Origin: an uncultured virus (IMG/VR IMGVR_UViG_3300006802_000088) | Lineage: Duplodnaviria > Heunggongvirae > Uroviricota > Caudoviricetes | Strand: one strand, 5' to 3' | Virus record (IMG/VR): IMGVR_UViG_3300006802_000088 | Length of the DNA: 64,000 bases | Part shown: positions 1 through 64,000 of the stretch, in pieces | How positions within the stretch are numbered: the first letter of the stretch is position 1 | Layout: each line of letters starts with the position of its first letter | Program-made: the position numbers and the translations under genes | Notes under the pieces: model-generated | Database searches by the model: none | Told to the model about the DNA's origin: nothing | What the model saw: only the letters and a program-made list of their open reading frames with translations

Positions 1-2
1 GA

Positions 3-287
3 AAATATAATTCAGGACCATCTGGCGGAGTTGATGGTGGCGGTAGTGGTGGAGGAGGTTCGCCAAGTGGTGGCGCAGCAAATAGAGGTGGCGGCGGTGG
101 GGGCGGCGGAAGAAACGGTTACAATCAAGCATGGTTCGGAGGTGCTGGGGGAGGTTCCGGGGTTGTGATTGTCAGGATTCTTTTGGGTTCGGAACCAACA
201 TCTACTACCGGCTCTCCAGTAGTTACGACTTCCGGTAGTTATAAAATTTATCAATTTAATGGTTCAGGAACAATGGTTTGGTCGTGA
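3..287 (+). CDS. Glycine-rich tail fibre/virion protein, C-terminal part (truncated by window edge)
   Basis: Frame 3 reads GGVDGGGSGGGG...ANRGGGGGGGG...GGSGVVIVR...SGSYKIYQFNGSGTMVWS*, a typical phage Gly-rich domain end. Not in the ORF track. Confidence 0.8.
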   Translation, partial: KYNSGPSGGVDGGGSGGGGSPSGGAANRGGGGGGGGRNGYNQAWFGGAGGGSGVVIVRILLGSEPTSTTGSPVVTTSGSYKIYQFNGSGTMVWS

Positions 288-1048
288 TTGAACAATTTGT
301 TGCGCTTGCAGGTTTGCCTCGCACTGGTTCAACTTTGTTGTCCGCTATTTTGTCGCAAAACCCAAAAATACATGCCGAAGGTAATTCAGCAGTATGTCAG
401 TTGATGTGGGAAACACAACAAGCGGTTATTGAAAATGAACAAATTAGAGCGAACAATAAGTTAATAAGCATCCTTGACCCATTGGTTACACAAGTTTTGC
501 CAATTTACTATTCTGACGTTACTAAACCAATTATCGTTGATAAGTGCCGTACTTGGACCCTGCCATCAAATATGGATATGTTGTATCGGTATTTTAGTGA
601 TTCTCCAAAAGTTATTGTTTTGGTAAGACCAATGGTTGAAATTATTGCTTCGTTTATGTCGCTACGACAAAATAGTGGTTGGGAAGATTTGGAAGCCAGA
701 TTATTCGATTATGGCAGTGAGCCAATAATGCGCCCCCTAGTAGGAGTTGAGTGGGCTAGAAAAAACAATAATGGCGAATTTTTGTTTGTGACTTATGACG
801 AACTTGTTGACGATACAAAAGAAACGCTTGACCGCATTTATGAGCATTGCGGATGGAAACCGTTTAAACATAATTTAAATAAAATTGTAAAAAATTTTAG
901 TCAGTCCGACGAGGTGTATGGCTTAGTTGGCATGCATGATATTCGTTCTCAGATTTCTCGCCGTACAGTGGATGTTGATTTATCCTTGGAGTTAATTGAA
1001 AAATGCAACAAGTTAGATGAGTGGAGTATGTATGGCTCACTTTGCTAA
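284..1048 (+). CDS. Sulfotransferase family protein
   Basis: 5'-PSB loop GLPRTGSTLL, DK motif, VLVRP..EIIASF, VTYDELV. GTG start overlaps the upstream TGA (GTGA). Confidence 0.85.
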   Translation: MIEQFVALAGLPRTGSTLLSAILSQNPKIHAEGNSAVCQLMWETQQAVIENEQIRANNKLISILDPLVTQVLPIYYSDVTKPIIVDKCRTWTLPSNMDMLYRYFSDSPKVIVLVRPMVEIIASFMSLRQNSGWEDLEARLFDYGSEPIMRPLVGVEWARKNNNGEFLFVTYDELVDDTKETLDRIYEHCGWKPFKHNLNKIVKNFSQSDEVYGLVGMHDIRSQISRRTVDVDLSLELIEKCNKLDEWSMYGSLC

Positions 1049-1397
1049 AATTGAAAACAATATTGTCCAAGATGTTATTGTTGTAAGCAATGACGTTTGT
1101 GGTTCTGAATTCCCAGCAAGCGAACCTGTTGGTCAGGAATTTATTGCTAATGTTTTGAAATTGGACGGAGAATGGAAGCAAACTTCTTACAATCATAATT
1201 TTCGCAAACATTATGGCGCACCTGGGTTTACCTATAATCAAGAAGTTGATATTTTTATTCCCCCAGCACCTTTCCCATCTTGGCACCTCGATGAAGAATA
1301 TAACTGGAGGGCGCCAACACCGATGCCTTCTGATGCGTCAAGTACTATCCGTTATTACTGGGATGAAGCAAATCAAGTTTGGGTCTCGGCTGATTAG
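1032..1397 (+). CDS. Conserved phage hypothetical protein (tail-fibre associated)
   Basis: MAHFAKIENNIV...WKQTSYN...FIPPAPFPSW...WRAPTPMP..YYWDE pattern, commonly seen next to phage fibre genes. Confidence 0.7.
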   Translation: MAHFAKIENNIVQDVIVVSNDVCGSEFPASEPVGQEFIANVLKLDGEWKQTSYNHNFRKHYGAPGFTYNQEVDIFIPPAPFPSWHLDEEYNWRAPTPMPSDASSTIRYYWDEANQVWVSAD

Positions 1398-1993
1398 TGT
1401 CTTCTTTTGTTCTACATAAAATAGAAGATGTTTCAGCAATTGTCAAAATAGTAAATAATTTTAACAAAGAATGGCTAGATTACACATTTCGACAAAATAA
1501 TTATTTTATTCATAGACACACACATACTGTATTGGTGACCGACTTTGATGCCGAATATTGGGAAAAAATAAGTTATCAAGAAAATAAGTTTGCAAGTCCT
1601 AAATGCAAGTTTGTATTAGAGAGGCAGAATTTGCTGGTTTTACTACAACCTATTTTAGATTATTTAAAAGCCGAACATAATGGTGAAATTGCCAAAACAA
1701 TGTTTGTCAAACTGTCTGCTAATAAAAAAATTAACGAACACAGCGATGCGGGTTTATATTTGAGCACTATTAAACGCCATCACATTCCAATTATCACTAA
1801 CGAAGATGTGTGGTTTTTTGTTGACGGTGAGAAGAAAAATTTAAAAGTTGGGGAGATTTGGGAGATTGATAACACAAAATTGCATAAAGTTGAAAACTTA
1901 AGCAATTTGGATAGAGTTCATTTAATAGTTGACATTTTGCCAAATGCTTATTTGGGTCAAGCATTAAATAATTTAGACAGAATACGACCGTAA
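1397..1993 (+). CDS. Aspartyl/asparaginyl beta-hydroxylase-like 2OG-Fe(II) oxygenase
   Basis: HSD...RHHIPIITN...GEIWEIDNTKLHKVEN...RVHLIVD motifs. Confidence 0.8.
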   Translation: MSSFVLHKIEDVSAIVKIVNNFNKEWLDYTFRQNNYFIHRHTHTVLVTDFDAEYWEKISYQENKFASPKCKFVLERQNLLVLLQPILDYLKAEHNGEIAKTMFVKLSANKKINEHSDAGLYLSTIKRHHIPIITNEDVWFFVDGEKKNLKVGEIWEIDNTKLHKVENLSNLDRVHLIVDILPNAYLGQALNNLDRIRP

Positions 1994-2017
1994 AGTATTT
2001 ATAGTAAAATTATTTTT

Positions 2018-2770
2018 ATGAACCAAAAAGAGACAGTCTATAATTCTCCTCGGTTAAAAATAATAGAAAATTTTGTGTCATTAGAAGAATGTCAATGGTT
2101 TATTGAATACTTTGAAAAACAAAATTTATGGAAATTTTGTAATGCGAAAAAAGATTATTTAGCAGACGGTAAAGATTTTGAACTCGTAGCAAGACAATGG
2201 GATGACCGTAAAATAGATTTCAACAAACTCTATTGGACCAGGGAATACTCAGAACTTTATAAAAAGATATATCCAATCATGTTGGCTGCTAAACGAGAAA
2301 TATCAATATTCTTTAATTTACCTATAAAAAATTTTCAACTTGAAAGTTGGGAAGCCGTGCGCTGGTACTATCCATACTGGCAGGGTCCGCATCTAGACTA
2401 CATAGACCCAGATTTTGATAGAAAAAATTACGATATCGACCTATCTTTTTTTTCCGAGGATGAAGAAGCATTGTATCGTCGTCATTGCACCACTAAGCAT
2501 ATGACAGGCATGATATACATGAATCAAGATTTTGAAGGAGGAGAACTTTATTTTCCGTATCACGACAACTTTGAGCTAAAACCAAAACCCGGGATGTTAG
2601 TAATGTTTTCTGGTCATGTTAAAAATCCACATGGGATAAAACAAATAACAAAAGGAACTAGATATGTACACACGACATTTTGGTGTAAAGACCCAGAAAG
2701 ATTGAGTATTGCAAAATTTCCTATTGGACACATTGAAAATTATGGCTACCCCAATAAATATTGGGAGTAA
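2018..2770 (+). CDS. Prolyl-4-hydroxylase-like 2OG-Fe(II) oxygenase
   Basis: HLD...IYMNQDFEGGELYF...KPKPGMLVMF...HGIKQITKGTRY. Confidence 0.85.
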   Translation: MNQKETVYNSPRLKIIENFVSLEECQWFIEYFEKQNLWKFCNAKKDYLADGKDFELVARQWDDRKIDFNKLYWTREYSELYKKIYPIMLAAKREISIFFNLPIKNFQLESWEAVRWYYPYWQGPHLDYIDPDFDRKNYDIDLSFFSEDEEALYRRHCTTKHMTGMIYMNQDFEGGELYFPYHDNFELKPKPGMLVMFSGHVKNPHGIKQITKGTRYVHTTFWCKDPERLSIAKFPIGHIENYGYPNKYWE

Positions 2771-2772
2771 TT

Positions 2773-3252
2773 TTATTTATTAAAAAACCAATGGTCTGGT
2801 GTTACGTAATGACAAAACATCATTTCAACAAATTTATTTTCTCCAAATTGTTTTGGAATTCTGCCATGAATTTGCTCATTTCCCAAATAACATAGAGCTT
2901 CATTTGGTTGTAAAATATATTCAATATTTTCAACCCACAAACCCCATGGCTCGGTTTGGCGAACACACAAATCTATTGTGTATGTGCAGGCATTATCGTC
3001 TTTATGCATTTCCAAAGACGCATTACCAAAATATTTACAAAATAATGAATAAGATTTAATTAAGTTGTCTAATTTAAATATTTCTTGCGCTATTGGTTCT
3101 AATAGTTTTGCATATTTTGTTGTTGTTTCTGTCTCTATCATATAACGAGACCGAGCCCGGTCGTATAGGCCTAGTTCGGCATTTGGTAGATTATTAATCA
3201 ATTCTGAATAATGCATCTCCGATAGCACATTTTTTATTATTAATGGACGCAT
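2773..3252 (-). CDS. 2OG-Fe(II) oxygenase-like protein
   Basis: LEMHKD...YTIDLCV...IHGR...FCHYV; HxD...H triad. Confidence 0.7.
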   Translation of the reverse strand: MRPLIIKNVLSEMHYSELINNLPNAELGLYDRARSRYMIETETTTKYAKLLEPIAQEIFKLDNLIKSYSLFCKYFGNASLEMHKDDNACTYTIDLCVRQTEPWGLWVENIEYILQPNEALCYLGNEQIHGRIPKQFGENKFVEMMFCHYVTPDHWFFNK

Positions 3253-3258
3253 TAAAAA

Positions 3259-3849
3259 TTACCACCAATTTACAATGCAATATTTGATACCATTTAAAAC
3301 AGGTTTTGCTTCGTGCGTAAATGGTGCCCCTGAAGGAAAAATTACTATATCTCCAGCAAAAGGATAATAAGTAAAATTTATGTCTTTAAAATATAATTCT
3401 CCGCCTTCAAAATCATCATTTAGATATCCAATTACGGAAATAGACCTTCTGGTTTGGGGGCCATCATCTAAGTGGGGAACATAAAATTCATTAATTGAGT
3501 ATTTTAAAACCTGATAACCAGTAGTTAATGCTTCATTGAACGCAACACTAAACCTGCCAGCAAAATCACTTACATAAGGTAAAAAAATTTTATGAATGTT
3601 GTTTGCAAATAATAATTCTGGGCTTGTTGGTCCTGATTCATAGTTTGGTTTTGGTGTAAACATCATTGCATTATTGCGTATTGATTCGGAAACAGTGTTT
3701 GAACCATCCATGTTCACTACACTAGCTTTTATAAAAGAAGCATTTGCCTCATTGGTATTAGACATCAATTCTGATGCTTCAATAATTTCGGTTTGAATCT
3801 TTAAAGCATTTCTATAAATACATATACCATTAACAATTATTGGTTTCAT
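3259..3849 (-). CDS. Prolyl-4-hydroxylase-like 2OG-Fe(II) oxygenase
   Basis: YVPHLD...RSISVIGYLNDDFEGGELYF...FPSGAPFTHEAKPVLNGIKY. Confidence 0.85.
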   Translation of the reverse strand: MKPIIVNGICIYRNALKIQTEIIEASELMSNTNEANASFIKASVVNMDGSNTVSESIRNNAMMFTPKPNYESGPTSPELLFANNIHKIFLPYVSDFAGRFSVAFNEALTTGYQVLKYSINEFYVPHLDDGPQTRRSISVIGYLNDDFEGGELYFKDINFTYYPFAGDIVIFPSGAPFTHEAKPVLNGIKYCIVNWW

Positions 3850-3856
3850 TTATCGT

Positions 3857-4084
3857 TCACCACTTACCAAGTGGGCATTCGGCTTTTTCTAATTTTACTT
3901 TTAACTTCATGAAGCACCCACATTCTTTGCATTGACTTGTTATTTTAAGCAAGCTAGGGCATTGTTCACAAATAGACCATCGATTTTGTGCTTCTTCTTC
4001 TGTTGCATAACTTGTATTTGGATTAACGATGTCCCAGGGTCGAGTTGTCCCTAGTTTTTTTTTATATTCCTGCCAGGCGTTCAT
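3857..4084 (-). CDS. Small Cys-rich phage protein
   Basis: RWSICEQCP...QCKECGCFMKLKV...CPLGKW. ATG overlaps the upstream TGA. Confidence 0.7.
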   Translation of the reverse strand: MNAWQEYKKKLGTTRPWDIVNPNTSYATEEEAQNRWSICEQCPSLLKITSQCKECGCFMKLKVKLEKAECPLGKW

Positions 4085-4308
4085 TGTGGAGCTACAAATT
4101 CGCTTCCATCCCAAGTCCACCCCTGAACAACTACATTTTTTTGTTCAGTAGATATTTTTTTGACAATTGGGTTCGATGAAAAAACAGCGTTATGTAATGG
4201 CATATTTGTTGCAGATACTGGCATAATCACCGCAACCTCACCATCCACAATAAAAGCATAAAATTCATAGTCTTCGGGATGGTCTGCTGGATTTCTAAAA
4301 TCACTCAT
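4081..4308 (-). CDS. Hypothetical protein
   Basis: 75-aa ORF in operon; YAFIVDGEV...GWTWDGSEF. Confidence 0.6.
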   Translation of the reverse strand: MSDFRNPADHPEDYEFYAFIVDGEVAVIMPVSATNMPLHNAVFSSNPIVKKISTEQKNVVVQGWTWDGSEFVAPQ

Positions 4309-4386
4309 TGATGTTTTTCCTTTTCGGTTTATTAAATAATATTTACTATCCTAGCGGCTTAGCTGTATTGGTCAAATAATGAATTA

Positions 4387-4953
4387 TTAACATGTACCAA
4401 AACATGGTTCGTCAGCGTATGAAGGACATCCAACGCAACCTGAAGGTTGCGGGTTGTAATAGTGTCTGTAGGTTTGACAGCCTGATGACGGTGAGTAACC
4501 CGGGCAGGGGATAAGAGCCACAGAAGTTTCGTTGCAATCAGTGCATGAAACAGGGACCGGCGGAACAGGAGTGGGAGTAGGGGTAGGGGTAGGGGGCGGA
4601 ACAGGAGTAGGGGTAGGGGTCGGCGGAACAGGGGTAGGGGTAGGGGTAGGTGGCGCTACTGGTGTTACTGCACTAGAAGCCGCAGAGGTAGCGCTTACTC
4701 CATAACCGCTTATTGTTGAAACCGTAAAAGTGTAAGAAGTGCCATTACTTAATCCAGTTACAACCAATGGAGAACTTGAACCTGATGCCGTAGCGCCACC
4801 AGGACTTGCTGTTGCTACATAAGTTGCAGTTTCTTTACCATCATAAACCGGAAGCGTAAAAGTAACAGTTGCTTGAGCGTTACCTGCTGAAGCGCTAACC
4901 GACGTAGGTGGGTCGACGTACTTTCCTTGACTAGATGTATTACCTGGAATCAC
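4387..4953 (-). CDS. Fibronectin type III domain virion protein with Pro/Thr linker and Cys-rich tail
   Basis: PTSVSASAGNAQATVTFT...VTGLSNGTSYTFTV (FN3), then (PT)n repeats and a Cys-rich C-terminus. GTG start overlaps the upstream TGA. Confidence 0.8.
   Translation of the reverse strand: MIPGNTSSQGKYVDPPTSVSASAGNAQATVTFTLPVYDGKETATYVATASPGGATASGSSSPLVVTGLSNGTSYTFTVSTISGYGVSATSAASSAVTPVAPPTPTPTPVPPTPTPTPVPPPTPTPTPTPVPPVPVSCTDCNETSVALIPCPGYSPSSGCQTYRHYYNPQPSGCVGCPSYADEPCFGTC
4560..4655 (-). repeat. Pro-Thr coding tandem repeat (GGGGTA)n on + strand
   Basis: Encodes PPTPTPTPVPPTPTPTPVPPPTPTPTPTPVPP. Confidence 0.9.
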
Positions 4954-5681
4954 GACGCACTCAAGTCGCCCATCAGCATCCAAATGTTGGTATCGCACTT
5001 AAGAAGTGTCGCCGACGAGTATTGTGCTCGCAAATAAGTGCCAGGAGTTGCATAAATAGTTACGGTTCCCGAGACAGGAATAACTTGTGTTTTACCCGAA
5101 CCGTATTGGATTATATGAATTTGTGAACCAATTGGAAAGGCGACTGATGCATTGGTTGGAACCGTGACTGTGTTTGCGGTTGTCGTAACATTCATTTTAA
5201 TAAATTTGTTTTTATCGGTTAAAGCAAGAGTGTAACTTGCTGATTTTTCGTCAATTGTTGCGTCTGCTAGTTTGCCTAAATCAATTGCGGCTGTGGTGCT
5301 AATGTCTGCGTTGACAATTGTGCCGTCAGCAATCTTGGCAGAAGTTACAGCACTATCAGCAATTTTTGCTGTAGTGACATTTGAATCCAAAATTTTTACT
5401 GTAGTTACGGCATCAGAAGCAATTTTGGCTGCAGTGACTATCCCGTCAGCTAAAGAAAATTGAGGAGCATCCTGCCACTGCGCTCCGTCATAATATTGAA
5501 CAGAATTGGTATTTGAGAGGTAGCAAAATCGGCCCTCAGTCAATACTGGTTCACCGGCTCCACCAAATGCGTTGTCGCGAGCAGCGGCATCAGCAAATAC
5601 AACCACAACTTGGTCCATGAGGAATTGGTTAACCTCGTCTGCGGTTAAAATATCCCCTTGCAAGAAAGTTTTAATTGGCAT
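4950..5681 (-). CDS. Tail fibre/minor tail protein
   Basis: Repeats VTAAKIASDA/VTTVKILDSN/VTTAKIADSA/VTSAKIADGT, plus C-terminal SYTLALTD...FPIGSQI...W.LMGDL fibre module. Confidence 0.75.
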   Translation of the reverse strand: MPIKTFLQGDILTADEVNQFLMDQVVVVFADAAARDNAFGGAGEPVLTEGRFCYLSNTNSVQYYDGAQWQDAPQFSLADGIVTAAKIASDAVTTVKILDSNVTTAKIADSAVTSAKIADGTIVNADISTTAAIDLGKLADATIDEKSASYTLALTDKNKFIKMNVTTTANTVTVPTNASVAFPIGSQIHIIQYGSGKTQVIPVSGTVTIYATPGTYLRAQYSSATLLKCDTNIWMLMGDLSAS

Positions 5682-5723
5682 TATTTTCCTCCGAGAGTCT
5701 TTGTGAGTTTATCATGTACATAT

Positions 5724-6920
5724 TTAACCCAATGCGACCTGGTCAAGAACACCAAGCTCTATGTCGTTTAAGGTAAATGCAAAACTAGTAACCGTTGTAT
5801 GAAAAACTTTATAACCCAAAGGTCTGGCCGGTTCTATGGCATTTAAGACCAAAGTGCTCGATTCTCCAGCGCTCGTGACGTCGTAGGTCTCATTCAGTAG
5901 AGTCTGAACTCTTAAAAAGAATTGGTTATTTAAGTAAAAAGGCGTTAACCCTACGGCATAAGTTGAATCTGCGCCATTTTTTGTTTTAATCAAAACTTGT
6001 CTTACCGACTCCACAATCGCCCTTCTGGTACCGGCAGCACGACCGTAATAGCCACTAAATAGCTGCCACTCTACAAAATTTCGCTGAATTGTTGGGTTAG
6101 TAAAATAGTTATTGTTGTTGCCGTCGACTATGTTTCTGCGTATTGTTGTTCCATTAAATTGGCTAAGCCAAGGAATGTATCTATCTCTAACAAAAAGAGG
6201 GTCAACTAAAACACTTCTTGAAAAATCAGTTGCTAAGTTTTCCGGGTCGGAAACTTCTGATTCATCAAATGCAAACATTGCATCATATTCTTTTTTTACA
6301 TCATTTGCTGTTGTTGTTAAAATATCTATAAGTCTATGAAATGGAGCTGTTGGAAAAGATTGCGCACTATCCAACTCCCAAAAAAAATCAGGCATGAAAT
6401 TTCTGCTTTTATAAACAAACTCATTATTGTAAAAAGCTCTATTATCTATTAGATGGGGCATTGTTAGATAAGTATTAGTCGCTCCGTGACCGGTGATGGT
6501 GATTGATACTGAAACTTCTTGTGCTTGGTCGCCTGATGGAATTGTTATGACATTCGATTGAATTGCGCCATATATATCCCCAGGTATAGATTTGCTATAC
6601 CCTGATGGTGGCGTCTGACCAACTACCGACAAAACAGTCGTAACAGTTATACCGCTACCAGATTTGACCTGAGCATTAAATGAAAGAGTTTTGCCGTTTA
6701 TATCTATTGGCAGAGGAATGTTGGAAAGTGATAAAACAATACCTGAAGAAGTATTTGGGGCCATTCTCAATACATATCTGTTTTGATTAAAAAATTCTGT
6801 AGATACGGTTGTTAATGTGCCTCCAGAAAAAATCCAATCAACAGATGCGGATTCTACTTGAGACGAGGATGTCCTCGTTAGCGCATTGTTATCATTCAGG
6901 AGATTAATAGTAGAAGGCAT
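5724..6920 (-). CDS. Baseplate wedge/tail protein (P2 gpI-like position)
   Basis: Directly downstream of baseplate J; YIPWLSQFNG...GRAAGTRRAI...ARPLG motif. Confidence 0.6.
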   Translation of the reverse strand: MPSTINLLNDNNALTRTSSSQVESASVDWIFSGGTLTTVSTEFFNQNRYVLRMAPNTSSGIVLSLSNIPLPIDINGKTLSFNAQVKSGSGITVTTVLSVVGQTPPSGYSKSIPGDIYGAIQSNVITIPSGDQAQEVSVSITITGHGATNTYLTMPHLIDNRAFYNNEFVYKSRNFMPDFFWELDSAQSFPTAPFHRLIDILTTTANDVKKEYDAMFAFDESEVSDPENLATDFSRSVLVDPLFVRDRYIPWLSQFNGTTIRRNIVDGNNNNYFTNPTIQRNFVEWQLFSGYYGRAAGTRRAIVESVRQVLIKTKNGADSTYAVGLTPFYLNNQFFLRVQTLLNETYDVTSAGESSTLVLNAIEPARPLGYKVFHTTVTSFAFTLNDIELGVLDQVALG

Positions 6921-8389
6921 TATTCTGAAGCCACCACATACGTAATAGTTAAGTCATTGGCTCCAATGAGAGGAAGTGAGCCTTTTTTGCTAAATACAAT
7001 ATCTTCATCAATTTTTGGCAACCAACTATCAAATCCATCAGAATTTTGACCAGAGCCAGTTAATGAAAGGGATTGGACATACAAAACACCTGGGATGCTA
7101 CTGATTAGTGAAATTAATTTTGTTTGCCTAACTCTGTCGTCAGTAAATGGAAATACCTGTGGACTGAGATAATTTATAATTGTATTTTCAATTGATTCCT
7201 CAAGAAGAGTTTGATTAAATTCAGAGCTAATAACAACGGTACCTGTTATTTGAAGACTAACCAAAAATGGGTCGCGAATATGAAATGTCAATCCGGCTGA
7301 AGATACTTTTTGAATATCTGCCAACATTTGGTTTTTAATAGCACTTGTTACAAATTGATTAATACCGTAAGCAAATATCGTCACATATCCAGCCTGTTCG
7401 ATTCCAGAACTCGCTGTTCCCGTAGCCGCGGCAGATGCAATGTCTGTATTGACTTTTGTAAATACTATTACAGTAGAATTTGTTGCCGTGATTGTATGCG
7501 TGCCATCAAATACGGCATTAGAACAATCAGATATTGTTACTTTATCCCCGACAATAAATTGATGTGGAGTAGAAAAGGAAACAGAAGCACTTTGCGACGT
7601 TAGCGCTACATTGGATATAGGTTTTGTTCTGGCTACCGAAACATCACCTAGTGATGAGTCTCCATAGGTTAAGTCATAAGATTTTACTCTTCCGGCATAA
7701 AGCTGATAATTCAATAATAAATACGGGTCAATTTGAGATGATTTATTAATCGATGAACTCAGTGACTGAAGATGCGTGACTGCCCTTGAAAGGTATTCAG
7801 AATCTGTGTCGCCATTGACCCCATTTGCAAAATTACCAAGAGTCACAGCGGATAATATATTTGTCCCAGAACTTAAAACCCTCATTTCGGCATTTGGGGT
7901 TGGGATTACCGGTATAACTCCTGGGGTTATACAGGTCACGGTCGCGCTGGCGCTGGGTAGTGGTGTTCCGACAGACGGCGAGGCAACCGATGGAATAACT
8001 ACCAAGTCTTTAGTCTGGAAAACCAATTCCTGTATTTCGTCTTCAAAAATTGTTTGATAACCAAATATTGTTCCAGCTGTTACGTTGCCTCCATCATAGG
8101 TTTCGGCGGTTATCGTAATATCAACTTCGGCCTGTATCGCCGGCTGACGCGCCACCTCCATCATTGCTAATATGCCGGCCATCAATCTATTTGGTAGTCG
8201 ATTAATTGCAGCTATATGTAATGAACCGATATAGGCGGCAGCTTGAAATATTGCATCTTCTGGGGTGCCTACTCGCAAATTAAATTCAGGCAAAGTTAAT
8301 TGTGCTTGTTCTATTGAACTTAAATATATGTCACCTGGTTGTTCGTCAAATATAGTTAAGTCGATGTATTTAGAGAAATCTGTAGCCAT
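6920..8389 (-). CDS. Baseplate J-like protein
   Basis: GVNGDTDSEYLSR; ISLISSIPGVLYV; synteny. Confidence 0.8.
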   Translation of the reverse strand: MATDFSKYIDLTIFDEQPGDIYLSSIEQAQLTLPEFNLRVGTPEDAIFQAAAYIGSLHIAAINRLPNRLMAGILAMMEVARQPAIQAEVDITITAETYDGGNVTAGTIFGYQTIFEDEIQELVFQTKDLVVIPSVASPSVGTPLPSASATVTCITPGVIPVIPTPNAEMRVLSSGTNILSAVTLGNFANGVNGDTDSEYLSRAVTHLQSLSSSINKSSQIDPYLLLNYQLYAGRVKSYDLTYGDSSLGDVSVARTKPISNVALTSQSASVSFSTPHQFIVGDKVTISDCSNAVFDGTHTITATNSTVIVFTKVNTDIASAAATGTASSGIEQAGYVTIFAYGINQFVTSAIKNQMLADIQKVSSAGLTFHIRDPFLVSLQITGTVVISSEFNQTLLEESIENTIINYLSPQVFPFTDDRVRQTKLISLISSIPGVLYVQSLSLTGSGQNSDGFDSWLPKIDEDIVFSKKGSLPLIGANDLTITYVVASE

Positions 8390-8392
8390 TAT

Positions 8393-8698
8393 TTATCCTT
8401 GCCCTATAATGTTGAAAGAAAATTGCACATTAGTTGTTCCACTAGCTTCGTCTAATTCTGTTTCGAGGTTGATAATTTCTACCTCTGGAACAAATCTTGC
8501 GGCATTTAAAACAAAAACATTTTTATCAATCCCATCAAAAGATGGGTCCCTAACCCCAAAGCGCGGAGAAAAAATAAGAGTTTGCGGCTCTGTTAAACAA
8601 GCAATTGTCAATAATTGAGCAAAGTAATCGCTGGTATTGTCTTCTAGTTTGACAAATCCTGTCGAATCAAATTTAATTGGGAATTTAATCATTTGCAT
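8393..8698 (-). CDS. Baseplate wedge gp25-like protein
   Basis: IKFPIKF...TEP...PRFGVRDP...FVPEVEI; size and position. Confidence 0.7.
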   Translation of the reverse strand: MQMIKFPIKFDSTGFVKLEDNTSDYFAQLLTIACLTEPQTLIFSPRFGVRDPSFDGIDKNVFVLNAARFVPEVEIINLETELDEASGTTNVQFSFNIIGQG

Positions 8699-8702
8699 AA
8701 AA

Positions 8703-9059
8703 TCATGCCTCTAATGCTTCAATTCGAGAAACAAGGTCTTTTATTGTTTGTTCTAATTCCGCGACTTTTTTTCTGTCAGCAAATACATCTTCACTAATTG
8801 TTGCATGCCCAAATACAATTAGTTCTTTAAAAAACTCATCAGTAAAAGTACATACCGCAGTGTCTCCGGATTTCATTTTATTTAATTTTGTCGTACCAAT
8901 TGGCGTGATTGGACCAAATGTGCTGCCAAGACTAGGGACGGAGACTTTGACCCGACCAGAATCATCGACAAAAGTAACCGTACATTTATAAAAAACACCA
9001 GGTTTTAACGGGTACGAGGCAGCCTTACCTCTGTCGATAATTAAAGGCCTATTTAACAT
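8703..9059 (-). CDS. Putative baseplate spike/gpV-like OB-fold protein
   Basis: GRVKVSVPSLG...GDTAVCTF; lies between hub and gp25-like genes. Confidence 0.55.
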   Translation of the reverse strand: MLNRPLIIDRGKAASYPLKPGVFYKCTVTFVDDSGRVKVSVPSLGSTFGPITPIGTTKLNKMKSGDTAVCTFTDEFFKELIVFGHATISEDVFADRKKVAELEQTIKDLVSRIEALEA

Positions 9060-9149
9060 AATTTAAATCCCTGTCCTGAATGTGATTCAAACAAGTTTAC
9101 ATCAATAGACGGACTCCTTAAGCCGTAAAGATTTAAGCAAAAAAACATA

Positions 9150-10988
9150 TCATCCCGGCCAATTTGGATAACTATCTGGTGGAATTTTTGTTAAATCCAC
9201 ATTTGGATATCTAGTTTTTAAAACTTCTACCTGTTGTTGATGGATTAAATCTGCATATTTTTTCATAATGGTTGGCGATGAGCATTTTGCCAAAAATAAT
9301 CCATCAGTAATATATTTTGATATTGTGGGTCCTTCTGAATATATTGACCCAGTCGACTGGGTTGCGTCGAAATCTTCTATTACATAAGAAAAACTAATTG
9401 TTGTTGAGGTAACTGCAGTCAATACGTGCTGCCCATTTAGTCTAGGAATCGAACAATTATTTATTTCAATTCTGTGACCAACTACAAATAAGTGTGTTGT
9501 CGAAATAGTTAGGGTAACTACGTTATTTGTTGAAACAATTGATGTTATTGTCCAATCTGAAATATCCCTAGCAATGCTAGAAATTGCCCAGATTGGAGTA
9601 AGTAAAACTACGGTCATATTGGCTGGTCCAGAAGAAAAATCGCCAAAATAAATATCACCATTTGTTTCTTGATAAACAGTAATTGAATGAGTCGTTTTTA
9701 CGCTCCCATTTGAAGTATTTAAGATTGGTCTAGAATATAGTGGTATGTTCCCTTGAGTTATGGCTTCACTTGCGTAAACCTTGGGATAGTTATATTCGTT
9801 TGTTGCTGTTGGTAGTGGAATAATTCTTGCGTCAAACTGAGGTGGAATAACTTGATTTCCCTGTTTGGGTGAAATTCTTAGTGGGATACTGGGGTTGGAT
9901 ATAGCTGTAATTCCCTCAAGGCTTGTTGCTTCAAATGTATTACCAACAGCAATTTCGCGTTTTTTAAGCTGCTCTAATTTTTCTTTGTCAGTCTTTTCTG
10001 GTTTTCTAAAAGCGACTACTACTGGGGTCGGCGTTCTGTCATCAAAATTCACGCCATCTATCAAATAAAAATCTGAGAATCCATCTATATTGCCGACATA
10101 CGCAGTCATTCCTGGTCTTATTTGTACCCCATTTGCCCTGTCAACAGTAATTGAACCAGATGCATCATAGGGACTGTTTTCTGATAATGAAAAACTTGGA
10201 TACGAGTAGGCCTTAAATATTCCCGGCGTTCCTTTAGTCACAATTGGAAATTGCAGGGGTATCCATCTTCTTATTTTTGTTTCGTTAATACTTTTTTTCT
10301 TATTTACTTTTATATACGACTCTGAATCGTAACCCCATTTTTCTAAAATATATTTTTCTGAAGCAAAAATTAAATATCCATCTACTTCATAAAGAACAAA
10401 TTTAGCATCACCTGCAAGTCGTTTCATTACATCCCATAAAGATTCTGCTTGTTTGTCACCACTTGCTTTCGTAATTGTATAATTTTTTGTAGTTTGTTCT
10501 CCCCAAAATTTTAATCCGTATTTTGTTGCTGCACGTTTTACAAATTCAGTACCCTGCCCTGTTATTGCTGAAGGTTTTCTATCACGTTTCATTTGCTGGA
10601 TTGCTTTGGTGTAGCAGCTAATCTCCCAAACAGGGCTACCGCCTTGACCCTGAGAAACACTGACGCTTGCTATTTCAAATATTTGTTTTTGTTTAACTAA
10701 TGTAGAATCACCTGAGTCAATAGTTCCAAGAGTATTGGTTTCATAAATTACATCTAATCCAATTTGAAAATAATTATTTTTGGCAAATTGTAATTCTGAA
10801 TAAAATAAACCATCAGAACCGAGGCTGTAATTGGTATCTACTGATTCCAAAACTGTAAAATTCAATTGAGAAGCCATATCCATGGAGTAGCTGACTTGAA
10901 TTGAAAGAGTGGAGCGAGATATTTCGTCTAAAATATTTGACGAAAGCGAACCTATATACAGCTTGCCAATTTGGTTAAGTGTTTCCAT
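9150..10988 (-). CDS. Baseplate hub/tail protein
   Basis: ESLWDVMKRLAGDAKFVLYEVDGYLIFAS hub-like motif; position in tail operon. Start moved to the ATG just after the upstream stop. Confidence 0.65.
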   Translation of the reverse strand: METLNQIGKLYIGSLSSNILDEISRSTLSIQVSYSMDMASQLNFTVLESVDTNYSLGSDGLFYSELQFAKNNYFQIGLDVIYETNTLGTIDSGDSTLVKQKQIFEIASVSVSQGQGGSPVWEISCYTKAIQQMKRDRKPSAITGQGTEFVKRAATKYGLKFWGEQTTKNYTITKASGDKQAESLWDVMKRLAGDAKFVLYEVDGYLIFASEKYILEKWGYDSESYIKVNKKKSINETKIRRWIPLQFPIVTKGTPGIFKAYSYPSFSLSENSPYDASGSITVDRANGVQIRPGMTAYVGNIDGFSDFYLIDGVNFDDRTPTPVVVAFRKPEKTDKEKLEQLKKREIAVGNTFEATSLEGITAISNPSIPLRISPKQGNQVIPPQFDARIIPLPTATNEYNYPKVYASEAITQGNIPLYSRPILNTSNGSVKTTHSITVYQETNGDIYFGDFSSGPANMTVVLLTPIWAISSIARDISDWTITSIVSTNNVVTLTISTTHLFVVGHRIEINNCSIPRLNGQHVLTAVTSTTISFSYVIEDFDATQSTGSIYSEGPTISKYITDGLFLAKCSSPTIMKKYADLIHQQQVEVLKTRYPNVDLTKIPPDSYPNWPG

Positions 10989-10995
10989 AAAAAGC

Positions 10996-12489
10996 TTAAC
11001 CGTTTGATTCAATATTTTTAGACACAGCAGGGTCGCCTAAATCAGTAGTTAATAGTCTTCTTTCGCCATATTCCAGCGGAGGTGGTTCTGGTTTTGTGCG
11101 AATTTTTTCAGGAATTAATTTTGGCATTTCTATAATTCGAATAGCTTCTAATGGGACTTCCTGCAAAGTTATATCGCATGTTGCTCTATTTATCTCTCCG
11201 TTTTCAGTTCTAAAAATTGAAGAAATATTTAAATCTCCAATAACAAATTCAACACCCCTACCTTTGTCTGCAGGGAACCTGAGCTGATTTGTCATCATGT
11301 CATCAAAGCCGTAAAGAGCAATTGGAAATGGACGTGTAGCCATTGCTCTGAGGTTTCTTATTTTGTCGTCAACCCCGACAGTTATTGTGGAATTTGTTGC
11401 ATTATCAGAAAATCCACCTAATCTGTCGTATGTCGCGGACTTATCTGGAACAATCAAAAATTGAAATGAAATTTTCATTAATTTGTAATTTTTCCAGTCA
11501 ATTAATCCAACTTGCCCAACTCTCTCTATTTCTTGCCAATCCGAACCAAGATTCGAATAACTAATCTGGCCTGGAGTAATATTAAAAATATGCCTGGCAA
11601 CTCTCGGTATAACATCTTCGGGCAGGGAGTACATTTGGACCATTTGAGGCGATGACCCCTCTCTTTCACCTATCCCCAGATAACCAAAATTTCCACGAAC
11701 TTTTACTTTTGTTATTGGCGTAGTTTTTGATTTATTGTTTTTATTGTTTGCAACAGCATCCCCTCCTGCTATTCCATTTTTAATTGTGCTGACTGCTGAA
11801 TCAACTTTTGCCTCTGCGGCAGCTCTTGATAAACCCGAAGCTATAGCTGCTAAAATTTTTCCTTCTCTGATTGAAAGTTGATAGGCAGATAGTGTTGAGC
11901 CAGCATTGACTGTTGTGAGCATCGGTATTGGTAAAAAACTTTTTGTTACTGGGTTAAACCAATATGTTGTCCCAGTTTCTAATGTGTTGGCATATTCACT
12001 TCCGGACCTAATCCAAACCCTTATGTTTGAAGTGTTGTAAGGATTAGGTTGATTCCACTTAAGAAAAGAAAAATTTATTGTAGAATCTGTAGCTATATAC
12101 AAACTTCCATTACTACCCACTGGCCAGCTGTATCTGGTTCCTGGGTTGGATGTCGCTGCTTTAGTTGGAGCAATATTTGCTGTTGCGTTTTTTTCGGCTC
12201 TAGCAAAAATTGTTTTTCTTTCCAGTATGATGTTTTGGATTGCTGCTGGAATATTGTTTGGCAAAGGCAAAAATCTTGTATCATCGGGCATGTATGGGCG
12301 CCAATACCTTTCATCAGAAACAAGCTCCCATTCCGAGCTTGACCCTTTGCCTTTTGTGTATTTTGCATAAACCGCATAGCTAGGTAATGCTCCATTAGAT
12401 GCGGTTGCACCATCGTATATGTACATAGTTTGCCCAACAGTATATGTTCTAGCCGATTTGAATAATTCTGGGTTATATAGTTCACTCAT
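10996..12489 (-). CDS. Tail tube initiator-like protein
   Basis: Immediately after the tape measure; C-terminal W.EIERVG...INRATCDITLQE resembles tube-initiator domains. Confidence 0.5.
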   Translation of the reverse strand: MSELYNPELFKSARTYTVGQTMYIYDGATASNGALPSYAVYAKYTKGKGSSSEWELVSDERYWRPYMPDDTRFLPLPNNIPAAIQNIILERKTIFARAEKNATANIAPTKAATSNPGTRYSWPVGSNGSLYIATDSTINFSFLKWNQPNPYNTSNIRVWIRSGSEYANTLETGTTYWFNPVTKSFLPIPMLTTVNAGSTLSAYQLSIREGKILAAIASGLSRAAAEAKVDSAVSTIKNGIAGGDAVANNKNNKSKTTPITKVKVRGNFGYLGIGEREGSSPQMVQMYSLPEDVIPRVARHIFNITPGQISYSNLGSDWQEIERVGQVGLIDWKNYKLMKISFQFLIVPDKSATYDRLGGFSDNATNSTITVGVDDKIRNLRAMATRPFPIALYGFDDMMTNQLRFPADKGRGVEFVIGDLNISSIFRTENGEINRATCDITLQEVPLEAIRIIEMPKLIPEKIRTKPEPPPLEYGERRLLTTDLGDPAVSKNIESNG

Positions 12490-15400
12490 TACGACCTCTG
12501 AATTTCATTCGCTTGAGTTTCTTTTATTTTGCGTATAACCGTTTGAGCTATTTCGTTTGGCGACATATTTCCTGCTCCGTTAATGGCAAAGCTTATGTTG
12601 TAAGTTGGGGCTCCATTACTTATTTGCCCTTTGGCTTGAGTCATTCGTGCAGGAGATTGAGTATCTCCCATTGGAGTACCTGGGCCCGGAACTACATGTA
12701 GATGACGGCTTGCATTTGTTCCGTGGAATTCAGCAAATCCTCCATTGGCGTGAACAAGTTTGGCGTACTGACCAAGATTTTGTCCAGTGAGGTCAAGAGC
12801 TCTCCCCATTACGTGGTCTGAGTTAATTGAGCCAAGACCCGTTGTTCTATAGGCCGACGTCACATTCCTGCTTCCAGTTAGTTGGGAATCTATTGCAGAA
12901 TGGCGAGCCATTGTTTGGGAAAGTCGAGATGATGTAGTATCCCCAATTCCTTTGCCGCGAGGGGATGATGTGTCACCTTTTATTAATGCTTGAAATGATT
13001 CTTTTGTGTACCATTCTGGCGTTTTGTCTATTGGGTGAGTCATAAAAAAATCTGAGGTGTATTTAGTAAATTCTTCTACGGCATCTTTAAACGCCTGAGA
13101 AGCAGTATCCATGCTGTCTGCGACACTATCCAGACTTCCATCATTTAGTTTTTCTGTAGTAAGACCAAGTCCATATGTTTTCAATGATTGTTCGGCGGTC
13201 ATTCTTTGGCCCGGAGGTAGGTTTGCTCCCATTCCGGTTAATGTTCCATTTTGTAGGTCTGTTAAAAGTTTTTGTTGCTTGGCTGGGTCCATTGCCAATA
13301 TTTGCTGTGTTAGTGCAGTTGAACCACCAGCCGCCATTAAATTGCTATCTCCAAGCATTGCGGTAATTTGTTCGGCACCAGTTCTTGCGAATCCACTTAA
13401 CACTTTTTGCTGTTGTTGTTGAAATAGGGGATTGCCAGCTATTTGTGATTCAAATCCTTCTAGAGCTCCGCCAGCCGTGTATGCTTTGCCACCTTTTCCT
13501 ATTGTTTTTTGTTGCTCATAGAATGCTCGGATTGCATCCCCTCCGTAGAAAGCTGTCAAATCCGAGGACATACCTTTTAGGTATTCGAATATGTCTGTTT
13601 CGTCTGCGGTCCCAGCTCCTAGCTTGTCTGAAAGAATTCTTGTTTTATCATCTATCGCAAATTGTGCGTTTTTCTTTTTGATTACCGCATCATAAATACT
13701 TGTATCTATAAATATGTTTTGATTTGCGGCTTGCATTTCAGCTGCACTTTTAATCATATTTATTTTTAATTTTGTAACCATGTCGTCAAATGTCATTGTC
13801 GCGTCATAGAGATTGACGCCCATATTCTTGGCTAATTTTTCTAATTCTGGAGCGGTTTTACCAGTAATTTGTTTTAGTTTTTCTAAACGCTTATTATTTA
13901 CGTCGTCAATTTGCTCAAATGCTTTTGTTTTTTCTTCTGTGTCTTTAACAAATTGATTTACTGCATTCCCAGGGTCTTTCATCGCGCTATCAAATTGTTC
14001 TTTGGTTAAAATGCCTTCTTTTTGCAATCGTGCTAAAAACTTTTCTTCTGCTTCTCGTCTTGAAGATTTGACGTTAAATCCCAAAACAGATTTAATGCCT
14101 TTCCCTACCCCTGAGTTGAATAAGCTTCCAACTTGTTCGGCTCCTGGAATCTTTCCAATCAATGCGCCGACATTTAAAATGTCTGGAACCATCGCACTAA
14201 GGGTGCTCGACACCGCCTGTAGGGGGTTGGATAAGCTACTGTTTGCTACATCAATAAAAGTGTTCCCTGCTGCCCTCATTGAAAGAGCATTTACATTGGT
14301 CCCTGTTTCGTTCGTCATTCCTCGGTCAAATAGTGAGCCACCAAGTCTTTCTTCTCTGAGAGCAACTTGTGCTCTGGCTTGCAATGCGCGCATATTGGCG
14401 GCCATTTTGCCGCCAACACCAATTGCTGAACCAGCAAAACCAGAAGTATCTTTACCAGCTTCTAGGGCTGCTTGTCCCCTTTCAAATTGCGAATAAGAGC
14501 TTTGCATAATGCCTTGGAGCATGTTGCTCATTGCCCCATTGATTGCGCTCCTGGCTTCTTTTGCTCTTGCTTTTATTTCATTTACACCACCCATAATTCC
14601 GCCAGCAACCACACCAAGAGCGGCACCAATCGCTGCACCGTAAGGACCGCCAATCAATGCTCCTGCTGCTGCGCCACCAGCCATGCCGGCAAGAGCGCCT
14701 TTTCCTCCACCCTCCGCTTTCATTGCACCGCCAATTCCAGCTACAGCAAGACCCGCCATTGGGTTGGCTGCACCAATCATTCCGCCAAGAGCCATTGCGC
14801 CACGCATTTCTTCTGGGGCGTATTGGCTTGCTGCGGTAAGACCCATCCCTACACCCATTCGTGCCATACCGCTACTATTAAATTTTTCCATTCCGCCAGC
14901 AAATCTTGTTTCGCTTCTTCCATATCTAGCCATATGTCTCATGCGGTTAAATTCAGATATTTTTTTACCGTAAGGCGTTTTGCCGCCCATATTCAGCGCT
15001 GCGTAGTTTGCTTTTGTTGGGGCTAAAACTGTACTTATGTTGCCAAATCGGTCTATTTTTGGCGCCATCAGTCCTCTACCCGGAACAAGTCCTTGAGTAT
15101 TTGGAACAAGTTGCCCTTTTGAATTCATTATGTGTGATGGCACACCATTAGTCATACCTACAGTGGATTGTCCAGAGCTAAGTCCTGGTGCGCCACCTCC
15201 TGACGCAGGCCCCCCGTTAACATAAACGGTGCCTGCATTGATGTTCATGGCATTTACGTCTTGAGCCATGACTCCGCCCTGGGTGTTCTTCATTTTTCCA
15301 CTCATTACAAACAGGCCAAGCAGTGGGGCGAGACTACCAAGCATTCCGGTGCCAGATGTTTTTGTCAAAAGACTAGTAAGCATTTTGAATATGTCGGTTA

Positions 15401-16880
15401 CGCCTTTTAGTACATCATTAATTACTGGCAAAATATCAAAAAAAGCTTTTTTAAGACCTACAGCTAAATCACCAACAGCGTCAATAACTTGACCGACTCT
15501 TTGTCCAAATTCATTAATTTCATCTTGGTTTTGAAGAATACCTTCTCTAAAAGAATTTAAATTTCTTATTCCATTGTCTTTAATTGCCGTCCATATTGGC
15601 TTAAATGCTGTCTCTATCGCTTTTGCCGGTTCAATGTATTTTCTTAATGCTTCCCTAAACAAACCAAATGTTCGAAGCATGTTGTTCCACCATTTTGCAA
15701 TTCCACTAAATTGACCTTCTGAGCGTGGTAACCATTTTTGAGTTAAGTCAACAAAAAATGTACTTACTTTATCAACAGCATTAACCAGGCCATCCATGAA
15801 TCGCCCACTACCAAAACTTGCTGTTATTCCCGTAAGTCGTCTGATATCTCTTTGAATAATTTGAAATATTTTTTGAAAAGCCTCTTTGGCTGGCTCGAGA
15901 AACATCAAACCAAAATCGGCAAATTCGCCTTTGATGAGAGCCATAAATTTCTTTATTGACCCCATAAGGGTGTTGTTCGTAGTGTCGAACTGACCTTCAA
16001 CTCCACCCAATTTTGCTAATTCACCAGAAGAAATTAATTTTTTTAATTGTTCTTTTGTTTTTACGTTTGCTTTCGTTAAAGCTTTTTCAGCTTCTGGGCC
16101 AAGTTCTTTTATGAGACTAATTGTTTGAGCAAGACTTTTTTTATCTTTGCCTGTACCTGCACCGGTTATTGCTTCGATAACCGCTCCAACTTTTTCTGCT
16201 GCTTTAGTTGGGTCCTGCCCTGCAGAGCCAAAGTCCATCAAGCTCTTAAACAATTTATTGCTTGCGTTAATTTGTGGAGTTGACATTGTCTTAGACATTG
16301 CCGCATACGCTTTGTTAAGCGCTTCGGTTCCAAGTCCTGCCAAATCTTGGTCCATTTGTAAACCACGCATAGCTACACGTACTTGATTTATGCCAGCTCC
16401 AAATTCTTTGGCACCTTTGCCCCTATATGCATACATTGCTGCCTGTTGTTCGCGCATTGCTGCAGCACCAGTAGAGAGAACCACCGTTAATGCGGCGACA
16501 CCCTGCGCCGCCATTTTCATGGAACCGTGATAACCCTTTGCGAGCCAACTACCGGTGGCGAATAAAGCATGGACTCCAAGCATTGTCGCTGAAAGTATTG
16601 CCATTTCAGCTACGACACCCTTAATAGCCATGCCCAAAAATTTACGCAAACTCTTTCCGAACATTTGTGTTGCTCGGTCTATTGAGTCAAAGTGTTTTTT
16701 GAAATTAGTCTGTGTTCTTTTTAGGCTTCTAGCAACATCTTTGCCGTAGTCATCTACTTCTTTTTTGCCACTGGCGCGTCCAGCTTGGCGCTTTAGGCGT
16801 TTTGTTGCCTGTGTAGCTTTTTCAATAGCCGTCGTATTAGCATCGACGTCTATCTTTATAGTTATTTTTTCGTCGGCCAT
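12489..16880 (-). CDS. Tape measure protein with C-terminal M15-type Zn peptidase domain
   Basis: 1463 aa, Ala/Gly-rich and helical, follows the chaperone; C-terminal TSAYR...SDHVMGRALD...HLHV. Confidence 0.9.
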   Translation of the reverse strand: MADEKITIKIDVDANTTAIEKATQATKRLKRQAGRASGKKEVDDYGKDVARSLKRTQTNFKKHFDSIDRATQMFGKSLRKFLGMAIKGVVAEMAILSATMLGVHALFATGSWLAKGYHGSMKMAAQGVAALTVVLSTGAAAMREQQAAMYAYRGKGAKEFGAGINQVRVAMRGLQMDQDLAGLGTEALNKAYAAMSKTMSTPQINASNKLFKSLMDFGSAGQDPTKAAEKVGAVIEAITGAGTGKDKKSLAQTISLIKELGPEAEKALTKANVKTKEQLKKLISSGELAKLGGVEGQFDTTNNTLMGSIKKFMALIKGEFADFGLMFLEPAKEAFQKIFQIIQRDIRRLTGITASFGSGRFMDGLVNAVDKVSTFFVDLTQKWLPRSEGQFSGIAKWWNNMLRTFGLFREALRKYIEPAKAIETAFKPIWTAIKDNGIRNLNSFREGILQNQDEINEFGQRVGQVIDAVGDLAVGLKKAFFDILPVINDVLKGVTDIFKMLTSLLTKTSGTGMLGSLAPLLGLFVMSGKMKNTQGGVMAQDVNAMNINAGTVYVNGGPASGGGAPGLSSGQSTVGMTNGVPSHIMNSKGQLVPNTQGLVPGRGLMAPKIDRFGNISTVLAPTKANYAALNMGGKTPYGKKISEFNRMRHMARYGRSETRFAGGMEKFNSSGMARMGVGMGLTAASQYAPEEMRGAMALGGMIGAANPMAGLAVAGIGGAMKAEGGGKGALAGMAGGAAAGALIGGPYGAAIGAALGVVAGGIMGGVNEIKARAKEARSAINGAMSNMLQGIMQSSYSQFERGQAALEAGKDTSGFAGSAIGVGGKMAANMRALQARAQVALREERLGGSLFDRGMTNETGTNVNALSMRAAGNTFIDVANSSLSNPLQAVSSTLSAMVPDILNVGALIGKIPGAEQVGSLFNSGVGKGIKSVLGFNVKSSRREAEEKFLARLQKEGILTKEQFDSAMKDPGNAVNQFVKDTEEKTKAFEQIDDVNNKRLEKLKQITGKTAPELEKLAKNMGVNLYDATMTFDDMVTKLKINMIKSAAEMQAANQNIFIDTSIYDAVIKKKNAQFAIDDKTRILSDKLGAGTADETDIFEYLKGMSSDLTAFYGGDAIRAFYEQQKTIGKGGKAYTAGGALEGFESQIAGNPLFQQQQQKVLSGFARTGAEQITAMLGDSNLMAAGGSTALTQQILAMDPAKQQKLLTDLQNGTLTGMGANLPPGQRMTAEQSLKTYGLGLTTEKLNDGSLDSVADSMDTASQAFKDAVEEFTKYTSDFFMTHPIDKTPEWYTKESFQALIKGDTSSPRGKGIGDTTSSRLSQTMARHSAIDSQLTGSRNVTSAYRTTGLGSINSDHVMGRALDLTGQNLGQYAKLVHANGGFAEFHGTNASRHLHVVPGPGTPMGDTQSPARMTQAKGQISNGAPTYNISFAINGAGNMSPNEIAQTVIRKIKETQANEIQRS

Positions 16881-16944
16881 TTATTCCACCCATGAATTTT
16901 GGTTCACGTGAGTGTAAGTGACGTCAAGCTATGTGGATGCCCCA

Positions 16945-17139
16945 CTAAGTCTTCGATTTACGTTCTTGCTCTTCGCGGTCGTTGGATATAACTTTACCAC
17001 ATGCCATACGTATCAGCCATTCATCTTGGTCTGAATCCAATAGCTTTATGGGGTCCGTTCCGAATAGTTCTCCGAGACGGGCTGCAGACACTACCTGCGG
17101 GTCTGCGACTAGCTCGTCGAAGACCCCTTCATAGGGTCC
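16945..17139 (-). CDS. -1 frameshift extension of tail assembly chaperone (gpGT-like)
   Basis: The -1 frame is open from G GAC CCT (17139-17133): PYEGVFDELVADPQVVSAARLGELFGTDPIKLLDSDQDEWLIRMACGKVISNDREEQERKSKT*. Absent from the ORF track. Confidence 0.7.
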   Translation of the reverse strand, partial: GPYEGVFDELVADPQVVSAARLGELFGTDPIKLLDSDQDEWLIRMACGKVISNDREEQERKSKT

Positions 17140-17657
17140 ACGGCATCAACCGTGTCTGAATAACCGGCTGCATCAAGAATTGCCAATGCTGCGGCTTCGA
17201 TATGTGGGTCAACACCAAAAAAGGCTTTGACGCAATCTGGAAGCGGTCTTGTTGTTTCGGTCATCGCCAAGACTAAAGGTGAAGCAAATGTAAGTTCATT
17301 GCCGTCTTCGTCAAGAACTTCTTCTCCGTCAATTTCTAAACCAACAGTTGTGTGTGCAATAACCGAACATGCAAATTTTGTTGCATCAAGACCATTTCTT
17401 GTGTCTTCGCCAGCATTTTTGCGCCAATTTTTCATTTGTTGTTGAGTAATGTTTGGACTGATTCGTATTTTTACGCCAGGACGCTCTGGCACTTCCAGCA
17501 AAACAACGCTACGTTCAACTTTTTTTGCAATAACTGATTTAAGTCTGGAAAGCGGAGTTTCCACATCGGTCTGCTGAGTTGAAACCTTGGCTGGCTTGAC
17601 TGCCTTGGTTGTGATTGGTTGCTCTTCGGTTGAATAGAGTGAGTTGTTGTCGTTCAT
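17109..17657 (-). CDS. Tail assembly chaperone (gpG-like)
   Basis: Between tube and tape measure; ends ...DAVDPMKGSSTS*. Confidence 0.8.
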   Translation of the reverse strand: MNDNNSLYSTEEQPITTKAVKPAKVSTQQTDVETPLSRLKSVIAKKVERSVVLLEVPERPGVKIRISPNITQQQMKNWRKNAGEDTRNGLDATKFACSVIAHTTVGLEIDGEEVLDEDGNELTFASPLVLAMTETTRPLPDCVKAFFGVDPHIEAAALAILDAAGYSDTVDAVDPMKGSSTS

Positions 17658-17720
17658 ACTGGAAAACTAGCATAGGCCTAAAGGCCATAGCGGAACTCTT
17701 AACGATTTTATTAAAATCGA

Positions 17721-18188
17721 TTAATTTGACTCTACATCCTGAATTGCGAAAGTAAGAGAGAAGGTAGCTGGGGCGCCCGATGATGAATCGCCGTCTGGCT
17801 CAGTCAAACCCACCAGTAGGGCCTTATAGTAAACTCGGTCAGTACCAGGGACTGCCAAGTCGCAGTCAAAATTCTGGATTGTGACGTTGTATTCAGCTCT
17901 ACCGACAAGTGCACGGAGGGCGGCAATTTTTGCTGCGATACCGGTGCCAAGCTCACTGGCGACTCGGTCTGAGTCGTAGTGGGCGGTCAAGGTGATATCG
18001 CCAACCTCGGATGGAGCACACAAAACTGTCGGACGAAGACTCTTGCCCTCGTAAATCTTTTCAACGGAGGCTGTGATTTCTCCACCAGAAACCTGCGCAA
18101 AATAGAAACCAGTCCATTTTGGGTGACTTTGGTTTACAGGAACAATACTTCCAAGTATTTGTCTCTGAGAAACTTTTGTATTTGCCAT
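17721..18188 (-). CDS. Tail tube protein
   Basis: 155 aa after the sheath; FAQVSGGEITAS...GDITLT...PDGDSSSGAPATFSLTF. Confidence 0.85.
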   Translation of the reverse strand: MANTKVSQRQILGSIVPVNQSHPKWTGFYFAQVSGGEITASVEKIYEGKSLRPTVLCAPSEVGDITLTAHYDSDRVASELGTGIAAKIAALRALVGRAEYNVTIQNFDCDLAVPGTDRVYYKALLVGLTEPDGDSSSGAPATFSLTFAIQDVESN

Positions 18189-18203
18189 GTTTTTATTCCT
18201 CCG

Positions 18204-19691
18204 TTAAACGACTGACGCCGTTAAGTTTGATTTGACAATATCAACTTCGATTTTGTCGCCGACAGTACTTGTTCGTACCCCAACTTTTGCCTTGATTGTT
18301 CCCTCTGCAAGTTGTGATGTCGGATTAAGTTTTGCATCACAGCGAACTGTGTAGCCAGGGTCAAGTTTTCTGCCATTGGAATCAAACGCCTCATAGAGAG
18401 CACCGACATCTCGCAAAGGAGCAAGAATTGAAATTAGACGTGACTCGATTGCGCTGAAAATTGTGTTTCTTCCATCGATTGAGCTGAAAACCAAATCTTC
18501 AAGACTTCTTCCAGCCTCGACCACAATATGGTTGACAGTGTCTTGCGATGTGATATATCTAAAGTTTTCAATATCTGCCGAAAGCGAACGAGCACCATAA
18601 ATACGAACTGTATTTTGAATAACTCTAATTGCATTTACTGAACCAAGGTCCAAAGCGTCGCCTGTTGCTTTGTCGATATCTACTTCGGTTCCCACAACAA
18701 ATCTTGAAGCTGAAAGCAATCCAGCTGCTGGAACGTGAGAGCCTGTTTGATTGTGGGCCAAAGCACGCTTTGCAGCCACATAGCCGTCTGGTGGAATCAT
18801 TCTACTAATTCCAGCAACACCGGTTGGAACTTCAATCCATGGATAATACAAAGCGCAGTGCTCAGCATGTTCTCCACCCTGAATTGACAATGCCTTTGAC
18901 AATGCTCCAGCGGTATCTGTTCCGAGGTCTGTGTGAAGAATAGCAATTCTGCTATTTGTGTTGGCATGTGAAATCAATGCAGACTCAAGAGTGCCAGAAG
19001 CATTGTCTGGCGACGCAACCGCACCAGTCCCAAGAGCACCGTTGAATGTGCCGAGAGCAGTAACAAACTCTGCATCAGTTGGAGCAGAACCATCCGCTCC
19101 ACCAGCAAATATAACTTGAACTTGAGTGTTCAAGATGGCCGAACCATGAGGAGCCGTAACGCTTGCAGTTACGTAACGAGCAGCAGTTGTGCTTGTATTA
19201 ATTCTTCCCACTGCTTGATTGACTGAGGTGCAAGTTCCGGTTGAGTAAACCAAAACGTTGTCCAAAAGAATTTGAATTGCAAAATTTACACCAGCATTTG
19301 GCTGCGTAACAATTGTGCTCAAACCCCCAGCGAATGTTCCCGCTGTTGCATTTGCCCATGTGCCCGAACCGTTTGCTGTCAATGTCATTGCAGCACTTGC
19401 CGAACCTGTATTTAGAACTTTGGTTGCAGATGTTGCACCAGCGCCAACGACTCGTTTTACGTAGCAGCGAGTGCCGCCTTCTTCAAAAAATGTTTCAACT
19501 GTTGGATGAAGGTACGAGGTTGAAATGAATCCACCAAACATATTTTCAAATTCAGCAAGGCTCTCAATCAATACTGGAGCGGCTGATGTACCTTTTTCAG
19601 CGGTGCCGACAACAAAGAGTTGTGATGATTCGCGGACCGTTGCCGAAGACGGGCCAGTTCTGACTGCTGTTGAAATGACTACACCGGGCAT
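18204..19691 (-). CDS. Tail sheath protein
   Basis: MPGVVI...FFEEGGTRCYVKRV...ALYYPWI...PPDGYVAA...VNAIR...IYGARSL. Confidence 0.95.
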   Translation of the reverse strand: MPGVVISTAVRTGPSSATVRESSQLFVVGTAEKGTSAAPVLIESLAEFENMFGGFISTSYLHPTVETFFEEGGTRCYVKRVVGAGATSATKVLNTGSASAAMTLTANGSGTWANATAGTFAGGLSTIVTQPNAGVNFAIQILLDNVLVYSTGTCTSVNQAVGRINTSTTAARYVTASVTAPHGSAILNTQVQVIFAGGADGSAPTDAEFVTALGTFNGALGTGAVASPDNASGTLESALISHANTNSRIAILHTDLGTDTAGALSKALSIQGGEHAEHCALYYPWIEVPTGVAGISRMIPPDGYVAAKRALAHNQTGSHVPAAGLLSASRFVVGTEVDIDKATGDALDLGSVNAIRVIQNTVRIYGARSLSADIENFRYITSQDTVNHIVVEAGRSLEDLVFSSIDGRNTIFSAIESRLISILAPLRDVGALYEAFDSNGRKLDPGYTVRCDAKLNPTSQLAEGTIKAKVGVRTSTVGDKIEVDIVKSNLTASVV

Positions 19692-19817
19692 AAGACCTTC
19701 CTATTACTTGTTGGGAACTACCCCATTCATTAGTTCCAATAATACAGTTAGTAGGTCTTTTATTAATGCAACTGTTAGAAAGATTTGTTGTAAAGAGATT
19801 TTAAAAATTATTTAATT

Positions 19818-20432
19818 TTAAAATTCGCCCTCAAGCGAATCTAGGTCTTCACCAGCACCGGATGAATAGCTTCTTAGAATAATTTCATCAACCGTACCCA
19901 GTGATTTGCGAGAAACAATTTCATCCAGCTGGATGTTGTAGGCCACATATGAACCAGCAAGCATTCTGTCACCCTTTAAAAGTGTTAAATCAGAAAACTC
20001 TTCTCGCATTGATGACTCATCAATCATAATTCTAAAAAAATCATTAGGGTCAGTTGCTTTTAAGCACGGATAGTCAAGGAGCGCTGACCGAACAACGGTA
20101 GTAAGTCTATCCCTCATTTCCGTACATTCTTGTGAACCCTCAGCCCTAACCCAGACATATGTTCTCATCTGGTATTCGACCCTATATAGGGGGTCGGCGT
20201 TGCCGTAGCCAATTCTTTCCAGTCTGTTTGTGGAAATCGCTATGGTGATGATTGTTGGCCAAGAATTTAACGCTAAAGGTTCGTAAGTTATAAATTCCTC
20301 TGGAGTCGGCAGGTCGGTGCTTGAGAGATTCCAGCCATTTCTGTATTCAATCAACCTAACTGGGATGTCAAGTTTGAGGTAGTTATTGATATATTGTTTG
20401 GCAAATTGAGCACCGTGCATTAGTTCCATCAT
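19818..20432 (-). CDS. Tail terminator/completion protein
   Basis: Position upstream of the sheath; size. Confidence 0.55.
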   Translation of the reverse strand: MMELMHGAQFAKQYINNYLKLDIPVRLIEYRNGWNLSSTDLPTPEEFITYEPLALNSWPTIITIAISTNRLERIGYGNADPLYRVEYQMRTYVWVRAEGSQECTEMRDRLTTVVRSALLDYPCLKATDPNDFFRIMIDESSMREEFSDLTLLKGDRMLAGSYVAYNIQLDEIVSRKSLGTVDEIILRSYSSGAGEDLDSLEGEF

Positions 20433-20920
20433 CCTGGTCCAATCTGTTTTTTAACTCCATAGGCGACATATCGCGCCATAGTTTTGCCGAGGTCGCGTGA
20501 AAATCCAACAGGAGTAAAAATTACTCTTCTTTTAGCCATTTTGCTTGTGCCATATTGGTGAAATTTTGCATATTCGACGTCGGTGCCAAATTCGGCACGA
20601 GTATCCATGACCATATTTACTCTTGAATTTTCTAGTTCTGTAACGCTTCTAAACAGTTTTCCAGTTCTCACCATAGGCGGCGCACCAGGAACATTGGTCG
20701 CTTTCCATGACGCATATTGTGGGCTTAATGGGCTCCAACCACCAGAGGGGAGTCCGTTGGCCGTAAAGTTTGCAGCATAACGAGTTTCCAGTTCTCTTTT
20801 TGCCCAATAGAAAACAGGTTTCATTTTTCTTGTTCGTTTTTTCATGTCATCCAGAAGTTCTTCTACATCTTCCGTGTCTATGTCGACATGAACTACTATC
20901 CTGACGTCACCTCTGGCCAT
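20429..20920 (-). CDS. Virion morphogenesis (tail completion) protein
   Basis: WSPLSPQY...MVRTGKLFRS...GTDVEYAKFHQYGTSKMAKRRVI. Confidence 0.85.
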   Translation of the reverse strand: MARGDVRIVVHVDIDTEDVEELLDDMKKRTRKMKPVFYWAKRELETRYAANFTANGLPSGGWSPLSPQYASWKATNVPGAPPMVRTGKLFRSVTELENSRVNMVMDTRAEFGTDVEYAKFHQYGTSKMAKRRVIFTPVGFSRDLGKTMARYVAYGVKKQIGPG

Positions 20921-21781
20921 TTATGCAACCCTGACTCTGCGGTACCTCTTTACTGCGAGTAGTTCTTTTTCCATGAATCCAGTTTCCACAGGGGCAACAG
21001 AACGTGGATTTAGGTCTTTTATACCGACCACGTCATCGTGCATGTTCTGCATTTCTCGTGTTGCTGCTCGCAAAATCATTAACCTAAACATAGGAATTGA
21101 TGCTCCGTCAAAACCTGCGGTATAACTGATTGTGACCTTATCGTCTGGTCCGCCATACCAATAATCAATACCATATCTTCGGACCATGTAATGAGTATTT
21201 TCAAGCAATGTTGTTTGCACATCACCATCGATTACGGATGTTGTAGCAATGTTGGCGTTTGTTTTGGAAAAGTTGATACTTGTTGGAGTTGAGCTGGTGA
21301 CAGTGAAGTTTCCATTAAACACGGTGTTTGAAAAATCAGATGAGGTTATTTTGCTTCCAACTGAAAATGGATGCATGTTGTCAAATGTTATGGTTGCCAC
21401 ATTGTTGGTGAGAGAAACAGAAGCTGGATTATATGAAACTCCAGGTCTTCTGACCTTGACGTTACTAACAGCAATAACCGGAGTATTCCTAAAATACAAG
21501 GTTTCTGGAGGAAGGGCATAATCGGCAGCAGAGTTTGCTACCTCTCCGTTCTGACCGTCCCTATATGTGTCCTGATTTGTCAAAAAAGAAGACATTGGAA
21601 TTCCGTGGAAATTTGAATCAAGAATATGTTCTTCAACAAAACTTGTAACCTCTATTGGCCTTCTAAGATAGGCCTCAAGTTCACTCTGAAGACCTTGTAG
21701 CACATATTCCGCAGCGTCAACCTGACGCAAAGTAAACTTTACGTCCATATAGGTTGTCAACTCTGCTACTGATACCAACAT
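20921..21781 (-). CDS. Head-tail adaptor with inserted beta-rich module
   Basis: MLVSVAELTTYM...EAYLRRPI...PVIAVSNV...VTISYTAGF adaptor motifs. Confidence 0.75.
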   Translation of the reverse strand: MLVSVAELTTYMDVKFTLRQVDAAEYVLQGLQSELEAYLRRPIEVTSFVEEHILDSNFHGIPMSSFLTNQDTYRDGQNGEVANSAADYALPPETLYFRNTPVIAVSNVKVRRPGVSYNPASVSLTNNVATITFDNMHPFSVGSKITSSDFSNTVFNGNFTVTSSTPTSINFSKTNANIATTSVIDGDVQTTLLENTHYMVRRYGIDYWYGGPDDKVTISYTAGFDGASIPMFRLMILRAATREMQNMHDDVVGIKDLNPRSVAPVETGFMEKELLAVKRYRRVRVA

Positions 21782-21858
21782 AAACCTATCCTTATGGTGT
21801 TAATGTAGGTTTAATTGTACCACTAACGCAAAATCGTAATTAATTAACTACGATTCAG

Positions 21859-22440
21859 TTATCTCGCTCTTCTTGACGCTGCCTTCTTAGCGGCTGGTTG
21901 TTTTTTAGCAACAGCTTTTTTGGCGGCTTGCTTTTTCTTGGTTGCTTTTTTGGCTGCTCTAGCTTTCTTTGCAGCTTTAGCTCTCTTGGCTTTCTTGGCC
22001 GCCTTGACTGCGTCTTCACGCGCCTTTCTCTGGGCTAACCCTCTTGTTGCATCCCGACCTGGTTTATTTAAAGAAAATCCCAATCGAGCATTTCCACCGA
22101 TAGCACCCATTTGTCGGCGATTTGGAAGACCCTTAGCTCTACGGGCTGCCATTATTTTTTTATCAATTGGAGGTCGTCCCCTAAATGTAACACCAGCAAG
22201 TGTTTTGGTTTTTCCAGATTCGTCGTAGCCCATTTGTTTGGTGGAATATTTAGCTAACTGATTAAGTCCCTTACGGCCACCATAGGCTTTTTTAACTATG
22301 TCATTAAGATTTTTGAGTTCTTGTTTATTCTTTTTGGTTCCGCCTCTTTTAGTTTTTACCAATTTCTCAAGTCTGGCAAGCTGAGTTCTAACTATCTCTG
22401 CATCGTCTGTAAAATCTGGTCCGTATCTTAAGCCCGGCAT
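21859..22440 (-). CDS. Basic histone H1-like (Lys/Ala-rich) protein
   Basis: C-terminus KAAKKAKRAKAAKKARAAKKATKKKQAAKKAVAKKQPAAKK; ATG at 22440 preceded by GAGGA. Confidence 0.7.
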   Translation of the reverse strand: MPGLRYGPDFTDDAEIVRTQLARLEKLVKTKRGGTKKNKQELKNLNDIVKKAYGGRKGLNQLAKYSTKQMGYDESGKTKTLAGVTFRGRPPIDKKIMAARRAKGLPNRRQMGAIGGNARLGFSLNKPGRDATRGLAQRKAREDAVKAAKKAKRAKAAKKARAAKKATKKKQAAKKAVAKKQPAAKKAASRRAR

Positions 22441-22513
22441 AACGTCCTCATTCTTGTTTTGTACAAAATACAAAACAAGTGTATCACCCACTCGCCAGTA
22501 GGTTTGTGTAGAG

Positions 22514-23062
22514 CTATCTATCCGGGTTGGGTGGTGATTCCACCAAAGACGCCCTGTCTACGGTTTTTGAGTCAGCCTCAATAGGCACCCAGGCTCTCGC
22601 ATATGTATGTTCCTGTATTTTTCGACTCTTAATGATGCTTGCATCCAGAAGTAGGTCAAGCTCATCAACCCCCATGGATAGTAAGTTTTTAAAATCTTTA
22701 ATATCGTATTTTCCCGATAAATTAATTTTCCTAATTATCTTGGAAAGAGGTTTGGCTACTATTGAGCCCTTGCCCCTATTTAGTTGAATATGCAGCATCA
22801 TTGCATCGATTAGGTCACAATCGTGTTCGACGACGGGGATGAGCCCTTTTGTCGCCTCCGCAATGCTTTTAACATTTTTTGCCAAAAGCCAACGTTCGCT
22901 TCCGTCAATTATTTCGCCAGTCCATTTAGATACATGAATTGGTTGTATGAACCCATATTGCTGCAGGGACGCAGAAAGCACCATTAAGTCTGGACGCAAT
23001 ATATATGTTGCTTTCCATTCGGGCACTTTTAGTGAGTCGATTTGAACGTAATTAATATTCAT
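22514..23062 (-). CDS. ParB-like (IbrB-like) protein
   Basis: SLQQYGFIQPI...EIIDGSERW...HIQLNRGKG. Confidence 0.8.
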   Translation of the reverse strand: MNINYVQIDSLKVPEWKATYILRPDLMVLSASLQQYGFIQPIHVSKWTGEIIDGSERWLLAKNVKSIAEATKGLIPVVEHDCDLIDAMMLHIQLNRGKGSIVAKPLSKIIRKINLSGKYDIKDFKNLLSMGVDELDLLLDASIIKSRKIQEHTYARAWVPIEADSKTVDRASLVESPPNPDR

Positions 23063-24194
23063 CTATGTTGCTCATTTCTTGCTCTTCGATGGTTCTTACG
23101 GCGTGAGCCTTTGTCTTTGGACCTATTGGTGTTGGTGAATTTACGTCTATGTCGTTTAATAATAAATTCCTTATTAGCCAATTTATTGGGTAAGCCCTTG
23201 GGTCCGAATTATGTTTTTGTCTAAACCTAGAAACAAACACTCGCGCTTCTCTTTTACGTTTTTCCCCAATCAAAAAATCTTCTATGAACTCTCCGGCACC
23301 AGAAAAACCATTATCAGAATATCGACTAATTAATTTTTCAACATCAAACTCGGGCCACCAACGTCTTTGTGCATCTATGTGTGGGAAACATTCAAAAAGC
23401 CTGTCATAGAATTCTGGTTCCGTAGCAACAACATCACCAATTCTTCTTATTGCAACGCTATGCAATGGGATACCAACCCTCGTGTTGCTTTGTGTTAAAG
23501 CTGCCAGCTCGTAATATTCGCAAAATTCAGCATTGTGTTCTTCTGTAATGAACTTGAAAACATCATCAGTGTTCCAGTCATAAATGATTTTGGCAAATTT
23601 AAGAGGGATGCTTTGTTTGAGCCTATATGGATGATTGATGTAATTTTCATGAAGTTTTTGCACGACGGAACGATAGCGAACCATTGATTCACTAGCCCTG
23701 ACGCCAGTTATAAAAGCAACACTACCTTTTTTATTATTCATTGTATAAACGTCGGTTGGTTCAGGTAAAGACCGAGAATGGTCTAACCCAAAATGAGTTG
23801 CGTTAATTGCCCATGGCGGCATGTCTCTGATTAATCTGTTTTCTTTTAATCTTCTTTCACTCCATAGGAGAGTCGTCTCTCTTCTTCCAAGAACCCAGAT
23901 TTCTGCTGGGTACGGCAGGCAATACCACTCCATGTCTACCCACGGATAATTCCTTACCTTCTCCACATAACTAATCGTGGCTGGAGAAACCATTTCCTCA
24001 TCACGAAAAATTACTTTAACTGGACCTAAATTTCTCTCCTCGTGAATTTCTTTAGCTAAATACAAAACAGCAGTGGAATCTTTGCCTCCAGAAAATTGAA
24101 CGCATACCGTATCGAAAGTGTCGTATACATGTCTTATTCTGGCGCGTGCAGCATCTACGCAGGAGATATTTAAAAACATGCGTTGTCTAGTCAT
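23052..24194 (-). CDS. PAPS reductase family (IbrA-like) protein
   Basis: AARARIRHVYDTFD...FSGGKDS...FRDEE...GVRASESMVR...IYDWNTDDVF. Confidence 0.85.
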   Translation of the reverse strand: MTRQRMFLNISCVDAARARIRHVYDTFDTVCVQFSGGKDSTAVLYLAKEIHEERNLGPVKVIFRDEEMVSPATISYVEKVRNYPWVDMEWYCLPYPAEIWVLGRRETTLLWSERRLKENRLIRDMPPWAINATHFGLDHSRSLPEPTDVYTMNNKKGSVAFITGVRASESMVRYRSVVQKLHENYINHPYRLKQSIPLKFAKIIYDWNTDDVFKFITEEHNAEFCEYYELAALTQSNTRVGIPLHSVAIRRIGDVVATEPEFYDRLFECFPHIDAQRRWWPEFDVEKLISRYSDNGFSGAGEFIEDFLIGEKRKREARVFVSRFRQKHNSDPRAYPINWLIRNLLLNDIDVNSPTPIGPKTKAHAVRTIEEQEMSNIDEY

Positions 24195-24211
24195 AAAAAT
24201 TTATTTATTTT

Positions 24212-24991
24212 TTAAATTTCACAGTGTTCATCAATAAAGTTCAATAGTTTTTGTCCAGTAGTTGAGCCATCGATGCTTGGGTTATTGCGTAGCCAGGTTA
24301 TGAACCTGTACCATTTTTTCTGTTGGTCCGAATTATCAAATACTAAAGGAACTTGCACTGCAGCACTTGGGGCAGCCCCAGGCATGGCCACAGTAGAGCC
24401 ACGAATCGCAATATCTTCGTGATTCATCTGATTATCGGCAACTATTCTCATTTCCCCGTCTTCTGTTTTCTGAACTAAATTATCAATTTCTCGTGCAGTC
24501 TCTTGTTGTGCGGCAGTAAATTCTTTTTTTGTTTCTATGTTTTCGTTTTCTATTTTTGCCAATACCGCATCACTCTCATAAGATGCAATTTCAAATTCGT
24601 CCCAACCCATATCTTCAAGAAGTTCTGGATAAAAATCAGATATTGAGACAATCATGTCTAAAAGTAGTTCTGGTTCCGTATAACCAAGTTCCATAGTTCT
24701 GTTATCGGCAAGCGCATACGCAATAGCACGTTTGTCGTCGGCGTCCAAAAAAACTACAGCAATTTTGTCCCAACCCAAAACTTTTGCTGCCTCTAGTTGG
24801 TGATTACCAGCTATTACCGTGGATGTACCATCTTCATTTTTTTTGGCAACAATGGGTTTTATTTGCCCAAACTCCGAGTAGGAAGAAACAATCGCATCAA
24901 CATTTCCGACACGAGGGTTATTTTCTAAAGGGCTAAGACTCTCAATTGGAACAGCAAGAGACAAAAGAGACTTATGGATGTTGGGTTTCAT
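24212..24991 (-). CDS. ParB N-terminal domain protein
   Basis: NPRVGNV...FGQIKPIV...IAGNHQLEAAKVLGW...ALADNR. Confidence 0.85.
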   Translation of the reverse strand: MKPNIHKSLLSLAVPIESLSPLENNPRVGNVDAIVSSYSEFGQIKPIVAKKNEDGTSTVIAGNHQLEAAKVLGWDKIAVVFLDADDKRAIAYALADNRTMELGYTEPELLLDMIVSISDFYPELLEDMGWDEFEIASYESDAVLAKIENENIETKKEFTAAQQETAREIDNLVQKTEDGEMRIVADNQMNHEDIAIRGSTVAMPGAAPSAAVQVPLVFDNSDQQKKWYRFITWLRNNPSIDGSTTGQKLLNFIDEHCEI

Positions 24992-25323
24992 ACCTGCACC
25001 CGAACATTGGCGTTTAGTGTTCTCATTGCATCCATGGATGCCCTAATAGAGAGAAGTGCTTCTCTTTTTGTTTTCATTAATGCTTCAGCAATCTTGAATT
25101 CATAATTCAGTTCGTCCATTTTGTAGTCAGCCCAAGCTTCTCTTTCCTTTATTGAACCCTTGGCTGAAAGATATTCTTTGGCCCAATTTGATTTGTATAA
25201 AGATTCCTTTTTCGCTGCATCCACAGCCAAAACCTCGAAAGCTTCTGTTTCGCTTTCTAGTAAATCCATAAAACGTAATAATTCTTGTTCAATTTCTATT
25301 TGGCTAATTGGGCTATTTCTCAT
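24988..25323 (-). CDS. Coiled-coil protein (possibly UvsY-like recombination mediator)
   Basis: Helical 111-aa ORF next to RuvC; resemblance only. Confidence 0.4.
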   Translation of the reverse strand: MRNSPISQIEIEQELLRFMDLLESETEAFEVLAVDAAKKESLYKSNWAKEYLSAKGSIKEREAWADYKMDELNYEFKIAEALMKTKREALLSIRASMDAMRTLNANVRVQV

Positions 25324-25851
25324 TTAATCCTCTTTCTTTAGTACTCCCCAATCTACTTTCTCTAAAGCAGATAAATTGACATCTGGCCATTTATGTTCAG
25401 AAAGACCCAAATATGAAAGGCCCATTTGCTCCAGTATCCACGCATCGCATTTGTCGTCCGCCCCTGGGTTCCCCCAGACTATTCCGGTTCGAGCGGATAT
25501 GGCTGAAATTACTTCGTTTTTTGAGGCGTTGCCACGTCCTGTAGCAAATTTGGCTCGACATGTAGGCGGTATCTCTATATATGACTTATTTATTTTTTTT
25601 ATTGCAACTCGAACAACCCCTCCAAGTTCGCCTATAGAAAAAGCTTGACCACTTCGTGATGCGAAAGAATACCCTTCTATCAAAACAATATCAACATTTA
25701 AATTTAAAATAGTTTTTATTATGTTTTCAGAAATTTCAATTAGTCTTTCAACTCCAGTAAGTTTAGATGTAATAACACCATTTGCGCTTCCACAAGAATA
25801 GCCAGTAGAAGTTAGGGATAAATCAAGACCCATTAAATTAAGTTTGCGCAC
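25324..25851 (-). CDS. ruvC: RuvC-like Holliday junction resolvase
   Basis: GLDLSLTSTG, IEGYSF, GELGGVVR, KFATGRGNASK, DDKCDA. GTG start lies 7 nt after TAGTAT (leaderless). Confidence 0.85.
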   Translation of the reverse strand: MRKLNLMGLDLSLTSTGYSCGSANGVITSKLTGVERLIEISENIIKTILNLNVDIVLIEGYSFASRSGQAFSIGELGGVVRVAIKKINKSYIEIPPTCRAKFATGRGNASKNEVISAISARTGIVWGNPGADDKCDAWILEQMGLSYLGLSEHKWPDVNLSALEKVDWGVLKKED

Positions 25852-25877
25852 AAAGCACATACTAGTATTTCTGCTAA

Positions 25878-25916
25878 AGCAAAAACCCACCAAACATCCA
25901 GCATGCTTGGTGGGTT
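25878..25916 (-). terminator. Intrinsic terminator
   Basis: AACCCACCAAGCAU-GCUGG-AUGUUUGGUGGGUU-UUUGCUUU. Confidence 0.8.
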
Positions 25917-26026
25917 AATCTAAAAGTAGCGGCCAAAACTGGGAACTACTTTTCAGAATTTATTGCCGCAAAATGCTGGATTTAGGACCACCGCCTTTCT
26001 TCCTCTTAAGGTTGATGTCGGCTGGA
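25878..26026 (-). ncRNA. Candidate structured small RNA (RNA2) with 16S-3'-tail-complementary segment
   Basis: TGnTATGAT -10 at 26038-26033, no plausible ORF, internal hairpin 25953-25922, 14-bp terminal hairpin 25916-25884 followed by a U-run. Confidence 0.55.
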
Positions 26027-26089
26027 AATTAAATCATAACATTTAATTAAAAAGAAGTTTAGTAAAGTAATTTTTTTTAAAAAAAATAT

Positions 26090-26155
26090 CCTATTACACG
26101 CAAAAGCCGAGTGGAGGACCCACTCGACCCTTGCGCCTATAACGGCCCTAAGGTA
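26090..26155 (-). ncRNA. Candidate small RNA (RNA1) antisense to 23S rRNA H69-H70
   Basis: TAAACT -10 at 26166-26161, then UACCUUAGGGCCGUUAUAG and a 17-bp hairpin that pairs fully only on the minus strand (4 G-U pairs). Confidence 0.55.
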
Positions 26156-26210
26156 TTATCAGTTTACTATTTAGACAAATACTAAAAGTGTAAAGGTATT
26201 AATTTTTAAT

Positions 26211-26552
26211 TTAAAGACCAAGACCCCTTTTAGCTAAACCTAAATCAAAAGCTAATTGTGGGTTATTGCCGATTCTTATGTGGCAGGGCCTGCAAACTGC
26301 AAGCACGTTATTTTCATCCAATATCGAACCACCCTGAGAGCGTCGAACAATTTCATGAACATCCCTGCTGAGGTGTTGGTTAAATGTGGTTTTGCCATCA
26401 TGTGCAGCAAATGGCTTACAGGCTTCGCAAAGAAAACGTTCTTTTAAAATTTTCTCAACGAACGGGCGACGTTTTTCGTAGAGTAATTCTTTTTTAACAC
26501 TACGTTTACGTAGGGGTTTTCTTTTTTTAGGGGGTTTTGGATTTTTTTGCAA
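26211..26552 (-). CDS. HNH-family nuclease-like protein
   Basis: CEAC...DVHEIVRRSQGGSILDENNVLAVCRPCH. Confidence 0.75.
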   Translation of the reverse strand: MQKNPKPPKKRKPLRKRSVKKELLYEKRRPFVEKILKERFLCEACKPFAAHDGKTTFNQHLSRDVHEIVRRSQGGSILDENNVLAVCRPCHIRIGNNPQLAFDLGLAKRGLGL

Positions 26553-26585
26553 GCCAAGACCTTTCCTGTGAGGACGAATTAGTTA

Positions 26586-27119
26586 CTAAAGTGTATCAAT
26601 ACCAATATCGTCAAATAACCACTTATTCTCCAAAAGCGCCCATAAGGCTCGGTCTACGGCCGTGTCTTCTAGGTCAAATTCTCTTAGCAGGGACCTGTGG
26701 GCAGAAATGCCTCGCTTTAAAAAATCAACTTCTTGCCAACCATCACTTACCAGCATTTCTTTGCCCGTCTCTATCATGACGGTAACTTCATCAAGGCGTC
26801 TATCAACATGAAATTTAAATCTTTTAATCTTCATCAACCTTGCCGCGTATGCAGATTTAGCTTCTGCTGCAAGACGTCGACCAGTAGGGCCCATTGATTC
26901 ATATCTAGTTTTATCAATTTCGGCATCTTCCTCAATTGATTCAATTTGGTCTTGGATGTTGTTGGAAAGAGCGACTAGGGCCGTTTGCCATCTACCCCAA
27001 TTGTCTTTGTTTAAAAGTTCTTTTTTATGCAATGGGGAAATTTTATTTTTAACGTCTTCTGCAACTATTCTTGCAAATGAATCATCATTCATCATTTTGT
27101 ACCACTCCACGCTGGACAT
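26586..27119 (-). CDS. Hypothetical protein
   Basis: 177-aa ORF in operon; start uncertain. Confidence 0.6.
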   Translation of the reverse strand: MSSVEWYKMMNDDSFARIVAEDVKNKISPLHKKELLNKDNWGRWQTALVALSNNIQDQIESIEEDAEIDKTRYESMGPTGRRLAAEAKSAYAARLMKIKRFKFHVDRRLDEVTVMIETGKEMLVSDGWQEVDFLKRGISAHRSLLREFDLEDTAVDRALWALLENKWLFDDIGIDTL

Positions 27120-27868
27120 ATTTTTTTATAACTACAAAAATTACACAAATACGATTTGCGAGCTTCAAAAAATCCTGAAGCGCAACTCTCATCAACCATG
27201 TTTTTGCTTTCTTGTATATACTCCACAACTCTTTTAAAATCTTTATCTGTAACTTTCTTTTCTAATTTTATTCCGTCTTTTAAATAAAGCAGTTCTATTT
27301 TGTCGACATCGCCAACCCCTAGTGATGACAGTAGTTTTGCGTAAATTAAAAGTTGTAAAAACTTTTCCTCTACGTCTAATTTGGGGGTTTTGCCTGTTTT
27401 GTAGTCACTAACAGTGAGCATTGTCGTGCCATCAGAATAGGTGTATCTATCAATAAAGCCACGCAACATTACCCCTGCAACTTCCCCGTTTAGTTCGTAC
27501 TCAATACCGACCGGAGATATTGTTTCTGGGTTTTCTAGTCGCCAAAGATTTTCGATACACCACCATGCTGACCAACGAAATTCTTTAATTTCTTTTTCCG
27601 TAAAAATCACTTTTGAAGTTTCTTCACTCCACCTGGATTCCCACATGTCTTTTGCTATAGCCCTGGCTGAAAATATTGTTCTAAGTTGAGGCTCTAACTT
27701 ATAAAATTCCTCAAGGACATCATGCACAAAATTTCCCAAAACCGCCCAATGGTTTGACGGGTCTGGGATTAAATCAATTTTATTGAATTTAAATTTTTGT
27801 GGACATTGTCTATAGGTAGACATTGACGATGGCGACAAATAAGTTGGCGCAATTAAATTACTCTCCAT
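27092..27868 (-). CDS. Cas4/RecB-like PD-(D/E)XK exonuclease
   Basis: LSPSS..YRQCP...GNFVH...GFIDR...DYKTGK...QLLIYA...CNFCSYKKICP. Confidence 0.9.
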   Translation of the reverse strand: MESNLIAPTYLSPSSMSTYRQCPQKFKFNKIDLIPDPSNHWAVLGNFVHDVLEEFYKLEPQLRTIFSARAIAKDMWESRWSEETSKVIFTEKEIKEFRWSAWWCIENLWRLENPETISPVGIEYELNGEVAGVMLRGFIDRYTYSDGTTMLTVSDYKTGKTPKLDVEEKFLQLLIYAKLLSSLGVGDVDKIELLYLKDGIKLEKKVTDKDFKRVVEYIQESKNMVDESCASGFFEARKSYLCNFCSYKKICPAWSGTK

Positions 27869-28553
27869 CGATTATCGTTCCGCCACCGAACGACAAACGT
27901 GTTGCCTCAGTAATCAGCCCATCAAGAGCGTCTAGAGTAATAGTTTCTTTGCGTGGTTTTGGTTGACCATTAGATGCTTTATCCCAATAAGTGTTTAATT
28001 CGGCCTTTTTCTCCGAAGACAAACTCTTTACTATTGACATAAAAGTTTCCCATTTTTGAGAAACTTCAGGGCTTATGTTTTGCTGAGCAGCGATTGCTGA
28101 CTTGTTTACTAGGTCAGCATCCATCGCATCCTCAATATCCATAGCATCGGTGCTTCTTGCCAAGTAAAGACCAACACCAAGCTGTTGAGCGGCTTTCTTA
28201 AGGGCGTCAGAAACCGCTCCCTTAAAATCATTGCCCAGGTCAATTGGTTTACCTGTTGATTTTGCTCTTTTGACTGATTGACCACCAATGCCGTGTTTGT
28301 TGACAATTTTGCCGTCACCAAAATCTATAGACAAATTAATGTGGGCAATGATTTCATCGTTGTCGTATTGGTCTCTTTCAATTGAGATTACAGTAAAAGA
28401 CCAGGATTCTGGACCCAATACTTTATTGAGCCTGTTGATTACTTCGCTGACAGGAAGGTATACCAAAGATACACCACTTTTAACCAAAGTTTTTTCCATC
28501 TCAACAGGAAATGGTTCGGCAAGCGCCGCCATTAGTGTTTGATTTTTTGTCAT
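27858..28553 (-). CDS. Rad52/22 (Sak)-like ssDNA annealing protein
   Basis: LVYLPVSEVINRLNKVLG..WSF...KGAVSDALKKAAQQLGVGLYL. Confidence 0.9.
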   Translation of the reverse strand: MTKNQTLMAALAEPFPVEMEKTLVKSGVSLVYLPVSEVINRLNKVLGPESWSFTVISIERDQYDNDEIIAHINLSIDFGDGKIVNKHGIGGQSVKRAKSTGKPIDLGNDFKGAVSDALKKAAQQLGVGLYLARSTDAMDIEDAMDADLVNKSAIAAQQNISPEVSQKWETFMSIVKSLSSEKKAELNTYWDKASNGQPKPRKETITLDALDGLITEATRLSFGGGTIIDGE

Positions 28554-29047
28554 TGATTCTCTCCCTTTCTTACTATGATTGTTGTTTTCAGTTGACCCGT
28601 TTCACAATACATGTCTGCATTGATGCCAATGTTGGACAACTCTTTTACGCGCCAATATGACGGTGCGCAAAAATCTAAAAGCTGAATAGCTATTTCAGAT
28701 GGGGTTTTAACAACCTCTCCAGTATCCATGTCAACTGACATTTTCACTAGTTTATCCACGACGGCTAAACCTAATTTTTTATGCTCCCAAGCTTTTCTGT
28801 CGTATGCAGTTTTTTTCTCAATTGAGGCACCTTCCCCTAAAGATATCTCGGTTTCATCGCCAAGCTTTAGCGCAACAAAATGGGTTAACGTGTCGTAAAC
28901 CGTTGCAATATCTCGTTTAGCAAGATTCAACTGCAACAAGCCTTCCGACGCCTCAGCGACTGAAGCATCGGATAAAACGTAAGCATCGATTTCTTCGGAT
29001 AAATTTTTAATTTGTTCACGAAGTTCAACAATCTTTAAAATACTCAT
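28550..29047 (-). CDS. Hypothetical protein
   Basis: 165-aa ORF co-oriented with the recombination genes. Confidence 0.6.
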   Translation of the reverse strand: MSILKIVELREQIKNLSEEIDAYVLSDASVAEASEGLLQLNLAKRDIATVYDTLTHFVALKLGDETEISLGEGASIEKKTAYDRKAWEHKKLGLAVVDKLVKMSVDMDTGEVVKTPSEIAIQLLDFCAPSYWRVKELSNIGINADMYCETGQLKTTIIVRKGENQ

Positions 29048-29096
29048 TTAGTAATGTTTCCTTTTTAAGTAATTATAAAATTAGTAAGTGATAACG

Positions 29097-30404
29097 CTAA
29101 ATCACTATACTGATTTTTCGTCTTTGTGGCAACCCCAACCCAGCTAAATATGTAAAAGCCCCCACAGCAGAGTCAACCTGGTCGTCGTGGTCACATGCTT
29201 CAGGAAATGACGAAAATTCATCAAGCCAGTCAGTTAGCCATGCTCCACGTAGGACTCTGACGTTCCCGTTTGCGCATGCAGCGGCAAACGGCCTAGCTCT
29301 TGTCACCTTATCCCCGGTGGCCCTTAATGCAGAGAAATCATACCCTGGTACCACATACCTTGCGTACTGGTCAACAAGGGCTTTGCCGCTAGAGCCTGGT
29401 TCCTGTTCCATTCTTATGGCAACCCCATGCCCATCCTCATAGGCTGTTTGGGCTATCAATTGTTCGACTTTTTCACCCTTAATCCTGGCTTTTTTGACAT
29501 CTAAGACATAGGCAATTCCGTTATCAAACAACATTAATGTTCCCACCGTATAGTCTGGATTTGGATTTGAATGACTTGGTTCAGTTGCGGCTAGGTCCCA
29601 AAACCTAACAGCCTTAGCCGAATTAGCAACTTCGGGAATTTCTGAGGAATCCAAAATAATAAAGGAAGTTCTGTCAAATAATGTTCCAAGAGTTGTGCTC
29701 CACCAATCACCCTCTTCTAGTCGTCTTCTTTCAATTGGGTCAAGTGCTTGCAGGGCTAAGCGATACGAATCTGCGTCTATGCCCGGGTTGTCCTGGAGTT
29801 TGGATGGTACAAAAATCCTATTTTCCTTCTTTCCTTCCACGATGAAGCTCTGTCTAACCCAATTTGGAGCAGGGTTTGATGCGGCCCTCATCCTTAAAGG
29901 CACATCGGAGAGGGGGCCAGAAGCAGGACGACGTAAGCGGGAAAATAGGTATCTATAGTCGCTTTCTCTGATTTCAGTAACTTCGTCCATCCCAATAAAT
30001 TGAAATTCAGAACCTTTATATCTAAGGTAGTCATTGGTGTTATTTAGGTAACCAAAAGAAATTCTCGCCCCAGACGGAAATGTTGCCTGAAAACTATTGT
30101 TATTCCAATGGACATCGTCATAATTACCCATCCAAGATTTGAATCTATCCATCAACGCACCCGGCAGTGATAGGTCTGCAAACGTACGTCTAAAAAGTAT
30201 TGCCGAATAACCAGGCATATCTACATACTGAAGGGCCGACATCAATAAGGCCGAAGACTTACCTCCACCAGCAGCGCCACCAAAAAGGGCTTCTAACGAA
30301 TTTGTCCTTAAAAATACCTTTTGATTTAACGAGGGTTCTTCTGGGCAAAATGGCGGAGATTTGGGCAGTAAGTAATTTAGTACTTCATTCCAGTCAGTTG
30401 TCAT
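29097..30404 (-). CDS. terL: Terminase large subunit
   Basis: Walker A GGAAGGGKS, Walker B IGMDEVTE, ASNP coupling motif, nuclease WDLA...HDDQVDS. Confidence 0.95.
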   Translation of the reverse strand: MTTDWNEVLNYLLPKSPPFCPEEPSLNQKVFLRTNSLEALFGGAAGGGKSSALLMSALQYVDMPGYSAILFRRTFADLSLPGALMDRFKSWMGNYDDVHWNNNSFQATFPSGARISFGYLNNTNDYLRYKGSEFQFIGMDEVTEIRESDYRYLFSRLRRPASGPLSDVPLRMRAASNPAPNWVRQSFIVEGKKENRIFVPSKLQDNPGIDADSYRLALQALDPIERRRLEEGDWWSTTLGTLFDRTSFIILDSSEIPEVANSAKAVRFWDLAATEPSHSNPNPDYTVGTLMLFDNGIAYVLDVKKARIKGEKVEQLIAQTAYEDGHGVAIRMEQEPGSSGKALVDQYARYVVPGYDFSALRATGDKVTRARPFAAACANGNVRVLRGAWLTDWLDEFSSFPEACDHDDQVDSAVGAFTYLAGLGLPQRRKISIVI

Positions 30405-30491
30405 TTTCCCTCAATTATCCAATTTAGTCTTACTCCAGAGCGTTGATAATAGGCTAATGTAATTGATGCACCCAAATCTGTAAAGGTTTCA

Positions 30492-30710
30492 ATGAGTTTA
30501 CCATCAAAACTAAAATTGATTATTAATAGCTTAAAACAAAAACTTGTTGGCATGAGGCCAAAGCTAACTAGGGCTACCTTCGCCAATTTGCTTATGTTTT
30601 CATTTATACTGTTTACCAGTATTGGTGCGGCGCTTATTTTTGTTCCCGCCGGATTAATGGTGGCAGGTATCGCATGTGGCATTTTTGGTTACCTATTAGG
30701 CGCTGAGTAA
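30492..30710 (+). CDS. Small membrane protein upstream of portal
   Basis: Two hydrophobic helices; ends 3 nt before the portal ATG. Confidence 0.7.
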   Translation: MSLPSKLKLIINSLKQKLVGMRPKLTRATFANLLMFSFILFTSIGAALIFVPAGLMVAGIACGIFGYLLGAE

Positions 30711-30713
30711 AAT

Positions 30714-32753
30714 ATGGCCTGGAACTCAAGTAGTAATAAGTCGCTAAATAACGACAAAGTCAAATCTGTTGGTCCTGGTGCTCCCATTGCCTCGAACCCA
30801 ACTTTTGCAGGCAAAGCCTATAAAGACGGCTGGGATATTGAACGTGCATACAAAGAGGGAATGCAGAAAATCACATGGGTTGCGCGATGTATAGACGCAA
30901 TCGCTGGAAATCAGGCTCGTTTGCCAATCATTCTAAGAAAAGATAATTCACCAGATGGTGAAATACTGACTGGCCGTAAAGCCGAAAATGAAAATTTGCT
31001 TGAAATTTTAAATACAAAATCCAATGTTGGGGAAAATGCTTTCATATTTAGATATCGGCTTTCGTCTCAGCTTCTACTGGGAACACGTGGAGTTTTTATA
31101 GAAAAAATTCGCGGTCGTGACGGGAACATAGTTGGTCTTAGTCTTCTACCACCACAGTCAACAGCGCCAATACCAGACCCAAAAACTTTTGTTTCTGGCT
31201 ACGAGGTGCAGATGCCGTATGGTCAAAAAGTGATAATGAAACCAGATGATGTTTGTTGGATAAGAAGACCCCACCCGATAGACCCATATCTGTCGCTCAC
31301 TCCACTTGAATCTTGTGGTATTGCTCTAGAAATAGAAAATCTTGCAAAACTCTACAACCGAAATTATTTAATGAATGATGGCCGACCAGGTGGACTTCTA
31401 GTTCTTAAGGGCGAAATTGATGATGACGACAAAGATGAGTTGAAAAGTCGTTTTAGGGGAAATATTTCAAAAACGGGATATACGTCAGTAATCTCATCTG
31501 AAGATGGTGTTGACTACATTGATACAAGCGCATCACCGAGAGATGCGGCATATTTGCAAATGAGACAAATAACAAAAGAAGAAATTCTTGCTTCGTTTGG
31601 CGTTCCCGAGTCGGTAATCGGCAACGCAGCTGGAAGGACTTTTTCCAACGCAAGCGAAGAAATTCGTGTCTTCTGGATGGAAACAATGATGCCCCACCTG
31701 GAGCCTTTGGCTAGAGGCTTAGATGAATTGGATGAAAAAAATTATGTGGATTTCGATTTATCAGAAGTACCTATTCTCCAGCTCTACAAACAAGAGCGGG
31801 AAAGATATCTTCTGCAAGAATTCCAAACTGGACTAATCAGCAGCAATGAATATCGGCTTGGGTCTGGTCGCAAAGAAACCGAGAGCGATTTAGCTGACTC
31901 TCTGTTGATGAATCCTAATTTAATTCCAATTTCTAACACTAAGAAAAAAATGGAAGACCAACCGAAGGCTGACATCCCTCAGCCTGGGGCGCCTCCAATG
32001 CCTGGTATGCCCCCTACTCCCGAAATGCCGCCAATGCCAGGCGCACCACCGATGCCGGGCGAGCAGCCACTTGACCCCAACACAATGGCTGGCGCTTTGG
32101 CTCAAAGCACTATCCCACCAGACGCATTGGGCGCTCCCGCAACAACCGCAGCACCTGTCCCCGAAGGAGCGGCAAGCGAATCATCATCGGCAATGATGTA
32201 CAAATCCCAAGAGGACAATGTAAATCAAACAATTTCGCGTTGGGAAGAAATACTGGACAGAAGTCTTGAAAGAGTGTTGGAAAGACAGGAAAGAGTAGTT
32301 CTAGAAAAAGCTGGAAGCAGTAGGGCAAAGAAGGGTTTATTTACTGGCACTTTAGATATCGATTCTCTAATATCTACAGAAACATGGGATAAGCAGATGG
32401 ATGATGATATTCAGCCTGTTTTGTCCGCCATTATCCAGGATTCCATGGCAATAAAATTTGGAGAAAAAGAAAAATCAAAGTCCCTTAAAACCAAAAAAGA
32501 CAGTCATCAGTCTGATATTCGTGCACAAATTGAATCTCAGATGAATCGAATTAAACAAATCAACAAAGAAAATTCTAAGGCTATATATAACACGATGATT
32601 GCTTGCCTCAATATTCCGGGGGAAGAAGAGCGCGCTGTTGAGTTCCGAAAAGCCTTAGTTTCTCTATATGCGAACCTTATTGCAAAACAAATATTTGATG
32701 TTTCCGAAGACGAGACACGTCGTGCATGGAGTTTTGGCCAACAAATTAAATAG
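30714..32753 (+). CDS. Portal protein (HK97 family) with Pro-rich linker and C-terminal extension
   Basis: VARCIDAIA..ARLP, N.GRPGGLL, EILASFGVP..IG, TFSNA, PHLE. Confidence 0.95.
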   Translation: MAWNSSSNKSLNNDKVKSVGPGAPIASNPTFAGKAYKDGWDIERAYKEGMQKITWVARCIDAIAGNQARLPIILRKDNSPDGEILTGRKAENENLLEILNTKSNVGENAFIFRYRLSSQLLLGTRGVFIEKIRGRDGNIVGLSLLPPQSTAPIPDPKTFVSGYEVQMPYGQKVIMKPDDVCWIRRPHPIDPYLSLTPLESCGIALEIENLAKLYNRNYLMNDGRPGGLLVLKGEIDDDDKDELKSRFRGNISKTGYTSVISSEDGVDYIDTSASPRDAAYLQMRQITKEEILASFGVPESVIGNAAGRTFSNASEEIRVFWMETMMPHLEPLARGLDELDEKNYVDFDLSEVPILQLYKQERERYLLQEFQTGLISSNEYRLGSGRKETESDLADSLLMNPNLIPISNTKKKMEDQPKADIPQPGAPPMPGMPPTPEMPPMPGAPPMPGEQPLDPNTMAGALAQSTIPPDALGAPATTAAPVPEGAASESSSAMMYKSQEDNVNQTISRWEEILDRSLERVLERQERVVLEKAGSSRAKKGLFTGTLDIDSLISTETWDKQMDDDIQPVLSAIIQDSMAIKFGEKEKSKSLKTKKDSHQSDIRAQIESQMNRIKQINKENSKAIYNTMIACLNIPGEEERAVEFRKALVSLYANLIAKQIFDVSEDETRRAWSFGQQIK

Positions 32754-32754
32754 T

Positions 32755-32788
32755 TTACTAAAACTATTTAAATAATTTACTAAAACTA
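32755..32788 (+). repeat. Direct repeat TTTACTAAAACTA x2 upstream of protease gene
   Basis: Copies at 32755 and 32776 (21-bp period, about two helical turns); possible operator. Confidence 0.6.
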
Positions 32789-32861
32789 ATTAAAATACTT
32801 ACAATACCTGCAATGATGGCGCTCAAATTTAACTTATTATCTAAATACCCCAAGGAGTCTC

Positions 32862-35800
32862 ATGCCCTCGATGCAGAATGCGGAAATACAATACAAAGCC
32901 AGTGCGGGCACCTTCAATCTCGACGAGGCTCAAGGCATTGTCGAGTGTTTTGTTGCGGGTATTGGAAATAAGGACTCGGTTGGCGATGTTTGCGCAACTG
33001 GAGCTTTTGCTAAAAGCCTTCTAAGAAGAAAACCGCGTGTGGTGTGGGGCCACAATTGGAATGACCCAATAGGTAAGGTTTTGGATATTTACGAGGTTCC
33101 AGCAAGCGACCCTCGTCTACCAATGAAGATGAAAATGGCTGGTATTGGCGGCCTTTATGCAAAAGTTCAATTTAACCTTCAATCAGAGAAGGGCAGAGAA
33201 GCTTTTGCGAACGTTGCCTTCTTTGGCGAAGAGCAAGAGTGGTCAATCGGCTACAAAACACTAAGAGCCCAATACGACCAAAATATGCAAGCCAACATTC
33301 TCTATGAGGTTGAGCTTTATGAAGTCAGCCCTGTTCTGCATGGGGCCAATCAACTCACTGGAACAATTTCAGTTAAAAACGACTCTGGAAAATCTGACAC
33401 GATTGAACGTGCAGTATTTGCTTCTGGGCCTATGCAGGAAGCTGTAAACGTTACCCCTATTGCGTCTCGAGAAAATAATACAGAAGACGATTTACTACAA
33501 AAAATATCTAGCGAATTAGAAAAAAGAACAGCATCAAAAATAAAAATTGTATCTCTTGATAAAAACTCAGTTGTTTTTGATAGGCAAACAAGTGATGGTC
33601 TTGTTTCTAAGTACATGTGCAAATATCACTATGACGGTCAAGAGTTAATGTTCGGGCAACCACAAAGAATAGTTATTCAAAAACCAAACATTAATCCATC
33701 AATAGTTCCTTCTCAGCAGGGTAAACCAACCATGCATGGAAGAGTAACAAAACCAGTGCCTGTTATGCCAATGCCCGTAGCAATTAAGCCTGGAGAAAAC
33801 GGTCCTATTTCCATACCTTTGCCTGTTGTTGTTTATGAAGATTCTTCAAAAAATAAACCAACCACACCAAAGCCGCTAGACAACGAAGAGCAAGCTTTGG
33901 CTGATGCGCTTGTTCGTATAACCAAAAAATACGGCAAGTTCAATGAAGATAAAAAAGGTGTTTACGCGGCCTATACACCAGCGGCAGAAAATGAATTAAT
34001 CAATATTGGAGTTAAATGTTCTAATTGCATTTTCTTTAAGGGAGAAGGTTCTTGCAAGATTATAGATAAAGCCGTCGAAGCCGATGGTCGCTGTAGGTTC
34101 GCAGTTATTCCGCCAGGTGTTGTTGGGGGAAGCGCTATAGATAAAAAAGAATATAACGATTTCTTGGATGAAGAAGAAGTCAAATGGGTCGAAGATATTG
34201 AAGAAAAATATCCAGGCGAATTTATTTTTGGAGTGTTGAGGAACATAATAAAGAGACGCAATAAAAAACGCAAAAAATATAAAGAACTAAATGAATTTGA
34301 TGCGGAAGAATACGCAATCAAGGAAAAAACTTTAGCTTCAGGAAAAGAAAAATTCTTTTATATCCCTGTTGATGTGGAAAATGCTTTTGAAGTAAAATCT
34401 TTACTGGACGCAGTACTGGACCACCATAGGGTTGATTCGTTTGTTGATGAATATGGAATTGTTTTAACATCCGGACTAACAGCCGAATCAGTCGATGCAA
34501 TAAATATTGCAGTAAAAGGCATTGGGACAAGAATAGGAAAAAGAATTGGCAGCAGTCTAATCGATAGACCGAGAATCGGTGACAGAAGAAGCCTTGGTGA
34601 CAGAAGAAGAAAGCTTGGTGACGGAAGAATTGACATACCTACCGGCGGTATGCGTGGCACAAAAAAACCAACAGGAAACCGTCGTGACGTTGATGGTGAT
34701 GGTTGGGCTGATGAAGGCACCACGAACCCAGTATGGGTTGGTCTGCCTTCGGGTACAGACAAAAAACCCACACCATCAGGTACTGGTAAACCCAAAAAAC
34801 GCACTCCAATCTGGGAGCAAAATCGTCGCCCAAGCCCACCAGTCCCTTCGCGACCCAGAGAGTTGTCGGATGACAAAAAACCAGAATCACGTCGGACACC
34901 TCCTCCGGCTCCCCCAAAACCAAAGCCTACAAAAACCCCATCTTCACCACCTCCACCCCCTCGCAAAAAAGAAAAACTATCTTCAGGCACAAAAGATATT
35001 ACTAGACATCGTTCTGCCAAGAAACTAAAAAATCCAGCCGAAGACGCAAAAGAAACAGACTTTGAAAAGATTGCAAATTCATGGCGCGAACAAGGATTGG
35101 GTTGGGTAGAAATTCCGCGATACCCGGCTGACAAAAAACTAAGCAACGATTTCTTGCGCGGCAGGGAACTTGGGTACAACCAAGTAAGAGTGATGTGGAA
35201 TGGTTCGGGCACCTATAAGCGGCCAGCCAATTTTAACGAGAAAGCAAAATCTTCGGTTGAATATAGGACTTGGTTTTTGAACACAGCTAAAACTGCTGGC
35301 GAATACATAAAAAACAGCCGTAAAAGCAGTAATACGAGCGAAGCAGAGAAGGAAATAAATTTTGGCATTCCCGAAGGCATAGAAAACTTTTTGGATGCAG
35401 TGAAGCCAAATGTCTCTGGCTTGAGCATGAACGACAGAAAAGAATTTTTTGGTGCACTAATTCAATATAGGTTAGTACCAGAGAGAGACATATTTGGCGG
35501 AGATTATGGCCTCAGAGGTGCATACGTATACCCTAAAGCCATAGAACCTAAACCAAGCAAAAAACTCAGCAGCGGCAGAAAAGTACCATTCCCTGAAGCA
35601 AAACCAAAGCGCACATCAAAACAGCAACGAGATGACGAAAAAATTTACAAGCGTCGCAACGACGGAGAGTCTCTCGCCGATGTTGCTGAAAGCCTTGGTC
35701 TTTCTCGCGAGGAAGTAAGAAAACGTGAGCAACGACACATGCGTCGTCTTCGCAAAGAAGAGGGCGAAAGACTAAGTGAAGATTCAAATCGTTCCGGTGA

Positions 35801-38800
35801 AACACTGTCTTCTGGACGACGAGAGTACGAAGACAAATCAAAGACTTCGGTTAAAAACATGCCGGCAGATGTTCGGGCGTTTCTGAACCAACAAATCGAA
35901 TCCCAAAGAAAGATAAACAAAAACTCAGATGTTGCAAAACTCTATGAAAAACTTAGAGATGGGTTTGAGTTGGACGCCAAAGAGCGAGACTTCATTATCG
36001 ATTCCCTTGACCGAATTGAAAAACTTTCTACGCAAGACAGCCGCGTATATACCCCTGGACAAAGAGCTTCAGCAAGAAGATTAAATGCGCTTTTGAATAA
36101 AGACAACCCAAATTTCCGGGCCCCCAAAGGAACAGAGTTAAGAGACCTTGATGTTCCTTTGCGTATGGGGGAAGGCGGAAAACTATCTTCTGGACGCGAG
36201 GGCCGAAATCCATTTTACGAGGGTATGCGCGGAATGGATTTCATAAACACAATGAACGGCACTCCGGAAAATTTAAATTTCGAACAAGCTTCAAGAAGAA
36301 GTGACGATATAGGCGCCAACTTTAGGTATTTGCGCGACGCTAAACGTGGTGATTCTTTTGAATTTGAATACAGGGGGAAAATAGTAGAGGTTCACCCTGA
36401 ACCAGGTGAATCTGTTTATTCCACTATGCGACGCCACGAAGATGGGTACTTGTATTTTGTCGGCAGAGCGAAAAGGTCAATTAATCGGGATACCGGGAAA
36501 GAGGAGTATAACGATGGGGTCAACAAAGATGAAAAACCTAGTACTTTTAGGCTAGATTCAATTAATGGTTTGATTTTAGGGGCAGACCATGCTGATAATT
36601 ACTATAAAGAGGGTTACGACCCAATAAACGACAGATTTGTTGACATAGAAGAACAGAGAATCGCTGCACGAAAAGGTCCAAAAAAACTATCTTCTGGACG
36701 TAAAAAAAAAGGGAAGATAACTAAACGTAAACCATTCTCCCCTGAGGACCGACAAAGATTTGCTGACGGAGACCGGTTAAAAGCCAGAACAATTCCGGGC
36801 AAAAAGAAGCCTGGCCCAAGTATTGATGAATTCAGATTAAGCAGTGGATACGGCGGAGGGTCGAGACCTGCTCGTCGTCTTGCTCAATTGAATCGCCGAG
36901 AAGTTGAGCAAATCTATATTCAAGAATCTAGGGGCATGGAAGAACAGGCTAAAAATCTTTTAGCCAATCTCAAAACCCCATCGTTTGACGAAAGCCTTGA
37001 AAAAGGTTCAAAATTAGAGACCATTCGTGGAAATCTCAAGAAAGCATTCACAACTCCAGCGCTTGTTGGTTCTCTGTCGGATAATAAAAACAGAAAAAAA
37101 GACGGACCATGGATGCTTTCGTTTGAAAAATTAAGACCCCTTTTGAGAGACTCTAAGGGCGAACCAATGTCCGATGAAAACATTAAAAAAATGTTTAATC
37201 TCAATGAAGACGAAATGAAAAAATTGCTAGGGAAAAACGGCGCAATATCGTCTGCTTCTGTTCAGTCGTATTTGACTGCACATTCAGATACTAACCTGCC
37301 CGGCGAATCAGATGGACTAATCAGAAAAGTTTGGGGATTTGATTCTGCCCCATACTGGTATGACGGCCTAGAAGATAATAAGCCAGTAAGTCGTGAGGGT
37401 TATGACGCCGCCAAAGACGAATCAACCTTTTTGGCTGCCATCTACCCCTTGGATGCACCTATAGATTTTAAGACTTCAACCGAAATAGATGAAGACGCTC
37501 TTCCTAAAAAGAGAGAAATAGTTGTTGCAGAAGATGTAAAGCGCTCAATAGAAAGCGTGAAAGGAAAAGAATCTAAAGAGGCCTACAGTCTTGACAAGTT
37601 AATTGAAAAACTTAATATGCCAGCTGATTCAGGAAAAAATCGAGAAGAAATAGCTAAAGCTTTTGAGAAGTTACTAGGGGTCCCAACTAGCGCGGAACAA
37701 TTATTTACTTCTCCAGGTTCATGGAGAAGAAATGGTGTACCAACAAATGTGATTTTAGAATTAAAAAAACGTAAGCACATTACTAGTGCTGCCGACGTTT
37801 TTGGTAGTGATGAAGCCAAAAACTTTGACAAAGCAACAGAACAAAATAAATTCTTTAGTGCTTTAGATAATCTCCTAAGAGCAAATGGGATACAAATAGG
37901 AGGAGGTAAGGGCAATCTTTCGGACAGAGTTATTGGTGAAATTATGGGAGACGCTATTGGCTCTAAGCCTTTGGCAAAAATAGGTCGAGCCTTTAAAAAG
38001 GCTGGAGAAGAAAGGCCTTTTACTTACAAAGTGGGCGCCGCTGTCGTTTGGACTCCAGAAGAAATTCAAAAAACTCTTGATGGAATTAATAGAGTAACAG
38101 GAAAAGATTTTAAAGTTTCTGACCTCAAATTAAGTAGCGGCAAATTCGGTAAAGGTGAAAGAAAAGTAACACCAAAATTATCTTCAGGCAGAACTGGGGC
38201 TGAGTCTTTTTCAGCGAACGAATCAATTAACAAAATTGACGAAAGATTGCGTACAGCCAAAAAAAGAGGCTCAAAAGTATTTAATGAAATGCTTCGAGCA
38301 GAAAGTAAAAAACAAAGTTCTCAAAAAGCAAAACCGAATCCACTAGACAAAATGAAAGATGGTGAACGTCTTTCATCGGGCAAACTTGATGAAGTTTATA
38401 AGTCAATCACTCAAAAATTAATTAAAGCAATAGAGACTGCTGATGGAGATAAGTGGGAAGCTCCTTGGTACAAAGTTGGTGCATTCCCTAAAAATCCAAC
38501 CAATAAAAACCGTCCATACTCAAACACAAACTTATTGTTCCTGTTAATGGCGCAAGAAGATAAGGGATACACGAAACCATATTGGGCAACATATAAGCAG
38601 TGGGAAAAATCTGGCGGCCAAGTCAGGGCTGGAGAAAAAGGAACCAAAATTCTCGTCCCAAGAGTTTACAAAGCAAAAGAAGATGATGAGGGCAACAAGA
38701 AAGGCGGCGGAGTATTTTATTCAGTTGCAACGGTATTTAATGTCGACCAAGTAGATGGCGTAGATGTTGAGGAGATGGAGAATAAATTTCCAAAACTTTC

Positions 38801-41800
38801 AGAAGAGCAAAGAGTTTCTCAACTTGAAAGCGCTATTAAAGAAATAGGTGCAAAGATTACCGAAGCCGAATCTGATAGGGCTTACTACAGTCCATCAAAA
38901 GATGAAATAGTTCTACCAAAATTTGAAAATTTTAAATCTCCTTTGGATTTTTACGCGACTCAAGCTCACGAATTAATGCACTGGACCGGACACACATCAC
39001 GTCTAAATAGACCAAACATGAATTATTTTGGTAGTCCAGAATACGCATACGAAGAATTGGTAGCAGAAATTGCTTCTGCTTTCTTTATGGCAGCACATGG
39101 TCTCTCCGCGGAGCCGCAGCCACAGCATGCGATGTATCTTGCTTCATGGCTTAAGCGACTCAAATCAGACCCTGATGCTCTGCAAAAAGCAGTTTCCGAT
39201 GCACAAAAAGCTGTAAATTTCGCCATCAAACTGTCCCCGAGCATGAGTAAACAAATGGCCGTATCAGAAAACGTAGATGACGTGCCTGGGATAACGGTCC
39301 CCGACACTGGCGGCAAGTTGTCGTCGGGTAAAACTCCTGATTTACCTGCTCTTACTAGGGCGCTCGAAAACGCAGGGCTTGCTGAATCAGTAACCGAAAA
39401 TATGATTACTGAAGCTATTAGTGTATGGAAGGACAACCCTTCGCTACATAGGCAATATATTGAGCGTCTTGACGGAGATGTTAATGGCGCAGTGTTCTCT
39501 CTCTATAACGATTATCTCGAAGATATGTTTGACCGCTCTCCAGAGGGAGCCGCAAAAATAGAACGCGAGCTTGATGAACAATATGAAGCAACACAAAGCC
39601 TTTCGTCAGGCAGACCATCAAAAAGACTTTCGCGTCGACTAAAAGATGATGAATCATCAAAACTTTCATCTGGCAAGCAACCATGGGATGACCCCGCTGT
39701 ACAGAAAAGATTAATAGACGGTGCAAGAACAAAAAAGAAAACCAAAGCCGATGGTAAAACCGAAAGTTACATGGCAAGCATGGTTAGACAATTTGACGCA
39801 GGGAAAAAACTGACAGACAATCAGTGGAAACCTCTGTGGGAAAGCTTCGGCGGCGAAACCTCGGCCACGAAACCAAGCACACCGTCGACTGCATCAACAA
39901 GTAAAGCCCTTAAGCCATTTAGCGGCCTTAAGCGTAAAGAAATAGACCTGTCTGATGTTAAAAAATATGATTACCCAACGACTGATGCTAAAGGAAAGAA
40001 AAAACCACTTCCGACAGAAGAGCAATCAGATGCGATAGATGCAATGATGACCGGCAGTGACGTTAAGGTTGCCGCATTAGCCGCAACCGGTAAAACTACT
40101 ACGGTAATCAATTTTGCAAATCGACTTCTAGATGAAGAACCTGAATCAAGAATTCTTTATTTAGTATTTAATAAAAATGCTGAAAGAGACGTTGTAAAAC
40201 GTGGCATGCCAGAAAACGTAACAGTCAGAACAATGGACGCAGTTGCCTTCCGCGCCATGAAAACAATTGATTCGAAAATGACTGACAAAAGTTTTAATCC
40301 ATCAATAAAACCAATCAAGTCTTTCCGAGATAGAGCGGCATATCTTGGTGTCAAGAGAATGGTGTCTCGGGGAGACGAGCTAACATCTGCCGATGTTGTG
40401 AAAAGAATAGCAAAAGCCGTAGAACATTTTTCGATTAGTAGCGATACGGAAATCGGACCAAAACATTTTAATGGAAAATTTAATGGAAAGCTTGCTGTCG
40501 ACGATGATGCAATACTCCCGGAATTAGTGGCACTTGCCAACAAGTACTGGAAAGATATTAAAACTCCACGAGATGGAGTTGCTGGAATGTTGCCAGTCAA
40601 TAACACACATATTACAAAAATGTGGGCTTTATCAAAGCCAGACATAGGTTCATCAATGGGTGTAAATATCGCAATGGTCGATGAGGCGCAAGATATGAAC
40701 CCGGTTTTTGCTGAAATTTTACAAAAAGCAAATAAGGTGCAAAGAATATATATAGGCGATACAAACCAGGCCATAAATGCTTGGCGCGGCGCGGATGGAC
40801 AGACTCTTGTCGACGCTTCAGCTAAATACACAATGCCAATAACTGATTCGTTTAGATTTGGTAAAAATATTGCAGGCATAGGCAATAGATTTCTTTCGCT
40901 ACTTGGAGCTAAGGAAAAAATGAATGGTCGGAAAGTGGATAAATCCGGCAACCCGGTAGATGGGCTTATTGGGAACGTAGAAAATCCAACAATGATTCTT
41001 ACTCGCTCAAATGGTGGAGCGATGGCCGCAACGATGAAGAGTTTTGAAAAAGGCCTAACCGTCTATGGCAGCAAAAACTTCAAAGAAGATTTAACAAAAT
41101 TTATTGACAATGTTGAATACATGGAAACATCCGCTAATGGCAAAAAAGGTTATTACACCAGCGCTGATGGTAGAAAAATCTATGAAAGACCATCAATGAG
41201 TCAAGACCTTGATGGCATCAGCAATATTAAAGAATTTAAAGAAGCAGTGGAAAAGGGTGATGATAATAGGCTAAATATGCTTAACAAGCTGTTGAGCGAA
41301 CATGGCGTTGAAGAACTTCGAGATGCCCTTGGCAGAATCATAACCGATGAAAAAAAATTACCCAAAAACCGTGATGAATATGTTCACATACAGACAGCAC
41401 ATACGTCTAAGGGTCTAGAGTCGCCCAGAGTCCAAATATGGAGCGATTTTGCTAAACCCAAAAAAGCTACCGATGGCACAAACATCACAATAATGCCCAA
41501 CGAGCAAGAGCTCAGACTTTCTTATGTGGCGGTCACCAGGGCTGAAGAAAAACTAGATTTGGGTTCTTTGTCGTGGATTTATAATCATACGAGCGACGAG
41601 GATGGCGCATCGAACAAACTCAGTTCCGGCGCAAACTTGTTGATGCCGAGACTTTCTGGAACACTTTCGAACGCCATAATTAATTCAACACCGGCGGCTC
41701 GTAAAATGAGGAAGGAATGGAAAAAGCGCGAATCAATGTCTGGACACCCATCTAAGAGAAAGGGTATAAAATTAAGTTCCGGAAGATATCTTAATTTTGA

Positions 41801-42200
41801 ACGAATATTGTCTTCGGATGAACTTGATGACAACCTAGAACCAATTAGGGGGCCTTATGGGGACCCATATGACTCAATCCACCGAAAGCAAGTCAGATAT
41901 GCGGTTCGCCGTTTCAAACATACCGAATCCGTTCCAGTCCGTCAGCGTAGTACTGGGTTCCCTACTGGGCGTATGGTTGAAAGAACCAGGACATATTTCT
42001 GGATTGAAGACATGAAGACCAACCAAACCCCAGTATGGGCTTCGGGTATTTTTTACTACAGAAACCATCTAATAGGAAGATTACAATCACACCTAAATTC
42101 GTTGTCGGAAGACGAAAAAGCCGCACTAGTAAAAGAATACGAAAAAAGTGCCAAAACATTTACCCGTCGTACGAAGGATGAATTAAAAATTCCATCCTAA
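32862..42200 (+). CDS. HK97-type prohead protease fused to multidomain cargo (HTH, WYL-like, ArdC-N plus zincin metallopeptidase, UvrD helicase)
   Basis: N-term DSVGD...GAFAKSL...WGHNWNDPIG...EWSIGY...LYEVSPVLHGAN; later WATYKQW...VRAGEKG, HELMHWTG...YAYEELVAE, ATGKT/VDEAQD/GD.NQAI/TAHTSKGLE/YVAVTRA. Confidence 0.9.
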   Translation: MPSMQNAEIQYKASAGTFNLDEAQGIVECFVAGIGNKDSVGDVCATGAFAKSLLRRKPRVVWGHNWNDPIGKVLDIYEVPASDPRLPMKMKMAGIGGLYAKVQFNLQSEKGREAFANVAFFGEEQEWSIGYKTLRAQYDQNMQANILYEVELYEVSPVLHGANQLTGTISVKNDSGKSDTIERAVFASGPMQEAVNVTPIASRENNTEDDLLQKISSELEKRTASKIKIVSLDKNSVVFDRQTSDGLVSKYMCKYHYDGQELMFGQPQRIVIQKPNINPSIVPSQQGKPTMHGRVTKPVPVMPMPVAIKPGENGPISIPLPVVVYEDSSKNKPTTPKPLDNEEQALADALVRITKKYGKFNEDKKGVYAAYTPAAENELINIGVKCSNCIFFKGEGSCKIIDKAVEADGRCRFAVIPPGVVGGSAIDKKEYNDFLDEEEVKWVEDIEEKYPGEFIFGVLRNIIKRRNKKRKKYKELNEFDAEEYAIKEKTLASGKEKFFYIPVDVENAFEVKSLLDAVLDHHRVDSFVDEYGIVLTSGLTAESVDAINIAVKGIGTRIGKRIGSSLIDRPRIGDRRSLGDRRRKLGDGRIDIPTGGMRGTKKPTGNRRDVDGDGWADEGTTNPVWVGLPSGTDKKPTPSGTGKPKKRTPIWEQNRRPSPPVPSRPRELSDDKKPESRRTPPPAPPKPKPTKTPSSPPPPPRKKEKLSSGTKDITRHRSAKKLKNPAEDAKETDFEKIANSWREQGLGWVEIPRYPADKKLSNDFLRGRELGYNQVRVMWNGSGTYKRPANFNEKAKSSVEYRTWFLNTAKTAGEYIKNSRKSSNTSEAEKEINFGIPEGIENFLDAVKPNVSGLSMNDRKEFFGALIQYRLVPERDIFGGDYGLRGAYVYPKAIEPKPSKKLSSGRKVPFPEAKPKRTSKQQRDDEKIYKRRNDGESLADVAESLGLSREEVRKREQRHMRRLRKEEGERLSEDSNRSGETLSSGRREYEDKSKTSVKNMPADVRAFLNQQIESQRKINKNSDVAKLYEKLRDGFELDAKERDFIIDSLDRIEKLSTQDSRVYTPGQRASARRLNALLNKDNPNFRAPKGTELRDLDVPLRMGEGGKLSSGREGRNPFYEGMRGMDFINTMNGTPENLNFEQASRRSDDIGANFRYLRDAKRGDSFEFEYRGKIVEVHPEPGESVYSTMRRHEDGYLYFVGRAKRSINRDTGKEEYNDGVNKDEKPSTFRLDSINGLILGADHADNYYKEGYDPINDRFVDIEEQRIAARKGPKKLSSGRKKKGKITKRKPFSPEDRQRFADGDRLKARTIPGKKKPGPSIDEFRLSSGYGGGSRPARRLAQLNRREVEQIYIQESRGMEEQAKNLLANLKTPSFDESLEKGSKLETIRGNLKKAFTTPALVGSLSDNKNRKKDGPWMLSFEKLRPLLRDSKGEPMSDENIKKMFNLNEDEMKKLLGKNGAISSASVQSYLTAHSDTNLPGESDGLIRKVWGFDSAPYWYDGLEDNKPVSREGYDAAKDESTFLAAIYPLDAPIDFKTSTEIDEDALPKKREIVVAEDVKRSIESVKGKESKEAYSLDKLIEKLNMPADSGKNREEIAKAFEKLLGVPTSAEQLFTSPGSWRRNGVPTNVILELKKRKHITSAADVFGSDEAKNFDKATEQNKFFSALDNLLRANGIQIGGGKGNLSDRVIGEIMGDAIGSKPLAKIGRAFKKAGEERPFTYKVGAAVVWTPEEIQKTLDGINRVTGKDFKVSDLKLSSGKFGKGERKVTPKLSSGRTGAESFSANESINKIDERLRTAKKRGSKVFNEMLRAESKKQSSQKAKPNPLDKMKDGERLSSGKLDEVYKSITQKLIKAIETADGDKWEAPWYKVGAFPKNPTNKNRPYSNTNLLFLLMAQEDKGYTKPYWATYKQWEKSGGQVRAGEKGTKILVPRVYKAKEDDEGNKKGGGVFYSVATVFNVDQVDGVDVEEMENKFPKLSEEQRVSQLESAIKEIGAKITEAESDRAYYSPSKDEIVLPKFENFKSPLDFYATQAHELMHWTGHTSRLNRPNMNYFGSPEYAYEELVAEIASAFFMAAHGLSAEPQPQHAMYLASWLKRLKSDPDALQKAVSDAQKAVNFAIKLSPSMSKQMAVSENVDDVPGITVPDTGGKLSSGKTPDLPALTRALENAGLAESVTENMITEAISVWKDNPSLHRQYIERLDGDVNGAVFSLYNDYLEDMFDRSPEGAAKIERELDEQYEATQSLSSGRPSKRLSRRLKDDESSKLSSGKQPWDDPAVQKRLIDGARTKKKTKADGKTESYMASMVRQFDAGKKLTDNQWKPLWESFGGETSATKPSTPSTASTSKALKPFSGLKRKEIDLSDVKKYDYPTTDAKGKKKPLPTEEQSDAIDAMMTGSDVKVAALAATGKTTTVINFANRLLDEEPESRILYLVFNKNAERDVVKRGMPENVTVRTMDAVAFRAMKTIDSKMTDKSFNPSIKPIKSFRDRAAYLGVKRMVSRGDELTSADVVKRIAKAVEHFSISSDTEIGPKHFNGKFNGKLAVDDDAILPELVALANKYWKDIKTPRDGVAGMLPVNNTHITKMWALSKPDIGSSMGVNIAMVDEAQDMNPVFAEILQKANKVQRIYIGDTNQAINAWRGADGQTLVDASAKYTMPITDSFRFGKNIAGIGNRFLSLLGAKEKMNGRKVDKSGNPVDGLIGNVENPTMILTRSNGGAMAATMKSFEKGLTVYGSKNFKEDLTKFIDNVEYMETSANGKKGYYTSADGRKIYERPSMSQDLDGISNIKEFKEAVEKGDDNRLNMLNKLLSEHGVEELRDALGRIITDEKKLPKNRDEYVHIQTAHTSKGLESPRVQIWSDFAKPKKATDGTNITIMPNEQELRLSYVAVTRAEEKLDLGSLSWIYNHTSDEDGASNKLSSGANLLMPRLSGTLSNAIINSTPAARKMRKEWKKRESMSGHPSKRKGIKLSSGRYLNFERILSSDELDDNLEPIRGPYGDPYDSIHRKQVRYAVRRFKHTESVPVRQRSTGFPTGRMVERTRTYFWIEDMKTNQTPVWASGIFYYRNHLIGRLQSHLNSLSEDEKAALVKEYEKSAKTFTRRTKDELKIPS

Positions 42201-42354
42201 AAACTAGTTGTCAATAGATGTTTGACAATATCTAATTTATTGATACTTCCCGTATGGGCCTTATGGTAGCGTATACTTTTACAAAGACATTTGTAATTAA
42301 TATAACGGCCATTTTCAGGAGTGGCTAAAACAACAAACCCCAGGGAGTCATGAA

Positions 42355-44061
42355 ATGAATAGCGATGAAAAAGCTACGGTCAATATCGATGCCGATGGGG
42401 CTGTCGTAAAATGCGCAAAAGGTCTTGCGTCAGGCGAGTGCGGCTACGTTAAAGGCGCTGAAATATGCGGCAAATGTGGAGCTATGGCTGTTGAAGTCAA
42501 AATGGTTCCAGTAGATATTTTTAACACAAAAGGTGATAAACCGGAAATGGACGAAGAATACATGAAAATGGCAGATGACTCTTATCCAATTGAAAATGAA
42601 GATGACCTCAAAATGGCAATTATGGCTGTCGATGATGCAGAAAACCCTCAGGCTGCAAAAATGCATTGCATGAAGCGTGCACAAGAACTTGGCAAGGAAG
42701 ACATGATTCCTAAATCTTGGATGTCGGAAAAAATGGATGATGAGGAGCACAGCGAAGCGAAGGCTGCTGACATGGGCGATGACGAAGACATGGGCGACGA
42801 CGAAGACATGGATGATGAAGAAGACACGGACGAAGATGAAGACATGGATGAAGACGAAGACATGGATTCGGAAGAGAAAGCTGCATCAACGGACGACGAA
42901 GACGAAGACATGAACGAAGACATGAACGAAGACATGGATGAAGACGAAAATGAAGATGAAGATGAAGATGAAGATGAAGAAGACATGACTGAAGATGAAG
43001 ACATGGATGAAGACGAAGAAAAAAGCATGTACATGCCCTTTAAGGCCAAGAAGCGTAAAAAGGGAATGAATTCAGACATGGACGTTGAGATAGACGAAGA
43101 AGGCGACGCAGGACTTGCAGAAGAAATGGAACCAATGCGTAAGCGTCGAATTGAATCAATGGGTATGAAATCTGAAGATTTCTCAAATAATGGCTACGTT
43201 TGCGCAATTGAGCGCAAAGCCTATGGTGGCGGCGTATCTGTATGTGATGACTGCCCAGGCGGTTGTGTGTCAGAAAAAGGCCTACCTGGCCTTCTTCATA
43301 TTGAAGGACTTGCCGAAGAGATGTTCGATGGCAGCGTTATTGACTCTGGCTACTCTGCGAATGCAGATATGTATGTTGTTGATGTCCAAGTCAAAGATGG
43401 TCGTGCGGTAGAAGTTTTCGTAGACGGCACAACGGCCGAAGTTGTAGGTTGGCATAAACTCGATGAAAACGTATTTGAGTCAAAATCAGCAGACAACGAA
43501 CTTACATTGATTAGCTTCACCGAAGCAGCAGAAATAGCCGTCAAGTCAATTGACGGTCATGTTGTCGCTGTAGAGCCCGACACATTCGAAGGCTACGATG
43601 CGTACGCCGTAGAAATTGATGGTTTTGACGGCAAGTCTTACGACGTGTTTGTTGCCATGGATGGAGAGGTTCTTGGTTACGACAAATATGAGCCAGAAGA
43701 GGCAGAAGAGATTGAGGCAGAGGCTGCAGAGATAGCTCTTAAGAGAGCATTTTCCGAGGACCAGAGAAATTCAATGGCCAAAGAAGGAACTGCTCTTCCA
43801 GATGGTTCATTCCCAATTGCTTCTTCCGAAGACCTTCGTAATGCAATTCAGGCTTTTGGTAGAGCAAAAGACAAGAATGCCGCAAAGCGTCACATAATGA
43901 AGCGCGCAAAAGAAATGAATATGGAAAAATTGATTCCAGCAACTTGGTTGGTGAACGAAAACATTGAAAGCAAAGAAAAATCTGCTGAACAAGTTGAGGG
44001 AGAATTCCTTAAATCATTAGTAGAGTTTCAGCTTCTTGAATTAGAAGAAGACTCAATCTAG
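42355..44061 (+). CDS. Acidic head-associated protein with D/E repeat, duplicated helical module and PepSY-like domains
   Basis: YPI..EDDLKMAI...AKMHCMKRA..LG...IP.SW and ALPDGSFPI..EDLRNAI...AKRHIMKRA...IPATW; ISFTEAAEIA...GHVVAVE...YAVEI...SYDVFVAMDGEVL. Confidence 0.7.
   Translation: MNSDEKATVNIDADGAVVKCAKGLASGECGYVKGAEICGKCGAMAVEVKMVPVDIFNTKGDKPEMDEEYMKMADDSYPIENEDDLKMAIMAVDDAENPQAAKMHCMKRAQELGKEDMIPKSWMSEKMDDEEHSEAKAADMGDDEDMGDDEDMDDEEDTDEDEDMDEDEDMDSEEKAASTDDEDEDMNEDMNEDMDEDENEDEDEDEDEEDMTEDEDMDEDEEKSMYMPFKAKKRKKGMNSDMDVEIDEEGDAGLAEEMEPMRKRRIESMGMKSEDFSNNGYVCAIERKAYGGGVSVCDDCPGGCVSEKGLPGLLHIEGLAEEMFDGSVIDSGYSANADMYVVDVQVKDGRAVEVFVDGTTAEVVGWHKLDENVFESKSADNELTLISFTEAAEIAVKSIDGHVVAVEPDTFEGYDAYAVEIDGFDGKSYDVFVAMDGEVLGYDKYEPEEAEEIEAEAAEIALKRAFSEDQRNSMAKEGTALPDGSFPIASSEDLRNAIQAFGRAKDKNAAKRHIMKRAKEMNMEKLIPATWLVNENIESKEKSAEQVEGEFLKSLVEFQLLELEEDSI
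42770..43020 (+). repeat. Asp/Glu/Met coding tandem repeat (GACGAAGACATG-like)
   Basis: DMGDDEDMGDDEDMDDEED...EDMNEDMNEDMDEDE. Confidence 0.9.
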
Positions 44062-44077
44062 AAAAGGGGCACCCGCC

Positions 44078-47000
44078 ATGACGGGGAAGCCGTTTCGCAA
44101 AACAAGAATAATAATTTCAGACAAATTAATATCTGCTCGCACCGAGATTAAAAATACTGATTCTTCTGCGCATTTTTTTAAAAATGCCGTTTCTGAATCA
44201 ATGAGTTCACCTCGCCTTGACGCCGATTTAGCCATTAAAAGCTTGGGCTCGAGTATTGGTTCAAAGAAAAAGCCAACATACGACAATACGGACAATAAGA
44301 CCCGAACCAATTCAGGCGGCGAACCAGGAATGGTGGTCACCCCTGATGGCTATAGATACCAACCAAAAGAAAAAAATGGTCCAGGCAAAAAACTTGTTTT
44401 GTTTCCTTCGCAAAAAAGTCGAGAGTCAAACGGGAAAACTAGCAATTTCGGCTGGCTTGATAGAGAAAATACAAGCAGCATAAAAAACTATATTCAGCAT
44501 CAAAAAGAACAACCCCAAATAAGAATTAGAAAGTTTAAAGTAAATCCCAAGACGGACGAAATTATTCCTGGTTCAGACATAGAAATGTCTCCGTTCCGCA
44601 AAGATAATAATTCAGAAAACAATATTTCTGAAAAAATGCTTCCAGGAAGAACTCTTGGGTCAAGAGGAACATCACTAATAGGTAGGGCTGCAGGAAAATT
44701 CGGCATAGTAAGGGATGCTTTAAACAAGTTCAGATGCCCGCCAGGAACCCCAGCCGCAAACCAATTTACGGACCACATGGGAAGCAATTGCTTTGGTCAG
44801 TCAGCAGGAGACTTAGTTGACTTTGCGATAGACGCTTTTCAAGCAGCCCGCAAAGCTTTTACTGAACCAAACTCTCGAGAAACATTATCTAAATTTTTTA
44901 AAGAAGCAGCTTATGACGCCGACAATGGAAGATTTGGTTCTTTTTTTGCTCGGACAATGTGGCGCGATGCTGATGGAAACAAAATACGTAATTTACGTAA
45001 ATGGAACTCAGAACTAAGAGAAGGTGAATACAAAATATTTGCGGGAGGCATGGCAAATGCGCAGCTCGAACTTGAAGCTCAAGATAATCGAATAGCGAAT
45101 CTTCGTGACTTGCTGGGAATACCAAGCACCCCAGAAACAAGAAAAAATAACGACGACCTTCATGAAATATTTAGGATTTTAAAAGAGAGAGGAATGCTAA
45201 ACGTAACCCTTGGCAGCCCAAATCCCCAAGAAGAAGGAGAGGGACAACGACCTACCCCTGAGCAGGTAGCTCAAGTGGTTGAAGCAAGACTCAGGGCAGT
45301 ACCGGGATTTAGCGAGCTACCAAGAGAACAGCAAAAAAGAGTCATTGCAAATGATATTGAAAGATTCTACGAAACGGAACGAGCTTTGTTGGAAGGGTTT
45401 CTAGATGAATACGTCAAAAATCCAGAACATATGGGAACTATCAAAAACCTCATTTATGAATACAAGACGTCGCCGCCATTTAAATCGTTAGATGAAGCAA
45501 GCTATGACGCAAATGTCATAAACGGCCAAGCTATTGGTGAAATAAGAATTGATATTCCTTTTATAATGTATTCACAAGAAACAATGCTGCCTCAACTGGC
45601 AGATAATGAAAGACTAAGAATTGATGTTGTTGGCGCAAAAACCGATTCTGAAGCAGCTAAACATCTTGGCGATTTCTTATTAACTACTGCCCAACATTCC
45701 AAGCAACATGCGGCAACGGTCGAAGAAAGAGGGTTTGCACGACACATAATTAAACACGAAATAGCACACTCAATTCAGGCCAGGGCGTTCTTTGATGAAG
45801 CCAAAAGACAAATTAACGAAAATGGTTTCATATCAATTGGGGATAAAAAAATTGAAAGCCTAGATAAATTAACTGGTTCAGATTTGATTAGCCTCATGAG
45901 CCAATCAGCTGATTCCATCAATCTTGAACAACTCAGCAAGGCTTTATCAAGAACAGAAAATATTATGTTCATGGCCGGGGAATACCCTCGAGCCTACATA
46001 AGCGAAGGTCGTGAGCTCACGGCAATTGAAGCAACAGCAGAGCTTTGGGCTCTAAGAAACGCAGGGCTGATTTGGGGCGACGATGTTGATGCCGCTCTTG
46101 AGTGGATGGACAATATAGCTGATGGACGAATCGGAGAAAAAAGGGTTCGCTCCGATATGGAAACAATGAGAATTGTTGAAGATTCATATTATCTAAGCCC
46201 TGGCGAGTCTTCTGCTCCTTGGTACGTACCAGAAGACCCAGTTGCTACAGCTGCGGCGAAAAAACGAGCAGAAAATAAAGCGCTTAAAGCTTCTATTGAA
46301 AAATTAGACCATGACACAATTATTGACGAACTTGCGCAACTCGAATTTAAAAAAGATGAAATTAATTTAAAAATCAATGCTGCAAAAGCCATAGGTGAAG
46401 ACGTTTCTGATTTAGAAAAACAATTATCAGAATTGAAGAGTGATGAAAAAATTATTCGTTCTGTATGGAAAAAGAAATATGGTACCGGCTCCGAAGACGC
46501 TACGGCTCTCAAGCTATTAATTAAAAAAAGAAGAGAAGAACATGGTGCATTTACGCCAGACGTTCTTGAATCAAAAATTCGTGACAAAAAAATAATGGCA
46601 GCAAAAGCCGATGCGGCGACTATAGACAGCTTGGACGAATTGGTGGAAATGATGGCGGCTTATGACTTGGACATAAGACTTGCAACCAGCGATAAAGACA
46701 AAGGATTAAAGCGTGAAGAAAGAAAGGCATACCTTAGTCGATACCGAGCACTCCTTGATAAATCCGGCGACTCTCGTAGTTGGGTTGAGCAAAAGCGTGA
46801 AATGGAAGAAAAAATAGACAGAATTCTTAGGCCTACGAAGACTGCGCCACTCAAAAAACCCAAAACCCCAACAACCGATAAGCAAGCTACAGATGTGGGT
46901 AATAAAGCAAGAGAAGAAGCGCTACGCACAGCTACGCCTAGACAAAGAATTGCGGTTTCAGAATTTTCTGACTCACAAACATCGTCAGTGGCTCAGTTGT

Positions 47001-50000
47001 TTGATGCGGAAAAAAGGGATTTAGCTCTTGCTGGCATGAAGGAAAGAAATCAAAGGCTAAAAAAACAAGGCCTCAAAATCGACCCTACATTACGAGGTGA
47101 GGCGTCACCCGAAGAGCAGGTCGAAAATATTCTTATTCCAACAATGGAAATTATCGACAAATCCAGAATTGGCACAAACCTAGAAGTAGAGGCAGAAATT
47201 GAAGTAGATGTCAATGACGTTACTGGGGAAATTTCGCTTTCGGAAATTACGCATGACTCATTTATAAGCGGACGTGTTTTATCTAAGAAAAATCCATTTT
47301 CTGTAGATTCAAAAACCAAACCTCCAGTTAATGGAAAACAAAAAAGAAAAATAATAATTCAAACCACCGAAGAAGATAGAGGTATATTCCCTCATTGGTC
47401 AATGGATGTTGACAAAGATGATAAGCGCCCACAAAAGCTAGTTTTACCTCCAGGCAAGTTGAAAGTCGTAGAAATACGAGACGACGGAACAGTAATCGCT
47501 CAAATATCTGAACAGAAAGATACTGAATCAGTGTTAGATACCTTGGTCGCTGCTGATATTAAAGGAACCAGGTTTCGTTCAGTTGCCGACAGGTACATAG
47601 TTGAGCGTAGAGAAAACAAAATCCCACGCGAACAAAAAAGACCACTAAAAGCGCAAGAAACCCAAGACCGAGGAATTCTCGCCACTCGAGAATTAAAGAG
47701 AAGAGGTGGACGTTTTGGTCAAGGTCTTGATGATGACGACATAGATGAATCGTCTTCAAAACTTTCTTCTGGCAAGATTCGCACCAGAATCCAGGTCAAG
47801 TCGGAAAGAATTAAGACAGAAAAAGAAAACATTGCAGACGTCAAGGCTGTTCTCACAGGTAATGAACCAACTAAATTCAAATCACTTTCTCGTGACTCCT
47901 TGGACCCAGAGGTGGCTGAATTAATTATAAAAAACGAGCCAGAACAAATCATCAAATTAGTCGAAGACGCTGCAGTTGAACTACATAACAGCATGGATAA
48001 AAGAACAAGAGTCAGAATGAGGGAGTCCGAACTCAATAATTTTGTTTCTTCTGGTACTTACAATCCAAGATTGCAAGCAGAAACAGTTCTGGATTCAGAA
48101 TCAAAGCCAAATAGCAGGCTAAAACGCAGGATTAAGGACTTTAGGGATAAGGCAAAACAGGCTGCCGCCGCCCAGGGGGCCAAAGATGAATTCAGAAAAT
48201 TAAAAGAAGCAAATCTAGGCAACGGCGAACTACATAAACTGGATGATGCAACATTAATGAGCAACCTTGGCCTAGAACGCTCAAAACAAAAAAGTGTTAT
48301 TTCAGATAATCCAATATATAGAACAAACTCTGCCGAACAAGCAATTGCTTTGTTGGCTCTTGGCTATGAAGTAGAAGTTCCAGACAGAGCCGAACGAAAG
48401 ATGGTCAAAAATGCAGCGCTACAAACCGAAAAAGAACTTAAAACTCTTGCCGGAACAGAAGCTGACAGTCTTGGATTATCTGGTGACGAAAAAGATAAAT
48501 ACATTAAAAATTTTATGGAAACGCACGATATAGACCTTTGTGGCTTATATGAGGTCGGACGAAATCTCTTTTGTAACGAAAACATTGGAGTCAATCGTGA
48601 ACACATGCCACAGAGCGGAGGTCCCACTAAGGGAGCCAATTCACCAGCGATGAGGGCTTTAATATCTGGCCATGTTGGCGGTGAGTATAAGGATGCCTTT
48701 AACCCTTCTTTGTCTAAAGAAGATAAGGAACGATATTTGGCAATAGTGAAAAATCTGGGAAATCCTGACAAGTTTGCGAGCGTTAGTGAAGAAGATAAAA
48801 AATGGGCATTCGACAATACTGTTTGGAGCAAAGTCGAGGTTGCGACAGAACCCGAATTGATAAAATTTCTAAAACAAACCCTTCCTGGTGGAGAAGACTC
48901 AATCGTCCGTAAGTCAAAAAATCCAGACGACCTTTTTGCATCACAAAAACAATTAAAAAATGCACAAATTGATAAGACTGCTGAAAACATTTACGACCAA
49001 TACATGGCCGCCAGAGACAAGTGGGGCAAGCCGGGGACTGAAGAATTTATTAAAAATCGTCAAAATTTTTTGGATTCAAAAGAGGCATGGTTTCAGGGGG
49101 CAATACTTACGTCAAGGGATGGGTATGTAGTTGACGGACATCATCGATGGGCTGGCATCAAAATGCTTAATGACCATTTGCCAGAAGATGAAAAAATTCA
49201 AGTTCAAGTAAACGAATTGCAAACATCTATTTTTGAAGCCCTGACTTTAGCAAAAGTATTTCAAGAACATATGGAAATTAAAGGAAAAACTGTAGGAAAA
49301 GTTGTTCCTTATGAGGATGGCGAAACCAAGCCAATGTCCAAAGCAGATTTTGATGAACATATGGCGCTATTAAATAATCAGATAAAAGAAAAAATTCAAG
49401 AAATAAAAGACAAGAACATCTATCCAATTAAAGTCAAAAATCTTGCAGCCAATAACGAACCACGTTCTCCGGGTCTCAAAGATAGTCGCGACAGGTCTGT
49501 GCGAATATACGGCATGGAGTGGAAGCCGGAATACTCAGAGAACCAGGCACTTGAGGCATCCAAGAAATGGGATGGGTGGGATGATGTTCCGCTTACGGAA
49601 ATTGATTTGTCATCAGAGATTCGTCCAACCGAATCCCACTTAAAAGGTTCAGCAATAGATAGCGTTGTTTCCGGCGAAGTTCCTTTTAGAGAGGGTTATC
49701 ATCCGCATATCGTCATAGACGTTGATGGGAAAATGTATGTGTCTGATGGACACAATAGAGTTGCCATGAATCGTGCTTTAGGGAATCAGAAAATACAAGC
49801 ACGAGTAGTCGACCTTCGAAAAGTTGATGCACCATGGGGGGCGGTAGACCCAAGTAAGAAAAATTACAAAGGCTACGACCTTGTCGACCCACCAAATCCT
49901 TTTCCAAAGGATGGCACATATCCGGTCGAGATAGTGGAGGCAGCTAAACAGCAACGAGAAAAGATAGAAAAAGTAGAAAAAGAAATTACGGAAACATTAA

Positions 50001-52027
50001 TAGACCTTGCGGAAAAACATGATTCTGTCTTAATTGGCTTAAAACATAGATTGAAGTCGATTAAGTCTTTAGCAAGAAAAATTAACGACGAAAAGGGCAA
50101 TCGCTCAGCGACTGAGGCCGCAGAAGAAATGTCCGATGTTGTGCGCTACACAGCGACATTCCCTCCGGAAAACTATGTTTCTGGAGCATCTGGAATTATT
50201 GAAGATTTAAAAAAATCAGGCTACAACCTGACTGTAAAAAATTACTGGCAAGCAGGGGACCCATATCAGGGCATCAATATTGCCGCCGTTCATCCAAATG
50301 GAACAAGATTTGAATTGCAATTTCACACACCACAGTCCGCTATCGATAAAGAAGCCATTCATGAGATTTACGATGAATACAAAGTCGCCACTGACCCCAA
50401 AAAACGTTTTCAACTATATAACAGAATGACAAGAATGGCGGAGAGAATAGCAATTCCTGCTGAAAAAGATAAACTTTATGAAATTGGCGAAATAAGAACT
50501 CAGGAATTTTCCCCGACAAGAACCAAATCAGAAATTTCTAAATTGGTTACTAGGGATTTTAATAGATATTCAAATAACCAACTGATTACCAGAAAATCAG
50601 GCCAAATTATTGACGCAGCAATGAGAAGGGCTGGGTTTGATAAAGATATTCGGGAAAAAGTTAATTTTGCTGTTCTTTTAATTTCGTCCTACAACAAGAA
50701 CAATCAACACAATACTTTTTCATATTTCGTAAAAGACCTAATTAAAAATACTGGACCAACTATTGCCAGAATATCAATACAAGAAGTAGCCAAAAAAGAA
50801 AGAATACCTCTAGAGGAATTAAATAAAATTTTATCAACAATTGACCAACAAGAATTTAAAAACATATCTAGTCGTGAGGATAAAAATTCCAAACTAGCTT
50901 TTAATATTGCGTATAAAATTTTAAACGAAATACGCAATTCTGTTGATATGAGAAAAGCCGATTATGAAACCAAAACTGCAAAAAATGATTTAGAAATGGG
51001 TCAAAGATTTAAATTCAAAAAAGGGTCTTCTGCTGATAATTATCGATTAAAGTACGAAGAAGAAATAGGTATCCCAGCAGACACCCCAGCCGCGCTTCGT
51101 CCAGTAACTGGGTATGTCGTAAATAAGTCACATATTGAAGAAAAGAAAAAACGAGTACAAAAAACTGGCTCCGGCAACTATGGGGCTGATGCAATTTTTG
51201 AAATACAAGACAAAGATGTCATAGGCGACGGACTTACTGCCTCTGGAGAGATAGAGGTGGTTCTACGTCCGGAAACGGCAAATAGAGTTGCCTATGGCAG
51301 GGGTAACTCGTTTGACACAAAGCATCAACCAGTATTGCTCGACTCTACAGAGAGGGACGATATTGTAAACGCAGTCACAATTAGTGGTGGGTTAAATAAA
51401 GATGACGAAAACCTTGATGCCATGCTTCATTTGCTTGGTTCATCGAAGGATAAAAATTACTCACACGTAGGTGCTAGAAGAGATTCGAATGGCAGAATGA
51501 AACCAGTCGGAAAAATTGACCCATCAGACGATAGGGAGCACGAAGTATTTGAAGCAAATATTCTTGGTGGATTTTCAAAAGACGAAGTTGAAGGGATTCA
51601 CTATCCATTTTCAAAAGTTGTAAAACTTGCGGAAAACGAAGATATTTCGGATGTCATAAATATCGAAATCCTTAAACCAAGGATGCAAAAACTTGGATTC
51701 ACTTCAGACGAAATTCAATACATATCAGTTATGTCAAAACAGTTGCCTATTATCACTCCAGGAATTCAGAAATTAAAAGAATACAGAACCGCTAAAAAAA
51801 TAAAGAAAAAATATGAATCAATGGGGATTGGCTATGTTAAATTTGCTCACCCAACTGGTATAAATATCGAAAACCCAAAAACATACAATAAAACTGCGAA
51901 TACTAACGATAATCCCGAGCAAGTAATCAAGCAAAATATTTACTCGGAACTAGATGAGGTGTTAAGGGATATTGTAAAAAAGATGAGAAAAAGTAAAACA
52001 CGAGAACTAGTTGGTGACCCAGAATGA
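44078..52027 (+). CDS. Giant polyvalent protein: zincin HExxH, degenerate ART-like, two ParB-like, RelA/SpoT-like nucleotidyltransferase domains
   Basis: KHEIAH; KLVLPPGKLKVVEI; VVDGHHRW and VSDGHNR; RLKSIKSLARK...SDVVRYT...YQGIN...FELQFHT. Confidence 0.75.
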   Translation: MTGKPFRKTRIIISDKLISARTEIKNTDSSAHFFKNAVSESMSSPRLDADLAIKSLGSSIGSKKKPTYDNTDNKTRTNSGGEPGMVVTPDGYRYQPKEKNGPGKKLVLFPSQKSRESNGKTSNFGWLDRENTSSIKNYIQHQKEQPQIRIRKFKVNPKTDEIIPGSDIEMSPFRKDNNSENNISEKMLPGRTLGSRGTSLIGRAAGKFGIVRDALNKFRCPPGTPAANQFTDHMGSNCFGQSAGDLVDFAIDAFQAARKAFTEPNSRETLSKFFKEAAYDADNGRFGSFFARTMWRDADGNKIRNLRKWNSELREGEYKIFAGGMANAQLELEAQDNRIANLRDLLGIPSTPETRKNNDDLHEIFRILKERGMLNVTLGSPNPQEEGEGQRPTPEQVAQVVEARLRAVPGFSELPREQQKRVIANDIERFYETERALLEGFLDEYVKNPEHMGTIKNLIYEYKTSPPFKSLDEASYDANVINGQAIGEIRIDIPFIMYSQETMLPQLADNERLRIDVVGAKTDSEAAKHLGDFLLTTAQHSKQHAATVEERGFARHIIKHEIAHSIQARAFFDEAKRQINENGFISIGDKKIESLDKLTGSDLISLMSQSADSINLEQLSKALSRTENIMFMAGEYPRAYISEGRELTAIEATAELWALRNAGLIWGDDVDAALEWMDNIADGRIGEKRVRSDMETMRIVEDSYYLSPGESSAPWYVPEDPVATAAAKKRAENKALKASIEKLDHDTIIDELAQLEFKKDEINLKINAAKAIGEDVSDLEKQLSELKSDEKIIRSVWKKKYGTGSEDATALKLLIKKRREEHGAFTPDVLESKIRDKKIMAAKADAATIDSLDELVEMMAAYDLDIRLATSDKDKGLKREERKAYLSRYRALLDKSGDSRSWVEQKREMEEKIDRILRPTKTAPLKKPKTPTTDKQATDVGNKAREEALRTATPRQRIAVSEFSDSQTSSVAQLFDAEKRDLALAGMKERNQRLKKQGLKIDPTLRGEASPEEQVENILIPTMEIIDKSRIGTNLEVEAEIEVDVNDVTGEISLSEITHDSFISGRVLSKKNPFSVDSKTKPPVNGKQKRKIIIQTTEEDRGIFPHWSMDVDKDDKRPQKLVLPPGKLKVVEIRDDGTVIAQISEQKDTESVLDTLVAADIKGTRFRSVADRYIVERRENKIPREQKRPLKAQETQDRGILATRELKRRGGRFGQGLDDDDIDESSSKLSSGKIRTRIQVKSERIKTEKENIADVKAVLTGNEPTKFKSLSRDSLDPEVAELIIKNEPEQIIKLVEDAAVELHNSMDKRTRVRMRESELNNFVSSGTYNPRLQAETVLDSESKPNSRLKRRIKDFRDKAKQAAAAQGAKDEFRKLKEANLGNGELHKLDDATLMSNLGLERSKQKSVISDNPIYRTNSAEQAIALLALGYEVEVPDRAERKMVKNAALQTEKELKTLAGTEADSLGLSGDEKDKYIKNFMETHDIDLCGLYEVGRNLFCNENIGVNREHMPQSGGPTKGANSPAMRALISGHVGGEYKDAFNPSLSKEDKERYLAIVKNLGNPDKFASVSEEDKKWAFDNTVWSKVEVATEPELIKFLKQTLPGGEDSIVRKSKNPDDLFASQKQLKNAQIDKTAENIYDQYMAARDKWGKPGTEEFIKNRQNFLDSKEAWFQGAILTSRDGYVVDGHHRWAGIKMLNDHLPEDEKIQVQVNELQTSIFEALTLAKVFQEHMEIKGKTVGKVVPYEDGETKPMSKADFDEHMALLNNQIKEKIQEIKDKNIYPIKVKNLAANNEPRSPGLKDSRDRSVRIYGMEWKPEYSENQALEASKKWDGWDDVPLTEIDLSSEIRPTESHLKGSAIDSVVSGEVPFREGYHPHIVIDVDGKMYVSDGHNRVAMNRALGNQKIQARVVDLRKVDAPWGAVDPSKKNYKGYDLVDPPNPFPKDGTYPVEIVEAAKQQREKIEKVEKEITETLIDLAEKHDSVLIGLKHRLKSIKSLARKINDEKGNRSATEAAEEMSDVVRYTATFPPENYVSGASGIIEDLKKSGYNLTVKNYWQAGDPYQGINIAAVHPNGTRFELQFHTPQSAIDKEAIHEIYDEYKVATDPKKRFQLYNRMTRMAERIAIPAEKDKLYEIGEIRTQEFSPTRTKSEISKLVTRDFNRYSNNQLITRKSGQIIDAAMRRAGFDKDIREKVNFAVLLISSYNKNNQHNTFSYFVKDLIKNTGPTIARISIQEVAKKERIPLEELNKILSTIDQQEFKNISSREDKNSKLAFNIAYKILNEIRNSVDMRKADYETKTAKNDLEMGQRFKFKKGSSADNYRLKYEEEIGIPADTPAALRPVTGYVVNKSHIEEKKKRVQKTGSGNYGADAIFEIQDKDVIGDGLTASGEIEVVLRPETANRVAYGRGNSFDTKHQPVLLDSTERDDIVNAVTISGGLNKDDENLDAMLHLLGSSKDKNYSHVGARRDSNGRMKPVGKIDPSDDREHEVFEANILGGFSKDEVEGIHYPFSKVVKLAENEDISDVINIEILKPRMQKLGFTSDEIQYISVMSKQLPIITPGIQKLKEYRTAKKIKKKYESMGIGYVKFAHPTGINIENPKTYNKTANTNDNPEQVIKQNIYSELDEVLRDIVKKMRKSKTRELVGDPE

Positions 52028-52488
52028 AAGCGGTGCTGGTGGGTGGAATAGAGGACGAAAAACTCTATTACGTAATTGACTCCAAAGGCTCATCCAAGGA
52101 CGGGGTATTGGTTGCCCCAGATGGCCGTGCTGTAATGATTAGGTTTTTTTCTTGGGTGTCTCAAAACCCAGGAATTAGGAAAATAAGAAACACAAAATTT
52201 CATCGTTTTTTATGGGATTCTCCTGCTGACCCCTCAAAAGGTAAGTGGTTTGATGTTTTTATTGGAAAAAATATAGAGATTGACAAATCCATGCTGGATG
52301 GAGTTGTTGTTACTACAGACATAAAGCCGTCTCAAAAAATTATTAAAAAGAAAATTGACAATGCCGGGAAATCTATGTCCACCAAGAAGGACCGAACAAT
52401 GATACTCTCAAATAAGGCTTTATTTCGGCCCGAAGAAGCACATAGGGCATGGCTCCTAATGAAGCTCTTTGATACTGGAGAAAATTAA
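52024..52488 (+). CDS. Hypothetical protein
   Basis: ATGA-coupled 154-aa ORF. Confidence 0.65.
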   Translation: MKAVLVGGIEDEKLYYVIDSKGSSKDGVLVAPDGRAVMIRFFSWVSQNPGIRKIRNTKFHRFLWDSPADPSKGKWFDVFIGKNIEIDKSMLDGVVVTTDIKPSQKIIKKKIDNAGKSMSTKKDRTMILSNKALFRPEEAHRAWLLMKLFDTGEN

Positions 52489-52489
52489 A

Positions 52490-53143
52490 ATGAACGAAAA
52501 CGATTTTTCTCAAAAACTAGACCCCCTTGGCGGCATTCTCCCTCAAGAATTAATTACGGGAGATATTCTTCGCGGCTATGGCCCACGTCGAGGCAACCTA
52601 GAAAGACTCCTTAGATATTGGCGTCCAATAATGAGAAAGCCTGGCGGATTTCGTCGATGCAGAGTCATACTTGCCAACCACCCGGAACTTTATCCCCTCA
52701 ACAATATCTGCGCATGGCTACATCATGAAACAACTGGTCTTTGGCCAAACGAAGGCTGCCATCATCCAGGTATGAAAAATTGTCGAGGCAAGTTAAAGAA
52801 AAGAAACTGGTCAAATATTGATTTTTCTAGGAGATTAAGAAGTTTAGGAAAGCCTAAGAAAAAAACTTTAGAATTTAACGAAGAAAATGATGATGTTTTC
52901 TTTCATGAATTTAAATCATTGCCTCAAGACGAATTAACCCCAGTTGTGACTAATTCGGATATCACTCACGGTATTGAAGTTTTAAGAGACTTTATTGAAA
53001 TGGAAGAAAAATTTATACAAGAGCTCAGAAATGTAGATAATTGGGAAATACATGGCGAAGACGAAAATGGTCAAAAAATGATTATCGAGGCATCTGAGAA
53101 GTCTTTAAATCAGGAATGTTGTTCGCAAGATGATTTTATCTAA
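52490..53143 (+). CDS. Hypothetical head-region protein (Cys/His motif)
   Basis: GNLERLLRYW...PGGFRRC...CAWLHHETTGLWP; GGAG RBS before ATG 52490. Confidence 0.65.
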   Translation: MNENDFSQKLDPLGGILPQELITGDILRGYGPRRGNLERLLRYWRPIMRKPGGFRRCRVILANHPELYPLNNICAWLHHETTGLWPNEGCHHPGMKNCRGKLKKRNWSNIDFSRRLRSLGKPKKKTLEFNEENDDVFFHEFKSLPQDELTPVVTNSDITHGIEVLRDFIEMEEKFIQELRNVDNWEIHGEDENGQKMIIEASEKSLNQECCSQDDFI

Positions 53144-55148
53144 AGACGGCTGTTGTCCTGAATCTAGTTTAGACTCTAGGATATCTATAACTCGATTTAT
53201 ATTGACTGATTTATCAAGTTTAGAAAAATTAAACTTATTCAAATCAAAAAGAAAATTAAACTCGCAAATAATTGATTATAAATCGCTTGCCCAAAGAAAC
53301 GGAAGTCAAAGGTCGAAAAAAAACAAAAAATCTGATTTTCAATTACTTGAAACTAAGAAATTAGGTCGAACCGCATTAAGCCTTCTGGTGCCAGGAGATT
53401 CAGACCCAATACGCTCACCTGTAAGGTCTGCTGTTTATAGAGCCCTAACTCCTGGTAAACCCAGTTTTTCTGGAAGCATACCGACCAAGCCATCAAGAGG
53501 TTATCGATGCCCCGAAGGCTATCAATACGGAGGTCGATTTACTGATTCACGTCTTTCTACTTGTGGTGTAAAACTTTTTGACATACCATCTCCTTTAGGT
53601 TTAGCTTTAGCGGCCCTGAGAAGACTTGCAAAAAAACCAAAATTTCCTGAAGTGCGGGCAAATCCTGTAACTGGTGCGCCCATCGCTGGGAATTTAATAG
53701 AAACAAGAAGACCTCAAATTCCAAAAGTTTCTTTAACTAATTCGAGAGTCGCAGAAGTTCAAATAAAAGAAATGGTCAAACAAATAGGCCAACATAATGG
53801 CAAGGTTGCCAGAATGGTCAGAAGAGATGGGTTTACCTTAGAACCGGTTGTTCCTGCAAAGGTTTTAAGGGCAATTCCGGATAACAGAGACATGGAGGGT
53901 GCAACATATATTTTATCAGCTTTGTCCCCATCAGATATCGGTAATGATGAACTTGGGTTACTCTCAAACACTGGCGTAACATCACTTATTTACGTAATGC
54001 CTGGGGGCTCAACTCTTACTTTAAAGAAAAGACGCAAACTTTCAATTGGCGAAAGAAGAAAGCTGGGAAGAACAGTAAATTCGTCGATGACCGTCAATAA
54101 TTCAAAGGACCCAGGCGCTCGATTAAAAGCTGTAGTCAGAGAGACGGGCGACGGAATGAGTTATTCGGAAAATTTTATTGGAATAAAAAATCCTAATCAG
54201 ATTATTAATGGTAAACCTAAATGGTCAATTGATGCATTTAAAGCACAAAATAGAAAAACAAAAATCCCCAATTCTCAAGACATATCTCGGGAGTCAGTTT
54301 CGAATGAAGCTATAGCCGGGAAAATTAATTCGATAGAAAAAGCCATAGACCATCTATCTTCTGGCGGCAGCTTGTCCAAGATATCACCAGCGATACTCTC
54401 CCAGGTTTTGTCAAGTAGTTCAGACATCCAAATTCAAAGATTGGAAAATAACCAGTCCCTAGTTACCTACGGCAATAAAAAATATTTTTTACATTCAGCA
54501 CCCAGACAATATCAGCACATTGAAGAGCTTTTTGCTTCCGATATACAGCAATACATGGGGCTTGAATCACCAGATATTATTTTGGCTTCCGGCGAAGGTC
54601 CGGAGCGGCCATATCTCAGAGAAGACGTTGAAACCGCTTTTAGCGGAGCAAAATTTAATCCTCAAATCAAATTTGACGATTTAGACCCTAAAGATGTTGC
54701 AACAATTATGTTGTCGGATTTTCTGACAGACCAAGAATCTAGACCATTATCCTCCATATATCCAATGGAGAGCGCATCTGGTACTGTGCCAATGTTGGCT
54801 CAAAATAATTTATCCAAATTAGTAGACCTAGATAAAATTTCTATTGTAAAAAGAAATAAAATGAATTTAAAAGAATTTTATAATAATTTTTCTGGAAATT
54901 ATTACTCAAAATATTATCTTGCTCTAAAAGCCGAACAAAAAGTTGTTTTTAGAAAAACCCTGGACAAATTAATATCAAGAGCCAAAGCAGCAAATCTTGC
55001 AGCAATGAGGGAAAGATTTAGCAAATACGGTTTATCTGCCGGAGAAAAACAACACTTAAATATTCTTGAAAAATTGTTCAACGTGAGACTTGAAACTTTA
55101 GTGAACTCAAAGAGAAGTATTACCGAAATGCTAGAAGGACGACAATAA
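53130..55148 (+). CDS. Multidomain protein with C-terminal degenerate HipA/PI3K-like kinase fold
   Basis: RCPEG..GGRFT motif; EELFASDI..MGLESP...MLSDFLTDQESR resembles E..AS..A..LG...D.L..N.DR but lacks canonical residues. Confidence 0.5.
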   Translation: MILSKDGCCPESSLDSRISITRFILTDLSSLEKLNLFKSKRKLNSQIIDYKSLAQRNGSQRSKKNKKSDFQLLETKKLGRTALSLLVPGDSDPIRSPVRSAVYRALTPGKPSFSGSIPTKPSRGYRCPEGYQYGGRFTDSRLSTCGVKLFDIPSPLGLALAALRRLAKKPKFPEVRANPVTGAPIAGNLIETRRPQIPKVSLTNSRVAEVQIKEMVKQIGQHNGKVARMVRRDGFTLEPVVPAKVLRAIPDNRDMEGATYILSALSPSDIGNDELGLLSNTGVTSLIYVMPGGSTLTLKKRRKLSIGERRKLGRTVNSSMTVNNSKDPGARLKAVVRETGDGMSYSENFIGIKNPNQIINGKPKWSIDAFKAQNRKTKIPNSQDISRESVSNEAIAGKINSIEKAIDHLSSGGSLSKISPAILSQVLSSSSDIQIQRLENNQSLVTYGNKKYFLHSAPRQYQHIEELFASDIQQYMGLESPDIILASGEGPERPYLREDVETAFSGAKFNPQIKFDDLDPKDVATIMLSDFLTDQESRPLSSIYPMESASGTVPMLAQNNLSKLVDLDKISIVKRNKMNLKEFYNNFSGNYYSKYYLALKAEQKVVFRKTLDKLISRAKAANLAAMRERFSKYGLSAGEKQHLNILEKLFNVRLETLVNSKRSITEMLEGRQ

Positions 55149-55930
55149 TGAATTCGTTTTCAGTTATTTATGATGCTGTAAGAAAAATCCCTTTTGCTCT
55201 TGCGTTTAAGAAAGATAATCAAATAACTTTTCATGGGGTTAACTCGCTTGGTGAGTCTTGGGCTAGAGAGATGAATGAGAAGGCAGTAAGTGCGTGCTGT
55301 TGGGACATACCTAGTGGCATGGCTCGCTCTGCGTACAAAAGCTTCAATAAAGAAGAGGAATATCTCTTAATTAAGAGTTTTGGTATACCAAGAGACCAGG
55401 TCGAGACAAAAACCCTGCTAACAACAGGTACTCAAAATAAAGAAAATATCACCCCAAAGTCGACAATAGGTGCAAAATCGTTTATTGAAAGACGTTTATC
55501 AATCAGTAGCAAATCCCTGCACAAACCGCTATTAATTAGCGGCTTGAGCCAACATGGAAATGAAAATAAACAGATAAATCTAGAATATAAGGTAAAAACA
55601 TTCACTATTAATAGAAAAGTTAGCTCTTTTGCAAACTTAATTAAAGCCAAGAGTCTTGGTTTCGACCCACAGACCAATTTGTTCAAAAACAAACCATCCA
55701 ATGAACTATCTGATTTTTCAATACAAAAGATGATGGAAAACATTGGGTTTGGTGTTTTAAGACGTTTTGGCCGCAAAAATTTAAATCAACAAGATTTATC
55801 TTTATTAAAGAGAAGAGTCAGCAGACGTGTTGGGAGTTTGACTGAAGCGGGAGCTGAGGACAAAAAAAGTTTAAATTTTGGTCAGAAAAAAAATAATTTA
55901 TTTTACGTAAATACCAGGTTAATAAAATGA
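55148..55930 (+). CDS. Hypothetical protein
   Basis: 260-aa coupled ORF. Confidence 0.6.
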   Translation: MNSFSVIYDAVRKIPFALAFKKDNQITFHGVNSLGESWAREMNEKAVSACCWDIPSGMARSAYKSFNKEEEYLLIKSFGIPRDQVETKTLLTTGTQNKENITPKSTIGAKSFIERRLSISSKSLHKPLLISGLSQHGNENKQINLEYKVKTFTINRKVSSFANLIKAKSLGFDPQTNLFKNKPSNELSDFSIQKMMENIGFGVLRRFGRKNLNQQDLSLLKRRVSRRVGSLTEAGAEDKKSLNFGQKKNNLFYVNTRLIK

Positions 55931-56619
55931 AAAAACCAAAATCTCAATTAAACGAAAAAATACAAGCCTTAAATGTCGCCAAAATGATTGGCTGTAGTGG
56001 TGCCCACAGGACTTCCGACGGTGTTTGGATGCCATGTGAGTCTCATGAAATTCTTAATGAAATATCTACCGTGGCAGAATCCTCTAGGTGGCAAACTGTC
56101 GTCCCTGGGTCAAGAGCGGAAAGAATTCAAAAAAAATCTGATGAAACTTCACAAAAAAGCAGTCAAGAAGACGCTCGCAGATTTACTCGGATGAAAAAGG
56201 GTAGAAAATACAAGAAAAGAAGAAACCTCCCAATGCATACCGGAGTAATACACCTTGACGGAGTAGGCCTTGTTTCCGATAGCGGAATTTCCATGAAATC
56301 TGAAATAAAATCCTTGAATAGAGGCCCTGAGTACGTAAGGGAAACAGACCCAGATGTATTTTTAGACCCAGAATCAGCAAGATTTAGGTCGCGACAACTT
56401 GGCTGCATTGGTATAAGCAGAAGAATTTCAAAAAACGGGAGAGCCGTTTGGATGCCATGCACAAATATGACTGATTATTCAAGGCTTTCTGGAACCACAT
56501 CCCTTGGCAGAAGACGTCAAAGAGAAAACAGCCAATCCATGGTTAGGACCATCTTGCGTCAAGAGTTGGGCAAATTAAAAAGAAAAAAATCAATTTGCGA
56601 AGAGATTTTAGAAAAATAA
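55927..56619 (+). CDS. Hypothetical protein with duplicated GC.G...WMPC motif
   Basis: IGCSGAH..DGVWMPC and LGCIGISR...VWMPC. Confidence 0.65.
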   Translation: MKKPKSQLNEKIQALNVAKMIGCSGAHRTSDGVWMPCESHEILNEISTVAESSRWQTVVPGSRAERIQKKSDETSQKSSQEDARRFTRMKKGRKYKKRRNLPMHTGVIHLDGVGLVSDSGISMKSEIKSLNRGPEYVRETDPDVFLDPESARFRSRQLGCIGISRRISKNGRAVWMPCTNMTDYSRLSGTTSLGRRRQRENSQSMVRTILRQELGKLKRKKSICEEILEK

Positions 56620-56699
56620 AATATTTATTGACATTCTTTTCTCTTAAACACAACTAGTTGCACTATAGGTGCAAAATGCCTGCTAATTTTGATAACTAG

Positions 56700-56720
56700 G
56701 GCTGGGTGCTTACCTAAGCC
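56700..56720 (+). promoter_or_regulatory. 5'-leader hairpin of capsid mRNA, downstream of TGcTAATTT -10
   Basis: GGCUGGGU-GCUU-ACCUAAGCC. Confidence 0.5.
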
Positions 56721-56771
56721 ACGAAAAATAAATATTAAACCCAACCCTCAAATTTCAATAGGAGAAATATC

Positions 56772-58130
56772 ATGTCGCAAGACAATAAGAGAGTCGAAGA
56801 ACTGCAATCAGCTCTTCGCACAAAAATGGCAGAAAACAAGGCAATTGCTGATTCTTTCAAAATCGAAGAAGGCACAGTAGTCGTCTCTGCAGAGCAGAAA
56901 TCAGCGTTCGACAAGAACATGGTTGACATCAAAGAAATCAAGAGTCTCATCTCTGGTTTGTCGGCAATGGAAGAAGTTGACCAGTGGGCATCAGAGCCAC
57001 AAAGTTCAGTAGCAGGCGCATATGCTTCTGCAGCTGCAGGTGTTCAACAACTCACAAGCCGCGAAATCAAGACAATCGGCGAAATGTTCCTTGACTCACC
57101 AGAGTTCAAGTCACTCGCCAATGGTCGCAACGGCTACAACATGTCATCACCATGGCAGGTAGCTACATCGTTGACTCAACACAACTACGGAGTCAAAGAT
57201 GTCTTCAGTGCAATGCCAACAGTTGGTGCAGTTGCTCGTGGTTCGGGTCTCGGCGACTTCGGCACCATTCAGCGTGACCCAATGGTGACACCACCGATGC
57301 GCACAAAGCGTGTTCGTGACCTGTTCCCAGTTCGCACAACAACAGCATCGGTTATCGAGTACTTCCGTCAAGTTGGATTTACCTCGGTTTCAGGCGCACC
57401 AACCAACAACGCTGCATCAGTTGCAGAACGAGCAGCCGGCAACGTTTTTGCCGCTAAGCCACAATCTGGTTTCTCGTTTGTTGGTGAGCAAGTAGCAGTG
57501 AAGACATTGGCTCACTGGGAGGCTGCACACCGCAACGTCCTTGCTGATGAACCACAGCTGCGTTCAATCATTGACAATGAGTTGATGTACGGTCTTCGTC
57601 TTCTTGAAGACCAACAAATCCTCAACGGTGACGGTGCAGGAGAAAACCTTAAGGGTATTCTTCAGACATCAGGCATCCAGACTTACCTCTGGTCGTCGGG
57701 TGCTTCGGCTCCAGTCAAAGACACACGAGCAGACGCAATTCGTCGTGCGGCAACACTCGCTTACTTGGCCTACTACGAGCCAAGCGGCGTTGTTGTTCAC
57801 CCATCGGATTGGGAAAACCTCGAATTGGCAAAGGACACACAAGGTCAGTACCTGATTGCTCTTTCAGTAGCAATGGGTGGCGAACCAAAGGTGTGGAGAA
57901 TGCCAGTTGTTGACACACCAGCAATCGCACAGGGCACCTGCTTGACAGGCGCCTTCGGCACGGGAGCTCAGCTCTACGACCGTGAGCAGGCGAACATTCG
58001 CATCAGCGAACAGCATTCGGATTTCTTCATCCGCAACGCAATTGTTATCTTGGCAGAGCAAAGACTCGCTCTTGCTGTCAAGCGACCAGAAGCGTTCGTG
58101 AAGGTAACATTCGACAACGCTCCAGCCTGA
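56772..58130 (+). CDS. Major capsid protein (HK97 fold) with N-terminal delta domain
   Basis: RVRDLFP, AAKPQS, VKTLAHW, LADEPQLRSIIDNELMYGL..EDQQILNGDG, FIRNAIVILAEQRLALAVKRPEAF; AGGAG RBS. Confidence 0.97.
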   Translation: MSQDNKRVEELQSALRTKMAENKAIADSFKIEEGTVVVSAEQKSAFDKNMVDIKEIKSLISGLSAMEEVDQWASEPQSSVAGAYASAAAGVQQLTSREIKTIGEMFLDSPEFKSLANGRNGYNMSSPWQVATSLTQHNYGVKDVFSAMPTVGAVARGSGLGDFGTIQRDPMVTPPMRTKRVRDLFPVRTTTASVIEYFRQVGFTSVSGAPTNNAASVAERAAGNVFAAKPQSGFSFVGEQVAVKTLAHWEAAHRNVLADEPQLRSIIDNELMYGLRLLEDQQILNGDGAGENLKGILQTSGIQTYLWSSGASAPVKDTRADAIRRAATLAYLAYYEPSGVVVHPSDWENLELAKDTQGQYLIALSVAMGGEPKVWRMPVVDTPAIAQGTCLTGAFGTGAQLYDREQANIRISEQHSDFFIRNAIVILAEQRLALAVKRPEAFVKVTFDNAPA

Positions 58131-58142
58131 TAACTAAGTAAA

Positions 58143-58191
58143 CACAAACCCCACGCCCCCAGTAATGGGTAAGCGTGGGGTTTTTGTTTTT
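58143..58191 (+). terminator. Intrinsic terminator after capsid gene
   Basis: AAACCCCACGC...GCGTGGGGTTTTTGTTTTT. Confidence 0.85.
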
Positions 58192-58207
58192 GTGGGACAA
58201 TAGTTAT

Positions 58208-58609
58208 ATGCAAAGATTTTGGTACGGAGCGACAATACTGAATGTCGTCGACGGAGACACTGTCGACTTGATGGTGGACTTAGGTTTTAATGTCCACCAC
58301 AAAATAAGAGTTCGCCTTTACGGTATTAATACACCGGAATCAAGAACCAAAGACCTAAAGGAAAAAGAACTAGGGCTCAAAGCAAAGAAGTTTGTTGAGG
58401 ACTGGTTCTCAAATCATAAATGGGTATTTGTGAACACAATTCCTGACAAAAACGATAAATATGGACGTGTATTAGCACGAATATATTCATCGGATGATAT
58501 AGACAGCCCTCAGACAGCCTGCCTAAATATAGACATGATTCAGTCGGGCAACGCCAGAGAGTATTTTGGTGTTGGAGACAAGACTTGGGCTGAGTTCAAA
58601 ATTAAATAA
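58208..58609 (+). CDS. Thermonuclease (SNase-like)
   Basis: VVDGDTVD..VDLGF...RVRLYGINTPESRT...DKYGRVLA. Confidence 0.9.
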   Translation: MQRFWYGATILNVVDGDTVDLMVDLGFNVHHKIRVRLYGINTPESRTKDLKEKELGLKAKKFVEDWFSNHKWVFVNTIPDKNDKYGRVLARIYSSDDIDSPQTACLNIDMIQSGNAREYFGVGDKTWAEFKIK

Positions 58610-58632
58610 CCTCAATGTGGGATAATTAATGC

Positions 58633-58905
58633 ATGAAAAAAGACCTTTTTATAAATGTCCTTCTTAGAATTCTTGCTACTTTTGCAGCATCTGGTCTTGG
58701 CGTTATCGGCGCAGGAACGATTGCTGGTGTTCCAGTACTCAAGGCCGTCTTTATGGCTGGAATTGCAGGAGTTGCAGTAGTTATAGAAGGTTTGTCTAGA
58801 GCGTTTCTAGAAGATGGAAAACTTTCAACTTCGGAAATAAATGAAGTGTTCAACAGAGTTGACAAAAAATCGCCAGCGAAGGCAAAAGCGAATGAAGCGG
58901 TTTAG
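58633..58905 (+). CDS. Holin-like membrane protein
   Basis: Two hydrophobic segments and a charged C-terminus (DGKLSTSEINEVF). Confidence 0.55.
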   Translation: MKKDLFINVLLRILATFAASGLGVIGAGTIAGVPVLKAVFMAGIAGVAVVIEGLSRAFLEDGKLSTSEINEVFNRVDKKSPAKAKANEAV

Positions 58906-59107
58906 TCTTGGGTTGGTTATTGCTTTTTTGCTTACTGGCTGCGGTTATGACGGTAGTTATCGCTATTCTTGTCAAGACCCAACAAATTGGGGGAAAAAAG
59001 AGTGTGAACCACCCGTATGTGAAGTGGATGGAAACTGCACAGAAATCCTGCTTGGTTGGGACCCAGCAAAACCAAAAGTAAAAACCACACAAAACACAGG
59101 AGATTGA
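58892..59107 (+). CDS. Small lipoprotein
   Basis: MKRFSLGLVIAFLLTGC lipobox; Cys-rich YRYSCQDPTNW...CEPPVCEVDGNC. Confidence 0.75.
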   Translation: MKRFSLGLVIAFLLTGCGYDGSYRYSCQDPTNWGKKECEPPVCEVDGNCTEILLGWDPAKPKVKTTQNTGD

Positions 59108-59108
59108 A

Positions 59109-59771
59109 ATGGCTGAGAGAAATGGTTGGGGCATTGTTTACCATCGCTCAGATTGTGGTGACGATTATGTGAGAATGTATGGTTTTGGTGGCGATGCTCC
59201 GGGGTCATGCTGTGATACGTGGGGGCTCACCAGTCATGCAATAAGATACATCCACGAACATCCCGAAAAAAATCACACACTTGAAGACTTACTTGCCTTA
59301 GAAATAGTAGACGGCTACGAAATAGTAAAAGCAGGAGTAATTGACGCATACCATTGGGTGGATGAAAACGCTTGCAACTTAGCGATAACCGCACTAGTTA
59401 ATGCGGCGGTATTTGCTGCGTTTGGGCCAGAGCAACCCGAAGGTGCCGCGACATCGACCACTTTGTCATTGATGGCAGAGCCAATTCTTTGGATTGAAGA
59501 CAAGGCGACAAAAGCGGTTGTAGTAAAAGCGATGACCGAAATAATTGCTGATGCATTTTTGCTTATTCCGGAAGTCAGCAACAGCATTGACCACTCACTG
59601 TTAGACAACATAATTTCAAATTGTTTGGCTGAAAGTTTGAAACATACAGAACTGTGGGCAACACCAGCGGGTGTTTTTATTGCGATTGGGGCGGCATTTG
59701 CGCCTGTTATTGCAGATTTGATTTGTAAAAAAACTTGTCCTCAAGGATTTACGAAAGCGTTTGGAGCATAA
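59109..59771 (+). CDS. Hypothetical protein
   Basis: 220-aa coupled ORF with hydrophobic C-half. Confidence 0.6.
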   Translation: MAERNGWGIVYHRSDCGDDYVRMYGFGGDAPGSCCDTWGLTSHAIRYIHEHPEKNHTLEDLLALEIVDGYEIVKAGVIDAYHWVDENACNLAITALVNAAVFAAFGPEQPEGAATSTTLSLMAEPILWIEDKATKAVVVKAMTEIIADAFLLIPEVSNSIDHSLLDNIISNCLAESLKHTELWATPAGVFIAIGAAFAPVIADLICKKTCPQGFTKAFGA

Positions 59772-60082
59772 TGTTTAAGATAGGCAACTCTAATAACCGT
59801 CCTCGTTTAACGCCAGCAGAACTAGATGCCCGGCTCAAATTTGTGGTCGGCTGTATTCTTGGTTTTGTTCTTTTGATTACAACCGTTGGTGTTCTTTGGG
59901 CATTGGTGTTTGTGACTCAACCAATCGGTGCACAAGCAGAGAATGACAAAATGTTCTTTGGGGTTCTTTCTTCTGTGGCGACCTTCATTACAGGCACCCT
60001 TGCGGGCATTATGATTTCAACAGGGCGTAGCCCTGAAAGTAAAAGCAATAATGGAACATCTGACTCCGAAGGGTCAGAGTAA
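59771..60082 (+). CDS. Two-TM membrane protein
   Basis: ELDARLKFVVG...LWALVFVTQP...ATFITGTLAG. Confidence 0.7.
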   Translation: MFKIGNSNNRPRLTPAELDARLKFVVGCILGFVLLITTVGVLWALVFVTQPIGAQAENDKMFFGVLSSVATFITGTLAGIMISTGRSPESKSNNGTSDSEGSE

Positions 60083-60106
60083 CCCTAATTCAGAAAGCGA
60101 TTCATC

Positions 60107-60811
60107 ATGAATGACGAAGATATTCTTCTAGAAGAATTATTGCTAATTGAGCAGCAATTAAAAATTGCTTGTTGTGGTGATGCTCAATCAAAGTCAGAAG
60201 AATCAACTAATGAAGACATCGACAGAAAAATAAAAAATATAGAAGAAAAAGGACTTCCATGCTGGGAGGGCTACATCCAGGTGGGAATGAAAAAGGGAAA
60301 AAATGGGAAAATGGTTCCCAACTGTGTCCCAATTAAAAAGAAGACAGAAACAGACGAAATAGAAATATCTGAAAAATCTGAAAAACAAAAAATACGTGAC
60401 CCGAAAGGTGGGCTAACAGCTGCCGGTAGGGCTTATTTTAAACGAACAGAAGGCGCGAATCTTAAACCAGGAGTAAAAGGTGCCGCAAACACCCCAGAAA
60501 AAATGCGTCGAAAAGGTTCATTTTTAACAAGGTTTTTTACCAACCCATCAGGCCCACTTGTTGACGAAAAAGGACGAGCAACTCGTTTAGCTTTGTCTGC
60601 AGCGGCTTGGGGTGAACGTGTTCCCAAGAACGCAGAAGATGCAGCTCGTCTTGCCGAAAAAGGAAGAAATCTTCTCGAAAGATACAAAAACACAAAAGAA
60701 AAATCAGACGAACTAGACATGGAAATTAAAAATCTTGGTCAATCAATTGGACAGATGGCTGGAGTATCCCCAACATCTAATCAAGCAGTAGACCACGATA
60801 ACGAAGATTAG
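60107..60811 (+). CDS. Conserved phage protein (CWEGY...VPNCVP and DPKGGLTAAGR modules)
   Basis: Motifs recurrent in large-phage head-associated proteins. Confidence 0.65.
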   Translation: MNDEDILLEELLLIEQQLKIACCGDAQSKSEESTNEDIDRKIKNIEEKGLPCWEGYIQVGMKKGKNGKMVPNCVPIKKKTETDEIEISEKSEKQKIRDPKGGLTAAGRAYFKRTEGANLKPGVKGAANTPEKMRRKGSFLTRFFTNPSGPLVDEKGRATRLALSAAAWGERVPKNAEDAARLAEKGRNLLERYKNTKEKSDELDMEIKNLGQSIGQMAGVSPTSNQAVDHDNED

Positions 60812-60821
60812 GACAAAAGAA

Positions 60822-61163
60822 ATGCCACCTCCATCAAGAAAAAAGAAACGCGAAGAAACAAGGTCCAATGAAGAAATTGCCTTAACTTCAGCAATGAATT
60901 CGGAATACAACATAATGCACCCAATGATTAATGCTGAATATGTTCGTGTTCACAATCCTTTGACAGGTCTTGACCCATCTTTTAAAACCAATTCAGAATC
61001 TTTTCGCAATTTAATACTAGAACTGTGCGATAAAGGCCTAGACAAAAAACTTTCTAAAGAATTTGATGAGTTTTCTGTGAACTACGATTCTAAATGGTCT
61101 TTGATAAAAGAATTTGCAATGCATCCAACCACAGAAACTGTAGTAGTTGACGATGTACAATAA
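60822..61163 (+). CDS. Hypothetical protein
   Basis: 113-aa ORF. Confidence 0.5.
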   Translation: MPPPSRKKKREETRSNEEIALTSAMNSEYNIMHPMINAEYVRVHNPLTGLDPSFKTNSESFRNLILELCDKGLDKKLSKEFDEFSVNYDSKWSLIKEFAMHPTTETVVVDDVQ

Positions 61164-61332
61164 TTCAGAAAAAGCACAAATTTCATCAATAGTCTGCAAA
61201 CATTGTGGATGGCCGATACACGAAGAGCCCTATAAAGAATTTACTGTTTGGCTTGACTATCAAGGTGATGGAGTATTTTGTGGCAGACGGAACAAAGGTT
61301 TGCCGCATGAACCAAAAGAGAATGGGTTATAG
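61153..61332 (+). CDS. Small Zn-finger-like protein
   Basis: CKHC...C...HEP. Confidence 0.5.
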   Translation: MYNNSEKAQISSIVCKHCGWPIHEEPYKEFTVWLDYQGDGVFCGRRNKGLPHEPKENGL

Positions 61333-61337
61333 CAAAA

Positions 61338-61793
61338 ATGAGCAACAATACGTGGGGAACATATAAAGGACAAATATCTGGATTTCGTTTTGAGACAAAA
61401 GGTGATTCAGCGGCAGAAAAATGTCCAAAAGCCACAAAAGACATAGCCGTTAATCTTCGCAATCGTAGTAACGCAATCAAAACCGCCATGTATGGTCCGT
61501 TAAACCCATCTGAACCAAACGAGGATTATTGGAAGAAACTTGGCAAGGAATGGGATGTTGACTCCGTCAGCGCTAAAAAACAACTATGCGGCAACTGCTC
61601 TCTTTTTATTAAGACTCCGTCTATGATGGCGTGCATCGAAAGCGGCGTAACCGGAGGGGAAAGAAAAGATGAGTGGGACGCAATTGATGGTGCTGGACAG
61701 CTTGGTTATTGTGAGGCATTTGATTTCAAGTGTGCATCTAAGAGAACTTGTCGTGCATGGGTTACCGGTGGACCTATCACTAAGGAAAAATAA
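61338..61793 (+). CDS. Cys-rich conserved phage protein
   Basis: CPKATKD...YGPLNP...CGNC...GYCEAFDFKCASKRTCRAW. Confidence 0.7.
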   Translation: MSNNTWGTYKGQISGFRFETKGDSAAEKCPKATKDIAVNLRNRSNAIKTAMYGPLNPSEPNEDYWKKLGKEWDVDSVSAKKQLCGNCSLFIKTPSMMACIESGVTGGERKDEWDAIDGAGQLGYCEAFDFKCASKRTCRAWVTGGPITKEK

Positions 61794-62038
61794 TGAAAGT
61801 CTGGATTGACCAGGACTTATGTACTGGAGATGGCCTGTGCGCGGAGATAGCCCCCGATGTATTCATCATGCTGGAGGATGGGTTGGCGTACGTCCAAGAG
61901 AATGGGAAAGTATTTTCGAAAGCGCGAGGCAACCCAGAGGGAGCAAGCGGTTTAGCCTCTTTCGCAGAAGACCGCCTTGGTGATGTTATTGAGGCAGCAG
62001 AAGAATGTCCTGGTGAATGTATCTTTATCGAACCTTAA
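61793..62038 (+). CDS. fdx: Ferredoxin (single-cluster, actinobacterial type)
   Basis: MKVWIDQDLCTGDGLCAEIAPDVF...EAAEECPGECI. Confidence 0.9.
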   Translation: MKVWIDQDLCTGDGLCAEIAPDVFIMLEDGLAYVQENGKVFSKARGNPEGASGLASFAEDRLGDVIEAAEECPGECIFIEP

Positions 62039-62061
62039 ATTAAGGTTTAATTAATAATAAT

Positions 62062-62859
62062 TCACTTTCCGAATTTAGTTATAATAACATGCCCATCTCG
62101 ATGAGACGTGGGTGGCAATGTGTCAATAGCAAGAATTCGCTGCACCCATCTATCGGTACCGTCATATCGAGCATCAAATGGCCGACGACCATGTACTGTT
62201 GTCTTGTTATTTATAACAAGTAAGTCTCCTGTTTTTAGCACTATCTCACGGGTGCAATTTTTAATTGCATTTTTAAGGTGCATCAAGGCATTAGTGGCTT
62301 CATCATTTATGCCCTTCATTAAAACCTCATCGTAAGTTATATTGAAAAATCGGTCAACATTTACGTTTTTTGAAAAATCTTCCCTCAATATGGAGCAAGT
62401 AATTTCCATATCTAATTCACCGTTGGTTCGAAAACTTTCATCAATAGAGGTGGTGAACCATAACTTTGTTAACGTATCTATAACTGATGGTTCAAGATGC
62501 TTAACAATTTCATCAATATATGCGTAGGTAGTTATAGCGTTTGGGTCGCCACGAAGACAAAGCAACAAAACAGCGGTGGGTTTGTAGGGGTGAAATGCTG
62601 TTTCTGTGTGCAAACCAAGTTCTATTTTTGATGAAGTAGAAATCTGTTGATTTTCTGTTTTCTTAATTGGAAATATATTTTGAATTAATTCACCCTTTTG
62701 TTCTTGGGCAAAACTTATTGGCCAACCATAAACCTGAGCATATTTTAAAAGTATATTGCGAGATGGGTTTAGCGTTAAATTATTAAAATTTGAGTTTTTG
62801 GGCGTATTTGGAATATCGCCAATATCCAGATTCTCGACAAGGACAATACCTCTATCCAT
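62062..62859 (-). CDS. TauD/clavaminate-synthase-like Fe(II)/2OG oxygenase
   Basis: LHTETAFHP..P..VLLLCLR...GDLLVINN..VHGRRPF..RYDGTDRWVQR. Confidence 0.9.
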   Translation of the reverse strand: MDRGIVLVENLDIGDIPNTPKNSNFNNLTLNPSRNILLKYAQVYGWPISFAQEQKGELIQNIFPIKKTENQQISTSSKIELGLHTETAFHPYKPTAVLLLCLRGDPNAITTYAYIDEIVKHLEPSVIDTLTKLWFTTSIDESFRTNGELDMEITCSILREDFSKNVNVDRFFNITYDEVLMKGINDEATNALMHLKNAIKNCTREIVLKTGDLLVINNKTTVHGRRPFDARYDGTDRWVQRILAIDTLPPTSHRDGHVIITKFGK

Positions 62860-62866
62860 AGGAGAT

Positions 62867-63076
62867 TTACTCTAGTACAGAATCCGCCTCTATCCAGACC
62901 CTAGCCCCACACTTATCTGGTGTATCTGACTGCACAACTTTGGCTGCCTCATGTCCACAATTTGAGCAAATTATCGTAATGCTCTTGCTGTGTTTGGAAC
63001 CCTTATAGGTCCTATCAATAATCGCAGCGAGGCCTTTTTTAATCTTTTGTTGATGAACGTGAATAATATGTTTCAT
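62867..63076 (-). CDS. Hypothetical protein
   Basis: IIHVHQQKI...CGARVWIE, a small phage protein pattern. Confidence 0.65.
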   Translation of the reverse strand: MKHIIHVHQQKIKKGLAAIIDRTYKGSKHSKSITIICSNCGHEAAKVVQSDTPDKCGARVWIEADSVLE

Positions 63077-63150
63077 GGCGCCTCATGAGAGAATCGAACT
63101 CCCCTAAAATGCTTAGAAGGCATTTACTTTATCCACTAAGTTAATGAGGC
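63076..63150 (-). tRNA. tRNA-Arg (anticodon TCT)
   Basis: Acceptor GCCTCAT/ATGAGGC, anticodon arm AATGC-CTTCTAA-GCATT, T-loop TTCGATT, encoded CCA. Confidence 0.93.
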
Positions 63151-63683
63151 TAGATTCCTTTGTTTTTACGATAATACTTCCTTTGATATTCGCGCTGATA
63201 CTTTAGATAGGCTTCTTTTGTTTCTGGGTTCTGCCGTTTTTCTAGAGCTTTATCACGCTGACACTTCTTGCAAACGCGGTCAATCCTGCCATTTTTTCTC
63301 TTTCGTTCATACACGCCAAATTCTTCAAATAGGTGACCCTTGCGACAATGTGTGCGCTTTCTTGAAGATGAGCCTTGCCTGTCTTTCTTAAACATGTCTT
63401 TCATATTTCCAGAATTTGTGCCAAGAAATAAGTGTTTTGGGTTGACGCAAGGCGGATTGTCGCAATGATGGCAAACAAGCATTCCCTTGGGAACTTCGCC
63501 TATATGGAAAAGATAACTTGAGACATGCGCTCCGATTGGAGGTTTTTTTGTATAGTAGGCAAAAGAGCCGTATTTTTTGCTGGTCTTTCCACCTTTCCAA
63601 ATCCAACAGTCTGGATATTTATCGCTGCCCGATTTATCGACTTTCTGAAAAAATCTTTCAATGAGTGGCATATGCTTAGCCAT
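63150..63683 (-). CDS. HNH homing endonuclease
   Basis: CWIWKG...AHVSSY...VCHHCDNPPCVNPKHLFLGT..NMKDM...THCRKGH...CKKC. Confidence 0.9.
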   Translation of the reverse strand: MAKHMPLIERFFQKVDKSGSDKYPDCWIWKGGKTSKKYGSFAYYTKKPPIGAHVSSYLFHIGEVPKGMLVCHHCDNPPCVNPKHLFLGTNSGNMKDMFKKDRQGSSSRKRTHCRKGHLFEEFGVYERKRKNGRIDRVCKKCQRDKALEKRQNPETKEAYLKYQREYQRKYYRKNKGI

Positions 63684-64000
63684 TTCTCCTCTTTCTTTGC
63701 CTAATCCGCATACACTCTGCGCACGTCCTATATTTTCGTCCACTTTTTTTCACGTACCACTTTTCTCCATAAATGCTAAAGTCATGGCCCTTTCTGCAGT
63801 GATTTAACTTTTGTGGTCGTTCTGCTTTTTTCTTTTGCCTACGTTCTCTGCGCTCTTGACTCCACCTCATGTGGCAAGCCCTACAATCCCGTGTTCTAAA
63901 ACCAGTACGTTTACTGATTTTATAGATTGTATTTTCTTCATCATAAGGATGACCGTGTTTACAGTGTGTCTTCCTGCTCTCTTTGTGATTCCCATACATA
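63676..64000 (-). CDS. HNH endonuclease-type Zn-finger C-terminus (truncated by window edge)
   Basis: THCKHGHPY...CRAC and NHCRKGH...CAEC repeats, as in the neighbouring HNH gene. Confidence 0.7.
   Translation of the reverse strand, partial: MYGNHKESRKTHCKHGHPYDEENTIYKISKRTGFRTRDCRACHMRWSQERRERRQKKKAERPQKLNHCRKGHDFSIYGEKWYVKKSGRKYRTCAECMRIRQRKRRNG

Follow-up and report, generated by a model that had tools for sequence, protein, structure and literature searches.

A conserved, structured small RNA gene of freshwater phages with a long complement of the 16S rRNA 3' tail: a candidate ribosome-directed RNA

Does the 350-nt gap between a small HNH protein gene and a RuvC-like resolvase gene in the genome of an uncultured tailed phage encode an RNA directed at the host ribosome? 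An original prediction had placed there a tandem pair of ribosome-directed RNAs, here called RNA1 and RNA2, the second of which would carry a 16-nt complement of the 16S rRNA 3' tail without an ORF behind it. The DNA that was analysed (IMG/VR record IMGVR_UViG_3300006802_000088), referred to below as the window, is 64,000 nucleotides long, has a G+C content of 40.7% and comes from a large, tailed phage. On the minus strand, the genes follow each other in the order large terminase, Rad52-like annealase, Cas4-like exonuclease, a 177-aa ORF, the HNH protein gene (26552..26211), the 350-nt gap and the RuvC-like resolvase gene (ruvC), after which come ParB-like and PAPS-reductase-like genes and then the tail genes. 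Here we present a description of the RNA2 unit, its relatives and its RNA neighbor, and weigh the readings to which they give rise.

The stretch was found in 19 DNA runs labeled as freshwater, lake, aquatic or river metagenomes (16 studies); four of these runs are a possible source of the window, and the stretch was present in at least 12 studies beyond those. A Pfam search of the window yielded neither WhiB nor any other gene indicative of the host, and the only Rfam match at gathering score was one tRNA, the window carrying a tRNA-Arg(TCT) gene. Metatranscriptome X20 contains one 231-nt contig of the stretch (26363..26593, within the HNH gene) and X24 contains none of it; as contig-level metatranscriptomes cannot show small RNAs, neither bears on the expression of RNA1 or RNA2. 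The HNH gene upstream of RNA1 (26211..26552, minus strand) is, across loci L009, L013, L014, L017 and L020, present in some relatives and missing from others that keep both RNAs, a pattern which, judging from gene content, is that of a free-standing mobile endonuclease gene. Elsewhere in the window, a polyvalent protein of 3112 aa (32862..42200, plus strand) combines a prohead protease, a sigma-70 region 4, an ArdC N-domain, an MPTase-PolyVal peptidase and a UvrD helicase. Another very large ORF, encoding 2649 aa, was without a Pfam match.

The RNA2 unit extends from 26041 to 25879 on the minus strand and consists of an extended -10 box, a unit of about 150 nt and a strong intrinsic terminator. 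The TGnTATGAT promoter of the original prediction is present as TGTTATGAT (26041..26033), assigned by sequence reading and conservation; the box is kept in relatives, with TGnTAnnnT at the same position in all those aligned (variants TGTTACTCT, TGCTAACCT, TGGTACTCT and others). The hexamer TTTACT (26066..26061, minus strand) stands upstream at a distance of 22 nt from the -10 hexamer and does not qualify as a canonical -35 element; the promoter assignment rests on the extended -10 box. A consensus promoter scan of the window, which requires a -35 element, did not list this promoter. Transcription would start approximately 7 nt downstream of the -10 box.

Following the transcript from this putative start, the 5' end UCCAGCCG (26026..26019) provides the 5' strand of a pseudoknot whose partner is the terminator loop, and AGCCGACAUC (26023..26014) was recognized by sequence reading. 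Hairpin P2 (CCU-UAAG-AGG, 26011..26002) stands directly before the segment complementary to the 16S rRNA 3' tail, AGAAAGGCGGUGGUCC (26000..25985), here called the super Shine-Dalgarno (super-SD) core. It is followed by a second UCCAG box, hairpin P3 (GCA-UUU-UGC), for which alignment A3 shows covariation, and a conserved GGCAA (together 25980..25963). The internal hairpin noted earlier appears in the minimum free energy fold as P4 (approximately 25954..25922), which differs in sequence and length among relatives. The terminator, likewise noted earlier, was found by a terminator scan at 25916..25884 (14 pairs), followed by a T tract to 25879, and has the loop GCUGGA (25902..25897). Four places in 25859..26026 (minus strand) carry a CTAG or CCAG box: the 5' end of RNA2, the stretch preceding P3, the loop of the terminator and the -10 box of ruvC; the pseudoknot accounts for the first and third of these only.

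Relatives were sought in IMG/VR with RuvC as bait, and 80 loci were fetched from 183 confirmed relatives. The invariant core GGTG[GA]TC was present in 38 of the 55 unique ruvC-upstream regions from these loci, and promoter box, motif and terminator are kept across phages whose RuvC proteins are just 58-70% identical. The kept elements are TGnTAnnnT, a 5' UCUAGCC, the core GAAAGGC(A)GGUGGUC, a hairpin followed by GGCAA, and a terminator ending in GGGUUUUUGC, with the middle of RNA2 varying freely; GGUGGUC is invariant or nearly so in alignments A2 and A3. Model R1 found a single RNA2 copy in the window, with 110 bits. A scan of bacterial genomes for the bare motif yielded at least 120 stretches, 99 of which were scored with R1; the best reached 23.3 bits, as compared with 110 for the window. 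We take these matches to be due to chance, no host copy having been found among the 99 scored. Regarding phages, a search of 50,697 GenBank records with 1301 nt of the window gave no match, the module of a relative gave chance matches only (E 0.3 or worse) against the same records, and the nearest record, a 38.5-kb fragment (G001), showed no match.

The Rfam search and homologue alignment suggested together with the original prediction revealed a unit conserved in IMG/VR relatives and belonging to no Rfam family. Within Rfam 15 (including T-box, ykkC, SurA and FinP), RNA2 had no match at gathering score, the best match at its region being SurA with 19.9 bits against a threshold of 100; the loci of 12 relatives gave four matches, all below threshold. 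A ykkC-like or T-box-like fold for RNA2 was considered and is unsupported by these scans.

Could the unit instead be a small mRNA, in which an extended SD drives or throttles the translation of a micro-peptide? Such a gene is known in the rreB/rreR pair of alpha-proteobacteria, in which a 16-17 nt complement is joined to a GTG start (PMC5711450), and a GTG within the motif of RNA2 (25991..25989, minus strand) opens a frame of 12 codons in the window. The absence of a start codon asserted in the original prediction therefore holds in one respect, as there is no ATG, GTG or TTG 5-10 nt behind the motif in the window; the inner GTG had been overlooked. In the rreB/rreR RNAs, as described, the ORF is conserved and its GTG takes its first letter from the final base of the complement, whereas the GTG of RNA2 lies inside the complement (PMC5711450). 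By our reading of the alignment, the frames that start from the inner GTG in relatives range from 4 to approximately 27 codons, share no residues and are shifted by indels, which makes a conserved ORF or peptide unlikely. The conserved small ORF behind the SD-like element that would have spoken against the original prediction was not found in the frames of the relatives. The absence of a start codon at SD distance in the window also argues against a small mRNA, and we regard translation of a micro-peptide as a most improbable function of the unit.

The secondary structure is supported by covariation. Pairs were counted on alignment A3 (24 representatives), in which 91.8% of the cells are paired overall, as compared with 32-43% when the partners are slid, and 13 of 23 pairs show compensatory changes. 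For P3 (columns 68-71 with 85-88) the values are 96.9% of cells and four of four pairs; for the terminator stem (columns 139-148 with 160-169) they are 97.9% and five of ten. The pseudoknot between the 5' end and the terminator loop (columns 10-18 with 151-159) is paired in 82% of cells, with changes on both sides in four of nine pairs. Its helix reads UCCAGC/GCUGGA in the clade of the window and UCUAGC/GCUAGA in most others, with G-U intermediates seen and a clade-dependent extra pair, either A-U or C-G. Covariation together with G-U intermediates in a long-range helix points to pairing in an RNA rather than to a repeat in the DNA. P2 was left out of the counts because its register shifts between clades; in our reading of the alignments it comprises 3-5 bp in every clade with differing sequences (CUUC/GAAG, UUUCC/GGAAG, CUCU/GAGA, CCA/UGG).

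How accessible the super-SD core would be is less uniform among the predictions. It is unpaired in the RNAalifold consensus, and its mean unpaired probability in single-sequence ensembles is just 0.19-0.53. From the alignment, the GGUGG of the motif could pair with a CCACC in the 5' strand of the terminator; the terminators vary (GGUGGG/GGCGGG) and the motif is constant. Taken together, the conserved unit, its covarying structure and the absence of a shared frame indicate that RNA2 is, as far as comparative sequence data go, a real, conserved, uncatalogued, structured and ORF-less phage RNA.

The same structural data bear on the idea that the locus is an element of the DNA, such as a protein-binding site or a homing-endonuclease site near the HNH gene, or that its features are a chance resemblance. 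Two observations speak for this: the HNH gene lies upstream, and CTAG boxes occur four times in 200 bp. Yet some loci have the RNA module and no HNH gene, others the HNH gene and no module, and the G-U intermediates of the pseudoknot and the A/G changes opposite U make sense for RNA pairing and not for DNA identity. We consider this explanation very unlikely.

To what would such an RNA bind? The 16S rRNA tails fetched for comparison, which may not be those of the host, were from three actinobacteria and a Variovorax and all end in GCGGCTGGATCACCTCCTTTCT. Against them, AGAAAGGCGGUGGUCC forms 14 Watson-Crick pairs and one G-U pair with one mismatch over 16 positions, exactly as had been counted originally; the mismatch is a C opposite the U of CCUCC. 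The duplex of the core of the window with the tail has an energy of -24.8 kcal/mol, the mean over the entire window being -8.1 (sd 3.2). When 127,954 24-nt windows are ordered by the energy of their duplex with the final 22 nt of 16S rRNA, the site comes fourth, and nowhere else in the window are 14 or more of the 16 positions paired. However, at least one site with 15 of 16 pairs arises in 14.7% of 300 shuffled sequences, so that the case for more than chance rests on conservation and not on the match itself. The strongest duplex with the last 22 nt of 16S rRNA in the window (61392..61415, plus strand, -26.9 kcal/mol) lies in an ORF (61338..61793), involves the helix-45 part of the tail and is probably due to chance.

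Conservation of the pairing potential is pronounced. All 43 unique full-length relatives are predicted to form a duplex of -21.3 to -28.6 kcal/mol with 15-19 pairs to the 16S tail. The clades have arrived at different solutions. The upstream part of the core reads GAAAGG, GAAGGG or GAGGGG and the downstream part GGUGGUC or GGUGAUC; the center is C, CA, CG, A or G and gives, depending on the clade, a C mismatch, a bulged C with A or G after it, or a helix without interruption. The last of these is found in the L290 and L350 clades (one statement of the analysis names L290 alone). As read from the duplex table, the core carries either A or G where it faces a U of the tail and invariably G where it faces a C, which is the pattern predicted for pairing with a fixed partner. 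These comparisons support the view that the most conserved segment of RNA2 keeps a strong potential for pairing with the 16S tail in relatives.

Small RNAs that combine a seed with a terminator and act by base pairing, of the RybB and OmrA/B type, are common, and their known targets are mRNAs. RNA2 might likewise be an ordinary small RNA whose purine-rich core targets a pyrimidine-rich site in an mRNA of host or phage, or a protein, the likeness to an SD being incidental. Two features would suit this explanation: the central unpaired C of the SD core, which most clades keep and which would be needless in a pure 16S binder, and the additional conserved boxes UCUAG and GGCAA, both of which 16S pairing leaves unexplained. 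On the other hand, a search of the window for the complement of the motif with up to three mismatches returned the gene itself only, pairing of the RNA1 seed with RNA2 does not exceed that of shuffled seeds, and the pattern of variation agrees with a single, unchanging partner that has the 16S tail sequence. An ordinary target is thus, in our estimate, improbable.

Further ribosome contacts had been proposed for RNA2. Its 5' end was said to complement the adjacent 16S rRNA, and UCCAGCCG is indeed the exact complement of 16S CGGCUGGA; the same UCCAGCC, however, pairs with the terminator loop of RNA2 itself, and this pairing covaries. Likewise, the 10-nt complement of the 23S peptidyl-transferase center (PTC), AGCCGACATC, is an exact antisense match in all three actinobacterial 23S genes searched but is broken in the large L013 clade (AGCCAAUAUC). 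With the 5' end used internally and the PTC match broken in a clade, the case for these extra contacts is weak. Other rRNA matches in the window are exact over 14-15 nt only and are as numerous as expected by chance. At 1280..1293 (plus strand, within an ORF), 14 nt match exactly the 23S segment that immediately precedes the PTC site; such a match occurs at chance frequency.

RNA1, the neighbor of RNA2 (26155..26097, minus strand), begins with a 19-nt seed, UACCUUAGGGCCGUUAUAG (26155..26137), followed by a long terminator-like hairpin. The seed forms 19 pairs, including one G-U, with 23S CUAUAACGGUCCUAAGGUA in the Variovorax and Halomicronema sequences; this target comprises the loop and 3' strand of helix 69 and the following linker. 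A perfect or one-wobble complement of 16-18 nt (given elsewhere in the analysis as 16-19 nt) to the helix 69 site of the same two 23S sequences is present in 16 of 18 RNA1 representatives. The site is identical in the 23S rRNA of Pseudomonas, Rhizobium and Puia, and the exact site occurs in 102 of 301 sampled Actinomycetota genomes, among them an unpublished one (G097) on which no conclusion here rests; in Arthrobacter-type actinobacteria, the site differs by two mismatches, which changes the duplex energy to -21.2 from -32.0 kcal/mol. An alignment of 17 diverse copies shows no variation in 16 of the 17 seed columns, and the hairpin is paired in 99.2% of cells with compensatory changes in 12 of 14 pairs. 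Only two seed variants were seen, both A-to-G opposite U.

RNA1 is widespread, its motif having been found in more than 120 IMG/VR contigs among the matches listed, often without RNA2; RNA2 follows in 61 of 95 unique RNA1 copies, again from the matches listed. An interaction between the two RNAs was considered and rejected, as the RNA1:RNA2 pairing energy of -17.3 kcal/mol hardly differs from the shuffled-seed mean of -16.9 kcal/mol and 43% of the shuffles do as well. The 23S segment matched by the seed is the target of the homing endonuclease I-CeuI, and a DNA-level reading was therefore considered for RNA1 as well; it was discarded in view of modules without the HNH gene, HNH genes without the module, and seed variants that change A to G opposite U. 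By its sequence, RNA1 is an rRNA-directed candidate, in line with the tandem pair of the original prediction, and on the sequence evidence it is the stronger case of the two RNAs.

The position of RNA2 raises the question of whether it is a gene in its own right or the 5' UTR of the ruvC operon, with the super-SD serving as a stabilizer or standby site of the STAB-SD type and the terminator as a read-through attenuator. Wherever the flank extends far enough, RNA2 is immediately followed by ruvC; a RuvC N-terminal motif occurs no more than approximately 600 nt from RNA1 in 64 of the 95 unique loci, and 22 of the 31 others have cut flanks. Moreover, ruvC has no SD of its own, and the distance of approximately 135-150 nt from the motif to the ruvC start is similar to the 129 nt described for cry3A (PMC4113751). 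Against a leader stand the strength and conservation of the terminator (10-14 G+C-rich pairs and a U tract) and the absence, in our reading of the alignments, of a covarying alternative anti-terminator pairing.

The start of ruvC itself is also informative. A -10-like box, TAGTAT (25864..25859), precedes the GTG of ruvC (25851..25849, minus strand) with 7 nt in between, and by our reading a TAnnnT box 5-9 nt before the GTG or ATG of ruvC, without an SD, is present in all 18 module-bearing sequences examined. In loci without RNA2, TAnnnT, 5-9 nt and a start codon follow directly after the RNA1 hairpin, an arrangement in keeping with a leaderless ruvC transcribed from its own promoter and a further point against a leader. 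Three loci without the RNA module (L049, L074 and L077) have a ruvC with an SD of the GGGAG type. The sequence data suggest that the GTG at 25851 is probably a leaderless start from a separate promoter, and such a promoter would favor RNA2 as a stand-alone gene rather than a leader; that RNA2 acts in cis on ruvC appears unlikely to us. Two more operon heads in the window combine a -10-like box with an ATG and no SD, at 17657..17685 (minus strand, TGCTAGTTT-N6-ATG) and at 62859..62885 (minus strand, TAGAGT-N9-ATG), and may, by the same sequence features, be further leaderless starts.

We therefore return to RNA2 as an independently transcribed, structured, non-coding small RNA of freshwater phages that docks on the 30S subunit via a super-SD without a start codon, a reading to which the sequence evidence leads us to give an about even chance. 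RNA2 (approximately 150 nt) would be transcribed from the extended -10 promoter to the strong intrinsic terminator, with the pseudoknot tying its 5' end to the terminator loop and a super-SD of 15-19 nt, with no start codon behind it, between P2 and P3. This segment would pair with the single-stranded 3' tail of the host 16S rRNA and so dock the RNA on the 30S subunit, a step for which rreB (PMC5711450) and STAB-SD (PMC4113751), as described, provide precedents. With less confidence, we suggest that docked RNA2 would occupy the anti-SD and alter the choice of mRNAs by the host ribosome, and/or that the bound 30S subunit would shield RNA2 from 5' exonucleases. Sequestration of 30S subunits and a bias toward leaderless mRNAs, as envisaged in the original prediction, are pure conjecture. 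Approximately 22 of 53 phage gene starts in the window are preceded by an SD whose duplex is at least as strong as -6 kcal/mol; many genes of the phage thus rely on initiation by an SD, and a general anti-SD sponge would hit the phage too.

RNA2 is one half of a module aimed by its sequence at rRNA, the other half being RNA1 with its invariant seed antisense to 23S helix 69. It is conceivable, if rather doubtful, that the two form an RNA-only device directed against the ribosome, in which RNA2 would clamp the anti-SD tail and RNA1 would anneal to helix 69, blocking or redirecting host initiation and ribosome assembly while the operon heads of the phage itself, such as the leaderless ruvC, would be read in another way. 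RNA1 would then target the core of an intersubunit bridge (the helix 69 loop and 3' strand), either in free 50S subunits or in nascent rRNA. The takeover of translation by phages is known from proteins, and natural RNAs aimed at rRNA are not described in the literature searched. If RNA2 binds 30S via the anti-SD, it would represent a compact and portable way to tune initiation; if RNA1 binds helix 69 as well, the two would represent the first case of natural antisense agents directed at two functional centers of the ribosome.

How does the module compare with known systems? RNA1 resembles RybB and OmrA/B in having a conserved single-stranded 5' seed and a variable terminator hairpin, and RNA2 does so more loosely; unlike these mRNA-directed RNAs, the matching partners found for RNA1 and RNA2 are functional sites of rRNA only. 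Synthetic antisense oligomers aimed at exposed rRNA sites act on ribosomes and are man-made; RNA1 and RNA2 are likewise antisense to rRNA sites but are natural and phage-borne. A natural phage counterpart of such anti-rRNA agents was not found in the literature searched.

Regarding RNA2 alone, the closest likeness is to rreB/rreR, which are described as small mRNAs, each with a promoter and a terminator to itself, in which 16-17 nt are complementary to the 16S 3' end; rreB measures 165 nt, has a 17-nt complement and co-sediments with 30S, its extended SD impeding translation (PMC5711450). RNA2 is also small, with a predicted promoter and terminator of its own and a long complement of the 16S 3' end. 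In contrast to the chromosomal rreB/rreR with their perfect complement, as described, it is phage-borne and has one conserved unpaired C in most clades. Where rreB/rreR are defined by a perfect complement of at least 16 nt, the window has 15 of 16 pairs with a C-U mismatch, and a mismatched or bulged C is present in most clades. Where they have a conserved ORF of 14-18 codons whose GTG shares its first base with the end of the complement (PMC5711450), the GTG of RNA2 lies inside the complement and the frames vary. RNA2 further differs from rreB, which was compared by its description, in the pseudoknot between 5' end and terminator loop and in its anti-23S partner RNA.

STAB-SD, from the cry3A mRNA of Bacillus thuringiensis, is reported to pair with the 16S 3' end and to hold the 30S subunit without initiation; it is a short 5' UTR element of a long mRNA, which it shields from RNase J1 (PMC4113751). 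The motif of RNA2 is similar in being 16S-complementary, in its position approximately 27 nt from the putative 5' end and in having no start codon at SD distance. Unlike STAB-SD, however, RNA2 ends at a strong terminator and would be without cargo unless read through; its motif is parted from ruvC by this conserved terminator and a separate -10 box. Its complement to 16S is two to three times longer than that of STAB-SD as described. RNA2 would thus resemble rreB/rreR and STAB-SD in the binding step and, by the features that define each in the published descriptions, falls outside the former and probably outside the latter.

Follow-up and report, generated by a model that had tools for sequence, protein, structure and literature searches.

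The window, the whole stretch of 64,000 nucleotides of phage DNA that was analysed, carries on its minus strand a small RNA gene, RNA1, whose predicted 5' end is complementary to 23S rRNA. Judged by comparison with its relatives, RNA1 is a real RNA gene of ~55–80 nt, and the same comparisons demonstrate its strand, architecture, wide conservation and rRNA complementarity. The complementarity suggests that the virus may act directly on host ribosomes by means of an RNA. We give about an even chance to the explanation that RNA1 is a stand-alone, trans-acting RNA of a lake phage whose 5' end pairs with host 23S rRNA, probably masking helix 69 (H69).

The plus strand reads CTATAACGGCCCTAAGGTA at positions 26137–26155. 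This equals positions 1914–1932 of the 23S gene rrlH of E. coli K-12 at 18 of 19 nucleotides, the sole difference being T1923 to C, and so bears out the match recognized in an earlier, sequence-only reading of this DNA. The 19-mer is unique in the window on both strands, even at 3 mismatches, and none of 100 shuffles contained it. As RNA, the minus strand forms 19 contiguous pairs with E. coli 23S, one of them G-U, also as first proposed, with a predicted duplex energy of ~ −30 kcal/mol. The family-wide core of RNA1, CUUAGG(A/G)CCGUUAUAG, is 16 nt long and antisense to 23S 1914–1929. By chance, 64,000 positions against 9,132 rRNA 16-mers, both strands included, divided by 4^16, would give 0.14 matches per window, close to the ~0.1 initially estimated. 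The 23S match coincides exactly with the invariant single-stranded seed, in antisense orientation. The targeted segment is a known homing-endonuclease site in rDNA, that of I-CeuI.

The target stretch did not differ between E. coli and 9 of 10 rrl copies of Paenibacillus. In one phylum, 69 of 201 sampled genomes matched, and all but 2 of the ~150 matches listed were canonical; both exceptions had C1923. Only 4 genome records had a 23S with C1923 in a collection of 185,579 species represented by a single genome each; in one of these records it was present in 1 of 10 copies. The window's one seed difference, A to G opposite U1923, gives a wobble pair. Given the rarity of C1923, we read this G as a wobble against U and reject its explanation as an adaptation to a host with C1923. 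Taken as a whole, the sequence-only reading was supported in part: well for the RNA architecture, and not for a back-pairing of the hairpin loop. A match between the window's G and a host C1923 was not supported either. The back-pairing, between GGUCCU in the loop and AGGGCC in the guide, is limited to the window's own clade, most relatives having a GNRA-type or quite different loop.

The seed, or guide, of RNA1 is UACCUUAGGGCCGUUAUAG (26137–26155, minus strand), antisense to 23S 1914–1932. A −10-like hexamer, TAAACT (TAnnnT; 26161–26166, minus strand), lies 5 nt before the 19-mer, where it had been noticed earlier, and 8 nt before CTTAGG. Counted from CTTAGG over 76 distinct units, the hexamer is at a fixed distance (T at −13 in 56 units, A at −12 in 60, T at −8 in 59), from which we infer that the seed is the 5' end of RNA1, with the start probably within ~2 nt. 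Another element, TTTACA (26189–26194, minus strand), is found 22 nt 5' of the hexamer. It may be a −35-like or regulator site of unusual spacing, and the matching columns show moderate conservation (T at −40 in 63/76, C at −37 in 45/76 distinct units). Read by eye, the geometry TTTAC(A/T)-N22-TAnnnT is common to RNA1 and to another small RNA of this gap, RNA2.

A hairpin (26098–26136, minus strand) abuts the seed with zero spacer. Its arms, GCGCAAGGGUCGAGUGG (26136–26120) and CCACUCGGCUUUUGCGU (26114–26098), form 17 pairs around a loop at 26119–26115, and four of these pairs are G-U and work on the minus strand only, in agreement with the sequence-only reading. The 3' arm is a U-rich stretch, CUUUUGCGU, and the hairpin is probably a terminator or stabiliser. 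A run of eight T (26079–26086, minus strand), 11 nt 3' of the hairpin, likely marks the furthest 3' end of RNA1 in the window. Many relatives, not all, have a T-run directly 3' of the hairpin (e.g., L016, L052, L082 and L099); relatives of a short type have none.

Folding of positions 25870–26215 gave −103.9 kcal/mol (z −5.7) for the minus strand versus −87.7 kcal/mol (z −3.3) for the plus strand. In an alignment of 38 distinct sequences the RNA1 hairpin was paired in 608 of 608 cells, with compensatory, both-side changes in 7 of 16 pairs. None of 500 shuffles paired as well, and slid controls paired in 33–56% of cells. G-U or U-G pairs occupied 152 cells, which on the plus strand would be mismatches. 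Together, the G-U cells and the compensatory changes point to selection on an RNA fold made from the minus strand. Comparative evidence on the −10, the guide and the minus-only hairpin thus lends good support to the ~60-nt minus-strand RNA proposed earlier. A covariance model of the unit (R1) gave a single hit in the window and no hit in the 13 viral loci that lack the core, which speaks against a second RNA1 copy or a copy bearing another seed.

Relatives were gathered through the neighbouring RuvC gene, without using the seed, which gave 160 loci (80 viral and 80 metagenomic, some records being in both). The RNA1 unit was present in 114 of them. The longest uninterrupted run of pairs with E. 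coli 23S 1914–1932 was 19 in 10 loci, 17 in 74, 16 in 18, 15 in 6 and 13 in 6, that is, at least 13 pairs in all 114 loci and at least 16 in 102. Within the unit the seed is best conserved, and it has no conserved intramolecular partner in the alignment; the hairpin sequence is almost wholly different between clades. RNA1 therefore has two marks of an sRNA, a stable 3' hairpin and a single-stranded seed that is its most conserved part. The conservation of the 19-mer on which the earlier interpretation depended was found as the 16-nt core, and the seeds of most relatives, including distant ones, perfectly complement canonical 23S.

Changes that break seed pairs were found in three minor clades (12 of the 114 loci, 1–3 pairs each): U to C opposite A1916 (6 loci), U to C opposite A1919 (3 loci) and two 5'-edge changes (3 loci). 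Such substitutions, which the first interpretation had counted against itself, are thus present, while the other 102 loci keep at least 16 pairs. With two wobble-keeping A to G changes beside the three breaking clades, seed substitutions show no pair-keeping bias; a bias toward wobbles, suggested by the two A to G events, was undone by the pair-breaking metagenomic clades. Across the three variant clades only AGG(A/G)CCG plus two more positions are kept.

These variants bear on another explanation, that RNA1 is a trans-acting sRNA directed at a host mRNA or another RNA sharing part of the sequence, its 23S match being incidental or ancestral. Classical seed-plus-terminator sRNAs hit mRNAs through 7–12 nt, and the positions kept by the variant clades would fit a seed of that kind. 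We nevertheless consider an mRNA target unlikely, as it would not fix 16 contiguous nt among phages whose RuvC proteins are only 51–70% identical and whose hairpins have wholly diverged. In addition, a given 16-mer would match the 4,566 nt of rRNA, on one strand or the other, with a chance of ~2e-6, and the adjoining RNA2 separately complements 16S rRNA.

The conservation pattern also brings close to refutation the idea of a functionless relic of captured host rDNA beside a terminator, which we regard as highly improbable. Host fragments do get into phages, and a 24-nt 23S-like stretch is present in an unrelated 204-kb phage contig, L003. From a relic one would expect decay, yet the seed is least variable across the 114 loci amid diverged surroundings. 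An exact-pattern search for relatives of the L003 stretch returned L003 alone, and its folding (z −1.4 versus −1.7) did not tell the strands apart.

The exact seed 17-mer was found in at least 120 viral contigs, and near-identical DNA in 16 freshwater or aquatic studies. The family is abundant, and may therefore matter in the killing or reprogramming of lake bacteria. A blastn search against 50,697 phage records gave no match, and the nearest virus record, G001, is without the region. The phage's nearest relatives in culture have actinobacteria as hosts.

In every case the RNA1 unit lies between an HNH endonuclease gene and a RuvC-like Holliday-junction resolvase gene. In the window the former (26211–26552, minus strand; 113 aa) matched PHROGs phrog_15522 (E 5e-10) and had no real match in Pfam. 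The latter (25324–25851, minus strand; ~170 aa) matched Pfam PF02075 and phrog_159 (E 3e-27). Its likely start is a GTG at 25851, only 7 nt after a TAGTAT hexamer, so that the RuvC mRNA may be leaderless; read by eye, GTG/ATG and TAGTAT are kept in position among relatives. In 77 of the viral loci anchored on RuvC the upstream sequence was long enough for a classification; of these, 48 had both RNAs, 18 RNA1 only, 3 RNA2 only and 8 neither, indicating that the RNA1 unit is dispensable. HNH and RuvC without the RNAs were found in 5 of the 8 loci lacking both, and directly abut in L047, L078, L085 and L086. The short-type layout (18/77 loci) has the RuvC start ~35–50 nt after the RNA1 hairpin without a T-run between, and there the unit could be an mRNA 5' leader.

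An action in cis or as DNA would fit this constant location. The unit would then be a 5' leader of RuvC, the 3' end or terminator of the HNH mRNA, or a DNA site for a protein or nuclease, for example an I-CeuI-like homing endonuclease. The short-type loci speak for it, as do the known homing-endonuclease site in this 23S segment and the HNH endonuclease gene adjoining the unit. Long-type loci, including the window, have RNA2 and its terminator between the unit and RuvC, though, and many units end in a T-run. A promoter-like hexamer is placed at a fixed distance, and the G-U pairs and compensatory changes reveal selection on an RNA fold. Furthermore, identity with rDNA stops at 16–19 bp, with different flanks, whereas the I-CeuI site has 26 bp. 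Each genome has one unit, and HNH and RuvC do without it in the 5 loci mentioned. We consider an action in cis or as DNA quite improbable. The same end of identity after 16–19 bp led us to reject a homing-endonuclease target or attachment site in rDNA, and no integrase or LAGLIDADG domain was found among the 59 proteins scanned.

RNA2 (25876–26029, minus strand; ~150 nt) has a promoter-like site, TTTACT-N22-TATGAT, just upstream. Its parts include a core that is conserved, a hairpin that varies and an intrinsic terminator (stem 25916–25884). In an alignment of 24 sequences, 6 of its 17 predicted pairs had a compensatory change. The core, AGAAAGGCGGUGGUCC (25985–26000, minus strand), is complementary to a 16S 3' tail of the type GGAUCACCUCCUUUCU, with 14 Watson-Crick pairs, 1 G-U pair and 1 mismatch. 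At −26.4 kcal/mol it formed the best 16S-tail duplex among 5,114 segments of 75 nt taken from the window, the next separate site reaching −23.1 kcal/mol. In 24 of 24 aligned relatives the same core pairs with the 16S tail (−22.4 to −29.5 kcal/mol). A 23S-like reading of GGUCCUAA in RNA2 was given up in favour of the 16S tail. Pairing between RNA1 and RNA2 was dismissed, reaching only −8 to −14 kcal/mol at sites that were inconsistent over 26 cognate pairs.

Both RNAs might pair with rRNA and yet be protective, shielding single-stranded sites from host nucleases. In that case MazF-type abortive-infection toxins or ribosome-decay RNases would be blocked, and the phage would keep the ribosomes it needs. 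According to PMC12274833, MazF-mt11 is single-strand specific, and its cut in mycobacterial 16S rRNA, at C^ACCU and 11 nt short of the 3' end, removes the anti-Shine-Dalgarno (anti-SD) and stops translation. The RNA2 duplex would span this exact site, to the last nucleotide of the tail. Also in line with protection are the patchy distribution of the RNAs (48/18/3/8 of 77), typical for anti-defence accessory genes, and the actinobacterial hosts of the nearest cultured relatives. MazF-mt3 reportedly has dual rRNA substrates and MazF-mt6 is reported to cleave 23S, which would add to this. The 23S site of the MazF-mt toxins, however, is around 1939–1943, outside the RNA1 duplex (1914–1932), and we know of no toxin cutting within 1914–1930. 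An anti-SD shield would, moreover, also block the SD-led genes of the phage. We hold a protective role of the pairing to be improbable.

With respect to known RNA families, Rfam 15 recognized only a tRNA in the window. For positions 25500–26700, with E up to 10, it gave three chance-level matches far below the cut-offs, and for eight related loci only tRNAs, in L003. Neither RNA1 nor RNA2 matched an Rfam family or a published description found in our literature search. A CRISPR- or OMEGA-type guide RNA (crRNA, sgRNA, or the omega RNA of IscB/TnpB) was rejected, the hairpin being conserved in pairing and not in sequence. The neighbours were likewise rejected as RNA-guided effectors: HNH and RuvC are here ordinary phage families, adjacent also without the RNA. 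In box C/D guide RNAs the C (RUGAUGA) and D (CUGA) boxes flank the guide and form a kink-turn. By inspection of the alignment, C/D boxes are absent at conserved positions, and a CUGA upstream in the window is not kept in relatives, so this class was set aside too.

Contigs of the metatranscriptome X20 (19% of sampled words) covered only 26315–26593, in the HNH gene, and a second RNA run had zero matching contigs, although contigs cannot show absence. No conserved phage-internal target of RNA1 was found in the window. The best in-window targets of the seed had −24.8 and −23.3 kcal/mol, or −17.6 and −13.5 kcal/mol with the canonical seed, and ten shuffled seeds reached −18.9 to −22.7 kcal/mol. 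A Shine-Dalgarno-like site preceded 51% of 59 predicted phage starts versus 12% of random sites, indicating that the phage is not SD-independent. The idea that both RNAs favour leaderless phage mRNAs was rejected on this ground.

Pairing of RNA1 with 23S is favoured by the fixation of the seed while hairpins diverged, distant relatives having the canonical complement. The independent complementarity of RNA2 to the 16S tail in the same gap and the lack of a conserved target within the phage also favour it. In the proposed mechanism, the first 16–19 nt of RNA1 would be single-stranded and followed by the stable hairpin, which would end or stabilise the transcript. The free 5' end would pair in the cell with host 23S 1914–1930 (to 1932 in the window), that is, with the 3' half of the H69 loop, the H69 3' strand and the linker toward helix 70. 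We infer as the most likely effect on the ribosome that H69, the helix of intersubunit bridge B2a, would be masked on 50S subunits that are free or not yet fully assembled, so that fewer subunits could join 30S or complete maturation. RNA2 would likewise mask the 16S 3' tail, the anti-SD region. In mature 50S, 1920–1924 are paired inside H69 and the loop has modified uridines; full pairing with RNA1 would thus need an open or immature target. As the phage needs ribosomes and SD sites, an unselective inhibitor would harm the phage itself, and we found no selectivity mechanism that would spare phage translation. The feasibility of antisense action at H69 is supported by a PNA against H69 in E. 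coli 23S, which blocks translation and growth according to the review PMC12828698. That the two RNAs form a two-part system of lake phages, with RNA1 clamping H69 and RNA2 the anti-SD, to switch off, reserve or shield subunits, is a tentative proposal to which we give somewhat less than even odds.

Homologues of ribosomal proteins and modifying enzymes are among the proteins by which phages are known to take over translation, and phages also use small RNAs against mRNAs. If true, direct pairing of a viral RNA with rRNA would open a new way to take over the host or to counter its defences. RNA1 and RNA2 would then be, among natural RNAs, the first from a virus and the first of any origin in the bacterial world for which control of translation through direct pairing with rRNA, mature or nascent, had been shown. 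As nearly all bacteria share the target, E. coli, with its perfectly matching 23S, could serve at once for a test of the mechanism. The RNAs could also be a natural template for antisense antibacterials against H69 and the anti-SD tail, sites that have already been tried with synthetic PNAs.

Compared with known systems, RNA1 shares with the I-CeuI site the same universally conserved 23S segment. The I-CeuI site is a DNA cleavage site of ~26 bp, whereas RNA1 shares 16–19 nt with the segment, by the evidence as an antisense RNA, and a LAGLIDADG gene was not seen nearby. RNAs of the RybB and OmrA/OmrB type are sRNAs encoded in trans that base-pair through a 5' seed and end in a terminator hairpin. 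Like these and like phage-encoded sRNAs (10.1101/2024.10.31.621285, PMC13502914 and the review PMC12197685), RNA1 is probably a small independent gene with a conserved single-stranded 5' end, a stable 3' hairpin, often a U-run, and an intergenic location in a phage. Unlike these sRNAs, which have short seeds and act on mRNAs, RNA1 has 16–19 contiguous nt that complement rRNA and are fixed across divergent phages. We know of no link between RNA1 and an RNA chaperone.

Synthetic antisense oligomers, among them a PNA against E. coli H69 (Kulik et al., a 2009 title in the references of PMC12828698), address H69 and the 16S 3' region by plain antisense pairing, and in this resemble what is proposed here. 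They are man-made, short and chemically modified, whereas RNA1 is natural, virus-encoded and unmodified, and has a structured 3' part. The box C/D and H/ACA guide RNAs that archaea and eukaryotes possess are also natural small RNAs, with 10–21 nt of rRNA complementarity (e.g., PMC6009581). RNA1 differs in having no C/D or H/ACA box motifs at conserved alignment positions, and in a guide at the extreme 5' end and not before a D box. To our knowledge, the partner proteins of these guides have no counterparts in bacteria. Like ribosome-associated ncRNAs, RNA1 would act on the ribosome and not on one message. For example, a tRNA-derived fragment competes with mRNA for ribosome binding (PMC5711459). 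That fragment is a cellular processing product on the small subunit, whereas RNA1 is a dedicated viral gene with long Watson-Crick complementarity to 23S rRNA.

RNA1, a putative small RNA on the minus strand, consists of a seed (26155-26137) and a hairpin (26136-26098). It sits in a gap of ~360 nt between the genes for an HNH endonuclease (26552-26211, minus strand, phrog_15522) and, on the other side, a RuvC-like resolvase (minus strand, PF02075, phrog_159). No ORF of ≥30 aa overlaps the RNA1 region. The plus strand of the window reads CTATAACGGCCCTAAGGTA at 26137-26155, a 19-mer which is unique in the window even with three mismatches permitted and which was contained in 0/100 shuffles. Set against E. 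coli K-12 rrlH, retrieved by accession, it equals 23S rRNA positions 1914-1932 save for a C in place of T1923, confirming the 18/19 match that the sequence-only reading had noted. On the minus strand all 19 positions pair with the E. coli 23S, one as G-U, as had also been claimed. The target stretch takes in the 3' half of the helix 69 (H69) loop, the H69 3' strand and the linker to helix 70; H69 contributes to bridge B2a. The predicted energy was about -30 kcal/mol for the seed-target duplex and about -10 for the local fold of the target region. The TAAACT hexamer proposed earlier as a -10 element was located at 26166-26161 (minus strand), 5 nt upstream of the 19-mer, and the hairpin, with 17 pairs including the expected four G-U, abuts the seed without spacer. 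The suggested pairing of the loop back onto the guide was confined to the window's own clade.

Between 25870 and 26215, the minus strand folded at -103.9 kcal/mol (z -5.7) and the plus strand at -87.7 kcal/mol (z -3.3). In an alignment of 38 distinct homologous units, the RNA1 hairpin had a standard pair in 608/608 cells and both-sided changes in seven of 16 pairs. None of 500 shuffles attained any of five hairpin measures, and slid controls paired in only 33-56% of the cells. G-U or U-G pairs occupied 152 of the 608 cells; since the opposite strand would have A-C mismatches there, it is the fold of the minus-strand transcript that is selected. An upstream TAnnnT hexamer keeps a fixed spacing: of 76 distinct units, 56 have T at -13, 60 have A at -12 and 59 have T at -8. 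The RNA1 5' end thus probably lies no more than about 2 nt from the seed. RNA-library contigs gave no transcript evidence for RNA1, those that matched covering the HNH gene (26315-26593).

Among viral contigs, the exact 19-mer occurred in five close relatives and also in L003, an unrelated contig. The relatives tell little by themselves, because they are ~97% identical to the window across the whole gap. A collection independent of the seed was made through the RuvC protein. Viral contigs gave 80 loci, their RuvC being 51-100% identical, and metagenome contigs gave 80; some records occur in both sets. The unit, which the sequence-only reading had suggested seeking in related phages, was present in 114 of these 160 loci. 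Measured against E. coli 23S 1914-1932, its longest uninterrupted pairing was 19 in 10 loci, 17 in 74, 16 in 18, 15 in 6 and 13 in 6; two of the 10 (L245 and L267) had the perfect Watson-Crick 19-mer. The commonest seed form, CCUUAGGACCGUUAUAG, is the perfect complement of the canonical 23S 1914-1930, and the G of the window's seed opposite U1923 is a derived A->G change. A separate exact 17-mer search matched at least 120 viral contigs, with 64 distinct units among them. The hairpins of these 64 units were nearly without common sequence (e.g., GCAGAUGCCUCUGGG..., UAGAGAUUGCAUCUGAG...), and many units ended in a U-run. The seed is thus what stays constant, and drift in the hairpin is free provided that pairing stays, a pattern that is the signature of a base-pairing sRNA. 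With the seed so fixed, that RNA1 is a relic seems very improbable.

Three metagenome loci without RNA1 (L283:9-96, L290:9-96 and L300:8-95) had a terminator-like hairpin, GCGGGAGGGAGACCUCCCGC, with a U-run, ~500 nt upstream of RuvC. It is preceded by a different AU-rich 5' stretch and matched the RNA1 model weakly (19-21 bits); the genomic slot may here be occupied by another small RNA.

The target stretch is identical in E. coli and in 9/10 rrl copies (L212-L221) of the Paenibacillus curdlanolyticus YK9 genome. The tenth copy has C1923 where the other nine have T, making the rare variant a minority copy within its genome; likewise, a further genome record (G175) has C1923 in one of nine copies. 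A search pattern tolerating variants at 1916, 1919 and 1923 matched in 69 of 201 genomes sampled from the phylum of Paenibacillus, and the ~150 matches listed were all canonical except for two with C1923. Many of the unmatched genomes are probably assemblies without rRNA genes. C1923 with a normal flank occurred in just four genome records of a collection with one genome per species (185,579 species). Therefore, the G in the window's seed wobbles with U rather than being adapted to an unusual host.

L003, a 204-kb IMG/VR contig, carries at 1463-1677 an intergenic ACTATAACGGCCCTAAGGTAGCGA, which equals 23S 1912-1935 at 23/24 positions and, like the window, has C at 1923. After it come GTCGGG...GTTCCG, reminiscent of helices 70-71, and, downstream, a tRNA cluster. 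The fold z scores (-1.4 and -1.7) did not distinguish the strands, and exact-pattern search gave no relatives. This stretch may be a further phage RNA tied to the same rRNA region, sense or antisense.

Homologue substitutions breaking the pairing with 23S, which had been named beforehand as counting against the proposal, were found in 12 of the 114 loci, in three minor clades; 102 loci keep at least 16 contiguous pairs. Six loci had U->C opposite A1916; in these, pairing reaches U1931 through an A at -2, and 15 contiguous pairs remain. Three had U->C opposite A1919, with pairing retained at 18/19, and three had two 5'-edge changes, with 13 contiguous pairs. Two seed changes, both A->G, kept a wobble, one with U1923 and the other with U1915. 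An early impression of a bias towards pair preservation was withdrawn, as seed changes overall had no such bias. Over 64 kb, a 16-mer match to rRNA (either strand) is no rare event, with ~0.14 expected, in line with the earlier chance estimate. For one given 16-mer the chance is ~2e-6 (arithmetic from the rRNA lengths), and the match coincides exactly, in antisense orientation, with the invariant single-stranded seed of a covariation-supported RNA. No conserved RNA1 target was found inside the phage, and we regard action on another RNA target as unlikely.

RNA1 had no Rfam family match, and the window contained no second or seed-swapped copy. A CRISPR or OMEGA-type guide was rejected, the hairpin sequence being unconserved and the flanking HNH and RuvC small ordinary phage enzymes; their genes also adjoin without RNA1. 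By inspection, there were no C/D boxes at conserved RNA1 positions. An attachment or homing site was also dismissed, since the rDNA identity extends over just 16-19 bp and neither an integrase nor a LAGLIDADG domain was seen. Upstream sequence was sufficient in 77 viral loci; in 18 of them, no U-run follows the hairpin and RuvC starts 35-50 nt on, and there the unit might be a piece of mRNA leader. A cis-acting or DNA-level role has, overall, a rather small chance.

The gap also holds RNA2 (26029-25876, minus strand), a second putative small RNA with a TTTACT-N22-TATGAT site of its own. Its conserved core is accompanied by a variable hairpin and an intrinsic terminator (25916-25884, minus strand). 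Compensatory change was present in 6/17 predicted pairs among 24 aligned relatives. The core, AGAAAGG-C-GGUGGUCC (26000-25985), is complementary to a 16S 3' tail of type GGAUCACCUCCUUUCU (14 Watson-Crick pairs, one G-U, one mismatch), taken from Paenibacillus rRNA operons. Among 5,114 phage windows, it formed the best duplex with that tail (-26.4 kcal/mol; next separate site -23.1), and the same core pairs with the tail in 24/24 relatives (-22.4 to -29.5 kcal/mol). The complementarity begins at the would-be last nucleotide of this 16S type. This fits the mycobacterial 16S, which is reported to end 11 nt past the C of C^ACCU (PMC12274833).

RNA2 (25876-26029) and its relatives also appear to contain a pseudoknot, with the 5' UCCAGC complementary to the terminator loop GCUGGA; in most relatives the halves are UCUAGCC and GGCUAG, covarying between clades (by eye, unscored). 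The promoter-like sites of RNA1 (26161-26194) and RNA2 (about 26031-26068), both on the minus strand, share one geometry, TTTAC(A/T) - 22 nt - TAnnnT. The spacing is unusual, 17 nt being usual, and may mark a promoter class specific to the phage or host lineage.

From the 77 usable RuvC-anchored viral loci, 48 had both RNAs, 18 only RNA1, three only RNA2 and eight neither. The two RNAs are therefore separate modules and the RNA1 unit is accessory; examination gave no sign of RNA1-RNA2 pairing. That two neighbouring RNAs, each conserved independently, should both be complementary to key single-stranded sites of rRNA is poorly explained by coincidence.

The window belongs to a tailed phage, encoding a terminase large subunit, portal, capsid and baseplate J, as well as a Rad52-type annealase, a PD-(D/E)XK/Cas4-type nuclease, ParB and two giant ORFs (32862-42200, 3,112 aa, and 44078-52027, 2,649 aa, both on the plus strand). 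The larger ORF is polyprotein-like, with prohead protease, sigma-70 region 4, ArdC-N, zincin-like MPTase and UvrD helicase domains together. An auxiliary-metabolism-like cluster (278-3849 and 61793-62859) comprised a sulfotransferase, an Asp/Asn beta-hydroxylase-like protein, two 2OG-Fe(II) oxygenases, a TauD-family dioxygenase and a ferredoxin. Near-identical DNA was found in runs of 16 studies (freshwater, lake, river or aquatic), and this DNA may have come from four of those runs. Among cultured phages, those nearest by TerL and RuvC infect actinobacteria (<45% identity). Within 25849-25866 (minus strand), RuvC apparently starts at GTG 25851, 7 nt past a TAGTAT hexamer that abuts the RNA2 terminator; the arrangement recurs in relatives and suggests a leaderless RuvC mRNA. 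A Gram-positive, perhaps actinobacterial, host would fit this start, the TAnnnT-only promoters and the 16S tail of ...CCUUUCU type that RNA2 implies. The anti-SD was bound at -6 kcal/mol or better by 51% of 59 predicted starts and 12% of 2,000 random sites, indicating that the phage itself uses Shine-Dalgarno sites. These sites speak against the view that the RNAs serve simply to promote leaderless phage mRNAs.

We propose that RNA1 would act in trans as an antisense RNA, its 5' end pairing with 23S 1914-1930 to mask H69 on free or assembling 50S subunits, and that RNA2 would mask the 16S tail likewise. We give this proposal an even chance, its weakest link being the cellular effect. Inhibition is feasible: according to the review PMC12828698, a PNA against H69 blocks E. 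coli translation and growth, and the review also lists work on a PNA directed at the 16S mRNA-binding site. The main rival is protection, in which the RNAs would shield rRNA sites from single-strand-specific toxins such as MazF-mt11, described in PMC12274833 as removing the anti-SD. It agrees with the patchy, accessory distribution of the RNAs, and its probability is low in our estimate. Full-text literature, with most subscription journals outside its coverage, yielded no phage or bacterial sRNA pairing with 23S H69 or the 16S tail. RNA1 is abundant, would be aimed at a universal target and is directly testable in E. coli. Its architecture is like that of the classical seed-plus-terminator sRNAs, but, unlike theirs, its proposed target class is rRNA.

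Follow-up and report, generated by a model that had tools for sequence, protein, structure and literature searches.

The stretch of DNA analysed here (hereafter "the window") is a 64,000-nucleotide sequence from an uncultured tailed virus of the class Caudoviricetes (IMG/VR record IMGVR_UViG_3300006802_000088), and the portion that concerns us is a head gene module in which all of the features described below lie on the + strand. The module begins with a gene for a portal protein (30714..32753; Pfam Phage_portal 7e-48, phrog_2662), directly upstream of a very long open reading frame (32862..42200) whose 3112-aa product, P0001, was characterised from the ORF list, its translation, Pfam and PHROGs as a protease-headed polyvalent protein. 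Downstream are a gene for an acidic, scaffold-like protein of 568 aa (42355..44061), which shows similarity to a protein of phage GMA6 and is syntenic in 10 records, and a gene for a second giant virion protein of 2649 aa (44078..52027) with a head-morphogenesis region of the MuF/gp7 kind (phrog_7625 6e-27); a RelA_SpoT match in the latter is weak and below the cut-off. The HK97-fold major capsid protein (MCP) is encoded at 56772..58130 (Pfam Phage_capsid 2e-43). The same gene order (portal, protease-headed protein, acidic scaffold-like protein, second giant and capsid protein) recurs in 10 records.

A first-pass annotation, made from the sequence without database searches, had described P0001 as an ORF that begins with an HK97-type prohead protease, and this was borne out. 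Residues 26-169 (32937..33368) match Pfam Peptidase_S78 (PF04586) with an E-value of 1.5e-9 and 38.7 bits, against a curated cut-off of 21, and the protein also matches the head maturation protease family phrog_80 at 1.2e-25. H64 (in GHN) and S128 (in EWSIGY), which we take to be the active-site His and Ser of the protease, are found without exception in the 14 relatives aligned and in the proteases of two Gordonia phages, so that P0001 has the profile match, the conserved His/Ser pair and the head-module location of an S78 enzyme. The protease domain belongs to a larger N-terminal unit (aa 1-708; 32862..34985), in which the S78 domain is followed by a conserved middle region that contains four Cys and then by an extended R/G/P-rich linker that runs to the first copy of the LSSG motif discussed below. 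When the motif-bounded segments of 120 related proteins were clustered, this unit formed a single cluster that is found in 113 of them, always in first place, and the remainder have no such unit. In some relatives it also occurs as a stand-alone protein of 460-610 aa.

Behind the N-terminal unit P0001 carries a series of domains and cassettes with little in common. A helix-turn-helix (HTH) resembling sigma-70 region 4 (Pfam Sigma70_r4, aa 926-965, E 7.1e-6; 35637..35756) lies in a cassette spanning aa 905-984, for which AlphaFold2 (AF2) gives a pLDDT of ~90 and fold comparison gives matches to sigma region 4 and LuxR HTH folds with Z of 6-7.6; it is the sole part that a fold search with a 1161-residue model recognised. 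Further on are an ArdC-N domain (ArdcN, aa 1844-1947, 2.7e-26) and an MPTase-PolyVal zincin (PF18818, aa 1987-2112, E 8.1e-40) with its HELMH sequence present, together at 38391..39197 and jointly matching the anti-restriction family phrog_7245 at 2.3e-79, and a UvrD-like SF1 helicase at 40017..41555 with both its N domain (UvrD, aa 2386-2656, 1.4e-12) and its C domain (UvrD_C, aa 2742-2898, 4.6e-7), the region as a whole matching the DNA helicase family phrog_1967 at 7.4e-69. The cassette at aa 1111-1278 (36192..36695), which clusters with segments of 36 proteins, had been labelled WYL-like over 36183-36687; that identity is without Pfam support, as no family matched aa 1110-1277 at E <= 1, and AF2 models the cassette at low confidence with some beta strands. 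The most widespread cargo module, aa 1329-1759 (36846..38138; 117 proteins), had nothing above cut-off in Pfam and no usable match in the Atlas; its AF2 model (mean pLDDT 62) had no Foldseek match at E <= 0.001 and a best VIA-align Z of 4.7 or below, to single helices only.

The feature that connects these parts is the tetrapeptide LSSG. P0001 contains 14 copies, against 0.10 expected from its composition; in 2000 shuffled versions of the protein the count averaged 0.11 and never exceeded 2. The first-pass annotation had placed the 14 Leu codons, and all of its positions were matched exactly. Five sites, at aa 706 (EK-LSSG-T, 34977..34988), 902 (KK-LSSG-R, 35565..35576), 982 (ET-LSSG-R, 35805..35816), 1108 (GK-LSSG-R, 36183..36194) and 1773 (PK-LSSG-R, 38178..38189), the first to fourth and the eighth in order, lie in coil with pLDDT<50. 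At six others the motif coincides with the boundary of homology to relatives. This boundary is kept at the fifth site (aa 1276, KK-LSSG-R, 36687..36698) in 94% of 72 diverged relatives, at the sixth (aa 1326, FR-LSSG-Y, 36837..36848) in 90% of 72 diverged relatives, and at the ninth (aa 1837, ER-LSSG-K, 38370..38381), 7 aa before ArdC-N, in 92% of 89 relatives; it falls at most 15 aa from the motif in 74% of 50 relatives at the seventh site (aa 1757, LK-LSSG-K, 38130..38141), and in 62% and 64% of 42 relatives at the twelfth (aa 2268, SK-LSSG-K, 39663..39674) and thirteenth (aa 2920, NK-LSSG-A, 41619..41630), respectively. The tenth (aa 2153, GK-LSSG-K, 39318..39329), eleventh (aa 2247, QS-LSSG-R, 39600..39611) and fourteenth (aa 2971, IK-LSSG-R, 41772..41783) come from the motif scan. 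An LASG at aa 491 was considered as a fifteenth site and rejected, as homologous blocks in relatives end a median of 175-189 aa away from it.

The flanks are usually basic, as had been noted: the preceding residue is K in 10 copies, R in 2, and T and S in one each; after the motif come R seven times, K four times, and one T, one Y and one A. Also sustained was the view that conservation is at the level of the peptide, since the 14 copies are spelled by 13 distinct 12-nt strings (the four quoted in the first-pass annotation among them), and only short similarity, 17-19 of 23 nt, links three of the sites, with no long repeat. The coding sequence has no slippery run of ten A's either; its longest, A9 at 36702, falls within the cargo, and the consensus of that cassette in relatives has no KKK at this place. 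The claim that the motifs bracket recognisable domains stood for the HTH, for ArdC-N with the MPTase and for UvrD, each of which lies between two motifs, and lacked support only for the WYL label. None of the 14 motifs falls within a Pfam envelope, all nine of the modelled sites lie in coil with pLDDT<50 between confident domains (a chance value of ~0.006, given that 57% of residues are below pLDDT 50), and the hydrophobic fraction at the motif flanks is 0.15-0.19 as compared to 0.275 overall.

Conservation of the motif was examined in homologues from metagenomes, of which roughly 1300 were found and 119 are listed. LSSG or an overlapping 4-mer ranks first (ties counted) in 119 of the 119; the number of copies has a median of 11 and a range of 1-21, and at least four are present in 112. 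Pooled over the set, LSSG occurs 1084 times against 11.3 expected, a 96-fold enrichment, with FSSG (199 against 5.8) and MSSG (49 against 4.2) as minor forms; every LSSx with a residue other than G is enriched at most 2.6-fold, which makes the G after L-S-S near-invariant in cargo sites. As had been predicted, the homologues differ in their cassette content exactly at the LSSG joints, through reordering, duplication, gain and loss among motif-bounded segments, which cluster cleanly behind the protease unit. When relatives less than 80% identical were compared, the median distance between the end of a homologous block and a motif was 0-7 aa for most cassettes, as against 87 aa for random positions. 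The motif is also found between tiny cassettes of 16-50 aa. Split forms exist as well: P0020 is a separate cargo ORF that has no N-terminal protease unit, and there are cargo ORFs that begin MG-LSSG. These comparisons of predicted proteins support LSSG as a family-wide peptide-level trait that marks the borders between cassettes.

The motif is shared with the other giant protein of the head module. In the window the second giant has K-LSSG-K at aa 1229 (47762..47773), with the same K flank as the sites of P0001, and its counterparts in relatives carry 1-6 copies; both proteins have the motif in 9 records, and in the record G012, from a sister clade, a variant of it is present in four proteins. 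Elsewhere it is rare, with a density of 0.07 per 1000 aa in the flanking ORFs, and in the complete 160-kb genome G002 the two giants hold 16 of the 21 copies of (L/F/M)SSG. Since the motif recurs in other giant virion proteins of these genomes, the sequences support a signal that acts in trans. The residue before the motif (K, R, S or G) is moreover characteristic of each genome and common to its second giant and polyprotein, a fit that was reached by 1 of 5000 permutations, although this covariation of flanks may stem from the exchange of cassettes inside each genome, without any co-evolution of specificity.

Sister clades appear to use variants of the same signal. G012 has G-L-(A/R/S/K)-S-S-T in its four proteins (4, 5, 5 and 3 copies against 0.1-0.4 expected), G009 has seven copies of G-L-(R/A/K)-S where 0.25 are expected, and the protein P0145 seven of GMRS where 0.04 are expected. 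The use of GLASST or G(L/M)RS in these clades points to L-x-S as the shared core. The protease domain is 77-84% identical across clades, its core being nearly identical in clades with different flanks or variants, and when protease positions were compared with the flank class (K/R, G or S), the most informative columns were confined to its variable N- and C-terminal margins, with no candidate for a binding pocket.

The motif scan found no LSSG in the major capsid protein. The likely border between its delta-domain and the mature capsid protein is at L-T-S, aa 94-96 (QQ-LTS-REIK; 57051..57059). It lies just ahead of the conserved core, in a sequence L-(S/T)-S-(R/H)-E-I-K that all 10 MCPs from LSSG-type records share and that lacks G, and the similarity of the capsid proteins of phages Cantare and MseS-P1 starts at aa 97/98 of the window's MCP. 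At the same capsid position G009 (GLER) and G012 (FNQA) depart from their own cargo motifs. Being without G, the capsid L-(S/T)-S may be another signal than the cargo LSSG. An LISG at aa 59-62 was also considered as a site and set aside, as it is not conserved among MCPs.

We think it probable, while leaving considerable room for doubt, that P0001 is a head-cargo polyprotein of a large (~160 kb) tailed phage and that it is cut at its LSSG linkers by its own S78 protease. The first-pass annotation had likewise proposed that the protease carries a string of effectors into the procapsid for release at LSSG sites, a view that is partly supported here, by the conservation of the motif at cassette borders and by the head-module setting. 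HK97-type proteases are normally co-assembled into the procapsid, and the N-terminal unit, with its S78 domain and middle region, would take the whole chain there. Behind it, 14 cassettes would be carried on exposed linkers, each with a (K/R)-L-S-S-G-(R/K) site. Once the shell is complete, the protease would cut the linkers, in cis or in trans, and would cut the sites in the second giant MuF-like protein too. Assemblin-fold proteases recognise sites with a hydrophobic residue at P3 and a small one at P1, and by analogy with this rule the scissile bond most likely follows the second Ser, L-S-S|G. The freed enzymes would then remain in the head, exit with the DNA and blunt host defences. At the number of copies in which HK97-type proteases usually occur, intact 345-kDa fusions may be too bulky for a head; nor is fusion required, since relatives with a stand-alone protease unit exist. 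With one short code at all joints, cassettes could be added, lost, duplicated and reordered with no need for new processing signals.

Other readings of the motif deserve consideration, and the one that survives best, while still unlikely, is that LSSG is not cut at all, serving instead as a linear motif in flexible linkers (for docking or tethering to the capsid interior, the portal or DNA, or for modification of Ser), with the domains strung like beads on a string. The basic flanks could bind DNA, and precedents for uncut delivery are cited by Iyer et al. (2017, PMC5512222), namely the N4 virion RNA polymerase and plasmid ArdC/TraC1. Such a role sits less easily with the presence of the motif at nearly every cassette border, even between the smallest cassettes, with the protease at the head of the chain, with split forms whose cargo ORF opens on the motif itself, and with the disparate targets of the joined cassettes (DNA, restriction complexes, transcription).

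If the sites are cut, the enzyme could be another than the prohead protease. The embedded zincin might do so, in the head or after injection; the MPTase of P0001 has an intact HELMH, PF18818 is present in 104 of the 119 homologues listed (from precomputed annotation), and Iyer et al. (PMC5512222) propose that this domain releases the domains of polyvalent proteins in general. Yet the other 15 of the 119, with neither PF18818 nor HExxH anywhere, keep 5-11 sites, and at the level of whole records the motif is again found where the zincin is not: the polyprotein and the second giant in the head module of G006, on a 48-kb record, have 10 and 4 copies of GLSSG, respectively, and G012, whose completeness is rated at 91%, lacks a PF18818 match and carries the variant motif in four proteins. 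The zincin-less records are 24-91% complete, so that absence refers to their sequenced parts; the longest record of the G006 kind in IMG/VR is the one of 48 kb, and no complete genome of the zincin-less clade was found there. The S78 domain is the sole peptidase common to all motif-bearing clades, and apart from it and the MPTase the scan of window ORFs of at least 120 aa turned up no peptidase family. Because 15 zincin-less homologues retain the motif, the prohead protease is favoured over the MPTase as the putative cutting enzyme, a choice that the first-pass annotation had left open, and we regard cutting by the zincin as rather improbable. Cutting after delivery by a host protease, or by a phage protease from outside the head module, would fit a capsid protein without LSSG and a protease core that is invariant with respect to the motif flank, but seems improbable given the confinement of the motif to giant head-module proteins, the differences in variants between closely related phage clades and the lack of any further peptidase family among the scanned ORFs.

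The broader proposal, that in a dsDNA phage the maturation protease both loads a string of anti-defence proteins and cuts it at a lineage-specific junction code with an L-x-S core, seems to us to have about an even chance of being right. If the code is a cleavage signal, the processing of polyvalent proteins becomes a precise, testable rule that specifies enzyme, site and products, sequence alone would suffice to predict the mature forms of anti-defence proteins in hundreds of uncultured phages, and one sees how an injected arsenal evolves by cassette exchange. Any cassette flanked by the code would be packageable and releasable cargo, which would explain the rapid shuffling across hundreds of phages from lake and other metagenomes, and the S78 protease would have its first defined sequence specificity. 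The code might also be made into a portable tag for loading foreign proteins into the HK97-type capsids of laboratory phages. The literature searched contained no description of a protease-headed ArdC/helicase cargo polyprotein and no relevant one of LSSG in connection with a phage protease, the one match being unrelated.

The closest parallel in architecture is with the polyvalent proteins of phages and conjugative elements described by Iyer et al. (PMC5512222), which likewise combine unrelated enzymatic and DNA-binding domains in one huge phage polypeptide adjoining virion genes, with ArdC-N, MPTase and helicases among the domains. With an S78 protease, an HTH, ArdC-N, MPTase, a UvrD helicase and further cassettes in one chain, P0001 is a polyvalent protein in this sense. 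That article also proposes that such proteins enter along with the DNA and are then processed into separate units, and likens them to the polyproteins of RNA viruses; the text consulted gives no junction motif. It places the assemblin-like peptidase, where there is one, at the C-terminus, whereas every full-length member of the present family opens with the S78 protease.

A shared processing motif in several head proteins is familiar from other phages. The T4 prohead protease (gp21) has the motif L/I-x-E. The prohead protease gp245 of the phiKZ-like phage SPN3US cuts head and ejection proteins C-terminal to AXE (PMC10052503). As is proposed here, one head protease in these phages has several head-internal or ejected substrates that share a short motif. 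The substrates of T4 and SPN3US are, however, separate proteins that mostly lose an N-terminal propeptide, whereas the sites described here lie between 15 modules of one protease-headed chain. Further differences are the motif, L-S-S-G with the core L-x-S, and the HK97/S78 type of the protease.

Among cultured phages, Gordonia phages GMA6 and Gray have an HK97 gp4-type prohead protease, 36% identical to that of P0001 over the protease domain, fused to a scaffold-like tail. The acidic tail of the GMA6 protein and the separate 568-aa ORF here share 54% identity (E 7e-24) at their C-termini, and the Gordonia phage capsid proteins are 44-46% identical to the window's MCP, 46% being the closest among cultured phages. 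No LSSG-type motif was found in the protease or capsid protein of GMA6, Gray or Brevibacterium phage Cantare, and these relatives are thus uninformative on the specificity of the protease. The Gordonia phage proteases are 455-484 aa long and have no cargo, whereas in the window about 2400 aa of cargo stand between the protease and the scaffold-like part. In its proposed logic P0001 most resembles the polyproteins of RNA viruses and retroviruses, in which one chain with its own protease and short junction signals releases enzymes, cleavage being the putative step in the present case; there is no homology between the two, and here the chain belongs to a dsDNA phage and its products would be accessory, not replicative.

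A phage head module is present within the window, with the large terminase (29097-30404, minus strand), the portal (30714-32753, plus strand) and the HK97-fold major capsid protein (MCP; 56772-58130), and the 3112-aa ORF at 32862-42200 is situated between the portal and the MCP. Pfam recognizes in this polyprotein a Peptidase_S78 domain (aa 26-169), Sigma70_r4 (aa 926-965), ArdC-N (aa 1844-1947), the zincin MPTase-PolyVal (aa 1987-2112), UvrD (aa 2386-2656) and UvrD_C (aa 2742-2898). The first-pass annotation had reported 14 copies of the tetrapeptide LSSG along the ORF, and all of their positions match exactly; composition predicts 0.10 copies, and the maximum in 2000 shuffles was 2. The preceding residue is K or R at 12 of the 14 sites and the following residue is R or K at 11. 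The copies are encoded by 13 different 12-nt strings, and DNA likeness between sites is limited to short stretches (17-19 of 23 nt, at three sites), so the signal is one of peptide and not of a DNA repeat, as had also been claimed. Within the protease unit, the conserved middle part has a four-cysteine stretch (C-x2-C ... C ... C; aa about 377-417, window 33990-34110) that is nearly invariant in relatives and could be a zinc ribbon, its sole Pfam match being a weak one to HIPIP (E 0.15). Right behind the fifth LSSG site the ORF has its longest run of A, an in-frame A9 (AAA AAA AAA, 36702-36710) at which a one-base slip in either direction would lead to a stop within 2-4 codons and a form of about 1285 aa; KKK at this position is absent from the cassette consensus of relatives.

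The motif is a property of the whole family. A homologue search limited to proteins of 1711-5446 aa, in which 7993 candidates were scored, found 303 relatives at E <= 0.001, and the best 120 were analysed, the window's own protein among them, leaving 119 homologues, all metagenomic. In every one of these best 119 of the 303, the commonest 4-mer (ties counted) either is the motif itself or overlaps with it, and [LFM]SSG occurs 1-21 times per protein (median 11), with at least four copies in 112. Pooled over the same best 119, LSSG is found 1084 times against 11.3 expected, FSSG 199 (5.8), MSSG 49 (4.2) and LASG 74 (12.5), with no other LSSx enriched above 2.6-fold; these counts are not independent events, since the homologues share ancestry and were selected for similarity to the query. 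IMG/VR contains 334 loci that encode relatives of the N-terminal 473 aa, and genomes taken as complete, by terminal repeats or by a 100% completeness rating, span 156-172 kb.

Where the motifs lie relative to domains was examined by mapping Pfam and AlphaFold2 boundaries, a check that the first-pass annotation had proposed and that came out in its favour. None of the 14 is inside a Pfam envelope. An AlphaFold2 model of aa 690-1850 (mean pLDDT 51) contains three confident domains (aa 724-874, 918-968 and 994-1094), each flanked by two sites, and the second of these, a helix-turn-helix, matches sigma region 4 and LuxR-type structures (Z 6-7.6). All nine sites in the modelled region are in coil with pLDDT < 50, for which the chance value is about 0.006 given that 57% of residues are that low, and among all homologues the hydrophobic fraction of the ten residues on either side of a motif is 0.15-0.19, against 0.275 overall. 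When the polyprotein was cut at its motifs, each piece compared with relatives less than 80% identical and the match ends extrapolated, for most cassettes the ends fell a median of 0-7 aa from the relative's nearest motif, compared with 87 aa for a random position. A 50-aa cassette has its two ends close to a motif in 94% and 90% of 72 relatives, and the start of ArdC is close to one in 92% of 89; a LASG at aa 491, considered as a further border, fails this match-end test. The motif-bounded segments of the best 120 proteins (of 303) form 199 clusters. In this set the protease unit is the first segment of all full-length proteins, and the order behind it varies, with ArdC, helicase and the cluster pair '5-1' occurring in at least three orders. 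Copy number also varies (cluster repeats 17 17, 67 67 67, 2 2 and 7 7), the window's cassettes at aa 985-1110 and 1111-1278 are present in 8 and 36 of these proteins, respectively, and other relatives have pentapeptide-repeat, KTSC or RNase T cassettes. The "swappable cassettes" suggested earlier are supported by these differences at the joints, and comparison shows the motif, at the level of sequence, as a conserved junction code at which cassettes shuffle.

The motif extends to a second giant protein of the same module. Ten records share a gene order of polyprotein, acidic protein (about 500 aa), second giant (1738-2896 aa), two small genes, an about 670-aa gene, two about 240-aa genes and the MCP. 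The window's second giant (44078-52027, 2649 aa) gave no Pfam match above cut-off; it matches head-morphogenesis family phrog_7625 at aa 1947-2147, a region that also has a weak, below cut-off RelA_SpoT-like match (E 2.3e-4). Second giants contain 1-6 motif copies in nine of the ten records, and the residue preceding the motif is that of the same genome's polyprotein: K in the window, R in records G003, G007 and G011, S in G004, and G in G005 and G006, a fit reached by 1 of 5000 genome permutations. The protease core is unchanged between these flank classes, and cassette exchange within a genome may be the source of the shared flanks. Of the 21 [LFM]SSG in G002, a complete genome, 16 are in the polyprotein and second giant, which comprise 12% of ORF residues, and ORFs flanking the polyprotein (79 loci) have 0.07 motifs per 1000 aa versus about 4.5 for the polyprotein of the window, with its 14 sites over 3112 aa. 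Outside the head module of G002, a 1405-aa protein (L192, G002:C1, 12730-16947, minus strand) has K-FSSG-R, with full basic flanks, at aa 36, which could be an N-terminal propeptide site. Three outlying lineages have variants of their own, namely G-L-(R/A/K)-S seven times in the 1788-aa protease protein of G009 (0.25 expected), G-L-(A/R/S/K)-S-S-T in four large proteins of G012 (4, 5, 5 and 3 copies; 0.1-0.4 expected) and GMRS seven times in the homologue P0145 (0.04 expected); shared by these words and by [LFM]SSG is a hydrophobic L, F or M, then Ser two places on.

We consider it likely that LSSG is a cleavage site. No peptidase other than the protease domain is shared by every member; this domain is 77-84% identical over all these lineages, and its H64 and S128 are invariant. 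The zincin, by comparison, is missing from some members: 15 of the 119 homologues (best of 303) have no PF18818 match and no HExxH and still have 5-11 sites, PF18818 was matched neither in the 48-kb record G006 nor in the 91%-complete G012, and no other peptidase families were found among the window's larger ORFs. Herpesvirus assemblin cuts at (V/L)-x-A|S, where P3 is hydrophobic and P1 is small, and T4 gp21 cleaves after (L/I)-x-E. A further rule is described for SPN3US gp245, which cleaves after A-x-E (PMC10052503). By analogy with such rules, the scissile bond would be at L-S-S|G. The MCPs lack LSSG; in all ten LSSG-type records the MCP has conserved L-(S/T)-S-(R/H)-E-I-K at aa 94-100, just preceding aa 97/98, where similarity to the Cantare and MseS-P1 MCPs begins, and this element is consistent with a maturation site of the same core. 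Two observations weaken the case for the S78 protease: the same MCP position reads GLER in G009 and FNQA in G012, and the protease core stays unchanged between flank classes. That the S78 protease cuts LSSG inside the procapsid and that the pieces are ejected is a reading we favour with rather less assurance, and the LSSG junction offers a clear experimental handle.

Other genes of the window include an auxiliary-type cluster (278-3849 and 62062-62859) encoding a sulfotransferase, an Asp/Asn beta-hydroxylase-like protein, two 2OG-Fe(II) oxygenases and a TauD-family dioxygenase, and a PAPS-reductase-like gene (23052-24194, minus strand). A recombination pair (26586-28553, minus strand) adjoins the terminase and consists of a Rad52/Erf-like annealing protein (27858-28553, minus) and a PD-(D/E)XK/Cas4-like exonuclease (27092-27868, minus). 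The capsid gene has a DUF3721 protein immediately 5' (55927-56619) and a staphylococcal-nuclease-like protein immediately 3' (58175-58609), and a tRNA-Arg (TCT; 63076-63150, minus) adjoins an HNH endonuclease gene (63150-63743, minus).

Gordonia phages GMA6 and Gray encode a related protease (36% identical) that continues into an acidic tail; these fusion proteins are 455-484 aa long and are without any LSSG-type motif. At their C-termini the GMA6 tail and the separate 568-aa acidic ORF of the window share 54% identity (E 7e-24), and cargo therefore appears to have entered between protease and scaffold-like tail. When shorter proteins were searched, 995 relatives of the N-terminal unit were retrieved, including forms of 1000-1200 aa and stand-alone units of 460-610 aa, which have 0-1 motif and are encoded on contigs as long as 180 kb. 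In G005 the cargo is divided over two ORFs, and P0020, a protease-less cargo protein of 2713 aa, has 17 LSSG and the N-terminus MG-LSSG. The contig of P0020 is equal in length to that of the 608-aa protease unit P0123, and both are therefore probably on one contig. Since such stand-alone and split forms exist, fusion of cargo to protease is common and not required. Our literature search did not find a description of the LSSG junction motif or of the protease-headed architecture, and the accessible portion of a jumbo-phage paper by the authors of the polyvalent-protein study contains nothing further on peptidase placement or a junction motif (PMC7824862). Polyvalent proteins were defined by Iyer et al. 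2017, who proposed MPTase-driven processing, likened these proteins to RNA-virus polyproteins and described an assemblin-like peptidase as rare and always C-terminal (PMC5512222). Compared with the polyvalent proteins as described there, the protease is N-terminal in every full-length member of the present family, and the junction motif can be named.
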